A stretch of 32,000 nucleotides of DNA from an uncultured archaeon (GTDB lineage: Archaea > Iainarchaeota > Iainarchaeia > Iainarchaeales > DATDZZ01): contig CAYJVY010000009.1 of assembly GCA_964373795.1 (NCBI GenBank), forward strand, positions 30,001 through 62,000, given 5' to 3'. The notes under the pieces were generated by a model that ran no database searches, had not been told where the DNA came from, and saw nothing but the letters and a program-made list of their open reading frames with translations. Made by a program: the position numbers and the translations under genes. Below are positions 1 through 32,000 of this stretch, piece after piece. Positions within the stretch are counted from its first letter, which is position 1. Each line of letters begins with the position of its first letter.

Positions 1-222
1 TTCTTTTAATTCATTTGGGTTTGCTTTTTCTAGTACTTGACAGAATTGAAAATTTTTTTCTGGAAAGTTTTTTTCCACAAATTGCTTTAATTCTTTTAAC
101 TCGTTTTTAGAGAAATTTTTTGCAAGAATTAATTGCATGGTGCCTAAAACCTTTGCTGTTTCCAAAAATTCCTTTAAATCACTTTTTCTTTCAAAAAAAA
201 CCAAATCAGTTGTTTTAGTCAT
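1..222 (-). CDS. Partial CDS (N-terminal ~74 codons, runs off left edge); hypothetical, possibly RNase P protein component 3 (Rpp30-like)
   Basis: The reverse strand from ATG at 222-220 reads MTKTTDLVFFERKSDLKEFLETAKVLGTMQLILAKNFSKNELKELKQFVEKNFPEKNFQFCQVLEKANPNELKE with no stop before position 1. It is missing from the ORF track because it is truncated. The Rpp30 guess rests only on vague N-terminal resemblance and the known archaeal L15e/Rpp30 neighbourhood. Confidence 0.35.
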   Translation of the reverse strand, partial: MTKTTDLVFFERKSDLKEFLETAKVLGTMQLILAKNFSKNELKELKQFVEKNFPEKNFQFCQVLEKANPNELKE

Positions 223-310
223 TATGTTATTTACTTTAATTAACTTATTAAAAATAGTGTAGTGATTAAGACATTAATTATTTTTCTTCTAATTTTTTGT
301 GGTGGAAACT

Positions 311-318
311 TTTATATT
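311..318 (+). promoter_or_regulatory. TATA-box candidate (TTTATATT) for the PEBP gene
   Basis: An A/T box sits 17-24 nt upstream of ATG 335, which is the spacing expected for a leaderless or short-leader archaeal transcript. Confidence 0.4.
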
Positions 319-334
319 AAAGTAAGCGCTAATA

Positions 335-928
335 ATGCTCATGAAATTAAATTCAATTCAAGTTTTAGTTTTAATCTTAATAGTGTTTGTTTTAGCTAGT
401 GGGTGTGTTTTAAATCAATCTGCCTCAAAATTAACTGATTCAACAGCTGGGCAACCAAAGCTTGGAACAAAAACAGAGCTTAAACTAACTAGCTCAGCAT
501 TTAATGATGGCGAATTCATTCCATTCAAGTATAGTTGTGAAGGAGGAAACAATAGTCCTCCATTAGAAATTACTGGCTTGCCTCAAGAGACTAAGAGTTT
601 GGTTTTAATAATGGACGATCCAGATGCAGTTGAAGTTGTTGGATTTATTTTTAATCATTGGACTGTATTTAACATTGATCCTTCTACTACTTCAATTAAA
701 GAAAATCAAAAATTTGGAACTCTGGGAACTACTGGGGCGAACGAAAAAGCTTATTTAGGGCCTTGTCCTCCGCCTCCTAGAACTCATACTTATTCTTTTA
801 AGTTGTATGCTCTTGGTTCAACTTTGAGTGTTTTTGAAGGCGTAACGAGAGATGAAGTTGTAAAAGCAATGCAGGGAAAAATTCTTGCACAAACAGAGTT
901 AAAAGGTAAATATAAGAGTTCTGGGTAA
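335..928 (+). CDS. PEBP/YbhB-YbcL family (Raf kinase inhibitor-like) protein with N-terminal signal/lipobox-like sequence
   Basis: DDPDA...HW and GPCPPPPRTHTYSFKLYAL match the PEBP family signature. The N-terminus LVLILIVFVLASGC looks like a signal peptide with a lipobox Cys. Confidence 0.8.
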   Translation: MLMKLNSIQVLVLILIVFVLASGCVLNQSASKLTDSTAGQPKLGTKTELKLTSSAFNDGEFIPFKYSCEGGNNSPPLEITGLPQETKSLVLIMDDPDAVEVVGFIFNHWTVFNIDPSTTSIKENQKFGTLGTTGANEKAYLGPCPPPPRTHTYSFKLYALGSTLSVFEGVTRDEVVKAMQGKILAQTELKGKYKSSG

Positions 929-952
929 ATGGCAAAAATAGTGAAAAAGATT

Positions 953-1564
953 TTATTTTGCATGCCTGTTATGAGCTCTTAATGAAGGCCTGTTCTTGGA
1001 TCTTTTTCTTTTAGATTTGTCTTTTAATCCTCTGGATTTTTTTTGAGCTGAAGTTAAACCTCTTAAAGCTCTTTTAGTATGTTGTCTTTCAAAAACCCAG
1101 TTTAATTCTTTATCTGATCTAACTGTTGGAGCCCAAGGATCAACTAATATTACTTCAAAGTAATGATTTTTCCCATCTTCTCCAATGTAGTAAGAATTTA
1201 ATACTTCCATGTTTGGATATTTTTTTTGAACTCTTTGTTCAGCTATTCCTTGAATTGACATTCTTCTAGTTAACTTGTTTACTCCCATTCTTTTAGGTCT
1301 TCGTCCCCATCTAGGTCTTCTAAATAATCCTGTTCCTTTTCTGATTCTAATTCTTGCAACAATTATTCCTTGTTTTGCTTTATAGCCAAGTTGTCTTGCT
1401 CTAGGCAAATTAGTTGGATGCTCGACTCTTACAATTGCGTTTTTTTCTTTTCGAAACCCAATTAATCTTTGCCTGTAAATTTCGGCATAATCGTATTCCT
1501 TGTCTTCAACTCCTTTAAACTCTTTTTGAAAAGTTTCTTTAATGAGTTGAGTTGCAGTATTCAT
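953..1564 (-). CDS. rpl15e: 50S ribosomal protein L15e
   Basis: RVEHPTNLPRARQLGYKAKQGIIVARIRIRKG...LNSYYIGEDGKNHYFEVILVDP...RGLTSAQKKSRGL matches the L15e family across its full length. Confidence 0.93.
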   Translation of the reverse strand: MNTATQLIKETFQKEFKGVEDKEYDYAEIYRQRLIGFRKEKNAIVRVEHPTNLPRARQLGYKAKQGIIVARIRIRKGTGLFRRPRWGRRPKRMGVNKLTRRMSIQGIAEQRVQKKYPNMEVLNSYYIGEDGKNHYFEVILVDPWAPTVRSDKELNWVFERQHTKRALRGLTSAQKKSRGLKDKSKRKRSKNRPSLRAHNRHAK

Positions 1565-1698
1565 TCAAAATTCACTCCAAAAAATCGAACAATAAATCTG
1601 GTTACATTTTAACATTTAATTAATAATTATTTGTTGAAAGCAATACTTTAAAAGCCTTGTTTCAAAAGCAATTTCTACATAATTTTTTTAATTCATTT

Positions 1699-2412
1699 TT
1701 ATTTTTTTAATAATACTTTTAATGAAAATATGTGTAAGAGAATTGATAATGGCACGGCAAAAGCTGGAACCATTACAAGTGGAAAAGCTGTAACTAATTT
1801 GTTTTGGTTATTTAACGCCAAGACTTGAATTGCGCTTGGACTAGTTAAAATTCCTAAAGTTAAAGCCAATAACAAGTCTGCTATTCCAAGATAATTCCAT
1901 GCAATTGCAATTTCTCTTGCAAATATTTTTTTCTTTAAATACATGAATGCAATTATTGGAGCTGTAAATCCCACAATTATATCTCCAACCCCTGTAGGAA
2001 TTGCAAATTCTCCTGGCAGTAATCCTTGCAAGTAAAGTGTTATGAAAATAATTCCTAGTAAGCGATATACCTGAATTACAATAATCCAATGAGTTGGAAT
2101 TACTTCAACGATTTTTTTAAAATCCTCTGAATATTTCAGTAAAATCAATCCAACAATTATTGGCAAAAAAATTAATACAATGTTTGGAATTGCCCAAGCA
2201 GTTGGATTAGGAATAAAGAAATCATTTAATCCTAAAAATACTGCTAAAAAAAACCAGATAATTAATGCAAATCCTATAAATAGTGGAAGCAATTTATTTT
2301 TCAACTTTATTTGATTTGAAACTAAATGCAATCCAATTAGCATTGCTAAAAGCGTTAAAAAATTCACGCCCAAATTTAAAGCAATTTCAATGAAAGATAT
2401 TTCTGTTGCCAT
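1699..2412 (-). CDS. Polytopic integral membrane protein, unknown function
   Basis: 237 aa with about 7 hydrophobic segments and a GVGDIIVGF motif. The nested ORF 1841..2089 is judged spurious. Confidence 0.6.
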   Translation of the reverse strand: MATEISFIEIALNLGVNFLTLLAMLIGLHLVSNQIKLKNKLLPLFIGFALIIWFFLAVFLGLNDFFIPNPTAWAIPNIVLIFLPIIVGLILLKYSEDFKKIVEVIPTHWIIVIQVYRLLGIIFITLYLQGLLPGEFAIPTGVGDIIVGFTAPIIAFMYLKKKIFAREIAIAWNYLGIADLLLALTLGILTSPSAIQVLALNNQNKLVTAFPLVMVPAFAVPLSILLHIFSLKVLLKK

Positions 2413-2441
2413 ATTTTTACTTAAATGAAATGCATGGAATG

Positions 2442-2450
2442 CTTTAAATC
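2442..2450 (+). promoter_or_regulatory. TATA-box candidate (CTTTAAATC) for the tRNA thiolase gene
   Basis: It lies 23 nt upstream of ATG 2473 with no SD motif between, which suggests a leaderless mRNA. Confidence 0.35.
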
Positions 2451-2472
2451 CTTTTCATAGATTATTTTTTTA

Positions 2473-3489
2473 ATGATTCAAATTCAAAACAAGAGTTCAT
2501 GCGATTTATGTCCTGAAAAAAAAGCAATTACTTTAACTTATGGTCCACACAATTTTTGTGAAAAACATTTTATTTACTTTTTTGAAAGAAGAGTTAAACG
2601 AACCGTTCGCCAGTATAATATGATTAGTAAATCAGATGTAGTTGCAATAGGTGTTTCAGGAGGCAAGGACTCTGTTGCAGTATTGCATTTGCTTTCAGAC
2701 ATTGTTGGGAAAAGAAATAAATTGTTTGGAATTTCAGTTGATGAAGGAATTAAAGGTTATAGAGATTTAGCTCTTGAAGAAGCTAAAAAAAATTACAAGG
2801 AATTAGGAATTGATTTTGTAACTGTTTCTTATGAAGAAAAATTCGGAACAAACATGGTTGAGGTAGTTAAAGAAATTCATTCAAATGAATTGCCTCAAAA
2901 GAGTTGCAGTTTTTGTGGAGTTTTTCGGAGAAGAAGTTTAAATGATGCAGCAATTGAATTTGGGGCTTCAAAGCTTGCAACAGGACATAACTTGGACGAT
3001 GAAGTGCAAAGCATTTGCATGAATATTTTTGAAAATGATTTGGAAAGACTTGCAAGGCTTGGTCCTGTAACTGATTCAAAAATTGATGGATTAATTCCAA
3101 GAATTAAACCTTTATATTCTTCTCCTGAAATGGAGATTCCAGTTTATGCTATGATGAAAAATTATCCTTTTTACATGGAGGAATGTTGTCCTTTTTCAAG
3201 CCAAGCTAAAAGAAATCATTTCAGGGAAATGCTGAATAAAATGGAGGCTTCCTTGCCTGGAACAAAATACTCTATTTTAAATTCTTTTTTTAGAATGAAA
3301 CCCTTACTAAACTCATTTAAATCTGAAGGAAAATTAAAAGAATGCATTAAGTGTGCGGCAATCTCCGCTGGAGAAAAATGTCAAGCCTGTTTAATGCTTG
3401 AAAAACTTGGATTAAAAGCTAATTACATTAAAACAAATTTAGGAAATAATAATTTTCAGAAAGCTGAAAACCTATTTGTAGAAAATTAA
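2473..3489 (+). CDS. ncsA: tRNA 2-thiolation PP-loop ATPase (NcsA/TtuA/Ctu1 family)
   Basis: It has an N-terminal CxxC...C zinc motif, the PP-loop SGGKDS, GHNLDDEVQSICMN and a C-terminal CIKC...CQAC zinc finger. Confidence 0.82.
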   Translation: MIQIQNKSSCDLCPEKKAITLTYGPHNFCEKHFIYFFERRVKRTVRQYNMISKSDVVAIGVSGGKDSVAVLHLLSDIVGKRNKLFGISVDEGIKGYRDLALEEAKKNYKELGIDFVTVSYEEKFGTNMVEVVKEIHSNELPQKSCSFCGVFRRRSLNDAAIEFGASKLATGHNLDDEVQSICMNIFENDLERLARLGPVTDSKIDGLIPRIKPLYSSPEMEIPVYAMMKNYPFYMEECCPFSSQAKRNHFREMLNKMEASLPGTKYSILNSFFRMKPLLNSFKSEGKLKECIKCAAISAGEKCQACLMLEKLGLKANYIKTNLGNNNFQKAENLFVEN

Positions 3490-3513
3490 TCTTTCAATTT
3501 TAGGTGAAATAAA

Positions 3514-4683
3514 ATGCCATTGAAATTAGTTAAACATTATCCTCTTACTTCAAATGTTTTATTGTTGTCTTTCATTGGATTGTTTTTTGGTTTAGGTGGA
3601 GGATTTGTTGAATCAATTTGGGCTGTTTATTTGAAGGGATTTGTTTCAACTAACTCTGAAGTTGGATTTATTACTACTTTTGGATCTATTGTTGCATTGC
3701 TTTCTCTTTTCTTTTTAGTTCCACTTCTTGAAAAAAAAGGTGAAGCAAGTTTGTTCAAAATATTCATGTTAATTAATTCAATTCTTTTAGTATTTTTTTA
3801 TTTTATTAATCAATTTATTTTTTTCTTAATTCCTTACATTATTTTGATTATTGTTTCAAATGGATGGATTTTAAGCTTTCATATTACTTTAAGAAATTTT
3901 TCTTCAAAATCCAAGGTTGGAACTGTTTACGGAGAATATCTTACTTTTAATAATTTGGGGTGGATTATTGCTCCTTTACTTGTTTCAAGTATAATTGTTT
4001 TTTTTGGTTTTAAAGAAGTTTTTTTAATTGCCGCTTTTTTGTATTTTTTATCTGCAGTTGTTTTTGTATTTATTCCTAAACAAAAAAATTCTTCTGTGCG
4101 AAAAATTGATGTAAATATTTTTAAAAATTTAAAAGATTTTTTTCAACATAAAGGTTATGCAAAAGGGTTTATTATTTCATTTTTCTATCGTTTTTGGCTT
4201 ACCTTGATTTGGGTATATGTTCCTTTATTCATACTGGATTTGGGTGGAACAATTGAATTGATTGTAGTAACTTTAGGCCTATTTTTTGTTCCATATGTAT
4301 TGATTGAATATTTTGTTGGAAAAATTGCTGATAAAAAAGGTTTAAAGCTTTTTTTTATTTCAGGTTTTTTTATTTTTGCTTTATTCTCTGCCTTAATTTT
4401 TGTTTTTTACGATTTAAAATTATTGCCTTGGCTAGTAATTTTAAGTGGGTTTGGAGGTGCAATGATTGAACCATTACTTGGCCCTTATTTTTTTAAGGTT
4501 TCGGAAAAAAAAGAATCAGATCATTTTTATCCAATTTATTTTTCTGCTCAAGAACTGGGGAGACTTTTTTCAAGGATTTCAATTGCATTGTTGTTGCTTT
4601 TTCTTCCAATTCAGTTTTCTTTTTTGTTTTCAGCATTTATTTTACTTATTGCCACTGTTTTTTCTTTTTCATTAGAGGTTTGA
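3514..4683 (+). CDS. MFS-type transporter (about 12 TM)
   Basis: 389 aa, strongly hydrophobic, with two halves of about 6 TM separated by a basic loop (PKQKNSSVRKIDVN). An SD-like AGGTGA lies 6 nt upstream of the ATG. Confidence 0.65.
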   Translation: MPLKLVKHYPLTSNVLLLSFIGLFFGLGGGFVESIWAVYLKGFVSTNSEVGFITTFGSIVALLSLFFLVPLLEKKGEASLFKIFMLINSILLVFFYFINQFIFFLIPYIILIIVSNGWILSFHITLRNFSSKSKVGTVYGEYLTFNNLGWIIAPLLVSSIIVFFGFKEVFLIAAFLYFLSAVVFVFIPKQKNSSVRKIDVNIFKNLKDFFQHKGYAKGFIISFFYRFWLTLIWVYVPLFILDLGGTIELIVVTLGLFFVPYVLIEYFVGKIADKKGLKLFFISGFFIFALFSALIFVFYDLKLLPWLVILSGFGGAMIEPLLGPYFFKVSEKKESDHFYPIYFSAQELGRLFSRISIALLLLFLPIQFSFLFSAFILLIATVFSFSLEV

Positions 4684-4700
4684 ATAGATATTTAATATTT

Positions 4701-6656
4701 TTATTTGGTTTCTAATTTTTTTATTTTTTTTTCTAATTCGTTCATTGTGTTAACTTTTTTTTCTAAACCACTTAAAATTGATTCAATGTGTTCTTCAAAG
4801 TCTTCTTCTATTTTCTTTAAATCAAGCGACTTTTTTTTCAGCATTGAAACAGAGTCATCAATCATTACTTTTTGTTTTAAAACCTCTTTTTTAATTTCTT
4901 CAACTTTTTTATCTACTGGATCTAATTTTTTCTTTACAATTGAGTCGAATTCGTCTTTGAATTTTTCAAGTGACTGCATTTCTTGAAGTAATCTATCTAT
5001 GTCGAGTTTTTCTAGAGCCATGTCTTTGAATTTTTTTAATTCTTCTGGGCTTGCAGCTTTTCTTGTAGAAGCGTTCTCTTCAATTGCTTTATTCATTTCA
5101 ATTTTCATTTCTTCAAATTTTAGTTTCATTAAATCTTCAATGTACTTTCCCATTATTGTTTCATCAATTGATTTTCCTATTTCATCTATTGCATCCATTT
5201 TTCTTTTCACTTGGTTATCCCATTCTTTTAACTTTAAGGAAATGATATCATTTATTTGGTTTTCAATTCTTGTTAAATCAAGTGATTCTTGTAATTTAAT
5301 TAATTCTTCTGTTTTCAAATCAATTCTTGTTTCTAATTCAACTATTCTGTTTTCATTTGATTGTTCAATGTCGTATAATTTTTTGTCTGCTATTTGGTTT
5401 ATTTTTTGTTCAATTTTTTCTGGAGTAATTGTTTCTTTTAATTGTCTTAATTCATCTAATCTGTGTTTTAGTTCTTGTGAAAGATTTCCAACGCTTTCAG
5501 AAACCATTGATTTAACTTTTTCGTCAACAGTTCTTGGAGTTAATCCTTGGTTTAATTCTTTTAATTGAGTTAAATAGTCTTCAACTCTTCTAGTTATTTC
5601 TGCATTTTTTAAATTAATGCTTTCCTGAATTTTTTTATTTACTTCTTCAGGGTTTAAAGTTATTTCAATTTCTTTTGCTTTTTCAATGTTTCTTGAAACA
5701 ATTTCATCCATTTCTTTTGTTTTGTCTGAAATTATTCTGTCAATTCTTTGTCCAACTTTTTCTGGGTCTACTTTTGTTTCAAGTAATTCAAGTGAGTCAA
5801 GTTCTTTTTTTACTTGTTGTTCTAGTTCTTGAATTTTTTCACTTAATGCGAGTTCAACTTTTTCTTCAGTTCTTTTAACCAAGCTTTGAGCAACTGTATG
5901 CTCTAATTCTAATGCGCGGCTTACAGCTTCTTCTAATTGAATGCTTTTTTGTTTCATGTCTTCTATTGCGCCATTCATTTTGTCTTCTAAATCAGTTTTT
6001 TCTTTTTCTAAACTAGTTATATTTGTTGTAACCTCTGTTAACAATTCTTTTACTGTTCCTTGTTTTGCGTCAAGCTTTGCTAAATCTCCTTGCACTTTTA
6101 AATTTAATTGCTTTGCTTCTTCTAATGCGCTTATAACTTGTTTTTCGAATTGAGTTGTTTTTGTTTCAAGAACTGTGTTAATCTTGCTTGCCATTAATTC
6201 TTTTCTGGATTCAAATAATGCAGTAATTTTTCTTGATTCACTGTCAAATAAATCCACTATTCTTTTTTTTTCTAACTCCATTGAATTTGTTACTTTTTCT
6301 TCAATTATTGAATCAATGTCTTCTTTTAATTGCTTCATTTCTTTTAATTTTTCATTCATTGCCCCTAAAATTTCTGAACTCCACATAGTGCCTCTGTCAA
6401 CTGAAGGTGCTTGCACGCCAGGCCTTGAAGTAGGCTCTGTAGTAATTCCTAAATCAATTTTTGGTTTAGTAAAAGTAGTTCCTGTTTCAACTGGCTTTGA
6501 AGGATGTCGTTCGTTTTTCACTTGTTCAACTAATTTTTTTGCTTCAGCTCGAGAAAGATATGAACTTAATTTATCAATTATCTCATTATCTGTAACCCCT
6601 AAATCCATTAAACGTCTAATAGTATTTAGATAAACTTCAGTAGTTGTATCAGGCAT
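4701..6656 (-). CDS. Large K/E-rich coiled-coil protein with internal ~38 aa repeats, unknown function
   Basis: 651 aa. It has a short helical N-domain, a Pro/Thr linker, then heptad-like K/E/L/I-rich sequence. A TATA candidate GTTTAAATATAC lies about 30 nt upstream on the minus strand (about 6683-6694). All plus-strand ORFs inside it are F/S/L-rich mirror artefacts. Confidence 0.75.
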   Translation of the reverse strand: MPDTTTEVYLNTIRRLMDLGVTDNEIIDKLSSYLSRAEAKKLVEQVKNERHPSKPVETGTTFTKPKIDLGITTEPTSRPGVQAPSVDRGTMWSSEILGAMNEKLKEMKQLKEDIDSIIEEKVTNSMELEKKRIVDLFDSESRKITALFESRKELMASKINTVLETKTTQFEKQVISALEEAKQLNLKVQGDLAKLDAKQGTVKELLTEVTTNITSLEKEKTDLEDKMNGAIEDMKQKSIQLEEAVSRALELEHTVAQSLVKRTEEKVELALSEKIQELEQQVKKELDSLELLETKVDPEKVGQRIDRIISDKTKEMDEIVSRNIEKAKEIEITLNPEEVNKKIQESINLKNAEITRRVEDYLTQLKELNQGLTPRTVDEKVKSMVSESVGNLSQELKHRLDELRQLKETITPEKIEQKINQIADKKLYDIEQSNENRIVELETRIDLKTEELIKLQESLDLTRIENQINDIISLKLKEWDNQVKRKMDAIDEIGKSIDETIMGKYIEDLMKLKFEEMKIEMNKAIEENASTRKAASPEELKKFKDMALEKLDIDRLLQEMQSLEKFKDEFDSIVKKKLDPVDKKVEEIKKEVLKQKVMIDDSVSMLKKKSLDLKKIEEDFEEHIESILSGLEKKVNTMNELEKKIKKLETK

Positions 6657-6696
6657 TTAATTCACTGAAAAATTAACTCATTTCGTATATTTAAAC

Positions 6697-7010
6697 CCTG
6701 CGCCGTAAAATTAAATTCTGCCCTTTGCCGTCTTGTGCAGTTAGCATGAATCGTTTGGCTGGTTGGGCATATGCTCATGTGAGCATTCAGCTTCAAGGAA
6801 GCTTTTAGAAAAAGCTTCAGCAAAAGTTTTTGCCACAATTCAAATCAAAGATTTGAATGTGCATTCAAATACAAAGTATTTGAATTGCAACTTTTTTCCA
6901 AAAAGTTGGCTGAACCTTGCACGGCTGAACTGCGAAGAAAAGCTGGCAAAAGAAAGAAAAAGAAAGTTGTCGCGCTCGGTGAGCAACTGATTTAATGAAT
7001 TCGAGTTGTT
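6697..7010. ncRNA. Candidate structured non-coding RNA (class unassigned), GC-enriched island with five perfect hairpins
   Basis: G+C is locally much higher than the surroundings. Perfect hairpins occur at 6771-6786, 6799-6817, 6838-6858, 6863-6885 and 6888-6908. They are enclosed by long-range complementarity of 6724-6745 with 6924-6950. Confidence 0.4.
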
Positions 7011-7016
7011 TCGCTG

Positions 7017-7244
7017 TTAGAGTGAGACTAGTATTACGTTGTCTCCTCTTAAAACTATTTTTCCGTATTTTTTTTTGACTTCATTGTTTTCAAGTAAGTC
7101 TGCTTGATGGAGTATTAGGTTCATGTGTACATCGAATGCTTTTAGTGTTCCTCTTATTTGTCTTTCTCCTTTTAATTCAATTAGCACTGTTTTTCCAATT
7201 GAATCGCTTAAAAAATCAAATGGCCTTGATTGATCGGTTGTCAT
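7017..7244 (-). CDS. Sm-like archaeal protein (LSm/SmAP)
   Basis: 75 aa. Sm1/Sm2 motifs are present in VLIELKGERQIRGTLKAFDVHMNLIL...IVLRGDNVILVS. An AGGAG SD lies in the 12 nt gap after minD. Confidence 0.9.
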   Translation of the reverse strand: MTTDQSRPFDFLSDSIGKTVLIELKGERQIRGTLKAFDVHMNLILHQADLLENNEVKKKYGKIVLRGDNVILVSL

Positions 7245-7256
7245 GTTTTCTCTCCT

Positions 7257-8117
7257 TTATTTTTTTTTAAAAAATGAAATTATTTTTTCAATTAAACCCA
7301 TTTTTTTTGTTTCATTAGAACTTTGTGGAGTGCTTTGAGGTTGATCGCTTGAAGGCGTTTTTTTGAATAATCCTAGAAATCCTGTTTCTTGTTCTATTTT
7401 AACTTCTCTTCCAGTAAGTTTTTTAACTGTTTGGAAAATTGCTGTTGAAGCAATTGTTGAAGGTTTTCTTAGAATTACTGGTTGAACTCTTTCTTGTAGA
7501 AATGTTTTTCTTACTTCGTCGTCGAAAGGGATTACTCCGTAAATTGGTAGTTCAAGCATTTTGCTTACATCTATTTCGTTTATTTCTCCTTTTTCAAATC
7601 TTGCAAAATTTATTATTACTCCTAGTGGTTTGTTTCCTAGTCTTAGGCAAACTTTTTTTGTTTTAATTAAATCAGCTATTGCTGGAGAAATAGGCATTGT
7701 AATTAGTAAAGAGGTTTCTGCTGCTGAAATTGAAGCCATTACGTCTTTTCCTATTCCTGCAGGACCGTCTAATAAAATGAAGTCAAATTGTTTTTTAATT
7801 GAAGAAATAACGTCAACTAGTTTTTCTGAGTCAACTCTTCTATATGAATCAAGACTTAAACCGCTTGGAATGAATTTAGTGTTTGCAGGGCCATCATATA
7901 TTGCGTCTTCAATTACTGCTTCTTCTAATAATACATCGTGTAAAGTAATTGGAGAGGATTGCATTCCGAGCAAGAGTGAAAGATTTGCCATTGCAATATC
8001 TGTGTCAATCATGCATATATTAAATCCTGCTTTGGATAAAGCTATTCCGAGGTTTGCTACTAGAAAAGTTTTTCCTACTCCTCCTTTTCCTGAAACAAAT
8101 GAAATTGTTTTACCCAT
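7257..8117 (-). CDS. minD: MinD/ParA-family P-loop ATPase with C-terminal extension ending in an amphipathic helix
   Basis: It has the deviant Walker A SGKGGVGKT, DTD, and LLDGPAG (Walker B region). The C-terminal low-complexity QPQSTPQSS stretch is followed by MGLIEKIISFFKKK, which looks like a membrane-targeting helix. Confidence 0.85.
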   Translation of the reverse strand: MGKTISFVSGKGGVGKTFLVANLGIALSKAGFNICMIDTDIAMANLSLLLGMQSSPITLHDVLLEEAVIEDAIYDGPANTKFIPSGLSLDSYRRVDSEKLVDVISSIKKQFDFILLDGPAGIGKDVMASISAAETSLLITMPISPAIADLIKTKKVCLRLGNKPLGVIINFARFEKGEINEIDVSKMLELPIYGVIPFDDEVRKTFLQERVQPVILRKPSTIASTAIFQTVKKLTGREVKIEQETGFLGLFKKTPSSDQPQSTPQSSNETKKMGLIEKIISFFKKK

Positions 8118-8138
8118 GTTACATCAATATTGTTTAAA

Positions 8139-8471
8139 TTAATTTAATATTTTTTGTTTTGAGTTTTTTTGTAAAAATATTTCTATTTCTTTTGCAATTG
8201 ATTCTAGTTCGCATTTCGCTAAATCGCTTGCAGCTGTTATAATGTAAATTTTTTCATTCCATGGAATTAGCATTTTCCATGAATGTGATTTAATTAAAAC
8301 TATTTCTGATTTAGGCATTTCGGAATTAATGTAATTAAATAATGCTGTTCCACTTAAAGCGTCTTTTTGTCCAGACCCATTACTTGAAGCTAATGCAGAT
8401 CCATTTAAGTTTGAAATAGTAATTGATTCAACCAAGTGTTTTTTTTGTAACTCGTTTAGAAATTGTTTCAA
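8139..8471 (-). CDS. Roadblock/LC7 (MglB-like) domain protein; the frame stays open upstream to 8615 and the likely real start is upstream
   Basis: LNELQKKHLVESITISNLNGSALASS...IVLIKSHSWKMLIPWNEKIYIITAAS fits the Roadblock/LC7 pattern. The track start is a TTG without an SD. See the finding on a possible ATA start at 8612. Confidence 0.6.
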   Translation of the reverse strand: MKQFLNELQKKHLVESITISNLNGSALASSNGSGQKDALSGTALFNYINSEMPKSEIVLIKSHSWKMLIPWNEKIYIITAASDLAKCELESIAKEIEIFLQKNSKQKILN

Positions 8472-8629
8472 GTCATCGGTTTCTAAATCAAAATAAGTTC
8501 TTTGACTGTAATCCCATAATAATTCAAATTGTTCTCTTGGAATTTGAGTATCATCTAAGTCTAAAATTTTTTCGGCAAGATGCCTAAATTTCTCTGCAAG
8601 CCTTGAAAATATGTTTTATCACCTTTTAT

Positions 8630-9124
8630 TTAAGAAATTTTTGATAGGCCTAACCTTTTTAAAACACTGTATTTTGATTCATTTTTTTTCTCTAAAGCAT
8701 CTTGTAAAGCTTCCAAAGCATATTTTGAATCAAATGCATTTACTTTAATTGAAGTAAATTCTTTTTTCGAAATTGATTTATTTAAGAGGATTTTTTCATT
8801 AAATGCTGTGATTAAATCCATTTGCTGAGTTGACAAAAAATAAATATCAATTATTGCATTGGAAGCACCAAAACCATTAAAAATCATTGGCAATGCTTTG
8901 TCTCCAAAGAATTGCTTTGAGTATTTTAAGTAATCATATATTGCGCCAATGATTTCTCCTTTTTTTAAAAAAATTAATGCTTCTTCTAATCCGTCAAATC
9001 CTTCAATTGTTGCAACAATGTATCCTGTGAACACTACATCACTTAATTCATTTAGTTTTGACACTAAATTAAAATTCTTTAAAAGCAATCCTTCTTCTCT
9101 TGCAGTTCCAGTCGGTAAATTCAT
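8630..9124 (-). CDS. Conserved hypothetical protein, weakly PATAN/DUF4388-like
   Basis: 164 aa. FTGYIVATIEGFDGLEEALIFLKKGEIIGAIYDY...GDKALPMIF resembles the PATAN-type pattern. The assignment is by eye only. Confidence 0.45.
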   Translation of the reverse strand: MNLPTGTAREEGLLLKNFNLVSKLNELSDVVFTGYIVATIEGFDGLEEALIFLKKGEIIGAIYDYLKYSKQFFGDKALPMIFNGFGASNAIIDIYFLSTQQMDLITAFNEKILLNKSISKKEFTSIKVNAFDSKYALEALQDALEKKNESKYSVLKRLGLSKIS

Positions 9125-9203
9125 AAAATCAATAAAAGTAATGCTTTTGCAGTTTTTATTTGTAACGCTTTCAAAAAAAGTTTTAATTATTTTCCTTTAA
9201 ATT

Positions 9204-10250
9204 TTATGAATTCAATTTTTTTAATGCTTCAACTGCATCTTTGCGAACCTCTTCACTTTCATCTTTCAACAATTCTTTAATGAATGTAATACTTCTTTTT
9301 GAATCTAAAGCTCCTAAAGTGTGAACTGCTTGAGCTCTTACCTCTGCGTTTTCATCTTTCAATCTTTCTTCAATTAATAGAATACTTTTATGTGAATTCA
9401 TTAATCCTAAAAGTTCCACAGCAATAACTCGAATAAATGGAATTGAAATGTTTAGCAAGCCTTCAACAATTGGAGTGAAAAGCAATAATTTAATTAACTC
9501 AAATAAATCCTCTGATTGCATACTTTTTGTTATTAGGTATTTTCTTTCCGATTCAAGTTTTTTTAACGTCTGCTCTGTTTCCATTCTAACATTTTCATCT
9601 CCATCTTTCAATCTTTTTTCTATTAATGGAATACTATGAATTGAATTAAGTTCCCTTAAAGCGTTAATTGCATTATTTCGAACCTCTGCAGAAGAATCTT
9701 TCAATCTTTTTTCAATTAATGGAATACTTTTAATTGCATTTAAATTTTTTAATGCAGATACTGCAGCTTCGCGAACTATGGATTCAGGGTCTTTAAGCAT
9801 TTCTTCAATTAATGGAATATTTTTTTCATTTTGAGATTTTCCTAATGCATATATAGCATTGCATCTAGACATCATTCCTTTTTCTTGTAACATTTCTTTT
9901 AGTAATGGATTATCTTTAGTGTAATCAAACTGTCCCAAGGTTTGAGCTGCTTGTCCTCTAATGGTTTCATCTGGGTCTTCTAATAACTTTTCAATATTTG
10001 GAATGCTTTTAGTATATCTTAACCTAGACAAAGCGAACAATGCATTCAATCTAACATTTCCGTCTTTATCCCGCAATAGATTTTCAATTAAATCACCACT
10101 TTTTAGTTTTAGTCTTTGAAATAAAAGAACCCCTTTTAACCTATTTCTTGCATTAGAGTCAATTAGCATTTTTTTTAATTGCTGAATATCTTTTGATTCA
10201 TTAAATAAATTAGGGTCAACTTTTGGCGACTCTATTTTTCTTGATTTCAT
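9204..10250 (-). CDS. HEAT-repeat (PBS-lyase type) protein
   Basis: About 9 tandem ~31 aa units of the form IPxLxxxLxDxxxxVRxxAxxALxxL, e.g. IPLIEKRLKDSSAEVRNNAINALREL and IPLIEKRLKDGDENVRMETEQTL. Confidence 0.85.
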   Translation of the reverse strand: MKSRKIESPKVDPNLFNESKDIQQLKKMLIDSNARNRLKGVLLFQRLKLKSGDLIENLLRDKDGNVRLNALFALSRLRYTKSIPNIEKLLEDPDETIRGQAAQTLGQFDYTKDNPLLKEMLQEKGMMSRCNAIYALGKSQNEKNIPLIEEMLKDPESIVREAAVSALKNLNAIKSIPLIEKRLKDSSAEVRNNAINALRELNSIHSIPLIEKRLKDGDENVRMETEQTLKKLESERKYLITKSMQSEDLFELIKLLLFTPIVEGLLNISIPFIRVIAVELLGLMNSHKSILLIEERLKDENAEVRAQAVHTLGALDSKRSITFIKELLKDESEEVRKDAVEALKKLNS

Positions 10251-10291
10251 TTATTTAATTAGTTTTAACTCGAATAAAAGCTTTTGCAAGA

Positions 10292-10756
10292 TTATTTTCC
10301 TAAAACTATTACTTGATCTGCAGTGTTTTTCAATGCTACTGCGGAGGCTTCTTCAGCTAATACTACTATTGTTTCTTTTCCGTATTGCTTGGCTTTAACA
10401 ATTGAAGGCAAGAAATCAGAATCCCTTGTTACAACTGCTATTACTTCAATTGATGGATTGAAAATTGTCTCAGTTACTTCTACAGCCATTGCAACATCTA
10501 CGTCTCCAACAGTTATAATTGATTCAAATCCTTGATTGACTACTGCTTCAACTAATTTGTTTGAAGCATATTGGTTTAGAAAAACTTTGCCTATTTTTAT
10601 TACTCCAAATTTTTTAACTGCCTTAGTAATGTCTTCTAAATTAATTCCTAGTTCTTTTCGCAAAATATTTGGACCATCAACAAAAACTGCAATGCTTTTG
10701 CTTTTCTTTTGCAGAGAAATTACTTCTTGAAGCTTTTTTTTAACTGATTCAAACAA
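10292..10756 (-). CDS. NYN-domain (LabA/DUF88-like, TIGR00288-type) predicted RNase
   Basis: IAVFVDGPNILRKE...GDVDVAMAVE...VTRDSDFLPSIVKAKQYGKETIVV matches the archaeal TIGR00288/NYN pattern. Confidence 0.82.
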   Translation of the reverse strand: MFESVKKKLQEVISLQKKSKSIAVFVDGPNILRKELGINLEDITKAVKKFGVIKIGKVFLNQYASNKLVEAVVNQGFESIITVGDVDVAMAVEVTETIFNPSIEVIAVVTRDSDFLPSIVKAKQYGKETIVVLAEEASAVALKNTADQVIVLGK

Positions 10757-10850
10757 TTAAATCCACTTTAATAAAAGTATACTATTTTTTGCTGCTATTC
10801 TGTTAAAAATTTAATGTTATTCTTGAATGCTTTTTTTGCAGGAAAAGATA

Positions 10851-10857
10851 TTTAAAT
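10851..10857 (+). promoter_or_regulatory. TATA-box candidate (TTTAAAT) for aIF5A
   Basis: It sits in the divergent intergenic region, preceded by purine-rich GAAAAGATA. GGTGA at 10908-10912 then precedes ATG 10917. Confidence 0.4.
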
Positions 10858-10916
10858 CAATCTTTGTTTTATTCATTAAATAAGATTACTTTTTGATGAA
10901 TTTCTTTGGTGAATTT

Positions 10917-11312
10917 ATGGCTGTAGAAGAAAAAAAATTTGTTGAAATAGGACAGTTAAAAGAAGGGGGATATGTTTTAATTGATGGAATTGCTTGTCAA
11001 ATAAAGTCTTTTGATAAATCCAAGCCTGGAAAACACGGAGCTGCAAAAGCAAGAATTGTTGCAGTAGGAGTTTTTAATGCCCAGAAAAAAAATTTATTAA
11101 AACCAGTTTCAGCTGAAGCTGAAGTTCCAATAATTAAAAAAGGCACTGCTCAAGTAGTTGCAGTAATGGGGGAGGTTGTTCAAATAATGGATACAACTTC
11201 TTATGAAACATTTGATGTAAAAAAACCCAAAGAAATTGAAGACCTTCAATCCGGAACTGAAATTGAATACAATCAATATGGTTCTGAACTAATGATTGTA
11301 AGAAAAAGATAA
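10917..11312 (+). CDS. eif5a: Translation initiation factor 5A (aIF5A)
   Basis: It contains the hypusination loop SKPGKHGAAKARIVAVG. The track ORF starts at TTG 10893, but ATG 10917 has a GGTGA SD 4 nt upstream and gives a typical ~131 aa protein. Confidence 0.92.
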   Translation: MAVEEKKFVEIGQLKEGGYVLIDGIACQIKSFDKSKPGKHGAAKARIVAVGVFNAQKKNLLKPVSAEAEVPIIKKGTAQVVAVMGEVVQIMDTTSYETFDVKKPKEIEDLQSGTEIEYNQYGSELMIVRKR

Positions 11313-11329
11313 TTCTATTTTTATTTTCA

Positions 11330-12088
11330 GTGACTTTAATGAATCTAGTATTAGTTGAATCAAGTCAGGGTTGCCTGGATAAAAATATTGGAACAGAACT
11401 AGCTCCTAGAAAAATTTTAAAACAATTAAATTCTTCTCTTTTGGAAAAACATTTAGAAATAGAAATTCCTGTAAGCATTAATTCTTTTGAAGAAACCCTT
11501 GAAAGCATTGAATTTAATTCTGCAAGATTAGAAGGCAAAAATGTTTTCATTGGAGGTGATCAATCTATTTCTTTTGCTTTATTCAAAGCTTTAAAGAAAA
11601 AAATTATTGAAAAAAGCATTGGATTAATTGTTTTCGATTCTACTTCAAATCTTATTAATAGTTCTTTTCCTCCAAGCAATGAAAACTGGCTTAGAGTTTT
11701 AATTGAAAAAGGTGCTTTGAATTCAAACAATCTTTTATTAATGGGCTTGCAAGCATTTTCTTCAACTGAAGAAGAATTCATTAAAGAAAAAAATCTTTCA
11801 ATTATTTCTTGTAAAGAAATATTTGAAGAAAAAGAAAAAGTAAAACAAAAACTTCAAGAATTTTTAAATAAATTTGATTTCTTTTATTGTTCAATTGATT
11901 TAAACCTCTTTTATTCGGCAGAAAATGGTTTAAGTGTAGAACAATTTTTTGAATTACTTGGTTTAATTCTTTTTTCTAAAAAAGTTCGAGACTTTGATTT
12001 AGTTGAAGCAAACCCTTTAAAAGATGAAGAAAACAAAACCATTCTCATTGCAGCAAAAATACTTGAAAAAATTCTTAACTCAAATTGA
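11330..12088 (+). CDS. Arginase/agmatinase-fold protein with degenerate metal-binding motifs (probable pseudoenzyme)
   Basis: Family motifs are recognisable but mutated: GGDHS is GGDQS, DAHxD is DSTSN, and SxDxDxxDP is SIDLNLFYS. The C-terminal DFDLVEANPLKD is retained. The position next to aIF5A is the usual speB position. Confidence 0.65.
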   Translation: MTLMNLVLVESSQGCLDKNIGTELAPRKILKQLNSSLLEKHLEIEIPVSINSFEETLESIEFNSARLEGKNVFIGGDQSISFALFKALKKKIIEKSIGLIVFDSTSNLINSSFPPSNENWLRVLIEKGALNSNNLLLMGLQAFSSTEEEFIKEKNLSIISCKEIFEEKEKVKQKLQEFLNKFDFFYCSIDLNLFYSAENGLSVEQFFELLGLILFSKKVRDFDLVEANPLKDEENKTILIAAKILEKILNSN

Positions 12089-12096
12089 TTTGAAAC

Positions 12097-14217
12097 TTAG
12101 TTTAAAAACTTGTATTTTCCGCCACAAAATTTTATTATTAGTTCAAGTGTTTCTAAAACAATTTTTTTCAATTTCTGGCCTTTGAGTTGGGAATTACCCA
12201 TAAAACACATTAAAACGCTTCTAGTGTGTTGATTAACCTTTGAAACCTCTGATTGTTTAGTTAACCAACGAGTGATAACCTCTTTATTGGAGTCAACCAA
12301 AATTATTTCTCCAGGAAAAATTTTTACTCTTTCTTGCGAGCCTACTGGAGTGAATTTTTCTTGTCCGATTGCCTTTCTTAAAAAAACTTTTCCAAAAACC
12401 TTTTTCCTATCATATGCTCCAATAACTAATCCATACTCTAAAGACTTCAAATTATAGCAATCAGTAACAGTGTTAATGTTAGGCAGTTTACTACTTTCTT
12501 GAAATTGTTGTAACAAGTTATCAACTGAAACAAGTTCTCCTCTGTCTTTTTCTCCAAGATTTTTTCTATATTCTTCTACATGCAGTGATTTGGAAATTTT
12601 TGTTGCATCAATTTTTGAAAAAAAATCTTTTTTAAATCTCTCTAAAGACATGGATTTTGATTGAACGTTTAATCCATTCACTTGCACTACAAAAAATTCT
12701 TCATTAACTTTTGAATCTTTTTCGAATTCAAGCCAAGGAAATTCTTTTTCCTCTAATTGTTTTGCATCAAGTTTTTTGAATAAAATTTCTCCTTTGCTTA
12801 TTTTAGTTCCTGCTTTCAATGAATTAAATTTGCAGTCAGAAATGCTTCCAAGTTTAACGCCTAGTTGTTCGCAGATTTTTTCACTTGTTGAAGGCATTAC
12901 AGGATAAACTAGTATTGCAATTATTTTAATTGAATCAGCTAAAGAGTATAACACATTGTCTAATTCTTTTCCTTTTAATTTCCAAGGCTCTTTTTCGTTA
13001 ACAAATTTATTGCATGCATTAATGAAATGCCAGATTTCACTTAAAGCGTTATGAATTTCAAGTGACTGCATTAATTGTTTTATTTTTTCTAAATGCAATT
13101 CTTTTTGCAGTTCTTCGCTTGCCTTTCCTGCAGGAATGTTTTCTCCATTTTTTTCAATTAAACTTAAAACCCTGCTTACAAGGTTTCCTAAATCGTTTGC
13201 TAATTCATTGTTTAGTCTTTCAATTATTCCTGTTTCGGAAAAATTTCCGTCTTGGCCAAAAGGGATTTCTCTAACCAAAAAATATCTTAATGCATCTACT
13301 CCATAAATTTCGGTTAAATAATTTGGGTCAACTACATTGCCTAGAGATTTACTCATTTTTTGTCCATTGACTGTTAAAAATCCGTGAGAGTAAACTGTTT
13401 TAGGGATTTTATATCCTGCACTCATTAACATTGCAGGCCATTGAATGCAGTGAAATTTTTGAATATCTTTTCCCACTATATGTAAATCTGCTGGCCAAAA
13501 TTTTTTTTCATCCCCTGAAACATAATTAACTAAAGCGTCAAACCAAACCCATATTTTGTGAGAAGAATCAATTGGAACATTTATTCCCCATTCAAGGTTT
13601 GGCCTTGAAATACTTAAATCTTTTAATCCTGATTTAATAAAGTTAATTATTTCATTTCTTCTTTGCTCTGGTTGAACAAATTCGGGGTTTTCTTCAATTA
13701 ATTTTAATAGCCTGTCTTGATATTTTGATAACTTGAAAAAATAGTTTTCTTCAGAGATTTCTTCAGGAGCTTTTTTATGTAAAGGACATTTTCCTTTAAC
13801 TAAATCTAATTCCATTAAAAAAGCTTCACAGCCTTTACAGTAAAATCCTTTATAATTTCCTTTGAAAATATCTCCTGCATTAAATACTTTCATGAAAAAC
13901 TCTGTTACAACTTTTTTATGCTGTTCTTCGGTTGTTCGAATAAATCTGTCAAAAGAAATGTTCAAGTTTTTCCAAGTTTTAATCCATTTTCCAGCCATTG
14001 AATTAGAGTAGGCTTGAATGTCTTCAAATCCTTGTTTTTTTGCTGCTTCAACTGTTTTACTTGCATTTTCATCTAATCCAGTTAAATAAAACACTTCTTC
14101 TCCTAACAAGCGATGCCATCGAGCTATGACGTCTGCAATAATCGTAGTGTAAGCACTTCCAACGCTTGGCACATCATTAATGTAATAAATAGGTGTTGTA
14201 ACAAAAAATTTTTTCAT
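12097..14217 (-). CDS. metG: Methionyl-tRNA synthetase with appended C-terminal B3/4-like domain
   Basis: TTPIYYINDVP..AYTTIIADVIARWHRL, the zinc knuckle CKGC...CPLH and KMSKSLGNVV match MetRS. Residues ~490-706 carry INTVTDCYNLKSLEYGLVIGAYD...GEIILVDSNKEVITRW, which is B3/4-like. Confidence 0.92.
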   Translation of the reverse strand: MKKFFVTTPIYYINDVPSVGSAYTTIIADVIARWHRLLGEEVFYLTGLDENASKTVEAAKKQGFEDIQAYSNSMAGKWIKTWKNLNISFDRFIRTTEEQHKKVVTEFFMKVFNAGDIFKGNYKGFYCKGCEAFLMELDLVKGKCPLHKKAPEEISEENYFFKLSKYQDRLLKLIEENPEFVQPEQRRNEIINFIKSGLKDLSISRPNLEWGINVPIDSSHKIWVWFDALVNYVSGDEKKFWPADLHIVGKDIQKFHCIQWPAMLMSAGYKIPKTVYSHGFLTVNGQKMSKSLGNVVDPNYLTEIYGVDALRYFLVREIPFGQDGNFSETGIIERLNNELANDLGNLVSRVLSLIEKNGENIPAGKASEELQKELHLEKIKQLMQSLEIHNALSEIWHFINACNKFVNEKEPWKLKGKELDNVLYSLADSIKIIAILVYPVMPSTSEKICEQLGVKLGSISDCKFNSLKAGTKISKGEILFKKLDAKQLEEKEFPWLEFEKDSKVNEEFFVVQVNGLNVQSKSMSLERFKKDFFSKIDATKISKSLHVEEYRKNLGEKDRGELVSVDNLLQQFQESSKLPNINTVTDCYNLKSLEYGLVIGAYDRKKVFGKVFLRKAIGQEKFTPVGSQERVKIFPGEIILVDSNKEVITRWLTKQSEVSKVNQHTRSVLMCFMGNSQLKGQKLKKIVLETLELIIKFCGGKYKFLN

Positions 14218-14229
14218 TAAAATTCAACC

Positions 14230-14691
14230 TTAATTGTATTTTCCGTTGCAAGTAATTGACATAACTCTATTTGATTGAGCAATTGTTACAGCATCATCTC
14301 CAAATTCATCAAAGGTTAACTGAATTTCATTTTTATATGTTAAACCTTCTTTCCCACTTTTAAGTATTGCTGTAACAGTATTTTCATCTCCTGCAATAAA
14401 AAGTGTTGCAGGATTTAAAGTTTTTTCAATATTTGCTGAAACATCTTTTACTTTTGTTACTTGAATCTTGTGTGAAAGAATATTTGAAAAAGTTAAACCA
14501 AAATTTCCATCAACCCTATATATATGTGATTTGTAAACAAATTTTGAAGGAAAACCAGTGCATAACTCAATATTTCCACCTAAATTAAATAAACCTAAAT
14601 ACCCTAGAATTCCAATTATAATTACTATTACAACTAATGCCCATCCATAAGTCATTAAGTATTCCAAAGCTGATTGTGCTTTTTCATTCAT
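14230..14691 (-). CDS. Archaeal type IV pilin-like protein (class III signal peptide), paralog A
   Basis: MNEKA|QSALEYLMTYGWALVVIVIIIGILGYLG is a class III signal peptide. The two Cys (ELCTG, ITCNGKY) are conserved with 15898..16365. Confidence 0.82.
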   Translation of the reverse strand: MNEKAQSALEYLMTYGWALVVIVIIIGILGYLGLFNLGGNIELCTGFPSKFVYKSHIYRVDGNFGLTFSNILSHKIQVTKVKDVSANIEKTLNPATLFIAGDENTVTAILKSGKEGLTYKNEIQLTFDEFGDDAVTIAQSNRVMSITCNGKYN

Positions 14692-14819
14692 TTAATCACT
14701 TTCCATTACATCTTTAATGAATTATAATTAATTACAGTTTATGTTTTTAATGTTTCCATTAAATTTAAAACCGTCAAGTTTTTATTTAAGTTAATATCTT
14801 AATTTATTGATAAATTTAA

Positions 14820-15062
14820 TTGGTGAAATATTTGACTAATTTTGTTAAATTATTTTTACGAGGGACTTTTTTTTTCCTTATTGGAACTGCTTTAATGACT
14901 TTATTTTTGTTTTCTTTACTTGAAGGATTGCAAAACCATTTTAATAGGAGTCTTCCTTTAACCTTTGTTTATTATTTTTTGGCTGTTTTTTCTTTTATTG
15001 CAGCTTTTGTTTTATATTTAGAGGCAAAGCAAATGTTTTATTTTGCAAAACTATCCAAATAA
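14820..15062 (+). CDS. Small two-TM membrane protein, hypothetical
   Basis: 80 aa with two hydrophobic helices. It ends 9 nt before the KaiC-like gene. The start (TTG 14820 or GTG 14823) is uncertain. Confidence 0.4.
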   Translation: MVKYLTNFVKLFLRGTFFFLIGTALMTLFLFSLLEGLQNHFNRSLPLTFVYYFLAVFSFIAAFVLYLEAKQMFYFAKLSK

Positions 15063-15071
15063 GGTGATTTA

Positions 15072-15773
15072 ATGAACAGACTAGTAATTGAAAGAACTAA
15101 GACAGGTGTTCTAGGATTTGATAAGTTACTTGGCGGAGGAATTCCAAGAGGAAACCTTGTAGTACTAGCAGGTGATCCTGGATCTGGGAAAACCATTTTC
15201 AGTATTCAGTTTTTATATGAAGGAATAATGCAATTTAAAGAACCAGGAATTTTTATTAGTTTAGAGGAATCTCCTGACACAATTATTAAAACTGCTGCTC
15301 TTTTTGGATGGGATTTAAATCCATTAATTGAAAAAGGATTGCTAAAAATTTACACAATAGAGTTATATGATTTTGATAAACTGAAAAACACTATTGAAGA
15401 CTTGATTTCTTCAATTGAAGCTAAAAGACTTGTACTAGATCCAGGAGTAATTTTTAGATTATTCTTTGAAAGAGAATTAGAGGCAAGAAAAAGAATTCTT
15501 TCACTTGGAAAACTAATTAAAAAACTGAATTGCACTACAGTTATAACAAATGAAATTGCTTTAGATCAACAGCAATCCTTGTTTGGTTTAGAAGAATACG
15601 TTGCAGATGGAGTAATTCTCTTATTTCACACTCGCTTAGGAAACAAATATGTTAGATCAATTGGAATTCTGAAAATGAGAGGCACAGACATAACTGAAAA
15701 AATTCATTCAGTTCAAATAACTAAAAACGGTATAAACATTTCAAGCGGCAGACCAATATTCGAAGAACTTTAA
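15072..15773 (+). CDS. Single-domain KaiC/RecA-superfamily ATPase (ArlH/FlaH-like)
   Basis: It has GFDKLLGGGIPRGNLVVLAGDPGSGKT (Walker A), RLVLDPG (Walker B-like) and GILKMRG. The 233 aa length matches ArlH-type proteins. An AGGTGA SD lies 4 nt upstream. Confidence 0.8.
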   Translation: MNRLVIERTKTGVLGFDKLLGGGIPRGNLVVLAGDPGSGKTIFSIQFLYEGIMQFKEPGIFISLEESPDTIIKTAALFGWDLNPLIEKGLLKIYTIELYDFDKLKNTIEDLISSIEAKRLVLDPGVIFRLFFERELEARKRILSLGKLIKKLNCTTVITNEIALDQQQSLFGLEEYVADGVILLFHTRLGNKYVRSIGILKMRGTDITEKIHSVQITKNGINISSGRPIFEEL

Positions 15774-15802
15774 TTCATCGGTAAAAAACGAAATTATTAC
15801 TC

Positions 15803-15819
15803 TTTTTTTATTTTTTTTT
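15803..15819 (+). terminator. Oligo-T terminator candidate (T7 A T9)
   Basis: Two long T runs lie 30-45 nt after the stop of 15072..15773. Archaeal RNA polymerase terminates at oligo-T. Confidence 0.45.
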
Positions 15820-15846
15820 AAAGCAATACATTTAAATATTCTTAAT

Positions 15847-15858
15847 CTTTTTATATAG
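15847..15858 (+). promoter_or_regulatory. TATA-box candidate (CTTTTTATATAG) plus AGGAGGT SD (15884-15890) for pilin B
   Basis: The A/T box lies about 25 nt upstream of the SD region, and the SD lies 7 nt before ATG 15898. Confidence 0.45.
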
Positions 15859-15897
15859 TAGTTAAAATATTGTTACAAGTTTTAGGAGGTAAAATGG

Positions 15898-16365
15898 ATG
15901 TTTAAACAAAAAGGTCAATCTGCTCTTGAGTATTTAATGACTTATGGATGGGCATTAGTAGTAATTGTTGTAGTAATTGGAGTTCTAGGTTTTTTAGGAG
16001 TATTCAATTTAGGTGGAACAATTGAATCTTGTACTGGAATGCCTTCTCAATTTCAATACTCGGCTCATAGATATAAAGCTGATGGAAACTTTATGTTAAC
16101 TTTTAATAATGGTTCAAATTATGATGTAAATGTTACTGCTTTAAGTGTTGGAGGAACATCCAAGACTCTTTCTCCAGCTGTGCAATTAGCTAAAGGAAAA
16201 GCTGGAACAGTTGGTTCTGGTGGTTATAAAACTGGGACAAGTGGAACTTCTTACAAAGTTGATGTAACCCTTACTTATGATGGATTAAAAGATGATGGAA
16301 CTATTGAACCAACTCAAGGCGCAAAAAAAGTTACAGGCGTGCAGTGTACAGGTAAATACGAGTAA
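15898..16365 (+). CDS. Archaeal type IV pilin-like protein (class III signal peptide), paralog B
   Basis: MFKQKG|QSALEYLMTYGWALVVIVVVIGVLGFLG is a class III signal peptide. Conserved Cys are at ESCTG and VQCTGKYE. It has the strongest SD in the window, which suggests a major subunit. Confidence 0.85.
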   Translation: MFKQKGQSALEYLMTYGWALVVIVVVIGVLGFLGVFNLGGTIESCTGMPSQFQYSAHRYKADGNFMLTFNNGSNYDVNVTALSVGGTSKTLSPAVQLAKGKAGTVGSGGYKTGTSGTSYKVDVTLTYDGLKDDGTIEPTQGAKKVTGVQCTGKYE

Positions 16366-16373
16366 ATTTTTTT

Positions 16374-16410
16374 GAATAGAACTTTTGTTCTATTCTATTC
16401 TTTTTCTTTT
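16374..16410 (+). terminator. Hairpin plus T-tract terminator candidate
   Basis: GAATAGAAC-TTTT-GTTCTATTC forms a 9 bp stem (16374-16395), followed by TATTCTTTTTCTTTT. Confidence 0.5.
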
Positions 16411-16422
16411 TAATTCGATTGC

Positions 16423-16430
16423 TTTAAATA
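16423..16430 (+). promoter_or_regulatory. TATA-box candidate (TTTAAATA) for 16461..16922
   Basis: It lies 31 nt upstream of the ATG. Confidence 0.4.
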
Positions 16431-16460
16431 CTTCTTACATATTTATTATTTTGATTTTTT

Positions 16461-16922
16461 ATGGGTTTTAAGTCTGAAGACGAAAAGAAACTGCAAAAAC
16501 TCACTTCTTATGCATGGGTTTTAGTATTAATTTTTATTTTACTTGCAGTAACTTTGTTTTTTACTGGATTTAAGTTAGTTAAACCAAAACCTAAATGCAT
16601 TGATTTCCCTGAATATTTAGTTTATGAAAAGCATTCTTTGAATGACAAAGGAGAGTTTTCTTTAGCTTTAACTAGTTCAAAAAACTTGACTCTGAGTTCA
16701 ATAGAACTTGATGGAGAATTGCTTGTTTTAGCTGATAAAAGCAAAAGCGTTGTTTCAGAAATAGCATTAACTAAAGACAAAAGCACCGAAATTAATGCTC
16801 TTGGATCGCCTCAAAAACAAGAAGAAAAAGAGTATTCAAAACAACTTAGATTAACTTATTTTTTTGAAGGCGAGAATAGAAAAATTGTTTCAATTGCTTC
16901 TTGCACTGGAGTAATTGAATAA
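16461..16922 (+). CDS. Pilin-paralog C with divergent N-terminus
   Basis: It is the same length (153 aa). TSYAWVLVLIFILLAV aligns with MTYGWALVVIV, and both Cys positions are conserved (PKCIDFPEYLVY, ASCTGVIE). The K-G/A|Q cleavage motif is missing. Confidence 0.6.
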   Translation: MGFKSEDEKKLQKLTSYAWVLVLIFILLAVTLFFTGFKLVKPKPKCIDFPEYLVYEKHSLNDKGEFSLALTSSKNLTLSSIELDGELLVLADKSKSVVSEIALTKDKSTEINALGSPQKQEEKEYSKQLRLTYFFEGENRKIVSIASCTGVIE

Positions 16923-16929
16923 CTCTGCC

Positions 16930-16962
16930 CTTTTCTTTTTCTTTAAAAAAGAAAAAGAAAAG
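16930..16962. terminator. Perfect 15 bp palindromic hairpin with AAA loop between convergent genes (bidirectional terminator candidate)
   Basis: CTTTTCTTTTTCTTT-AAA-AAAGAAAAAGAAAAG. Every position 16930-16944 pairs with 16962-16948. The sequence is T-rich when read on either strand. Confidence 0.55.
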
Positions 16963-17039
16963 TGTAAGTTGCCCAAAAGAAAGAGAAAGGAAAATGTAAG
17001 TTGCGCAAAAGAAAGAAAAGTGTAAATTGTCCCACAAAA
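16951..17039. repeat. Three imperfect tandem direct repeats (~26-32 nt) of consensus GAAAGAAAAGTGTAAGTTGCCCAAAA
   Basis: The cores are GTGTAAGTTGC at 16962, ATGTAAGTTGC at 16994 and GTGTAAATTGTC at 17020, each flanked by GAAAG/AAAAG runs. Confidence 0.6.
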
Positions 17040-17058
17040 GAATGCCCTTGATTTGGGT

Positions 17059-18057
17059 TTAAGTGAGTAAGCCTGCGAAAAAGAATAAGAATAATTCTCT
17101 TACTACAATGAATACTGTTAGTGAAACAATTAGTATTGGAATAAAGTATTTTAATCCTGTTTTTTCTTTTCCTGAATTTATTACTCCAATTGTCATGCTT
17201 GCAAAAATGCTTCCAACGAATAACACTAAATATGCAAAGAATAAAACAAATTCTGGATCTATTCCTCCACCTGAACCTGTTACTATTGGCACTGGGCTTT
17301 TGCTTAAAGCTTCTGGATTAATTCCTTCTCCAATGCCTGCTGTTTGAGCTGTAAGAGCTTGAACAATGAAAGTACTAATTCCTAAAAGAAATGGCCCTCC
17401 AAAAGCCGAGCCAAAAAAAATCAATAAAACATACATTGAAATGTTTGATTTAATTTCTGATTGAACTGATCTTTGTTGTCTTAAATCATTTGAAAGCTGT
17501 ACAAGCAAGTCAGCTATTTGTCCTCCACTGCTAACTCCTTTTGAAATAAGCCAAACAGTTCTTTCCAAGATTTTTGACTTAATTTGGTTGGGTAATTCAA
17601 GTAAAGCTGTTTCAATTCTTTCTCCTGCTAAAATTTTTTGAGTTGCTTTTTTTAATTCTCGTTCTAATGCACCAAATTCCGGGCGAGATGCAATTAGTAA
17701 AGCTCTTTCAGTTGTTAATCCTGACTTAATATGTGACGCAATTAATTGAAGCGCGTCAGGTAAAATGTTTTCAACAAATTTTCCATTTGATTCAGCTGAA
17801 AGATCCATCCAATAATAAGGCAAGGCAAAGATTATTATACTTAAAATAATGAATGACAGTAAAAAGAATGGCAGGCTTAATTCAAATAATAAAAATAAAT
17901 TAATTGTTAAAATAAATCCTAAAATCAAGCTAAAAATAGTTAAAAAGCCTACAAATATTTCTTCATCTCCTCTAAAATCCATGAATTCAAATTCTCTTTT
18001 AAATGCGTTCAAAATATTTTTTGGCAGTATTTTTCCAATTTTTTTGTAGTAACTCAT
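17059..18057 (-). CDS. Type II secretion system F-domain platform protein (TadC/ArlJ C-half-like)
   Basis: 332 aa. N-terminal TM helices are followed by a cytoplasmic helical domain (LPDALQLIASHIKSGLTTERAL...) and C-terminal TM helices. Confidence 0.8.
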   Translation of the reverse strand: MSYYKKIGKILPKNILNAFKREFEFMDFRGDEEIFVGFLTIFSLILGFILTINLFLLFELSLPFFLLSFIILSIIIFALPYYWMDLSAESNGKFVENILPDALQLIASHIKSGLTTERALLIASRPEFGALERELKKATQKILAGERIETALLELPNQIKSKILERTVWLISKGVSSGGQIADLLVQLSNDLRQQRSVQSEIKSNISMYVLLIFFGSAFGGPFLLGISTFIVQALTAQTAGIGEGINPEALSKSPVPIVTGSGGGIDPEFVLFFAYLVLFVGSIFASMTIGVINSGKEKTGLKYFIPILIVSLTVFIVVRELFLFFFAGLLT

Positions 18058-18068
18058 TTAACTCACTT

Positions 18069-18959
18069 TTAATCTGAAATTAAATTTGGTCTAGCAGATT
18101 TCATCATTCCAAGGTACATGAATTGAGAAATTATAATGAATGCTAATAAAATCCAAAAAACTATTTCACCTATTTTTACTTGAGGAAAAGAACTTAACAC
18201 AATTAAAAAAGTTATTCCAAGAGAAGGAATTATTACTCCTAACATCATGTAAACCAATGAAAGTAACTTCATTTTAGATCCGTATTCATTTATTTGAACT
18301 GTTTGTTCTTTAACCATTGAATCAACTATTTCAGCTAAAACAACAGTTATTTCTGCTCCAGATCTTAGTCCTGTGACTATTTGATCAATGCTTCTTCTAA
18401 AAAAATATGAAGGCGTTTCTTCACCCATTTCTTTTAAAGCAGTGTCTTCTGGTTCTCCGCTATTGATTTTGTTTATAAGTGTTTTGAATTCATTTGTTAA
18501 TTGTCCATAATCTCCTTCTGCTACAACACTTAGTGAATCAAATAATGTTACGCCTGATTTTAATTGAACAAGCATTGTTCTTAATGCAAACACTAAACTT
18601 TTTTCAATTTCTCTAACCTTTTTTTTAACTAAAATTGTTGGATAAAAAATTACTTGAATGAAAATTAGTAATGCAAAAAAAAACCCGCCTGCAAATGAAA
18701 GAACAATCATTTGTTCAGGAAAATATTTTGAAGAAATTAATAAAATAAATGCTGCTGCAAAAGAAAAGTAAAAAATTGTTAAAATTAATGTAATTGCACA
18801 GTATTCTTTTACTTCAAATTTTAGTTTTGCTTGCTTTAATTTTAGTTCTAGATCTGGAAAAATTGAAGTAATTAAAAAACTTAATCCGTAAAATTTTGGC
18901 GCAATTTTTTTAAGAAGTTTAATTGGAATTGGATTGAATGGAATTAATTCTGGATTCAT
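18069..18959 (-). CDS. Type II secretion system F-domain platform protein (TadB/ArlJ N-half-like)
   Basis: 296 aa with the same architecture (LVFALRTMLVQLKSGVTLFDSL...). It lies 11 nt upstream of the second T2SF gene. Confidence 0.8.
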   Translation of the reverse strand: MNPELIPFNPIPIKLLKKIAPKFYGLSFLITSIFPDLELKLKQAKLKFEVKEYCAITLILTIFYFSFAAAFILLISSKYFPEQMIVLSFAGGFFFALLIFIQVIFYPTILVKKKVREIEKSLVFALRTMLVQLKSGVTLFDSLSVVAEGDYGQLTNEFKTLINKINSGEPEDTALKEMGEETPSYFFRRSIDQIVTGLRSGAEITVVLAEIVDSMVKEQTVQINEYGSKMKLLSLVYMMLGVIIPSLGITFLIVLSSFPQVKIGEIVFWILLAFIIISQFMYLGMMKSARPNLISD

Positions 18960-18965
18960 TTTGAT

Positions 18966-20489
18966 TCACTTTTTTGTTTTGGCTTCTTCTTTTTTTGGCT
19001 TTAAATCTTTTTCAACCATTTTAATTACTTCATTTTCATCCATGTAGTATTGAGCCATTATTTTTCCAACGTCTTGAATTGAGTGAATGTCTTTTTTTAC
19101 AAGCCATTCTAGAATTGCTTGCTTTGTTTTTAATTCTTTTTTCATTTCATCTAATGTTAGCCCTGTATGCAATGATAATTCGTCAAATAATCTAATGCTT
19201 TGAGTGTGTTGAGTTATAGAGTCAATTGAAGGCTTCCACCTGTATAATACATTTGCTTTAACTACTTCTTGTCCATCTCCTCTTCTTTCTGGAATGAATT
19301 CAGCTAATTGAAGAATTCTTCTTGCACCAATTCTTCTGTTTCTAAACATTACTACATTTAAGTGAACTGCTTCAAGCATGGCTGCAGGAATATTTACTGG
19401 AGGACTAGTTAACCTACTAATTGTTTCATCTGCAGTGTTTGCATGCACGCTTGTATAAACTGAGTGACCTGTATGCATTGCTTCAAACATTACTTCTGCT
19501 TCTCTTTGTCTTCTAATTTCTCCTACAATTATCCTGTCAGGCCTCATTCTAAGAGAGTTAACTAATAAGTCAAGCATTGAAACTTCTCCTTTTCCTTCAG
19601 GGTTTGGTTCTCGAGTAGTTAATGGCACCCAATGAAGATATTCAGGCAAGGTTAATTCTCTTGTGTCTTCAATTGTTAAAACTCTGTGATTTGGTTGAAT
19701 AAAAGGCAAGCAAATTCCCATCATTGTTGTTTTCCCTGAAGCCGTTCCCCCACTAAAAATAATGTTTAATTCAAATTGCATTGCAAGCCAAATTAAACTC
19801 ATTATTTCAGAGTTAACAGTGTTGTTTCTAATTAAATCTGTTACAGTCCAAGGATCTCTTCTAAATCTTCTAATAGTAATAGTGTTTCCTTTAGTTGAAA
19901 TAGGAAATAAAGTTGCATTTGCTCTGTCTCCTGTAACTAAATGCGCATCAAGTAATGGATTTAAAATTGTTATTTGTTTTCCTACCCTTCTAGCAATAAT
20001 GCTTGAATAGTTTTGAATCTCTGATTCAGGTGAAATGAATACATTTGTTTTAAGCCAAGAATATTTTTTATGATAAACCCATACAGGTTCTTTTGAAGCA
20101 TTTACAACTATTTCTTCCAAGTCTTTATCAGCTAAAAGGAATTCAATTTGTCCTAATCCAAGCATTTCGTTTAACAAAATAGCTATTAATGAATTAGTTT
20201 TTTCATTTGACATGTTTGGCAAGTTTTTTTGCAACACATTTAATGCTTTTTCCTTGAATTGTTCTCGTATTTTTGAAATAAATTTTGGGTCAATAATTTT
20301 TTCTGAATGAACTGGGATTTCTAAAATAATTGATTGCTTTAAATTGTCAAGCAATGCTTTTGTTCCAGGGCCAAAATCAGGGGTACTTAAAACATAGCTT
20401 CTAACGAATTCATTTTTTTCTTCAACAATGTTTACATCTAATTTAAGGTTTTCAAACCCTATTTCATAGGTTTCAATTACTTTAACCAT
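18966..20489 (-). CDS. Type II/IV secretion-family assembly ATPase (FlaI/ArlI, PilB, CpaF-like)
   Basis: It has Walker A SGGTASGKTT, Walker B/Asp box RMRPDRIIVGEIRRQREA and His box HTGHSVYTSVHAN. Confidence 0.92.
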   Translation of the reverse strand: MVKVIETYEIGFENLKLDVNIVEEKNEFVRSYVLSTPDFGPGTKALLDNLKQSIILEIPVHSEKIIDPKFISKIREQFKEKALNVLQKNLPNMSNEKTNSLIAILLNEMLGLGQIEFLLADKDLEEIVVNASKEPVWVYHKKYSWLKTNVFISPESEIQNYSSIIARRVGKQITILNPLLDAHLVTGDRANATLFPISTKGNTITIRRFRRDPWTVTDLIRNNTVNSEIMSLIWLAMQFELNIIFSGGTASGKTTMMGICLPFIQPNHRVLTIEDTRELTLPEYLHWVPLTTREPNPEGKGEVSMLDLLVNSLRMRPDRIIVGEIRRQREAEVMFEAMHTGHSVYTSVHANTADETISRLTSPPVNIPAAMLEAVHLNVVMFRNRRIGARRILQLAEFIPERRGDGQEVVKANVLYRWKPSIDSITQHTQSIRLFDELSLHTGLTLDEMKKELKTKQAILEWLVKKDIHSIQDVGKIMAQYYMDENEVIKMVEKDLKPKKEEAKTKK

Positions 20490-20503
20490 TTTTTCAACCT
20501 CGT

Positions 20504-21940
20504 TTATTTTTTTTCATCCTCTATATTTACTTCAAGCGCCAATAAAATTGGTTCGCCTATGGGAGGATAATTTATTTTAATTAAATTATTTTCCTCTAAA
20601 ACTTCTGCAATAACTGTAATTCTTTCACTTGGCAAGTTAAGTTCTTTTACTGCATCGCTTAATTTGATTTTTCCATTTTTTTTAACCAACAATAACACCT
20701 TGTCAAAATCTGTTGAAATTGTTTCTTTTTCTAAATTTTTTTCTACTCCTTTAAATTTTTCTTCTTTTTTAATTGTTCCAATGACTGATGAATCCAGTGA
20801 AACAACTAATGGTTCATGGATTTTTTCTCTTTTAGTTTCAGGTTTTGTGTCTTCAACTACTTTTCCTAAGCTAAGTTTTCCTTCTGGTTTAAAATCAGTT
20901 AACCTTTTTCCACTTAATGGCTTGGTTTTTGTTTCCTTTAAAGCCTTTGGCTTGTCTTCTTCATATTGCATTTCTTTTATTTCTTTTTCAATTTCTTCTT
21001 GGGTTTTTACTTCCGCTTTTTTTACTGCCTGTTTTTCTACTTGAATTGGTTGTCTTTTAATTTCTTCTTTTACTGCTGCAGCTATTTCTTTAGCCATTAC
21101 TGAAACTTTTTTACTTGAAGTTCTTCTTTTTTGTGACTCTATCTCTAATGGCGCGTTAATTACTTCTTTTTTTATTTCTTCTTCACTTGGAATTACTTGT
21201 TTTATTCCTGTTTTAAATTCTTTTTTCCCTAGTTCCAGTAACATATTTTTTTGTCTGTATTGAATTAATTGTTGTCTTAATTCGGTTGTTTCGGAATCTT
21301 TTAGTTTTATTTTTTCTTTTAACTCATGGGTTTGGTTTTTGAGTTTTTCTAATTCGTTTTTTGTTTTTTCGTAATCTCTTTTTAACTTCATATAAGATTT
21401 GTTAATACTTGCAACATTTGGATTTGCTTTAAACTCTTTTTCAGCTTTAACTGTTTTAGGTAGCAATTCTTTTTTTCTAAAATTCAGTAAATTAATTTTT
21501 TGCTTGTATTCAAGCATTTTATTATTATAAGCAGTTTGTTTTCCATGGCTTCTTAAATACTCTACTTCTAATCCTAAAATTAATGCTTTAGTTTCTTTTA
21601 TCTCTTTTTCATAGTCTTCAATTGATTTATTTTTCTTTTGAATTTTGTTATAAATTTGAATTGGTTTTCCTTTTGGTTTAATTTTCATTCCATGACTTAA
21701 TGCTTTTTTTTCTAGTTTTGAAATCTTTTTTTTAATATTTTTTTCAGCTTCTTTGGAAGTTGATTTCCTTTTCTTTTCATTTTTAATATTTTTTTCAATT
21801 TCTTTTTCTTCTTCTTTTTTTTCTTGTTTTTCTTGAATTTGATTGGTTTCATTTGAAATTGTTGTTTCTTTTTTTAATCCAATTAAGCTTAGAAGTTGTT
21901 CTATAAAACCATTTTTAGGTTTTTCATTTGTTTCAGGCAT
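20504..21940 (-). CDS. Lys/Glu-rich coiled-coil protein with C-terminal winged-helix-like domain, unknown function
   Basis: 478 aa. The N-terminus has an amphipathic GFIEQLLSLIGL, followed by about 380 aa of K/E low-complexity sequence. The C-terminus DKVLLLVKKNGKIKLSDAVKELNLPSERITVIAEVLEENNLIKINYP looks like a wHTH. Confidence 0.6.
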   Translation of the reverse strand: MPETNEKPKNGFIEQLLSLIGLKKETTISNETNQIQEKQEKKEEEKEIEKNIKNEKKRKSTSKEAEKNIKKKISKLEKKALSHGMKIKPKGKPIQIYNKIQKKNKSIEDYEKEIKETKALILGLEVEYLRSHGKQTAYNNKMLEYKQKINLLNFRKKELLPKTVKAEKEFKANPNVASINKSYMKLKRDYEKTKNELEKLKNQTHELKEKIKLKDSETTELRQQLIQYRQKNMLLELGKKEFKTGIKQVIPSEEEIKKEVINAPLEIESQKRRTSSKKVSVMAKEIAAAVKEEIKRQPIQVEKQAVKKAEVKTQEEIEKEIKEMQYEEDKPKALKETKTKPLSGKRLTDFKPEGKLSLGKVVEDTKPETKREKIHEPLVVSLDSSVIGTIKKEEKFKGVEKNLEKETISTDFDKVLLLVKKNGKIKLSDAVKELNLPSERITVIAEVLEENNLIKINYPPIGEPILLALEVNIEDEKK

Positions 21941-21993
21941 ATTCTCACTGTATTTAATAAGTTTTTGTGGTATTTATTTCTTTTCAATTAAAT

Positions 21994-22872
21994 CTATGAT
22001 TTTTCTGTTCTTAATTCATGGTCTCTTACTTTAATGAATGTATTTGGTAGTCTAATATGTGGAGCAGCATTAGCATCATCTCCAAAATCTATTCCTGACA
22101 TTAAGTCAACTCCAACTGAATTGTTGTTTGTAATAGTTAACTTGCTGTTGTCAAAAACTATTTCAATATCGTTTCCTGATTCCCCTGAAGTATTAATTGT
22201 TATTGTAAACTTTTTTGAAGCATCAATGTTTGTAAAGGAAACATTTGTTTCAGGAATTTTGTTGCTATTTCTAACAATTAATTCAATGTTTAATGCTTTT
22301 AAGCAATTATTACAAGTTGGCACGGAAGCCGGATTTGTTTGAATTGATTCATAGGATTGATTTTGCAGAGTTAAATCTAAAAAATATGAATTAAAATCTA
22401 GTCTGCTTGGAGAATAAATTATTGAATTGTTTATTCTTTTTCCTTGAGTGAAAACATTTGGATGGCTTACATTAAAATCGTATGGCTCCACTATTAAATC
22501 GAGTGAATCATTTAAGTTGTAGGATAAGTTTACATCTAAATTGTCTTTATATCCTTCAAGAAATAAATTGTAATTATCTAAATATATTTTAAGGTTAGTA
22601 AATTTGTTGTCTTCTTTTTTCTTTGAAAGAGTTTCAGTTAAAGCAATTGTTGTAGGAGTTTTATTTATCTTTAATGCAGAGACATTTTCTAAAATGTCTT
22701 GGAAATTATCTTCAATGTTTTCATATTTCATTGAAACATTGTCTATTCCTATTATGTCTTTTTTGAATGCGTCTGCTTGTTTAACGTTTTCTTTAACTAT
22801 TTGACTTAACTGTAATACAACTAACGCTAGAATTAAAACTGAAAACGTTAACAATAACCCTTTACTATTCAT
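21994..22872 (-). CDS. Class III signal-peptide (pilin-like) protein, ~292 aa
   Basis: The probable start is MNSKG|LLLTFSVLILALVVL at 22872, where ATGAATAG overlaps the upstream stop. The track start 22899 adds 9 codons. The protein is N-x-S/T rich. Confidence 0.6.
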   Translation of the reverse strand: MNSKGLLLTFSVLILALVVLQLSQIVKENVKQADAFKKDIIGIDNVSMKYENIEDNFQDILENVSALKINKTPTTIALTETLSKKKEDNKFTNLKIYLDNYNLFLEGYKDNLDVNLSYNLNDSLDLIVEPYDFNVSHPNVFTQGKRINNSIIYSPSRLDFNSYFLDLTLQNQSYESIQTNPASVPTCNNCLKALNIELIVRNSNKIPETNVSFTNIDASKKFTITINTSGESGNDIEIVFDNSKLTITNNNSVGVDLMSGIDFGDDANAAPHIRLPNTFIKVRDHELRTEKS

Positions 22873-23302
22873 TTTTAATCCACGCCCAATATTCTGCATT
22901 ATAGTACTTGCTTATTTCATTGTCTTTAAATGCTAAAAATAATCTTCTTCCTTTTACTACGTCTTTATCAGTTAAATTAATTGAAGTAAAACCTAGATTT
23001 AATTCATTTTTTTTCTTGAATTCGTTTCCTGAAAACTCGAATTCTTCTATTTTCATTTTCCATTGAAATTGAATTGGCATTACTGCATTAATTTCTTTTT
23101 CAATTTCAGTTCCATCAAGTTTTTGAAGAACTCCTTTTGAATCCAAAATGCTTAGCGAATCATTCATTATTCTTTTTAATGAAACAGTGTTAAATGAATC
23201 TGTTGTTGATCCAAACAAGGAATGAGTTAAAACCGCAAAAATTGTTATAGTTAGAAAAACTGCCATGAATGCATCTAAACTAAACACATATCCTTTTTTC
23301 AT
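22865..23302 (-). CDS. Class III signal-peptide (minor pilin-like) protein, 145 aa
   Basis: MKKG|YVFSLDAFMAVFLTITIFAVL. Confidence 0.6.
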   Translation of the reverse strand: MKKGYVFSLDAFMAVFLTITIFAVLTHSLFGSTTDSFNTVSLKRIMNDSLSILDSKGVLQKLDGTEIEKEINAVMPIQFQWKMKIEEFEFSGNEFKKKNELNLGFTSINLTDKDVVKGRRLFLAFKDNEISKYYNAEYWAWIKNE

Positions 23303-23306
23303 TTCA

Positions 23307-23807
23307 TCAACTCTTGAATAATGTTAAATTTAGTTTTGCTGGTTTTCCATTTAATTCAATAATTCTTTGAGTTGAAATAGAGTATTTAGGGTTAGTAATT
23401 GTTACTCCTTTTTCAAAAACTGTTTGAAAGTCTTGCTCGATTTTAAGATAGTAATCGTATTGAGGAATTAGCATTTTTTCTTTTGATTTATTGTAATCCA
23501 TTGAAGCAAGTTTGTTTAACTTGCTTTGATTTAAAACTCTTTTTTCATTGACTAATCCAATTGAATTAATTTGATTTAAATCCAGGTTTTGCCAATTTGA
23601 TGGATTGCCTGTTGTTAAAGTTAAAATGTTTGAAGAATTAAATAAATTTGACTCCATTTTAATTAATGTTTTTTCCTCTGAAACTGCATTAATATGATTA
23701 TTTAATGAAATCAGTAAATAAAAAATTAATACAAGAAATATAACTAAAGCAAATAATAAGTCATACATTATTGCCTGGCCTTTTTCTTTGCTTGACTTGT
23801 TAAGCAT
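23307..23807 (-). CDS. Class III signal-peptide (minor pilin-like) protein, 166 aa
   Basis: SKEKG|QAIMYDLLFALVIFLVLIFYLL. It overlaps the upstream gene by 8 nt. Confidence 0.6.
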   Translation of the reverse strand: MLNKSSKEKGQAIMYDLLFALVIFLVLIFYLLISLNNHINAVSEEKTLIKMESNLFNSSNILTLTTGNPSNWQNLDLNQINSIGLVNEKRVLNQSKLNKLASMDYNKSKEKMLIPQYDYYLKIEQDFQTVFEKGVTITNPKYSISTQRIIELNGKPAKLNLTLFKS

Positions 23808-24873
23808 TTGATAACACTATCCTTCCATCAATATTTTCTACTGTTATTTTTCCAGTAAACGTTAATGGTTCTACTACAATTCCTGAATAATTGCAAGTAT
23901 TAGAAGTGACATTTGTTAAACTAACAATGCTGTATTGTTTAATGAATTCAATTGCTACATCTGTAAAGCTTTCCCCTGATCTTGCTCCTTGAAAAGTAGT
24001 ATCAAAGTCAGAGAAATAAGAAACTTTTCCAAGGCCATACTTCCATTGAGCAATTGCATGCCTTGTTGGCACAAGAGTATTGCAATTAGAGGAAGTGCAA
24101 AAAGTTGCAATTACATCTGCTTGATTTGGAGGAATAATTGCTCCATTATCTGCTACTCTTATTTTATCTTCAATTCTTAAATTAAAATCTGGGTTTGGTT
24201 GAACAACTTTTGCATAATAATATGTTGCATCTTTAATGTAAGTTGCTCCTCCAAAAATAGGGAATAAAGTGTTTACATCGTTTTTATTAAAAATGTGTTC
24301 TGATACAATTAACTTTCCGCCATTAAATGTAAAGTTTTCCATTGTTGCAAGATAATTTTTATTCATGTGAGCGTCTTCAAAAATTACTACATCATAATTA
24401 TTAATTGCATTCATTAATTGTTGAATGTCTCCAATTGCTCCATTAGTGTTATTCATGCAAAGCTGTTGTCCGCCAGCAGTTCTATACAAGTAAATGTTTA
24501 AATCAGTTCGAGTTTTCAAAGACCTGTATAAAAAGGCATCTTCTTCTGGGCCACAATTAATGTAATAAGCAATGTCTCCAAATCTATTAACGTCAATGTT
24601 TTGTGATTCAGTTATTTCAATTTGTCCTTTTGAATCAATTCTTACAGCATAATTATCTATTGAACCATTCCATTTTGTTCCAGGTCCTGAAGCATAAACA
24701 TTTGAAATAACATCAGATAATTCTTGGCAAACATTTTCTTTTTTCCATTCACTGTCAATTCCTTGAAGATTAGCTCTGTGTTGGTTTGCAATTAATCCAA
24801 TTGAAAGAAAAACAAGCATTGTTATTCCAACTGCAATACTCATTTCCAAAGATACTTGAGCTTTTAAATTCAT
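23800..24873 (-). CDS. Class III signal-peptide protein with large globular domain, ~357 aa
   Basis: The probable start is MNLKA|QVSLEMSIAVGITMLVFL at 24873, 4 nt after the upstream stop. The track start is 24897. Confidence 0.65.
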   Translation of the reverse strand: MNLKAQVSLEMSIAVGITMLVFLSIGLIANQHRANLQGIDSEWKKENVCQELSDVISNVYASGPGTKWNGSIDNYAVRIDSKGQIEITESQNIDVNRFGDIAYYINCGPEEDAFLYRSLKTRTDLNIYLYRTAGGQQLCMNNTNGAIGDIQQLMNAINNYDVVIFEDAHMNKNYLATMENFTFNGGKLIVSEHIFNKNDVNTLFPIFGGATYIKDATYYYAKVVQPNPDFNLRIEDKIRVADNGAIIPPNQADVIATFCTSSNCNTLVPTRHAIAQWKYGLGKVSYFSDFDTTFQGARSGESFTDVAIEFIKQYSIVSLTNVTSNTCNYSGIVVEPLTFTGKITVENIDGRIVLSNA

Positions 24874-24877
24874 TTTC

Positions 24878-26923
24878 TCACGAAGTATAAGTAACAACTA
24901 GTCTTGGTTTGAAGCAATCAATTCCTAGAGTTCCTCCTCCACATCCTGAATACCCTGTATCCCATTGCATTAAATTAGTTCCACTTGTTGGTCCTGTGAT
25001 TTTAAATGAAACCTTGTTATTTCCATTATTATGTCCTTCAAGTAAAAGCATTTGAGTTGAATTAAATTGTAATTCACTCCAAGTGTCTTTAACTAAACTT
25101 GTCCTACTCAAAATTCCAATAGTTGATTCATTTACAGCATTATTTAATTCACTATAAGTTGGATGATTTCTAGTTCCATCAAACTTGCTATCCTCTAATG
25201 AATTCAGCATGTAAACATTCCATTGCTTTGAACTACTAGTAGCAAGAGAAGTGTTTTGAACAAACAATCTTATTGCAGCACTTTGAATTCTTGCATTGAC
25301 TGGAATTGCAGTTAAATCAAATTGAATTCCTCCAATAAATCTTGAAATACCGTAATACCCTGAATAAATTTCTGCTCCTCCAAACCAATTAATGCTTGGC
25401 TGAGCTGATTGAACATATCCTTCAAACCATTGTTCTGGTTCAATTATTACTTGAACTTGATTTCCTGATTGACTGCTTTCACTTCCAGTTACAATCCATA
25501 ACGGAGAAGTATAAACGCTTCCATCGGAGAACTTGAATTGAGCTTGAAATCTTTCCCCATTATTATTCATGTCTTGATCAAATTCAAGTTTATTATTGCT
25601 TGAAATAAATTGTCCTACACTTAAATTAAAATCACTGAAAACAGCATTAGATGAAAGCCAGCTTCCAGGAGAAACAGTGCCACTCCATTTAATGTTATTG
25701 GCAATTCTAACTCTATTAAGTTTTGAATTATCTGAATCGTTCCACCACATTACATTCATATCAGTAATATTTATTGAAGTACAACCAGTATTTTCAATTT
25801 TCCATGTTTCAACAATTTTATTTGCAGTACTGAAAACAGTGTTATTCCAATCCATTTTAAAATAATTACTTTGATTTCCGCCTGCAACTAAAAATTGCTT
25901 GCTTGCAGTTACTATAGAAAATTTTTTTCCATCTACTTTAATGCCCCAATTCCCGTTTTTGCCTAGACAAGAAATTGTATAACTTCCTTCAACTCTTCCA
26001 TTACTTGAAGACTGATTTGAAAGGTTTTGTTGAACGACTAAATTTGGATCAGAGACTTTAATGTTTAAATCAGTTAAATCGATTGGTTTGTTTGATTGGT
26101 CTTTTAATGCAATTGCGTAATACACTGTTGAATTAGGAGTAAAACTTGTAGAAGGAATTGAATAACTTGAATCTGAATACAAGTTTACATCAATTGAAGT
26201 TAAAACTTGTGGAATTAAAATTGAAACCTTTACTACGTCTTTAAAGTTTTGAGTTGAATTTACTTGAATTTCTCCATTCCAGGTTTTTGAAGGCTCGTTT
26301 AACGGAACAGTAAAAGTTGCATTAATTGAATCGTTTTGATCTGAATTTAATGAATTAATATTTTTATTAAAATTAGTGTTAGCGCTATTCAAGTCTCCTG
26401 TAAGAGTTCGACTTAAATTAGTTAAAGTAACATCTGTTCCATTCAAGAATTTAATTTCTTGAATTGCAGTATTTTGTCCACTAATTGGAGGAATAACTTT
26501 GTTTACTTTGTTTGGAGTTAGCATTAATCCTTCTCCAATTCTAACAAATCCATTGTCAAGCATTTGAATTAATACTTTGTGTGGTCCCGGGTTTAATGGA
26601 AGGTCTCCGACTAAAGGAGCTTTCGTTGGAATGCTTATTTCACTTGGATTTTCTTTAGAGCCAACCTTGAATCCAATAATTTTTCCTTGAATTACTTTTT
26701 CTCTCACATTTGAAGGCAAATCAATTTCAATGAAAACCTTGCTTCCAGGGCCAAGAGAATAAACTTGGTCAACTCCTTTAGCTAGACTGGTAACAGAACT
26801 ATTTATTTTATTTATTGCAATAGTTTCCTGCGAAGTAGTGTTTGAAATAAGAAACACAACTCCAACTGCAGTTAAAGCAAATCCAATTAAAAGCAAGGTT
26901 TCAACAGATATTTGAGCCTTCAA
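24878..26923 (-). CDS. Giant class III signal-peptide protein (681 aa), candidate pilus-associated adhesin
   Basis: MKA|QISVETLLLIGFALTAVGVVFL. It is the first gene of the operon and carries at least 15 N-x-S/T sequons by eye. Confidence 0.7.
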   Translation of the reverse strand: MKAQISVETLLLIGFALTAVGVVFLISNTTSQETIAINKINSSVTSLAKGVDQVYSLGPGSKVFIEIDLPSNVREKVIQGKIIGFKVGSKENPSEISIPTKAPLVGDLPLNPGPHKVLIQMLDNGFVRIGEGLMLTPNKVNKVIPPISGQNTAIQEIKFLNGTDVTLTNLSRTLTGDLNSANTNFNKNINSLNSDQNDSINATFTVPLNEPSKTWNGEIQVNSTQNFKDVVKVSILIPQVLTSIDVNLYSDSSYSIPSTSFTPNSTVYYAIALKDQSNKPIDLTDLNIKVSDPNLVVQQNLSNQSSSNGRVEGSYTISCLGKNGNWGIKVDGKKFSIVTASKQFLVAGGNQSNYFKMDWNNTVFSTANKIVETWKIENTGCTSINITDMNVMWWNDSDNSKLNRVRIANNIKWSGTVSPGSWLSSNAVFSDFNLSVGQFISSNNKLEFDQDMNNNGERFQAQFKFSDGSVYTSPLWIVTGSESSQSGNQVQVIIEPEQWFEGYVQSAQPSINWFGGAEIYSGYYGISRFIGGIQFDLTAIPVNARIQSAAIRLFVQNTSLATSSSKQWNVYMLNSLEDSKFDGTRNHPTYSELNNAVNESTIGILSRTSLVKDTWSELQFNSTQMLLLEGHNNGNNKVSFKITGPTSGTNLMQWDTGYSGCGGGTLGIDCFKPRLVVTYTS

Positions 26924-27052
26924 GATAATCCCTTTAATTCTGATTAATTGTTTTAATATAAGGATTTTCTAATTTAAAAAATAATCTCTCTTAATATTAA
27001 ACTGTTTTAAGGCTTCAAAACAATTAAAAATAATTAATTCCTATCTAATTAC

Positions 27053-28885
27053 ATGAAAAACAAATTAATTTACTGTTTAATTATTTTTCTTGCAGTATTG
27101 TTGACTGGATGCATTCAACCAACTCCTAAAGGAAAAACTTGTGAAGAGCTTTCAGGATTTATTTGCAGTGAAAAAGAATTCTGTAGTGAAGGTTTTCTTG
27201 AAGCAAGTGATTCAACTAATTGTTGTGTAAGCCAATGCCAACCAAAAAAAGAAATCTCTTTAGTTGAAAAAGCCTTTAAAGGCCAGGGAAGCTTTAAATG
27301 TGAATTAACAGTTGAAGGAGTTAAAGCAATAGTATTACTTAAAGACTTGAAATTTAATTTAGATTTCAATGAATCAAAAATTTTATCTGATTATAATTTT
27401 TATTACGAGTTTTCAAAAGACTTAAATGCATGGCTTAAAATAGATAAAAAAGAACAAGAAGCTGAAAACGATTTATGGGAAAAAATTCAAAGCACTGCTT
27501 TATCTAATCCTGAAAAAGTTTCCTGCATTGAACAATCTTTGGAAGATAACTTATTTTTTGTTCCAGAAAAAGACTTGTTTCAACTTCCAATTAATGGAGG
27601 TAATGGAGGCGAAACTCCAGGCGATTCAGATTCAAATAAACAAGTTAATCCAATTAAAGCCTGTGATGAATTAGAGAATCCATTAAAAAGAGAGGTTTGC
27701 ATTAAAGATTTAGCTCTTCAATCTCTTCAAACAGGTGTTTGTAGAAAGCTTTCAATTTTTTCAAAAGATTCTTGCATTAATGAAATTGCAGTGAAAACAA
27801 ATAAATTAGATTTATGTAATGAAATTGAAAATGAATTAAGAAGAAATGAATGCATTAAAATAATTAGCATTAATTTAAATGAAATTACTGCTTGTAATGC
27901 AATTACTGATGAAAACCGAACAATAGATTGTTATTATAGAATTGGATTGCAGAAAAAGATTTTAGATTCTTGTCTTAAAATTTCTCCAACTTCTTATGGA
28001 ATTTTTAAAAGAGACGAATGCATTTTTTCAATTGCAACAGAGCAAAAAAATGTTGATTTATGTAATTTAATTTCTTTAAGTTATGTAAGCTCTGAATTCA
28101 CTAGAGATAAATGTTTTTTTTCATTAGTTGAAAAAATTGAAGACATTAGTTTTTGCAATAAAATAATTGACTTAAATAGAAGAAATGAGTGTCTTAAATT
28201 AATTGGTGTAACTCAATTCAGATTAGATGCCTGCCAGGCAATTGATGTTAATTCCTTGCAAGGAGAATGCATTAAATCAATTGCATTAAACGATGCAAAC
28301 CACTTAGTTTGCCTTGAAATTCCTCAATCAGAGTTGCCTTTAAGACAAGAATGTTTTAGTGAAATAGCAGTTAAAACTCAGTCAATTGATTTATGTTATA
28401 AAATTTATAACACTGACTTGAAAGGGGATTGCTTGAAAAACCTTGCATTAGTTCAAAAACAAGTAGTTGGATGTGAAAAAATTACTTTTAATGATAAGAA
28501 AAAATTTGAATGCTATTATGAATTTGCTTTACAAGAAAACAACCCTTCTTATTGTGAAGATACAGGAATTGTTGGATTAAAAAATTTGTCAGAAGAATGT
28601 TATTACACTTTAGCAACTAAAAATCAAAACATTTCTTTATGTGAAAAAATTTTAGTTGATAAAACTTATTATAATTGTTTTTTAGATATTGCAGTTGAAT
28701 TAAAATCTCACAAAATTTGTCCTTTAATGAAAAAAATTTACTTATCTAATATAACAAAGTATCCCATTTCACAGTTATGCATTAAAGATTTTGCTGCAAA
28801 AACCTCTGACAAAGTTGTATGTGATGAAATAATCAGTCAAGAATTACGCGAAGCCTGCTTGAAGCTAGACTTAAATTTCACTTGA
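27053..28885 (+). CDS. Secreted/lipoprotein-like Cys-rich repeat protein
   Basis: The signal peptide carries a lipobox (LAVLLTGC). It is followed by a Cys-rich head and then about 13 repeats of a two-Cys ~30 aa unit, e.g. RRNECIKIISI and KRDECIFSIAT. Confidence 0.7.
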   Translation: MKNKLIYCLIIFLAVLLTGCIQPTPKGKTCEELSGFICSEKEFCSEGFLEASDSTNCCVSQCQPKKEISLVEKAFKGQGSFKCELTVEGVKAIVLLKDLKFNLDFNESKILSDYNFYYEFSKDLNAWLKIDKKEQEAENDLWEKIQSTALSNPEKVSCIEQSLEDNLFFVPEKDLFQLPINGGNGGETPGDSDSNKQVNPIKACDELENPLKREVCIKDLALQSLQTGVCRKLSIFSKDSCINEIAVKTNKLDLCNEIENELRRNECIKIISINLNEITACNAITDENRTIDCYYRIGLQKKILDSCLKISPTSYGIFKRDECIFSIATEQKNVDLCNLISLSYVSSEFTRDKCFFSLVEKIEDISFCNKIIDLNRRNECLKLIGVTQFRLDACQAIDVNSLQGECIKSIALNDANHLVCLEIPQSELPLRQECFSEIAVKTQSIDLCYKIYNTDLKGDCLKNLALVQKQVVGCEKITFNDKKKFECYYEFALQENNPSYCEDTGIVGLKNLSEECYYTLATKNQNISLCEKILVDKTYYNCFLDIAVELKSHKICPLMKKIYLSNITKYPISQLCIKDFAAKTSDKVVCDEIISQELREACLKLDLNFT

Positions 28886-29704
28886 TCCTTTTGGTTTTGA
28901 CATTGATGGAAGTGTTTTCCATCTAGGAAAAATAGCTTTTTTTGCTCTTTGTAAAGCTTCTCTTAATTCAGGATTTGCTTTTCTTATTGCTGCAGCCAAC
29001 AAATCAGATCTTTGCTTAAAATTTGAACCAATTCCTTCAATATTAACAACTATTTCTGCAACATTTCGCTCCTTCAAATTTTGAAAGAAAGGATTCCTTT
29101 TTGTTGGCAGAATATTATCAAAATCAATAACAAGTGATCTTCCATCTTTTGAGGGAATAATTGCATCTGAAATGCATGGAAGGTCATTGTTTGCTAATAC
29201 TACTTGTAATTCTATTGCTTTCTTTTTTGTTGCATAACTGCAATAATAAAATTGTGCTTGTGCTCCACTTAAACTAATTCCTTTTTTTTCAAGTTGCACG
29301 GATATTGCATCCCTATCATGAAGTTTTGATCCCTTAAATGTTCCTCCAAACAATTCAGTTATTTGAATCCATTCTCCAGTTTCAAAAAATTCTCCAGCAG
29401 AAGACAACTGTCTTGCTTCATCTGCTGTTAATTTATGCATTCCTGCATGAAAATTAATCACTCCTTTTTTATGCAAAAACTCTATTGTTCTCTGATATTC
29501 TTGTGCTTCTTCCTCACTTAAAGCTTTATGAAATTTTTTTATTGCAACTCTTTTTGGTTTACTACCAGCTATGTTTGCAACTGCCATGAATACTCTTCCA
29601 ACTTTTCCCATACCTAAAAATTTTAGTTTTCCAAGAATTGGTCTAACACTAGTTATTGCTTTATGTCTTTTAGCATAATCTGGCCCTGGTTTTCTACGCA
29701 GCAT
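28871..29704 (-). CDS. Protein kinase-like fold protein (atypical)
   Basis: It has the G-loop LGMGKVGRV, the VAIK motif RVAIKKF, a helix C Glu region, NNDLPCISDAII in place of HxDLxxxN, and VIDFDN in place of DFG. TATA TATAAATA (29726-29733, minus strand) lies 22 nt upstream of the ATG. Confidence 0.45.
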   Translation of the reverse strand: MLRRKPGPDYAKRHKAITSVRPILGKLKFLGMGKVGRVFMAVANIAGSKPKRVAIKKFHKALSEEEAQEYQRTIEFLHKKGVINFHAGMHKLTADEARQLSSAGEFFETGEWIQITELFGGTFKGSKLHDRDAISVQLEKKGISLSGAQAQFYYCSYATKKKAIELQVVLANNDLPCISDAIIPSKDGRSLVIDFDNILPTKRNPFFQNLKERNVAEIVVNIEGIGSNFKQRSDLLAAAIRKANPELREALQRAKKAIFPRWKTLPSMSKPKGSSEI

Positions 29705-29754
29705 TACAAAAATAGTGATTAATTGTATTTATACCTTTTCTCTAGATTCCGTTC

Positions 29755-29784
29755 ACTTAAATCTTTTTTTGACTTCATCCATTA
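29755..29784. repeat. Direct repeat copy A (30 nt, 1 mismatch) duplicating the 3' end of fbp
   Basis: ACTTAAATCTTTTTTTGACTTCATCCATTA matches 30785-30814 (ACTTGAATCTTTTTTTGACTTCATCCATTA). On the minus strand it reads MDEVKKRFK followed by a stop. Confidence 0.85.
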
Positions 29785-29787
29785 ATT

Positions 29788-30186
29788 CTAATTTAATATT
29801 TTTAGAAACTCTTTTGAGGAAACAATTCTTGTTTTTCTGAATTTTATTAAATTCAATAAATCATTGTCATTGGAAACAATGAAATCAGCATTTGCTTCTA
29901 AAGCACATTCGATTATTTTGTTGTCGTCAGGATCTCTCTTAACAACATTGACTTTTATTTTTGGTTCAATTATTTTGGAAAAACTTGTTATTAGTGCAAG
30001 TTGAGCTTCAACTTTTTCTTTTGGTTCTTTAAATTTTGTTAAAAGTTTTTCTTCAACTTCTTTCAATATTTCTGTAGAAACAAAATTTGTGAATCTCTCT
30101 TGAATCGCCATTCTAACAACTTTATTAGCCGCGCCTTTTGTTAGTATGGAAGAAATGTACACATTCGAGTCAAGAACGGTTTTCAT
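29788..30186 (-). CDS. vapC: PIN-domain toxin (VapC-like, TIGR00305-type)
   Basis: VLDSNVYISSIL..., acidic residues in EILKEVEEKL, and DPDDNKIIECALEANADFIVSNDNDLL. Confidence 0.85.
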   Translation of the reverse strand: MKTVLDSNVYISSILTKGAANKVVRMAIQERFTNFVSTEILKEVEEKLLTKFKEPKEKVEAQLALITSFSKIIEPKIKVNVVKRDPDDNKIIECALEANADFIVSNDNDLLNLIKFRKTRIVSSKEFLKILN

Positions 30187-30464
30187 TACTTTCTTCCTCT
30201 TGCTTTGTGAATCATTCTCACAACATCTTTTTCATTTTTTACACCAATCTTTTTTGCATACTCTCTTCCCCACATGCTTAGCTTATCAAACTCTTTTAAT
30301 AATTCTTCTTTTGTTGGTTTATAGATTTTTTTCAATACAAGAGTGTCTTTGCTTGCCGCCACAGCTAAAGAATCTCCTTTCTTTAAACCAATCTCTTCTC
30401 TTAGTTCCAAAGGAATAACAACTTGTCCTCTTGAGGAAAGCTTTGTTACAGAAACATCACTCAC
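30186..30464 (-). CDS. vapB: AbrB/MazE/SpoVT-family antitoxin (VapB-like)
   Basis: SSRGQVVIPLELREEIGLKKGDSLAV is a SpoVT-AbrB swapped-hairpin motif. It has a GTG start with an AGGTGA SD and overlaps the PIN gene by 1 nt. Confidence 0.85.
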   Translation of the reverse strand: MSDVSVTKLSSRGQVVIPLELREEIGLKKGDSLAVAASKDTLVLKKIYKPTKEELLKEFDKLSMWGREYAKKIGVKNEKDVVRMIHKARGRK

Positions 30465-30562
30465 AAAATCACCTCTTACAATAATACTATCTTACTTTCT
30501 TATTAAAAAGCTTTTTGCAACTAAGTTTTCAACTATTTACAAGAATTAGCACAATATTTTTG

Positions 30563-30670
30563 TTACTTATTTATTTGTTCAAGTATTTTTTTGACTTCAT
30601 TGATTTTATCTGCATGAACCGTTAAACTTGACAAACCTTCTTTAATTAATTCAGGCAAAATTTTTTTCAT
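30563..30670 (-). pseudogene. 35-codon ORF, possibly a C-terminal remnant of a PEP-utilising enzyme (PpsA/PPDK-like)
   Basis: MKKILPELIKEGLSSLTVHADKINEVKKILEQINK resembles the extreme C-terminus (G-I-D-S-I-S-V-x-P-D) of the PEP-utilising TIM-barrel domain. There is no SD upstream. Confidence 0.2.
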
Positions 30671-30782
30671 AGGAGTTTGAAATGAAATAGTTGTTTCTAT
30701 ATTATTTTTTTTACAGTTTTTTTATTACATTCGTTAGAAGAGAAACAACTCCCTTTACAATAACAATGCCTTTGTAATAAAA

Positions 30783-31874
30783 TTACTTGAATCTTTTTTT
30801 GACTTCATCCATTATTGATTGATATCCTTTATTGTATTCTAATTCTTCTGGTATAAGAGTAGCTGGGTGAATGAATCCTTGTTCGCGCATGAATTCAGCT
30901 TTTTTTACTGCTTTGTTTCTAAAGTAATCCCAATCAGGAGTGGAAAATGCATCCATTGATTCAGTGAATTTTCCTTTATGCACGCTGAATAACGCGCATG
31001 AAACAATTGGAATACACCAATTAGCTGTTGCAGCAGTGTTTAGTTTTACTGGCATTAAAGGCATGTGATGACTTCCTCTTGTATCTCCTGCCACGTAATG
31101 AGCTGTTTTAAATACAGAGCAAGCTTCTTCTGTTGCAGGAAAATTTTTCTGCAACCTCATTAAAGCAGCTGGATCATCTTTTCCTACATAAGTTCCAGCA
31201 ATGTTATGCAATCTATCAGTTGTTGCATTCAAAATTGGTTCACCTTCTTTTGTATGCACTGAATCAACTACATATCTTCCTGGATACATTAAAACTCCTG
31301 CAATTAAAAAAATATCTTTAGGGGTTTCAAGAACTGCTTTCTTATCTTCTAATACATCCATTACAGTTATTTTCACTCCATTTGTTAGAGTTGGATTTAA
31401 CAACAAACCAGTATTAGATGATGGCTCGCAAAAAAGTTTGTAAAAAGGATGATTAAATGCTCCTGGCTCTGTTTTGTCTGCAGTAATTAAAGCAAAAGCC
31501 TCATTTGGCCTTTCCTCGAATTCTAATTCAGCTACTCCTGGACCCATTCCTTTCACATTGCCTGAAAAAGATGTTTTCAACATGTCTTGGCCTGCTCCGT
31601 AAAGTCCTTGAGATTTAGCTGTTTCAGTTCCTTGCATGAAAGCATCAAATGCAAGTTTATGAATTTCAGAATTTCCTATTCCCTTTGCATGAGACACTAA
31701 AATATGAATATCGTCTCCAGTGAAACCAACATATAAATCAATTATTACTCCTTTATCTAATCCATTTTTTTTCACAAAATCTTTCACTGTTTGTAAAAGT
31801 TTTTCACTTGGCTTTGTATGCCCTCCAATTGATCCAACATCTGCTTTAATTGCAGTTAAAGTAATTTTACTCAT
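30783..31874 (-). CDS. fbp: Fructose-1,6-bisphosphate aldolase/phosphatase (class V FBPase)
   Basis: MSKITLTAIKADVGSIGGHTKPS...DIHILVSH...GPGVAE...YVAGDTRGSHHMPLMPV is a full-length match to the archaeal bifunctional FBPA/P. Confidence 0.93.
   Translation of the reverse strand: MSKITLTAIKADVGSIGGHTKPSEKLLQTVKDFVKKNGLDKGVIIDLYVGFTGDDIHILVSHAKGIGNSEIHKLAFDAFMQGTETAKSQGLYGAGQDMLKTSFSGNVKGMGPGVAELEFEERPNEAFALITADKTEPGAFNHPFYKLFCEPSSNTGLLLNPTLTNGVKITVMDVLEDKKAVLETPKDIFLIAGVLMYPGRYVVDSVHTKEGEPILNATTDRLHNIAGTYVGKDDPAALMRLQKNFPATEEACSVFKTAHYVAGDTRGSHHMPLMPVKLNTAATANWCIPIVSCALFSVHKGKFTESMDAFSTPDWDYFRNKAVKKAEFMREQGFIHPATLIPEELEYNKGYQSIMDEVKKRFK
30785..30814. repeat. Direct repeat copy B (inside the 3' end of fbp)
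   Basis: See copy A. It encodes MDEVKKRFK followed by a stop at the end of 30783..31874. Confidence 0.85.
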
Positions 31875-32000
31875 TCAAAGTCCCCCAACATTTTACTATT
31901 AAATGCTTTCATAATTTAAATAATTTTTAGTACGTTGGTCAAATAATTAGCTCAGAAGGTGTTAAACCTAGAGCATTACCACAAATTTGATGGGTGTTAA

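Follow-up and report, generated by a model that had tools for sequence, protein, structure and literature searches.

A MinD-type ATPase encoded with Roadblock-fold and DUF2226 proteins, its candidate partners, in a gene cluster conserved across two DPANN phyla

A MinD ATPase is encoded here directly downstream of a Roadblock-fold protein, which we call RBL, and of a protein of the DUF2226 family, and the same arrangement is found in two DPANN phyla. We consider it about an even bet (probability roughly 0.5) that the cluster encodes a MinD-based switch or positioning module in which the Roadblock-fold and DUF2226 proteins are dedicated partners. As a rule, ParA/MinD ATPases depend on a partner that activates them, and for archaeal MinDs no such protein is known (10.1101/2020.04.03.021790, PMC11588486); RBL and the DUF2226 protein now offer, for the first time, concrete candidates for the proteins that partner an archaeal MinD. 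It is from gene order that we infer regulation of MinD by these two proteins, and physical contact, a regulatory direction and a cargo for the module are put forward in the same conditional sense.

The cluster occupies the minus strand of the window, the whole 32-kb stretch of DNA analysed, and all six co-directional ORFs of the originally predicted operon are present. In order of transcription these encode an NYN-domain protein of the TIGR00288 family (154 aa, 10292..10756), a HEAT-repeat protein (348 aa, 9204..10250), a short-form DUF2226 protein (164 aa, 8630..9124), RBL (157 aa with an ATA start, 8139..8612), the archaeal MinD ATPase (286 aa, 7257..8117) and an LSm/Sm-like archaeal protein (75 aa, 7017..7244). 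Recomputed gaps of 41, 79, 17, 21 and 12 nt, with RBL counted from the ATA at 8612, match the 12 to 79 nt given before. Strong Shine-Dalgarno sequences precede both RBL and LSm, whose upstream gaps are 12-21 nt; the one before LSm, which starts 12 nt after MinD, is a GGAG. The core of this operon-like cluster would be (NYN)-DUF2226-Roadblock-fold protein-MinD-LSm.

The arrangement goes beyond chance, since the same order of genes is seen again in two DPANN phyla; the linkage, for which a survey was proposed at the outset, is kept in related genomes. The order DUF2226, RBL, MinD and LSm, mostly preceded by NYN, is seen in about 40 loci, phylogenetically non-independent and including several near-duplicates, from Iainarchaeota/Diapherotrites and Micrarchaeota with genomic GC contents of 30-56%. 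Every one of the 36 RBL-bearing loci has DUF2226 directly upstream of RBL, and of the 33 with sufficient downstream sequence 29 have MinD next after RBL, the DUF2226-RBL pair standing without an adjoining MinD in four (L014, L020, L032 and L033). Two further loci have DUF2226 without RBL (L002 and L010), the former retaining MinD-LSm. Synteny inside Iainarchaeota alone is weak evidence, since the region there is largely one long housekeeping block shared between loci (RIO1, eIF1A, MCM, MetRS, aIF5A, L15e, Rpp14 and proteasome). More telling are the Micrarchaeota-type contigs (MBI1973944.1) and other distant contigs, of 52-56% genomic GC against 30% in the window, which keep the cluster among changed flanks (TatD, LPG synthase, Nre, AspRS and EamA). 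In these distant lineages there are 4-nt overlaps of stop and start codons, and the RBL gene ends within the start of MinD.

These observations bear on whether the cluster might be no more than a syntenic block of housekeeping genes without shared function, hitch-hiking in an operon of reduced genomes, with MinD acting by itself or together with partners encoded elsewhere, a mode of action put forward for the MinDs of haloarchaea. The larger Iainarchaeota block from RIO1 through the proteasome would fit such an account, as would the general information-processing roles of LSm, NYN and aIF5A, and the operon partner of Haloferax volcanii MinD2, HVO_0596, gave no phenotype. Nevertheless, the five core genes stay contiguous, and often overlapping, where their flanks have been replaced, and the RBL family is found in this gene context only, so that we regard mere hitch-hiking as unlikely. 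The H. volcanii proteins MinD4 and MinD2 resemble the MinD described here in belonging to the archaeal MinD family, in their MTS-type C-terminus and in having no known MinE-like activator, but they have other neighbours (che/arl genes, HVO_0596) and are not reported to have a partner of the Roadblock or DUF2226 kind. A functional MinD module would also be in keeping with rates of divergence: RBL and DUF2226 show 24-32% identity compared with 43-47% for MinD, and such faster evolution is what one would expect if they were adaptor or regulator subunits. On our reading, these two small and rapidly diverging proteins, encoded just upstream of MinD, would be its dedicated partners.

MinD scores 248.6 bits against TIGR01969 (NCBIfam cut-off 201.75), and its closest PDB relative is Archaeoglobus fulgidus MinD-1 (1hyq, E 1e-54). 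The best PDB relatives are all archaeal MinDs (1hyq, 1g3q and 1ion), with which its motifs align: the deviant Walker A SGKGGVGKT (8067-8093, minus strand), DTD and LLDGPAG. The C-terminus, MGLIEKIISFFKKK (7260..7301, minus strand), is amphipathic, with muH 0.55 and a net charge of +3, and is predicted to be a membrane-targeting sequence; orthologues keep helices of this kind, such as GFISRLLNKLFKKN and PISRLIGAIASIFKKK. The original prediction was thus right about both the identity of the ATPase and its amphipathic tail. With its deviant Walker A, switch aspartates and C-terminal amphipathic helix, MinD has, as far as its sequence goes, every hallmark of a membrane-cycling ParA/MinD ATPase.

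RBL was listed as a 110 aa protein starting from a TTG at 8471, and its frame is open further upstream. The 47 residues encoded there are conserved in RBL orthologues, and the ATA at 8612 is the only start-like codon downstream of the upstream stops in this frame. A Shine-Dalgarno-like GGTGAT (8618..8623, minus strand) lies 5 nt upstream of the ATA, and an independent assembly (L039) has the same ATA start and an identical GGTGAT sequence. RBL starts at this ATA, and gene callers therefore shorten it to 110 aa. The AlphaFold2 model of the RBL monomer, built from a 34-sequence alignment, has a pLDDT of 88.6 and the topology a-b-b-a-b-b-b-a. When the model was searched against the PDB with Foldseek, the best 50 matches, among them LAMTOR2/p14, MglB, Asgard Roadblock and dynein LC7, were all Roadblock/LC7 proteins (E 3e-5, probability 1.00), bearing out the fold that had been suggested. 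The score of RBL against Pfam Robl_LC7 falls short of the threshold. The Roadblock domain is encoded at about 8145-8477 (minus strand). The family is small, a sequence search finding 42 clusters among 1.84 billion representatives.

The conserved N-terminal extension of RBL (8472..8612, minus strand) comprises a basic amphipathic helix, h-[KR]-x-h-A-x-[KR]-h-L, with muH 0.54, followed by an acidic motif, D-x-D-D-T-x-x-P-x-E-Q (hereafter DDTxxP). In the alignment columns (alignment A3), K or R reaches 65% and 59% at two positions, and the motif shows D at 85%, T at 65%, P at 71% and Q at 71%. The extension is modelled by AlphaFold2 as helices with pLDDT 66-79, and is a candidate MinD-contact or activation peptide. 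RBL is presumably a dimer, as are other Roadblock proteins, and its basic helix and DDTxxP motif may engage MinD so as to adjust its ATPase or membrane cycle, a role comparable to those of MinE, ParB and PomX/Y on ParA/MinD ATPases, or of MglB on the GTPase MglA. The PomXYZ, McdAB, ParC/ParP, FlhG/FlhF and TadZ systems all combine a ParA/MinD ATPase with small dedicated partners that activate it via basic N-terminal peptides and connect it to cargo, as would be the case here, but the partner folds in our cluster are different ones, Roadblock and DUF2226. The bacterial MinCDE system likewise has a MinD with deviant Walker A and C-terminal amphipathic membrane helix, and RBL resembles MinE in architecture, being a small, presumably dimeric alpha/beta protein with an N-terminal basic helix, encoded beside MinD. 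It differs in that the partner here has a Roadblock fold and the third component is DUF2226, with no Pfam match to MinE or MinC in the window.

The 164-aa protein matches Pfam DUF2226 (PF09987) with 40.3 bits (cut-off 22) over model positions 17-160 of 252; PF09987 also matches 41 of 44 relatives. The earlier label of PATAN-like finds some echo in DUF4388/PATAN matches to five of the 44 members, but all are sub-threshold (the best has E 0.013 and 16 bits, where 25 would be needed), the protein belongs to DUF2226, and its monomeric AlphaFold2 model (pLDDT 87.1) has no fold match in the PDB with E below 0.1. DUF2226 is possibly a distant PATAN relative. Alignment A5 reveals an invariant N-terminal MNLPxG and a conserved C-terminal FKKLGLxxLG motif; the latter is probably flexible, the C-terminal 25 residues of the model having pLDDT below 65. 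Through this flexible conserved peptide, the DUF2226 protein could serve as a co-regulator or cargo adaptor. In line with a joint role of DUF2226 and RBL in the MinD module, genes for Roadblock proteins are known to lie beside PATAN genes (PMC4316618).

To our knowledge, all characterised partners of Roadblock/LC7 proteins are GTPases or dynein, and this counts against the reading of RBL as a partner of MinD. DUF2226 and RBL might instead form a classical PATAN/Roadblock pair regulating a Ras-like GTPase encoded elsewhere in the genome, the adjacency to MinD-LSm being merely conserved order with no direct functional tie. The best structural matches of RBL (MglB, LAMTOR2 and Asgard Roadblock) speak for this, as do known PATAN-MglB neighbourhoods, the tighter pairing of RBL with DUF2226 than with MinD, and the four pairs that lack an adjoining MinD. 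Yet, in agreement with the original prediction, Pfam revealed no small GTPase domain in 38 ORFs of the window, which cover 34 of the 36 non-overlapping ORFs of at least 55 aa, the others being short and antisense; a 237-aa ORF at 1699-2412 has no Pfam match. Nor is there a GTPase domain in the 20-kb neighbourhoods of L040 and L041. Given also the overlap of RBL stop and MinD start in distant lineages, and the survival of the cluster when both flanks are replaced, a GTPase elsewhere as the true partner seems to us improbable. The MglA/MglB systems of Myxococcus, Thermus and others resemble the proposed MinD module in placing a Roadblock/LC7-fold protein beside a possibly PATAN-related protein and a membrane- or pole-associated P-loop NTPase switch. 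Here, however, the NTPase is a SIMIBI-class MinD ATPase rather than a Ras-like GTPase, and RBL lies below the Robl_LC7 threshold and carries an N-terminal extension of about 45 aa.

The remaining genes differ in their attachment to the cluster. The NYN protein (TIGR00288, 194.1 bits, NCBIfam cut-off 178.45; Pfam NYN, E 6.6e-23) precedes DUF2226 in roughly half of the loci from Iainarchaeota and, without exception, in the Micrarchaeota-like and other distant ones. LSm (Pfam LSM, E 4.2e-22) comes next after MinD, in many cases with an overlap, in all related loci with enough sequence. We see NYN and LSm as conserved neighbours that would be co-transcribed with the MinD module. Their flanking of the module in both phyla, even where outer flanks differ, the frequent MinD-LSm overlap and a KH-domain gene after LSm in L035 could alternatively suggest that MinD and its partners anchor an RNA-processing assembly of LSm and NYN to the membrane or position it there. 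Such spatially organised RNA metabolism appears quite improbable given the loci without NYN, the lack of any domain fusion or other direct link, and the near-universal presence and general roles of LSm and NYN in archaea. The HEAT protein (Pfam HEAT_2, E 2.9e-48; HEAT, E 4.6e-39) was correctly named but has 10 repeat motifs of about 31 aa each rather than nine units. It cannot be counted as a core member, being missing from almost all orthologous clusters: no related locus has it between NYN and DUF2226, and L018 and L040 carry a HEAT-like gene of 189 aa after LSm. By its distribution it is a lineage-specific, variable accessory, and would be such an addition to the MinD module.

A type IV pilus locus comprising genes for a KaiC-like ATPase, two TadC-like proteins and a PilB-like protein starts 4.3 kb from the cluster, and it was originally suggested that the module positions or regulates this pilus, as do ATPases of the TadZ/FleN type. 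Besides this proximity, FleN/MinD ATPases (arCOG00589) and Roadblock proteins (arCOG02603) have each been reported with archaeal type IV pilus loci (PMC4858521). However, aIF5A, an agmatinase-like gene and MetRS stand between the two, and homologues of the window's pilus genes are absent within 6-10 kb of the cluster in every related locus. The suggested pilus link thus finds no support in the gene neighbourhoods, and we hold it to be very improbable.

Returning to the MinD module, a precedent of similar layout is the Dip system, a three-gene archaeal operon (DipA GTPase, DipB DUF2073 and DipC Zn-ribbon) forming an NTPase-driven, Min-like membrane oscillator in which a small partner strips the NTPase from the membrane (PMC13228585). 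Both would centre on an NTPase with a small partner, but the protein families are wholly different, and the authors of the Dip study found the system largely in Euryarchaeota, with Nanohalarchaeota the one DPANN group to have it (PMC13228585). Finally, 360 nt downstream of the cluster lies a gene for a 651-aa coiled-coil protein (4701..6656, minus strand), which matches no family in Pfam or NCBIfam; it contains an LWEKGIL motif as well as a conserved domain at its N-terminus. At least 10 loci from Iainarchaeota encode a homologue at a distance of 1-4 kb downstream of LSm. PomX and PomY similarly provide a coiled-coil protein close by, and the 651-aa protein, a loosely associated neighbour, could speculatively serve as scaffold or cargo.

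The genes of the cluster lie on the minus strand, in archaeal DNA of low GC content (about 30%). First comes an NYN protein of the TIGR00288 family (10292-10756; 194.1 bits against a curated cut-off of 178.45), followed by a 348-aa HEAT-repeat protein (9204-10250; HEAT_2, E = 3e-48) with 10 recognisable units of ~31 aa each, a 164-aa DUF2226 protein (8630-9124; PF09987, 40.3 bits against a cut-off of 22), the 157-aa protein here called RBL (8139-8612), an archaeal MinD (7257-8117; TIGR01969, 248.6 bits against a cut-off of 201.75) and an LSm protein (7017-7244). The last matches Pfam LSM (E = 4e-22, 78.1 bits against a threshold of 23.4) and falls just under the cut-off of NCBIfam NF001963 (95.4 against 101). 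Six co-directional genes separated by 12 to 79 nt had been proposed originally, and the gaps measured with RBL beginning at an ATA codon (see below), 41, 79, 17, 21 and 12 nt, agree with this. Since promoter scans were uninformative, transcription units were judged from spacing and Shine-Dalgarno sites: a TATA-like motif, CTTTTATT, is present upstream of NYN, HEAT and DUF2226 and shows no enrichment in the window (12 found versus 9.4 expected), and a sigma-70 scan of the window, irrelevant for archaea, scored below shuffled expectation. No tRNA or Rfam match was found across the whole window.

Both ORF calling and the public gene calls give RBL as a 110-aa protein starting at TTG 8471. The frame is open for 47 codons further upstream, and the 47 residues thus added have counterparts at the N-termini of orthologues 146-175 aa long. 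After the upstream stops, the sole start-like codon is an ATA (8612-8610, minus strand), preceded at 5 nt by the Shine-Dalgarno-like GGTGAT, a good anti-Shine-Dalgarno match (site and ATA together span 8610-8623), and the same ATA is seen in an independent assembly (L039). The non-canonical ATA appears to be the start of RBL, the public calls truncating the gene to 110 aa.

By sequence alone RBL is difficult to place. The window protein has no match in Pfam or NCBIfam, falling short of the gathering threshold of Robl_LC7 (PF03259); four of the 34 family members score below threshold against that entry, the best at E = 0.004, and one touches LAMTOR5. Neither the 110-aa nor the 164-aa (DUF2226) query retrieved anything but itself in word-indexed homologue searches, and PDB sequence searches with RBL, its profile or the DUF2226 protein gave only chance matches. 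Only when all 1.84 billion cluster representatives were scanned with HMMER did relatives of RBL emerge, just 42 of them. Comparison of the RBL profile with human LAMTOR2 (a sequence identical to 5x6u_B) using hhalign aligned the b1-b2-a2 core only, at 38% identity over 37 columns, with a non-significant E of 0.023.

The structural prediction is much clearer. An AlphaFold2 model built from the 34-sequence alignment has a mean pLDDT of 88.6, exceeding 94 over residues 50-150, and its order of elements (helix, two strands, helix, three strands, long helix) reproduces the alpha-beta-beta-alpha-beta-beta-beta(-alpha) pattern of the Roadblock fold. Foldseek comparison with the PDB yields 75 matches at E <=0.001, and the best 50 of these 75 are all Roadblock/LC7 proteins, with E = 3e-5 and target-normalised TM-scores of up to 0.74; they include LAMTOR2/p14, Myxococcus xanthus MglB, dynein LC7, a Streptomyces Roadblock domain and the Roadblock proteins of Thorarchaeota and Prometheoarchaeum. 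The Roadblock fold originally suggested for the 110-aa protein is upheld by the model, and RBL is predicted to represent a new sequence family inside the Roadblock superfamily. Outside the Roadblock domain it bears a conserved extension of ~45 aa: an amphipathic helix, basic at two conserved positions (K/R in 65% and 59% of sequences), and after it the motif D-x-D-D-T-x-x-P-x-E-Q.

Conservation of the gene linkage was assessed in ~40 related loci, a count that includes several near-duplicates. They were retrieved in a scan of species-representative genomes with MinD, a metagenome scan with the DUF2226 alignment and contig look-ups of the RBL family including its most distant members, along with two long Iainarchaeota contigs, and gene order was read by profile searches across all their ORFs. 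All 36 loci that carry RBL have DUF2226 as its immediate upstream neighbour. On the other side of RBL, 33 loci extend far enough to show the next gene: it is MinD in 29 of them, counting one with a single gene in between, and LSm comes after MinD in every locus whose contig reaches that far. About half of the Iainarchaeota loci have NYN ahead of DUF2226, as do all seven distant loci with sequence upstream of DUF2226 (L007, L035, L036, L037, L042, L043 and, of the nearer ones, L040). Unrelated genes take the place of MinD after DUF2226-RBL in L014 (2218-6345), L020, L032 and L033; the one in L014 encodes a 990-aa secreted protein. DUF2226 occurs without RBL in L010 and in L002 (4804-7807), where a TspO-like gene and a lipoprotein gene lie between DUF2226 and MinD. 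The linkage was thus found repeatedly in related genomes, as the original prediction demanded, and there is good support for a conserved genomic pairing of a Roadblock module with MinD; a physical or regulatory interaction between the two is a proposal built on this association.

Such an association might simply be inherited with its surroundings. In Iainarchaeota the cluster sits within a long syntenic housekeeping block, which in the 20-kb loci L040 and L041 consists of RIO1, eIF1A, DUF424, eIF2-beta, SPP, MCM, MetRS and aIF5A before the cluster and a TtuA-like PP-loop ATPase, L15e, Rpp14, proteasome alpha and SBDS after it; the window has L15e and the PP-loop gene in common with this block. 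Close relatives are annotated as Candidatus Diapherotrites or Iainarchaeum. The distant contigs, with a genomic GC of 52-56% and one cluster member annotated as Candidatus Micrarchaeota (MBI1973944.1), present another picture. Their outer flanks are altered (TatD, LPG synthase, Nre, AspRS, EamA, glyoxalase), RBL and DUF2226 are 24-32% identical to the window proteins and MinD, LSm and NYN 43-59%, and neighbouring cluster genes often overlap by 4 nt. New flanks, low identity and overlaps together argue for a real operon rather than a merely inherited order, and hitch-hiking in the housekeeping block seems to us an unlikely explanation of the linkage.

The DUF2226 protein of the window is a short form, covering positions 17-160 of the 252 in the PF09987 model, which is matched by 41 of its 44 relatives. 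The absent part of the model is not supplied by RBL: a concatenate of DUF2226 and RBL matches only positions 17-161. Nor are the two proteins akin, their profiles being unrelated (hhalign probability 0.4%). Longer DUF2226 proteins are encoded in L042 (4300-5004; 234 aa) and L007 (448-1422; 324 aa), the latter with a proline-rich low-complexity extension after the conserved 165-aa core; the extra part of the longer forms may equal the stretch of the Pfam model absent from the short one. MNLPxG is invariant at the N-terminus of the family, and a peptide FKKLGLxxLG is conserved at the C-terminus. The AlphaFold2 model (pLDDT 87.1) is confident except for the last ~25 residues, and it is on this low-confidence tail that the C-terminal peptide lies.

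This protein had also been described as PATAN-like. The window protein has no match to DUF4388 (PATAN, PF14332) at the Pfam threshold, and its model no PDB fold match at E <0.1. Five of the 44 relatives match DUF4388 below threshold, the strongest with 16 bits where 25 are required (E = 0.013), one relative is labelled 'DUF4388 domain' in one public source, and the position next to RBL in all 36 loci amounts to a genomic association with Roadblock/MglB genes, such as is on record for PATAN and MglB (PMC4316618). The PATAN label is weak, and kinship with the domain possible but unproven.

The nearest solved relatives of the window MinD are the MinD proteins of Archaeoglobus fulgidus, Pyrococcus furiosus and Pyrococcus horikoshii (best E = 1e-54 in the PDB). 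It carries a deviant Walker A with the signature lysine (xKGGxGKT), the switch aspartates and Walker B: SGKGGVGKT, IDTDI and LLDGPAG align with the A. fulgidus (1hyq) and 1g3q structures, and the C-terminus, MGLIEKIISFFKKK, is predicted to form an amphipathic cationic helix (muH 0.55, charge +3), with an equivalent helix kept in orthologues. Together with the TIGR01969 match, these observations bear out the assignment of a MinD with a C-terminal amphipathic helix, the helix being a prediction, and the protein has the predicted features of an ATP-dependent membrane-binding dimer. The orthologous MinD of a Candidatus Iainarchaeum genome (L001, 3345-5558) is a 737-aa ORF with a large intein-like insertion of homing-endonuclease type directly after the Walker A sequence GKGGVGKS. 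The MCM gene of L040 also contains an intein (Pfam Intein_splicing).

Comparison with known systems places the module between two of them. No small-GTPase domain was found in the window ORFs scanned, nor any GTPase domain in the 20-kb neighbourhoods of L040 and L041, so that no cognate Ras-like GTPase of MglA or Rag type was seen alongside RBL in these three stretches. This distinguishes the module from MglA/MglB (with PATAN), as does the failure of RBL, despite its Roadblock fold, to reach the Robl_LC7 sequence threshold. A classical Roadblock-GTPase pair with the GTPase encoded elsewhere would accommodate the fold, but set against these GTPase-free neighbourhoods we consider it improbable. 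The module equally differs from MinDE in lacking MinE and MinC, to which no cluster protein has a Pfam match at E up to 1-10. It would work like a hybrid of MglA/MglB (with PATAN) and MinDE, and is a member of neither. Identity with the archaeal Dip oscillator was rejected: Dip consists of a GTPase (DipA), a DUF2073 protein (DipB) and a Zn-ribbon protein (DipC), domains absent from the cluster and families unrelated to it. Among DPANN, Dip was found only in Nanohalarchaeota, a survey result which suggests that Iainarchaeota and Micrarchaeota do without this divisome-positioning system (PMC13228585). We found no literature account of DUF2226 or of a Roadblock-MinD module; our coverage is incomplete and arCOG-based surveys may mention them.

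In kind, the combination of MinD, RBL and DUF2226 would resemble known systems of a ParA/MinD ATPase with dedicated partners. In MinE, ParB and PomX, stimulation of the ATPase is achieved through a short, often basic N-terminal peptide. Hydrolysis-stimulating partners are generally needed by ParA/MinD ATPases (10.1101/2020.04.03.021790), which such partners normally also couple to cargo. For archaeal MinDs no activating partner is known: the oscillation of Haloferax volcanii MinD4 appears to ride on another patterning system, and HVO_0596, the operon partner of H. volcanii MinD2, gave no phenotype (10.1101/2020.04.03.021790, PMC11588486). As fast-evolving small proteins encoded right upstream of MinD, RBL and DUF2226 are the obvious candidates. 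RBL could bring to the mechanism a dimer-type regulatory fold and its conserved basic N-terminal helix, and DUF2226 the flexible tail with its conserved terminal peptide. That the two are dedicated MinD partners we put at about even odds (a probability of roughly 0.5). A more specific and decidedly tentative version, which we regard as doubtful, would have RBL as an activator of the ATPase and of its release from the membrane, an analogue of MinE in which a Roadblock dimer makes contact through its basic N-terminal helix, forming with DUF2226 a self-organising Min-like patterning system in DPANN.

The operon offers two concrete, conserved partner candidates that can be expressed and assayed with their cognate MinD in vitro. 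In practice, work on them is constrained by the small size of the RBL family and by the organisms being largely uncultivated. Were RBL to regulate MinD, the scope of Roadblock/LC7 proteins would extend from GTPases (and dynein) to SIMIBI-class ATPases, with a bearing on the evolution of eukaryotic Roadblock-GTPase platforms. It would also provide initial insight into how the cells of Iainarchaeota and Micrarchaeota are organised.

Other roles for the module are suggested by its neighbours. Co-transcription with LSm and NYN had been taken to hint at an RNA-level connection, and an RNA-organising role would suit the regular presence of LSm after MinD; with NYN present in only about half of the Iainarchaeota loci, we think such a role very unlikely. 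Beyond NYN in the window come aIF5A, an agmatinase-like gene and MetRS, and then a type IV pilus-like locus (15072 to ~24900) comprising a KaiC/FlaH-like ATPase, two TadC-like T2SSF genes, a PilB-like T2SSE ATPase and several ORFs, small and large, that match no family; a gene for a 681-aa MG2-domain protein follows. FleN/MinD ATPases and Roadblock proteins have each been reported near archaeal type IV pilus loci generally (PMC4858521), which would fit the proposed link between module and pilus. None of the related loci has homologues of the window pilus genes near the cluster, however, so that genomic context does not sustain the link, and we hold a pilus-specific role to be very unlikely.

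The 348-aa HEAT gene is found at its cluster position only in the window among the loci compared. In another Iainarchaeota lineage, L018 (8103-8669) and L040 (12103-12672) have a 189-aa HEAT-like gene immediately after LSm; HEAT proteins thus seem to join the cluster repeatedly without being a fixed part of it.

Downstream of LSm the window encodes a 651-aa coiled-coil protein (4701-6656, minus strand) of a family absent from databases. Its members, 450-650 aa in length, have a ~50-aa N-terminal helical domain, a disordered linker and the motif LWEKGILxTVDxKL before the coiled coil, and their genes are located 0.4-4 kb downstream of LSm; in at least 10 Iainarchaeota loci the homologues of the window protein lie at 1-4 kb (for example L002 9209-10597, L012 6398-7963 and L015 10793-12436). 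Speculatively, the protein could serve as a scaffold. The 360 nt between it and LSm (6657-7016) are non-coding, slightly GC-richer and contain short inverted repeats; they match nothing in Rfam and are not conserved in related loci. Towards the far end of the window, a toxin-antitoxin pair (29788-30464, minus strand) consists of a 132-aa PIN-domain toxin overlapping a 92-aa antitoxin of MazE/AbrB type.

What the first reader, a model, noticed from the sequence alone, without database searches (positions are those of the whole stretch)
12097..12750. MetRS fused to a B3/4 (PheRS-beta editing-type) domain
Seen: after the normal end of the MetRS anticodon-binding domain (...KGEILFKKLD) there are ~215 extra residues. 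They include LPNINTVTDCYNLKSLEYGLVIGAYDRKKVFGKVFLRKAIGQEKFTPVGSQERVKIFPGEIILVDSNKEVITRWLTKQSEVSKVNQHTRSVLMCFMG. Established: this follows the B3/4 domain pattern (N-x-V-D-x-Y-N-x-x-S-L, G-x-x-D, R-x-A-x-G-x-E-x-F, G-E-x-x-x-x-D, W). That domain occurs in the PheRS beta editing domain and in stand-alone COG3382-type proteins. The C-terminal appendage usually found on MetRS is an OB-fold (Trbp111/EMAPII-like) tRNA-binding domain, not B3/4. Inference: the extra domain could be an appended tRNA-binding or editing-like module on MetRS, possibly for post-transfer clearance of mischarged tRNA-Met or simply for tRNA capture. I do not know of this architecture being described.
Basis: partly seen in the sequence, partly recalled or inferred. 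Interest (0 to 1): 0.65.

Follow-up and report, generated by a model that had tools for sequence, protein, structure and literature searches.

The report
MetRS fused to CtdA-like editing domain
This archaeal methionyl-tRNA synthetase carries at its C-terminus a complete copy of a protein family known to strip wrong amino acids off tRNA, a recurrent but apparently undescribed design suggesting that some microbes proofread methionine-tRNA after charging.

Summary
One uninterrupted 706-codon gene (window 12097-14217, minus strand) encodes a normal MetRS body (residues 1-484) followed by 222 residues that form a complete B3/4 domain. Support: Pfam PF03483 at 63.7 bits against a 29.3 cutoff, and an AF2 model (pLDDT 88.5) whose best PDB matches are the stand-alone canavanyl-tRNA(Arg) deacylase CtdA (TM 0.74 over its whole length), ahead of PheRS-beta.

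It is not an artefact. The identical protein occurs in two independent assemblies. In-frame MetRS-B3/4 fusions occur in at least 50 GTDB species: DPANN lineages, Bathyarchaeia, Methanosarcinales and a few bacteria. They sit on two MetRS core types only about 26% identical, and sometimes an OB tRNA-binding domain follows.

The CtdA catalytic Asn, the pocket Gly and the pocket Gln are conserved. The side-chain-facing residues are fixed as Y/T/C (the window's group) or H/C/Y and are never acidic. In contrast, 57 of 58 ArgRS-fused relatives keep CtdA's Glu. Pocket chemistry therefore tracks the partner synthetase.

Best reading (about 0.5): a post-transfer editing module that removes a neutral methionine analogue from tRNA(Met). 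Main rival: a non-catalytic tRNA-binding or dimerisation appendage. I found no paper describing this architecture.

The parts
12097..14217 (-). Complete gene: MetRS fused to a CtdA-like B3/4 domain, 706 aa plus stop codon
   Evidence: Single ORF. NF008900 scores 639.5 bits and PF03483 scores 63.7 bits. The identical product occurs on two independent assemblies.
13165..14217 (-). MetRS catalytic Rossmann-fold body with connective peptide (about residues 1-351)
   Evidence: PF09334 E 9e-98. Methionine-pocket equivalents I10, Y12, D49, W225, A228, L229, Y232, I252, H256 and W260 are conserved.
14155..14166 (-). Class I 'HIGH' signature position, here the non-canonical S-V-G-S (residues 18-21)
   Evidence: S/T-x-G-S/H/T variants are common in the related DPANN MetRS, whether fused or unfused.
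13777..13839 (-). Zinc knuckle C127-x2-C130 ... C144-P-x-H147
   Evidence: Sequence. C127, C130 and C144 are invariant and H147 is nearly invariant in 41 relatives.
13345..13359 (-). KMSKS signature (residues 287-291)
   Evidence: It is conserved in relatives.
12766..13128 (-). Helical anticodon-binding domain (about residues 364-484), ending ...KGEILFKKLD
   Evidence: PF19303 and PF08264.
12100..12765 (-). Appended module (residues 485-706): a short linker followed by a complete CtdA-like B3/4 fold, including the N-terminal helical/strand part that the Pfam profile misses
   Evidence: AF2 model with pLDDT 88.5. Foldseek finds CtdA 9mkl/9f7e at TM 0.74 over 226 columns. A 242-aa stand-alone relative (P0124) matches residues 9-227 of the 227-residue fragment searched, residues 480-706 of the protein.
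12202..12531 (-). Pfam B3_4 (PF03483) envelope, residues 563-672
12205..12453 (-). Predicted aminoacyl pocket: N589 (CtdA N105 / E. coli PheRS-beta N254), G600 (G116), Y602 (E118), T649 (C166), K654-Q655 (R172-Q173), C671 (I189 / PheRS E334)
   Evidence: Alignments to CtdA and PheRS-beta. The functional roles of the CtdA residues come from PMC12449066. The alignment at T649 is uncertain by one residue.

Best explanation
The gene encodes a working methionyl-tRNA synthetase to which a complete CtdA-type B3/4 aminoacyl-tRNA deacylase has been fused. The proposed mechanism is as follows. The MetRS body charges tRNA(Met). When a non-cognate, uncharged, methionine-like amino acid is transferred instead (candidates are norleucine, homocysteine or its derivatives, ethionine, or hydroxylated methionine; the identity is not known), the acceptor end is captured by the C-terminal B3/4 pocket. 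That capture may happen in cis or after release. The ester bond is then hydrolysed by a water molecule positioned by the conserved Asn589, as in CtdA and PheRS-beta, while Met-tRNA(Met) is excluded by the pocket residues Y602, T649 and C671. What is shown: the fusion is real and conserved, the fold is that of CtdA, the catalytic or pocket Asn, Gly and Gln are conserved, and pocket chemistry co-varies with the partner synthetase. What is inferred: that the module has hydrolytic activity, that it acts on tRNA(Met), and what its substrate is.
For: (1) Fold and family. PF03483 is above its cutoff. CtdA is the best PDB match both by sequence and by structure, at TM 0.74 over the full length. CtdA is an experimentally proven stand-alone aa-tRNA deacylase (PMC10018355, PMC12449066).

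(2) Persistent linkage to MetRS. 29 of the 120 best MetRS relatives carry the domain. 50 of 80 GTDB loci are in-frame fusions. The fusions sit on two MetRS core types only 25-31% identical to each other.

(3) Three-domain MetRS-B3/4-OB proteins exist (P0035, P0051, Bathyarchaeia, Methanosarcinales). The module is therefore not simply a replacement for the OB tRNA-binding domain.

(4) Pocket conservation. D586, Y588, N589, E637, D642 and Q655 are invariant, and G600 nearly so (52 of 59 fused proteins), across fusions that share only 26-70% identity. The side-chain triad is fixed as H-C-Y or Y-T-C across phyla.

(5) Pocket chemistry tracks the partner enzyme. In 58 ArgRS-fused domains the CtdA pocket is retained: E118 in 57/58, C166 in 53, and N170-W171-R172 in 57, 48 and 57 respectively. 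None of 59 long, almost all MetRS-fused, proteins has an acidic residue at position 118. The LysRS fusion P0249 and the class II D/K/N-type synthetase fusion P0187 have Asp there.

(6) In close relatives the domain is at least as conserved as the synthetase core: 70% against 55% identity to P0002.

(7) Precedent that mischarging of tRNA(Met) by a methionine analogue is countered by a dedicated deacylase: AlfB hydrolyses 3-hydroxymethionyl-tRNA(Met) (PMC13149037).
Against: There is no biochemical evidence for any MetRS-fused or H-C-Y / Y-T-C type B3/4 protein. The only characterised relatives share about 16-17% identity with this module. MetRS is known to reject homocysteine before transfer, at its synthetic site (PMC7373986), so the need for post-transfer editing is not obvious. 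The methionine-binding residues of fused and unfused MetRS are the same, giving no sign of relaxed specificity. Many close relatives (about 484 aa) manage with no C-terminal domain at all. CtdA residues E118, C166 and I189, which matter for its activity or specificity, are replaced. The authors of PMC12449066 themselves caution that archaeal 'CtdA-2' proteins may have a different function.
Confidence: 0.5

Rival explanations
1. The module is a non-catalytic appendage. It serves as an extra tRNA-binding and/or dimerisation domain that improves tRNA(Met) capture or makes MetRS dimeric, doing the job of the Trbp111/EMAPII-like OB domain of other MetRS.
For: In other MetRS the same C-terminal position is occupied by an OB tRNA-binding domain (PF01588 in P0064, P0073 and P0113). 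S. enterica CtdA is a dimer (PMC12449066). B3/4 domains bind the tRNA acceptor end by nature. Several CtdA specificity residues are replaced. The reduced DPANN genomes often carry such fusions.
Against: About 20 of the 50 fusions among the GTDB loci carry B3/4 followed by a ~157-aa C-terminal tail. Pfam identifies this tail as an OB tRNA_bind domain (PF01588) in P0035 and P0051, so the two domains are not interchangeable. The strongest conservation lies in the residues that line the CtdA aminoacyl pocket, including the Asn required for CtdA activity. The pocket residues change systematically with the partner synthetase, which is not expected for a generic tRNA clamp.
Confidence: 0.3
2. The module is catalytic or ligand-binding but is not directed at analogue-charged tRNA(Met). 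It might clear methionine placed on the wrong tRNAs, act in trans on products of another synthetase, sense a free amino acid, or tether MetRS to the ribosome as the B3/4 protein LRRC47 binds 40S.
For: Stand-alone proteins with the same H-C-Y pocket occur in Chloroflexia and Nanoarchaeota, unlinked to metG, so the module can work on its own. LRRC47 on 40S particles appears among the fold matches (8xp3, 6zxd). Mismethionylation of non-Met tRNAs by MetRS is documented (PMC7373986).
Against: The module is exclusively and repeatedly attached to MetRS, across two very different MetRS cores. The parallel ArgRS-CtdA case points to a substrate related to the partner enzyme. A module that removed methionine itself while attached to MetRS would create a futile cycle. 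The LRRC47 matches are much weaker (TM 0.43-0.45).
Confidence: 0.15
3. The fusion is an artefact: a chimeric assembly or a frameshift that joins metG to a separate B3/4 gene.
For: None was found. Stand-alone B3/4 genes do exist in related lineages.
Against: The identical 706-aa product occurs on contigs from two separate sequencing runs. There are 50 in-frame fusions in GTDB genomes, including the complete genome CP010424.1. The full-length AF2 model has pLDDT 91.2 with no disordered junction.
Confidence: 0.01

Closest known systems
CtdA, canavanyl-tRNA(Arg) deacylase (stand-alone B3/4 protein; PDB 9f7e, 9mkl)
   Same: Same fold over the whole ~225-residue length (TM 0.74). It is the best sequence match in the PDB. 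The pocket positions N105, G116, Q173, S80 and L84, and the motifs D-x-Y-N and G-E-x4-D, are conserved.
   Different: Here the module is fused to a synthetase, and to MetRS rather than working with ArgRS. Sequence identity is about 16-17%. CtdA E118 becomes Y (H in the other group), C166 becomes T, N170-W171-R172 becomes L-T-K, and I189 becomes C. The acidic and aromatic features suited to canavanine are therefore absent. No activity has been measured.
PheRS beta-subunit B3/4 editing domain (hydrolyses Tyr-tRNA(Phe))
   Same: Same Pfam family and fold. The water-positioning Asn (E. coli N254) and the following D268 are retained. The C-terminal C-G-G motif is shared.
   Different: It is not embedded between the B1-B2 and B5 domains of PheRS-beta. 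The E. coli editing residues H265, F267, G318 and E334 correspond here to G, Y, Q and C. The structural match is weaker (TM 0.5-0.6).
Trbp111/EMAPII-like OB domain at the C-terminus of many MetRS (PF01588)
   Same: It occupies the same position after the anticodon-binding domain, and both are tRNA-directed appendages.
   Different: The fold is unrelated. The window protein has no OB domain. In three-domain relatives the OB domain follows the B3/4 domain rather than replacing it.
Cis/trans editing pairs of other synthetases (ProRS INS with YbaK/ProXp, AlaRS with AlaX, ThrRS with ThrRS-ed), and AlfB, an AlaX-family deacylase for 3-hydroxymethionyl-tRNA(Met)
   Same: The same evolutionary logic applies: one deacylase family exists both free-standing and fused to the synthetase whose errors it corrects. 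AlfB shows that tRNA(Met) mischarged with a methionine analogue is a real editing target (PMC13149037).
   Different: The folds differ. No MetRS with a dedicated post-transfer editing domain appears in the reviews and database paper I read (PMC7373986, PMC11580382).
ArgRS with an N-terminal B3/4 domain in Patescibacteria (found here)
   Same: The same module family is fused to a class I synthetase, and it is widespread in uncultured small-genome lineages.
   Different: It is N-terminal rather than C-terminal. It keeps the full CtdA pocket (E118 in 57/58, C166 in 53/58), so it is presumably a cis-acting canavanine editor.

Membership tests
Methionyl-tRNA synthetase (class Ia) | Whole-protein match to a curated metG equivalog model above its cutoff | tested here: met
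   NF008900 scores 639.5 bits against a cutoff of 598. TIGR00398 scores 485 against 336.
Methionyl-tRNA synthetase (class Ia) | Class I signature motifs H-x-G-H and KMSKS | tested here: inconclusive
   KMSKS is present (residues 287-291). The HIGH position reads S-V-G-S (residues 18-21). Similar S/T-x-G-S/H variants occur in dozens of related DPANN MetRS, so this is a lineage trait. Its effect on catalysis is untested.
Methionyl-tRNA synthetase (class Ia) | Methionine-pocket residues, zinc knuckle and helical anticodon-binding domain | tested here: met
   Pocket equivalents are conserved. C127, C130, C144 and H147 are conserved. PF19303 and PF08264 are matched.
B3/4 domain superfamily (PF03483) | Profile match above the gathering score, and the B3/4 fold | tested here: met
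   63.7 bits against 29.3. Foldseek E 2.5e-13 to CtdA and 2e-9 to PheRS-beta.
CtdA (canavanyl-tRNA(Arg) deacylase) | Free-standing protein of about 230 aa | tested here: not met
   The module is residues 485-706 of a 706-aa MetRS.
CtdA (canavanyl-tRNA(Arg) deacylase) | Aminoacyl pocket N105, G116, E118, C166, Q173, I189 (PMC12449066) | tested here: not met
   N, G and Q are kept. E118 becomes Y, C166 becomes T and I189 becomes C. It is therefore not a canavanine-type pocket.
CtdA (canavanyl-tRNA(Arg) deacylase) | Hydrolysis of canavanyl-tRNA(Arg) | not testable with these tools
   This needs a biochemical assay.
PheRS beta-subunit editing domain | Located within PheRS-beta, and carrying editing residues equivalent to E. 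coli R244, N254, Y255, H265, F267, A312, G318 and E334 | tested here: not met
   The host protein is MetRS. Of the PheRS editing residues that could be mapped, only the N254 equivalent is retained (the neighbouring D268 is also kept). H265, F267, G318 and E334 correspond to G, Y, Q and C.
MetRS C-terminal Trbp111/EMAPII-like domain | PF01588 OB fold after the anticodon-binding domain | tested here: not met
   There is no PF01588 hit in the window protein. The domain is present downstream of B3/4 in P0035 and P0051.

The most novel reading that the evidence does not exclude
These are the first natural methionyl-tRNA synthetases with a dedicated post-transfer editing domain. They would also be one face of a wider unrecognised pattern in which CtdA-type B3/4 deacylases are fused to synthetases thought to lack hydrolytic editing domains (MetRS, ArgRS, class I LysRS and a class II D/K/N-type synthetase). 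In each case the pocket would be tuned to a non-protein analogue of the partner's amino acid. This would imply that uncultured archaea and CPR bacteria are regularly exposed to methionine, arginine and lysine antimetabolites.
Probability: 0.4. Interest if true: 0.8.

Novelty: new variant of a known kind. Interest (0 to 1): 0.68.

Why it matters
MetRS is the standard example of a class Ia synthetase that proofreads only at its synthetic site; it has no hydrolytic editing domain. ArgRS was long listed as having no editing at all, until CtdA was found in 2023. A conserved fusion of MetRS to a CtdA-type module gives a directly testable candidate for post-transfer editing of tRNA(Met). It offers a functional handle on the uncharacterised archaeal 'CtdA-2' proteins. 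It also provides a natural specificity series (Met-, Arg- and Lys-linked pockets) for working out how the B3/4 fold selects its substrate. The unknown substrate could reveal which methionine antimetabolites matter in anoxic sediments and groundwater. The module could also be useful for, or an obstacle to, genetic-code engineering with methionine surrogates.

Tried and rejected
1. A word-indexed homologue search with the C-terminal region alone returned nothing. The full-length query and the exhaustive HMMER search were needed instead.

2. The first genome scan was wasted. It was repeated with a trimmed alignment.

3. Gene neighbourhoods gave no clue to the substrate. The window has aIF5A, an arginase-family protein, a pilin/KaiC/T2SSF cluster, a HEAT protein and a NYN protein. 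Stand-alone H-C-Y genes in Chloroflexia sit next to unrelated housekeeping genes. None of the 30 stand-alone loci has metG within 5 kb. A short MetRS relative has no adjacent B3/4 gene.

4. I looked for relaxed methionine-pocket residues in fused compared with unfused MetRS and found none.

5. The non-canonical HIGH motif is not correlated with the fusion.

6. There are no tRNA genes in the window.

7. The full-length AF2 model is confident (pLDDT 91.2, pTM 0.75). However, coordinates are not exposed, so the distance between the synthetic site and the B3/4 pocket could not be measured.

8. Eight literature searches and reading of the CtdA papers, the AARS Online paper and a general aaRS review found no mention of a MetRS-B3/4 architecture. 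Subscription-only literature and InterPro architecture tables could not be checked.

9. The artefact hypothesis was rejected.
Full report
**Observation.** The minus-strand ORF at 12097-14217 is one uninterrupted 706-codon gene.
- Residues 1-484 are a standard MetRS. PF09334 matches at E 9e-98, the anticodon-binding domains PF19303 and PF08264 are present, and the NCBIfam equivalog NF008900 scores 639.5 bits against a cutoff of 598.
- KMSKS, the Cys3-His zinc knuckle and the methionine-pocket residues are in place.
- The body ends ...KGEILFKKLD at residue 484. Residues 485-706 (nt 12100-12765) are extra.
- Pfam B3_4 (PF03483) matches residues 563-672 at 63.7 bits against a cutoff of 29.3.

**What the extra part is.** It is a complete B3/4 protein, not a fragment.
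- An AlphaFold2 model of the last 227 residues, built from 29 fused homologues, is confident (pLDDT 88.5, pTM 0.85).
- Its best PDB matches are the two crystal structures of the free-standing canavanyl-tRNA(Arg) deacylase CtdA, 9mkl and 9f7e. They align over 226 columns, which is CtdA's whole length (TM 0.74, E 2.5e-13). PheRS beta-subunit B3/4 domains follow at TM 0.5-0.6.
- Sequence searches agree. CtdA is the top PDB hit for the single sequence (E 5e-4) and for a profile of fused domains (E 7e-14, against 3e-6 for E. coli PheRS-beta).
- An exhaustive HMMER search of 1.84 billion representative proteins found 1033 relatives. They are a mix of 220-240-aa stand-alone proteins that match end to end (for example P0124, 36% identity) and 700-930-aa proteins that match at their C-terminal part.

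A whole COG3382/CtdA-type protein has thus been joined to the end of MetRS.

**Not an artefact, and not rare.**
- The identical 706-aa product is encoded on contigs from two different sequencing runs.
- 29 of the 120 closest MetRS proteins carry PF03483. They share 45-59% identity with the window protein and are named Diapherotrites, Woesearchaeota or Undinarchaeota where a name is given.
- A scan of one genome per GTDB species found 225 species with a relative of the module. Of the 80 best loci, 50 are in-frame MetRS fusions and 30 are stand-alone genes.
- Fusions occur in Woesearchaeota, Iainarchaeota (including the complete genome CP010424.1), Nanoarchaeota, Aenigmatarchaeota, Micrarchaeota, Bathyarchaeia and uncultured Methanosarcinales. 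They also occur in a few bacterial MAGs (Planctomycetia, Shapirobacteria, Krumholzibacteriaceae).
- About 20 of the 50 fusions carry a further ~157-aa tail after the B3/4 domain. Where Pfam data are available (P0035, P0051), this tail is an OB tRNA_bind domain (PF01588), giving MetRS-B3/4-OB.
- The module is attached to two MetRS core types that are only 25-31% identical to each other.
- In a rough neighbour-joining tree the MetRS-linked modules form one large clade. A stand-alone Chloroflexia/Nanoarchaeota subclade is nested inside it, and the window's group is its sister.

**Evidence on function.** In CtdA, mutagenesis defines an aminoacyl pocket of N105, G116, E118, C166, Q173 and I189. N105 is essential, and the pocket's size and chemistry set specificity (PMC12449066).
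- In the fused modules the equivalents of D102, Y104, N105, E155, D160 and Q173 are invariant or nearly so, and the G116 equivalent is Gly in 52 of 59 fused proteins, among sequences that share only 26-70% identity. In the window protein these are D586, Y588, N589, G600, E637, D642 and Q655.
- The three side-chain-facing positions (window 602, 649 and 671) take only two forms. One is Y-T-C, seen in the window and its relatives, including two bacterial fusions. The other is H-C-Y, seen in all other fusions from Woesearchaeota to Bathyarchaeia and Methanosarcinales, and in the nested stand-alone genes.
- None of 59 long, almost all MetRS-fused, proteins has an acidic residue at the CtdA E118 position.
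- The same search also brought up the module fused to other synthetases: ArgRS, class I LysRS and a class II Asp/Lys/Asn-type enzyme.
- Following the ArgRS case, 58 of the 120 best ArgRS relatives carry the module, always N-terminal and mostly in Patescibacteria. Their pockets are the CtdA pocket: E118 in 57/58, C166 in 53, N170 in 57, W171 in 48 and R172 in 57.

Pocket chemistry therefore follows the amino acid of the partner enzyme. This is what an amino-acid-specific editing site predicts and what a generic tRNA clamp does not. In addition, the domain is at least as conserved as the synthetase core between close relatives (70% against 55%). Its coexistence with the OB domain argues that it is not simply a substitute tRNA-binding domain.

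**Most likely mechanism (confidence about 0.5).** The module is a post-transfer editing domain. MetRS charges tRNA(Met). If a neutral methionine-like analogue is transferred instead, the 3' end enters the B3/4 pocket and is hydrolysed by an Asn589-positioned water molecule, while methionine is excluded. The substrate is unknown. Norleucine, homocysteine derivatives, ethionine and hydroxymethionine are candidates, proposed only by analogy. A deacylase for 3-hydroxymethionyl-tRNA(Met), from a different fold family, was recently described (PMC13149037).

**Caveats.**
- No member of this subgroup has been assayed.
- Identity to CtdA is about 16-17%.
- MetRS already rejects homocysteine before transfer (PMC7373986).
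- The fused and unfused MetRS have the same methionine pocket.
- Many close relatives have no C-terminal domain at all.

**Rival explanations.**
- The main rival (about 0.3) is a non-catalytic tRNA-binding or dimerisation appendage. CtdA is a dimer, and the position is the one the OB domain usually occupies.
- A smaller share (about 0.15) goes to other roles of a functional pocket: clearing mismethionylated tRNAs, acting in trans for another synthetase, sensing an amino acid, or ribosome tethering in the manner of LRRC47.

**Comparison with what is known.** The protein is a member of MetRS and of the B3/4 superfamily.
- It is not a CtdA in the strict sense. It is fused, and three pocket residues differ.
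- It is not a PheRS-type editing domain. Only the Asn of the mapped PheRS editing residues is retained, along with the neighbouring Asp.
- I found no description of a MetRS-B3/4 architecture in eight full-text searches. It is also absent from the two CtdA papers, a CtdA structure preprint, the AARS Online paper (whose table of domains shared between synthetase families lists only the OB/EMAP, GST and WHEP appendages for MetRS) and a general review.
- Public annotation calls these proteins simply 'methionine--tRNA ligase'.
- The architecture is surely visible in domain databases, which I could not query.

I rate it a new variant of a known kind: a known editing-domain family on a new synthetase partner.

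**Verdict.** The finding is real, conserved and apparently undescribed. It gives a concrete, testable candidate for post-transfer editing by MetRS. Interest 0.68.

Noticed in passing
window 14155-14166 (-), residues 18-21 of the MetRS: The class I 'HIGH' signature reads S-V-G-S, with both histidines missing. Among related DPANN MetRS, S/T-x-G-S/H/T/N variants (SVGS, TIGH, SIGH, TVGS and others) outnumber canonical H-x-G-H, and they occur in fused and unfused proteins alike. This looks like a lineage-wide departure from the textbook motif. Its catalytic consequences are unknown.
   Followed up: partly
P0237 and P0271-P0341; not in the window: ArgRS with an N-terminal CtdA-like B3/4 domain is common in Patescibacteria/CPR (Gottesmanbacteria, Peregrinibacteria). 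58 of the 120 best ArgRS relatives carry it, and it keeps the full experimentally defined CtdA pocket. It is probably a cis-acting canavanine-editing ArgRS. The words 'fused' and 'fusion' do not occur in the CtdA papers I read.
   Followed up: partly
P0249, P0251, P0187, P0248, P0133, P0201: The same B3/4 family is also fused to class I LysRS (at the N- or C-terminus), to a class II Asp/Lys/Asn-type synthetase, to an amidase, to a GFO/IDH/MocA oxidoreductase, and to an OB tRNA_bind domain alone. The fusion to class I LysRS P0249 and the fusion to the class II synthetase P0187 have Asp at the CtdA E118 position.
   Followed up: no
window 14230-14691 (-), 15898-16365 (+), 16461-16922 (+), with 15072-15773 (+) and 17059-18057 (-): There are three paralogous proteins of about 153 aa with no Pfam match. 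Two of them start with an archaeal class III (type IV pilin-like) signal sequence, GQSALEYLMTYGWALVV. They flank a KaiC-family ATPase and lie near a T2SSF-family membrane protein, so this is probably an archaeal type IV pilus locus.
   Followed up: partly
window 10893-11312 (+) and 11330-12088 (+): An aIF5A gene is followed 18 bp later by an arginase/agmatinase-family gene. The latter converges on the 3' end of the MetRS gene with only 8 bp between the two stop codons.
   Followed up: no
L068 (Krumholzibacteriaceae MAG) versus L045 and L043 (Bathyarchaeota): The three-domain fusion in a bacterial MAG clusters tightly with the Bathyarchaeota proteins in the module tree. This indicates either recent horizontal transfer or a mis-binned contig. 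The other bacterial occurrences (Planctomycetia, Shapirobacteria) are more divergent.
   Followed up: no
L050, L055, L075-L078, L082, L083 (Bathyarchaeota, Hadarchaeota, Hydrothermarchaeales): Stand-alone archaeal B3/4 proteins have further distinct and internally conserved pocket signatures (F-T-F with N-Y-R-D; F-A-L with P-Y-R-D). This suggests additional, uncharacterised substrate specificities within the family.
   Followed up: no

Follow-up and report, generated by a model that had tools for sequence, protein, structure and literature searches.

A probable type IV pilus assembly operon of DPANN archaea, with a conserved putative minor-pilin cassette, in an uncultured member of the Iainarchaeota

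Organization of the locus

Does a dense cluster of genes in the genome of an uncultured archaeon encode a type IV filament system and, if so, of which kind and for what purpose? The window analyzed here is the whole stretch of 32,000 nucleotides that contains the cluster. Between positions 17059 and 26923, the ORF list gives nine tightly packed co-directional genes on the minus strand (g1-g9) and not ten, as counted in a first-pass annotation. The spacers from g1 to g9 measure +4, -8, +4, -8, +53, +14, +6 and +11 nt, in agreement with the earlier range of -8 to +53 nt, and the five N-termini then quoted for g1-g5 all match the translations. The genes and their neighbors are as follows (lengths of g1-g9 from the ORF list; a slash marks the predicted cleavage site here and below).

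g1, 24878-26923, minus strand: class III-signal protein, 681 aa, TTG start
g2, 23800-24873, minus strand: class III-signal protein, 357 aa counted from ATG
g3, 23307-23807, minus strand: class III-signal protein, 166 aa
g4, 22865-23302, minus strand: class III-signal protein, 145 aa
g5, 21994-22872, minus strand: class III-signal protein, 292 aa
g6, 20504-21940, minus strand: K/E-rich protein, 478 aa
g7, 18966-20489, minus strand: predicted assembly ATPase, 507 aa
g8, 18069-18959, minus strand: predicted platform protein, 296 aa
g9, 17059-18057, minus strand: predicted platform protein, 332 aa
p153b, 16461-16922, plus strand: degenerate p155-pilin paralogue, 153 aa, without a K-G/A cleavage motif
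p155, 15898-16365, plus strand: probable major (shaft) pilin, 155 aa, leader MFKQKG/QSALEYLMTYGWA
KaiC-like ATPase, 15072-15773, plus strand: single-domain protein, 233 aa, Pfam KaiC 1e-58
p153a, 14230-14691, minus strand: second canonical pilin paralogue, 153 aa, leader MNEKA/QSALEYLMTYGWA

At 80 loci of DPANN genomes, we find the same gene order again: g1-g5, winged-helix (wHTH) protein, ATPase, split platform, pilin(s), KaiC-like ATPase. This synteny spans Iain-, Micr-, Woese-, Nano-, Pace-, Aenigm- and Nanohaloarchaeota. The g7 ATPase finds its best matches in Ca. Iainarchaeum MAGs (68% identity), which supports the first-pass suggestion of a DPANN-like organism.

The assembly ATPase, the split platform and a winged-helix protein

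The g7 product is predicted to be an assembly ATPase of the PilB/GspE/FlaI/CpaF family. It matches Pfam T2SSE (2e-34, above cut-off), with a weak Pfam match to PilB3_C at its C-terminus, and its translation contains a Walker A motif (GGTASGKTT), a Walker B motif (RPDRIIVGE) and a His box (MHTGHSVYTSVHA). Searches against the PDB yield GspE of A. fulgidus (2OAP, 3e-66, full length), CpaF (4e-50) and FlaI (1e-48).

The genes g8 and g9 each encode one T2SSF domain above the Pfam cut-off (1.3e-16 and 1.4e-15, respectively). The former covers positions 5-248 of 555 in the ArlJ model, the latter positions 264-478 of 484 in the UpsF model, and the two share 28% identity (E 2e-13); their sequences identify them as putative paralogous N-half and C-half platform proteins. 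g8 lies downstream of the ATPase gene in 72 of the 80 loci, and the g9 family is found at 68. Split platforms have been reported for Epd/System 1, many clade 2 loci and DPANN (PMC4858521; bioRxiv 10.64898/2026.04.22.720090; PMC9563170) and are not unusual among archaea. The Tad- or Epd-like platform proposed at first pass stands as a two-gene split with two T2SSF domains, but not as a distinctive trait, the arrangement being documented in archaea, DPANN included.

Directly upstream of the ATPase gene, in 70 of 80 loci, resides the g6 family. The g6 protein (36% K+E, TM segment absent) is predicted to be cytoplasmic and carries a conserved winged-helix domain near its C-terminus (residues ~390-465); conservation is confined to the C-terminal ~80 aa. 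The family profile matches eS25 (7.5e-5) and the wHTH domains of LrpA and IclR in the PDB, and relatives match Pfam HTH_24 above cut-off. The domain occurs in 461 clusters among 1.84 billion representatives, and is placed C-terminally among the matches listed.

Five conserved families of class III-signal proteins

We screened for leaders of at most 10 residues ending in [KR][GA], combined with a single N-terminal hydrophobic segment. Only seven out of 33 plausible ORFs of the window have this structure, i.e. g1-g5, p155 and p153a; in each of g1-g5, a short basic leader ending in K-G or K-A precedes one hydrophobic helix. Of the Pfam families that had been named as checks at first pass, T2SSE and T2SSF score above their cut-offs, whereas Class_IIIsignal reaches only 12.9 bits on g1 and stays below. 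The five putative pilin families keep their own cleavage-site signatures in orthologues from ~80 DPANN genomes; because the K-G/A context is conserved in these orthologues, the objection that g1-g5 carry ordinary Sec or TM anchors fails.

The g1 protein (MKA/QISVE, single TM) consists of a conserved putative pilin module (residues 1-130), an MG2 Ig-like domain (Pfam 6.9e-9, above cut-off) and a DNRLRE-like domain (NCBIfam 7e-6, below cut-off); it also matches the MG domains of complement C3 weakly. Its orthologues mostly have 130-140 aa and align to residues 1-130 only. A Q+1/E+5 motif is present in 46 of 48 family members, with K/R at -2 in 40 and G/A/S at -1 in 44 of these 46. The g2 protein (MNLKA/QVSLE, single TM) is evidently a paralogue of g1, as jackhmmer merges the two families. 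Short g2 orthologues of 121-146 aa cover residues 1-75 in the alignment and, only weakly, residues ~310-357; g2 seems to have acquired an additional domain of ~230 aa by insertion. The Pfam hits of g2, DUF2194 (7.6e-6) and GH42M (1.4e-3), are weak and below cut-off.

The g3 leader, MLNKSSKEKG/QAIMYD, has Q at +1 and D at +6; the motif [KR][GAS]/Q....D is retained in 40 of 49 members of a family present at 51 of 80 loci. In the g4 family (leader MKKG/YVFSLD), 19 of 24 members show [KR][GA]/h..[ST].D. By sequence, g4 would be a minimal member of a minor-pilin family whose relatives are often giant and VWA-bearing: giant relatives with the identical type of N-terminus carry VWA, LVIVD or LamG domains, which supports the earlier suggestion of adhesin modules on pilins. 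The g5 protein (MNSKG/LLLTF) has no acidic residue at +5 or +6. K[GA]/hydrophobic is found in 11 of 11 first-round relatives, and jackhmmer detects the family at 37 loci. We consider g5 the largest conserved candidate minor pilin of the cassette; at 292 aa, it does not fit the earlier description of three small subunits following two large ones. The density of N-glycosylation sequons is elevated in g1, g3 and g5 (3.8 per 100 aa in g5). AF2 models of g5 and g1 have a pLDDT of about 33 each, and family profile searches with the g1 N-terminal module, g4 and g5 found no homologs of solved structure.

Most orthologues of g1-g4 are bare proteins of 120-170 aa without a cargo domain. What sets this lineage apart is the enlargement of g1 and g2 by extra domains; in relatives, it is instead g4 that has gained modules of the VWA, propeller or lectin type. 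Taken together, g1-g5 are probably best read as a minor-pilin cassette, and since this cassette is conserved across DPANN, the subunit set is not the atypical one it had been taken for.

Flanking pilins, KaiC-like ATPase and prepilin processing

Outside positions 17059-26923, p155 and p153a (49% identity) are probably the shaft pilins. Theirs is the most conserved N-terminus; that of p155 is nearly invariant across DPANN (Q7, A9, E11, L13, T15, Y16 and W18 invariant). The p155 family profile matches pilus subunits of archaea and bacteria with solved structures: 8Q30 (2.8e-4) over helix and globular domain, 8FK7 (7e-3) and PilA 8TUM (0.026). At 44 of the 80 loci, one to three copies of the family adjoin the genes for the platform. 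Jackhmmer recovers the p155 family also from p153b, which has no [KR][GA] site ahead of its hydrophobic segment. The probable assignment of major and minor pilins is based on conservation, size and copy number.

The KaiC-like ATPase scores best with the KaiC_arch models of NCBIfam, and a KaiC homolog flanks 24 of the 40 loci with sufficient flanking sequence. An association of KaiC with archaeal type IV pili (T4P) has been described (PMC4858521); the protein probably regulates the pilus motor.

As the first-pass annotation had noted, a prepilin peptidase is missing from the window: Peptidase_A24 has no match among the window ORFs scanned. Only one of the 80 related loci has such a gene within 10 kb. 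Q+1 combined with E+5 is the EppA-substrate signature of Epd pilins (KGQV, KGQI, RAQI; PMC4371748). Q at +1 is common to g1, g2, g3, p155 and p153a, but absent in g4 and g5; hence, one EppA-like enzyme may not process all seven proteins.

Comparison with known filament systems

The Epd pilus of Methanococcus maripaludis (TFF clade 1/System 1) resembles the locus in its single ATPase with two PilC/TadC paralogues (EpdL; EpdJ, EpdK) and at least five minor pilins (PMC4371748, PMC4858521, bioRxiv 10.64898/2026.04.22.720090), in large adhesin-like class III-signal proteins, and in the Q+1/E+5 signals after K/R-G/A (here KA/QISVE, KA/QVSLE and KG/QSALE). According to the 2026 census, System 1 occurs in DPANN (bioRxiv 10.64898/2026.04.22.720090), whereas clade 1 of Makarova comprises only methanococci, methanobacteria and thermococci. 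However, the Epd major pilin has ~70 aa and no globular domain, in contrast to the 155 aa and Aap-type-like, beta-rich domain of p155; the Epd cluster possesses its own EppA; its accessory genes encode DUF2341 adhesins, MinD and FtsZ instead of a wHTH protein and KaiC; and two of the seven pilins of the locus lack Q at +1.

Clade 2 T4P (Haloferax PilB3/PilC3 and PilA; A. fulgidus GspE) include 2OAP, the solved ATPase closest to g7 over its full length, and share the weak PilB3_C match. Two tadC-like genes, together with linked KaiC ATPases, are a feature of many clade 2 loci; the clade includes a few Nanoarchaea, and one of its minor pilins, the variable all-beta arCOG02911 (250-550 aa), is reminiscent of g5 (PMC4858521). 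On the other hand, the signals of Haloferax PilA are of the D/R-A/VS type (PMC4371748), and the System 2 platform is a single gene (bioRxiv 10.64898/2026.04.22.720090).

The bacterial Tad/Flp system (TadA, TadB, TadC, TadE, TadF, TadG), for which an origin among Epd-like systems of archaea has been deduced (PMC6711533), likewise has a platform of two single-T2SSF proteins, a CpaF/TadA-like ATPase and pseudopilins, and its VWA-bearing TadG has a counterpart in the g4-family relatives. Unlike Tad/Flp, the locus lacks a secretin, TadZ, RcpC, TadD and a short Flp-type pilin, and leaders (3-10 residues) and K-G/A cleavage context are archaeal.

The bacterial cassettes FimU-PilVWX-PilY1 and GspH-I-J-K resemble g1-g5 in being fixed sets of accessory pilins, four to five in number, whose genes lie together; their supposed task is to prime assembly, and they are believed to finish at the tip. 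GspK is the largest and last member of GspH-K and lacks the conserved acidic residue, as does g5. An adhesin with VWA and propeller is tied to the cassette in both, i.e. PilY1 in bacteria (PMC7541494) and the giant g4-family proteins in DPANN; the modules are fused to pilins in the DPANN locus, but belong to a separate non-pilin protein in bacteria. This likeness is an analogy only, with no sequence or structural homology detected.

Within DPANN, Tad-like clusters were reported in Nanohaloarchaeota and Undinarchaeota, and two of our loci come from the Nanohaloarchaeota MAGs of that work; some of the TadA/TadB/TadC clusters described there have two kaiC genes and no peptidase (PMC9563170). A published DPANN "dark-matter" T4P island (Fig. 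2A) shows FlaI, TadC, TadB and unannotated proteins predicted to be pilins (PMC6393860). These reports annotate no pilins or generic "diverse pilins". Split platforms, sets of five or more minor pilins and an association with KaiC are known from archaeal T4P including DPANN (PMC4858521, PMC6393860, PMC9563170, bioRxiv 10.64898/2026.04.22.720090), and such clusters are already catalogued. In the searchable literature, we found no description of the five putative pilin families and their signatures, nor of the p155 family or the wHTH protein.

Alternative interpretations

The cluster could instead encode a short dynamic pseudopilus for Com-like DNA uptake or T2SS-like protein export rather than a long adhesive fiber. 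Five accessory pilins and one major pilin would then act as a piston, or as a tip that binds DNA, and nourish a DPANN cell poor in nutrients. One major and about five accessory pilins, ATPase and platform recall ComG and T2SS operons, DNA import via pili has been proposed for DPANN (PMC9563170), and the TFF ancestor is thought to have been capable of DNA uptake (PMC6711533). We nonetheless consider this unlikely: no ComEA/ComEC-like channel, nuclease or secreted-substrate gene linked to the locus was found in the window, the variable modules of the relatives (VWA, lectin, propeller, Ig-like) are of adhesin type, and PilT-type retraction ATPases are absent from archaea (PMC4858521).

It is more improbable still that g1-g5 are bindosome-like surface proteins which use the machinery or the peptidase for anchoring or display, so that only p155 and p153a polymerize. 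The large C-terminal domains of g1, g2 and g5 and the lack of an acidic residue near the g5 cleavage site would suit such a role, and class III-signal (SPIII) binding proteins that functionalize TFF machineries have been proposed to be widespread (bioRxiv 10.64898/2026.04.22.720090). Yet structural minor pilins fit better than displayed enzymes or binders, because most g1-g4 orthologues are small and cargo-free; moreover, the genes strictly keep their order and occur together with the ATPase gene, and domains of substrate-binding proteins and ABC transporters are absent (Pfam, NCBIfam).

A divergent archaellum, i.e. a swimming motor, is effectively refuted by the missing archaellum-specific components: FlaI is the best NCBIfam match of g7 and the nearby KaiC-like protein is ArlH-like in size, but the scores are 268 bits (cut-off 550) and 53.5 bits (cut-off 215), neither an archaellin domain nor ArlC/D/E/F/G/X was found (Pfam, NCBIfam), the platform is split as opposed to the single ArlJ, and g7 is nearer to A. 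fulgidus GspE than to FlaI.

A model of the pilus and its role

The locus is likely an operon for the assembly of an archaeal type IV pilus other than an archaellum, of a type found across DPANN. The first-pass proposal of an archaeal type IV filament operon holds, with a PilB/FlaI-type ATPase, a two-gene platform and five class III-signal proteins present. According to this model, seven prepilins would enter the membrane, where an A24 prepilin peptidase, with its gene in another part of the genome, would cleave them behind K-G/A. A hexamer of g7 would dock onto the g8-g9 heterodimer and drive pilins from the membrane into a helical fiber. By analogy with bacterial GspH-K, FimU-PilVWX-PilY1 and the Epd minor pilins, g1-g5 may form a priming and tip complex, and p155 and p153a the shaft. 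The extra domains of g1 (MG2 Ig-like, DNRLRE-like) and the g2 insert would be displayed on the fiber as binding modules; in relatives, the g4-family protein may fill this role with its VWA, propeller or lectin domains. The g6 winged-helix protein and the KaiC-like ATPase probably have a regulatory function or assist as accessory factors in the cytoplasm. Such a pilus would likely serve for adhesion, be it to surfaces or to other cells. The source archaeon may be an episymbiont, and attachment to a host by this pilus would be plausible.

Gene organization and surroundings of the locus

The locus is in all likelihood a type IV pilus operon of the DPANN type with a conserved minor-pilin cassette, in which the modules of g1 and g2 are enlarged. 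According to the ORF list, it consists of nine co-directional minus-strand genes (26923 down to 17059), and not of ten as proposed in the first-pass annotation, whose gene spacings hold: from g1 to g9 they amount to +4, -8, +4, -8, +53, +14, +6 and +11 nt. Two small pilin genes and a diverged copy lie outside this run.

Predicted genes of the locus (coordinates, strand, product; g1 to g9 from the ORF list)
g1: 24878-26923, minus, class III-signal protein, 681 aa, TTG start
g2: 23800-24873, minus, class III-signal protein, 357 aa counted from ATG
g3: 23307-23807, minus, class III-signal protein, 166 aa
g4: 22865-23302, minus, class III-signal protein, 145 aa
g5: 21994-22872, minus, class III-signal protein, 292 aa
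g6: 20504-21940, minus, K/E-rich winged-helix protein, 478 aa
g7: 18966-20489, minus, assembly ATPase, 507 aa
g8: 18069-18959, minus, platform N half, 296 aa
g9: 17059-18057, minus, platform C half, 332 aa
p155: 15898-16365, plus, small pilin with class III-type leader
p153a: 14230-14691, minus, small pilin with class III-type leader
p153b: 16461-16922, diverged p155 paralog

GC content is even along the window (25-34%), and the operon is flanked by archaeal housekeeping genes (ribosomal protein L15e, class V FBPase, MetRS and aIF5A). On these grounds we regard the cluster as a native part of the chromosome and rule out a mobile element or foreign island. Rfam predicts no RNA family in the window, nor does the window contain tRNAs. 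The convergent gap between the stop codons of p153b and g9 (16930-17034) holds a perfect 15-nt hairpin (CTTTTCTTTTTCTTT/AAAGAAAAAGAAAAG), after which come three tandem repeats of about 32 nt containing GTGTAAGTTGCCCAAAAGAAAG; the element has two matches in the window at up to three mismatches, where none is expected by chance. The region could serve as a terminator in both directions or as an array of protein-binding sites.

Several neighboring genes deserve mention in their own right. Divergent from g1, a 610-aa protein (27053-28885) has 40 cysteines arranged repetitively, a lipobox-like signal (LLTGC) and no significant family match. At its C-terminus, the MetRS (12097-14217) has a B3_4 domain (residues 563-672; Pfam, 2e-17), whose usual home is the PheRS beta subunit. 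At 29788-30464, a PIN-domain toxin gene (PIN_3, 4e-24) is overlapped by an upstream gene for a MazE/AbrB-type antitoxin. Finally, a minus-strand run (4701-10756) encodes a 651-aa coiled-coil protein, an archaeal MinD (NCBIfam, 248 bits, above cut-off), a 110-aa ORF, and DUF2226, HEAT-repeat and NYN-domain proteins. A FleN/MinD ATPase, usually encoded apart, is expected to work with clade 1 and clade 2 pili (Makarova et al. 2016), and this run could be that module.

Assembly ATPase and split platform

The assignment of g7 to the secretion ATPases of the PilB/GspE/FlaI/TadA family is borne out by Pfam (T2SSE, 2e-34; 119 bits against a cut-off of 24.9), and the Walker A, Walker B and His boxes are all intact in its translation. 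In a PDB search, the nearest solved relative is Archaeoglobus fulgidus GspE (2OAP, 3e-66), which aligns over the full length, followed by Caulobacter CpaF (4e-50) and Sulfolobus FlaI (1e-48). The position of A. fulgidus GspE above CpaF, a ranking of matches and no phylogeny, hints at clade 2 of the archaeal pili. With the TadA-family model g7 reaches 184 bits (cut-off 373), and it matches PilB3_C weakly.

The platform genes g8 and g9 each possess a single T2SSF domain above the Pfam cut-off (1.3e-16 and 1.4e-15), with four and six hydrophobic segments, respectively. Among the NCBIfam models, g8 aligns with the N half of ArlJ and g9 with the C half of UpsF; moreover, the two genes are paralogs (28% identity, E 2e-13). 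The half matches and this paralogy establish that the platform is truly split into two genes, as had been noticed at first reading.

N-terminal signatures of the predicted pilins

All five leaders originally quoted for g1 to g5 are correct. We scanned 33 plausible ORFs of the window for a leader of at most 10 residues, a [KR][GA] site and one N-terminal hydrophobic segment; only seven qualify, i.e. g1 to g5, p155 and p153a. A FlaFind-like regular expression accepts six of these seven and fails on g4, which has Y at +1. The Class_IIIsignal and Pilin_N models match below threshold only, and Pfam and NCBIfam recognize no family for g3, g4, g5 or the small pilins. Each family keeps a signature of its own in the related loci, so that the cleavage context is conserved, contrary to what would be expected of ordinary anchors. 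Members lacking the motif are mostly ORFs shortened by the ATG-only start rule.

N-terminal signatures of the pilin families in related loci (a slash marks the predicted cleavage site)
g1 family: [KR][GAS]/Q...EY, 46 of 48 members
g2 family: [KR][GAS]/Q.S.E, 21 of 21 members
g3 family: [KR][GAS]/Q....D, 40 of 49 members
g4 family: [KR][GA]/h..[ST].D, 19 of 24 members
g5 family: K[GA]/hydrophobic, without acidic residue, 11 of 11 members
p155 family: [KR][GA]/Q[SA]A[LM]E[YF]LMTYGWA, 40 of 43 members

Five of the seven predicted pilins have Q at +1, to which g1, g2, p155 and p153a add E+5 and g3 adds D+6; in g4 (Y) and g5 (L) the +1 residue is hydrophobic, a property kept in their orthologs. Q+1 together with E+5 marks the EppA substrates of Methanococcus maripaludis, where Q+1 is indispensable for EppA and not accepted by FlaK (PMC4371748). 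The predicted sites of g4 and g5 would be served either by a DPANN enzyme of broad specificity or by two enzymes, or else g4 and g5 stay uncleaved.

The window ORFs scanned yield no A24 match, in agreement with the earlier remark that no prepilin peptidase is visible, and in 79 of the 80 related loci a peptidase is likewise absent within about 10 kb of the cluster. The only exception, from the Nanohaloarchaeota MAG QJJ-7, adjoins the pilus cluster (L068:8281-9255, minus strand; Peptidase_A24 1.7e-9, Arc_PepC 4.6e-7).

A cassette conserved among DPANN archaea

With the ATPase as query we retrieved 80 related loci from GTDB genomes (51-68% identity). The best matches belong to Ca. Iainarchaeum; the others come from Micrarchaeota, Woesearchaeota, Nanoarchaeota, Pacearchaeota, Aenigmarchaeota, Nanohaloarchaeota and Altiarchaeota. 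The common gene order is g1/g2-type, g3, g4, g5, g6-type, ATPase, platform N half and platform C half, often followed, on either strand, by one to three p155-type pilins and one or two KaiC-like ATPases. An iterative search finds the g6 family in 70 of the 80 loci. Among the 40 loci with enough flanking DNA, g6 is present in 38, both platform halves in 37, a g1/g2-type gene in 35, g3 and g4 in 34 each, KaiC in 24 and g5 in 23, the last count being limited by sensitivity. Because the cassette recurs across loci, the subunit set is a conserved one, and what first appeared atypical is no oddity of the window genome.

In three loci, L069 and L072 (Altiarchaeota) and L046, the ATPase belongs to the same clade (51-54% identity) and a g6-type winged-helix gene is present, with giant g4-/g5-like class III-signal proteins (616-1059 aa) upstream. 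No split platform genes follow the ATPase within the stretch fetched; in L046, an ORF of 554 aa with 11 transmembrane segments takes their place.

Accessory proteins

The K/E-rich character of g6 was described correctly (36% K+E; no transmembrane segment), and its conservation is confined to the last 80 residues or so. The profile of this C-terminal domain matches winged-helix proteins (eS25, 7.5e-5; LrpA, 2e-4; IclR; TFE), and relatives of g6 score above the Pfam cut-off for HTH_24. An exhaustive search of 1.84 billion representatives recovers the domain in 461 clusters. Among the matches listed it is C-terminal, preceded by an N-terminal region that ranges from almost nothing to about 1000 aa; in some loci this part is a transmembrane segment or has a CBS-like look. 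g6 may act in transcription, as a factor, or in the cytoplasm, as a partner of the assembly ATPase. The neighboring 233-aa ATPase is a single-domain KaiC homolog (Pfam, 1e-58), and KaiC ATPases are known to associate with archaeal type IV pilus loci (PMC4858521).

Putative minor pilins and adhesin-type modules

The g1 and g2 proteins of most relatives measure only 120-140 aa and lack further domains. Alignment of the window's g1 with these relatives is limited to residues 1-130. For g2 the aligned parts are residues 1-75 and, at a weak level, about 310-357, a pattern suggestive of an inserted domain. Outside its aligned part, g1 has an MG2 Ig-like domain (Pfam, 6.9e-9, above the cut-off), a region with weak likeness to the MG domains of complement C3, as well as a DNRLRE-like domain below cut-off; the putative insert of g2 matches DUF2194 and the GH42 trimerization domain weakly, both below cut-off. 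In other lineages it is the g4 family that is giant (760-1633 aa), with the same hhFSLD N-terminus and with VWA domains, LVIVD propeller repeats or a LamG lectin domain; these proteins recall bacterial TadG and PilY1.

Giant g4-family pilins in related loci
L010:3993-7166
L015:1811-6253
L022:1774-6675
L002:3795-6077

Judged from these domain predictions, the cassette member that bears the adhesin-type modules varies with the lineage. On the analogy of bacterial priming complexes (PMC7541494), this variable placement lends support to the tip-adhesin complex suggested in the first-pass annotation. N-glycosylation sequons are more frequent in g5, g3 and g1 (3.8, 3.0 and 2.6 per 100 aa) than in cytoplasmic ORFs (at most 1.6), an enrichment that would fit surface exposure.

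Profile searches of the PDB with the N-module of g1, with g4 and with g5 return nothing significant, and a PDB search with g2 alone gives no match. Word-indexed searches for homologs returned three proteins for g1 and only the query for g5, to which a 22-sequence g5 profile added one. Because so few sequences were returned, AlphaFold2 was run on shallow alignments; the models of g5 (two rows, mean pLDDT 32.8) and g1 (three rows, 32.6) were discarded.

Candidate major pilins

No other family has an N-terminus as conserved as that of p155 and p153a, in which seven residues of QxAxEyLmTYgW are invariant; this motif had no match in our literature search. Pilins of the p155 type are small and often present in several tandem copies. 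Against the PDB, the family profile finds 8Q30 (2.8e-4), 8FK7 (7e-3), the bacterial PilA 8TUM (0.026) and an archaellin (0.15), and its alignments to solved type IV filament subunits span both the helix and the globular domain. On the basis of conservation, size and copy number, p155 and p153a are probably the major pilins that form the shaft, and g1 to g5 the minor ones. In p153b the K-G/A cleavage motif is lost and the hydrophobic segment kept (TSYAWVLVLIFILLAV); it could serve as an anchor that is not cleaved, or be a copy in decay.

Relationship to known filament systems

Of the hallmarks of type IV filaments and archaeal type IV pili, the locus shows a secretion ATPase, a T2SSF platform and seven proteins with class III-type leaders of predicted cleavage; for another hallmark, an A24-family peptidase in the genome, the window ORFs scanned give no match. 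Clade 1 (Epd) is defined by split platforms and at least five minor pilins (Makarova, PMC4858521), and the Epd/Tad clade is marked by platform fission and short pilins (PMC6711533). The locus is Epd-like in its split platform and in its five predicted minor pilins, and in part in its pilin signals, as Q+1 with E+5 is seen in four of the seven proteins and g3 shares the Q+1. In contrast to Epd, the window has no dedicated EppA in the pilin cluster, and the Epd major pilin of about 70 aa lacks a globular domain, whereas our candidates measure 153-155 aa and have one according to the 8Q30 alignment. Features that recall clade 2 are the best ATPase match, the weak PilB3_C match and KaiC; "many" clade 2 loci likewise have a pair of tadC-like genes, and KaiC ATPases are linked to them (PMC4858521). 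The bacterial Tad system differs in that no Flp-type short pilin, TadZ, RcpA, TadD or RcpC occurs among the window ORFs scanned. An archaellum is ruled out: g7 scores 268 bits with the NCBIfam FlaI equivalog (cut-off 550) and therefore is not an archaellum motor, the 233-aa KaiC-like ATPase reaches 53.5 bits of the 215 that ArlH demands and is thereby rejected as ArlH, and the platform is split. Pfam and NCBIfam detect no archaellin or Arl accessory family (ArlF/G, ArlC/D/E or ArlX) among the window ORFs scanned.

Split platforms are already documented in archaea, DPANN included. A 2026 census assigns System 1, with its two platform genes, to methanogens and DPANN and also notes some DPANN 4A loci with two platform proteins (bioRxiv 10.64898/2026.04.22.720090). 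A DPANN island with FlaI, TadC, TadB and unannotated predicted pilins was figured in 2019 (PMC6393860), and the Nanohaloarchaeota MAGs behind L063 and L068 were reported to hold Tad-like clusters with "no pilins annotated", some of which have two kaiC genes and lack a peptidase (PMC9563170). The kind of locus is therefore known, and its split platform, contrary to the initial impression, is not atypical. The first-pass annotation thus proves right in outline; it overstated the gene count and the degree of atypicality, and it overlooked the candidate major pilins, which lie beyond the operon it delimited. The roles in tip adhesion and host attachment are held with less confidence than the pilus machine itself.

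None of the literature searched describes the five pilin families, the p155 family or the winged-helix partner. We consider it possible, though rather doubtful, that the g1-g5 cassette, g6 and the p155-type pilin represent an undescribed DPANN-wide hybrid pilus subtype, whose tip complex is a host-recognition device with a binding module that moves between subunits by lineage. Such a pilus may be hybrid in combining Epd-like signals and a split platform with a globular major pilin of the Aap/PilA type, and in lacking a peptidase in cis; its binding module may reside on g1/g2 here, and as VWA, propeller or lectin on g4 elsewhere.

Implications for DPANN archaea

The general picture of archaeal type IV pilus construction is unchanged by this locus. 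DPANN archaea, tiny and mostly uncultured, often depend on other cells. Little is known about their means of attachment, and according to published genome surveys that covered their pilus clusters, the pilins could not be annotated. The window and its 80 relatives provide concrete sequence signatures for six pilin families, one of them probably major and five minor, and for the conserved winged-helix protein that accompanies the ATPase, and they show swapping of adhesin-type domains among the predicted minor pilins. These signatures are of use for annotation and for the choice of targets in the few cultivated DPANN systems. If the hybrid subtype were real, the host or substrate specificity of uncultured DPANN archaea would be predictable by reading this locus.
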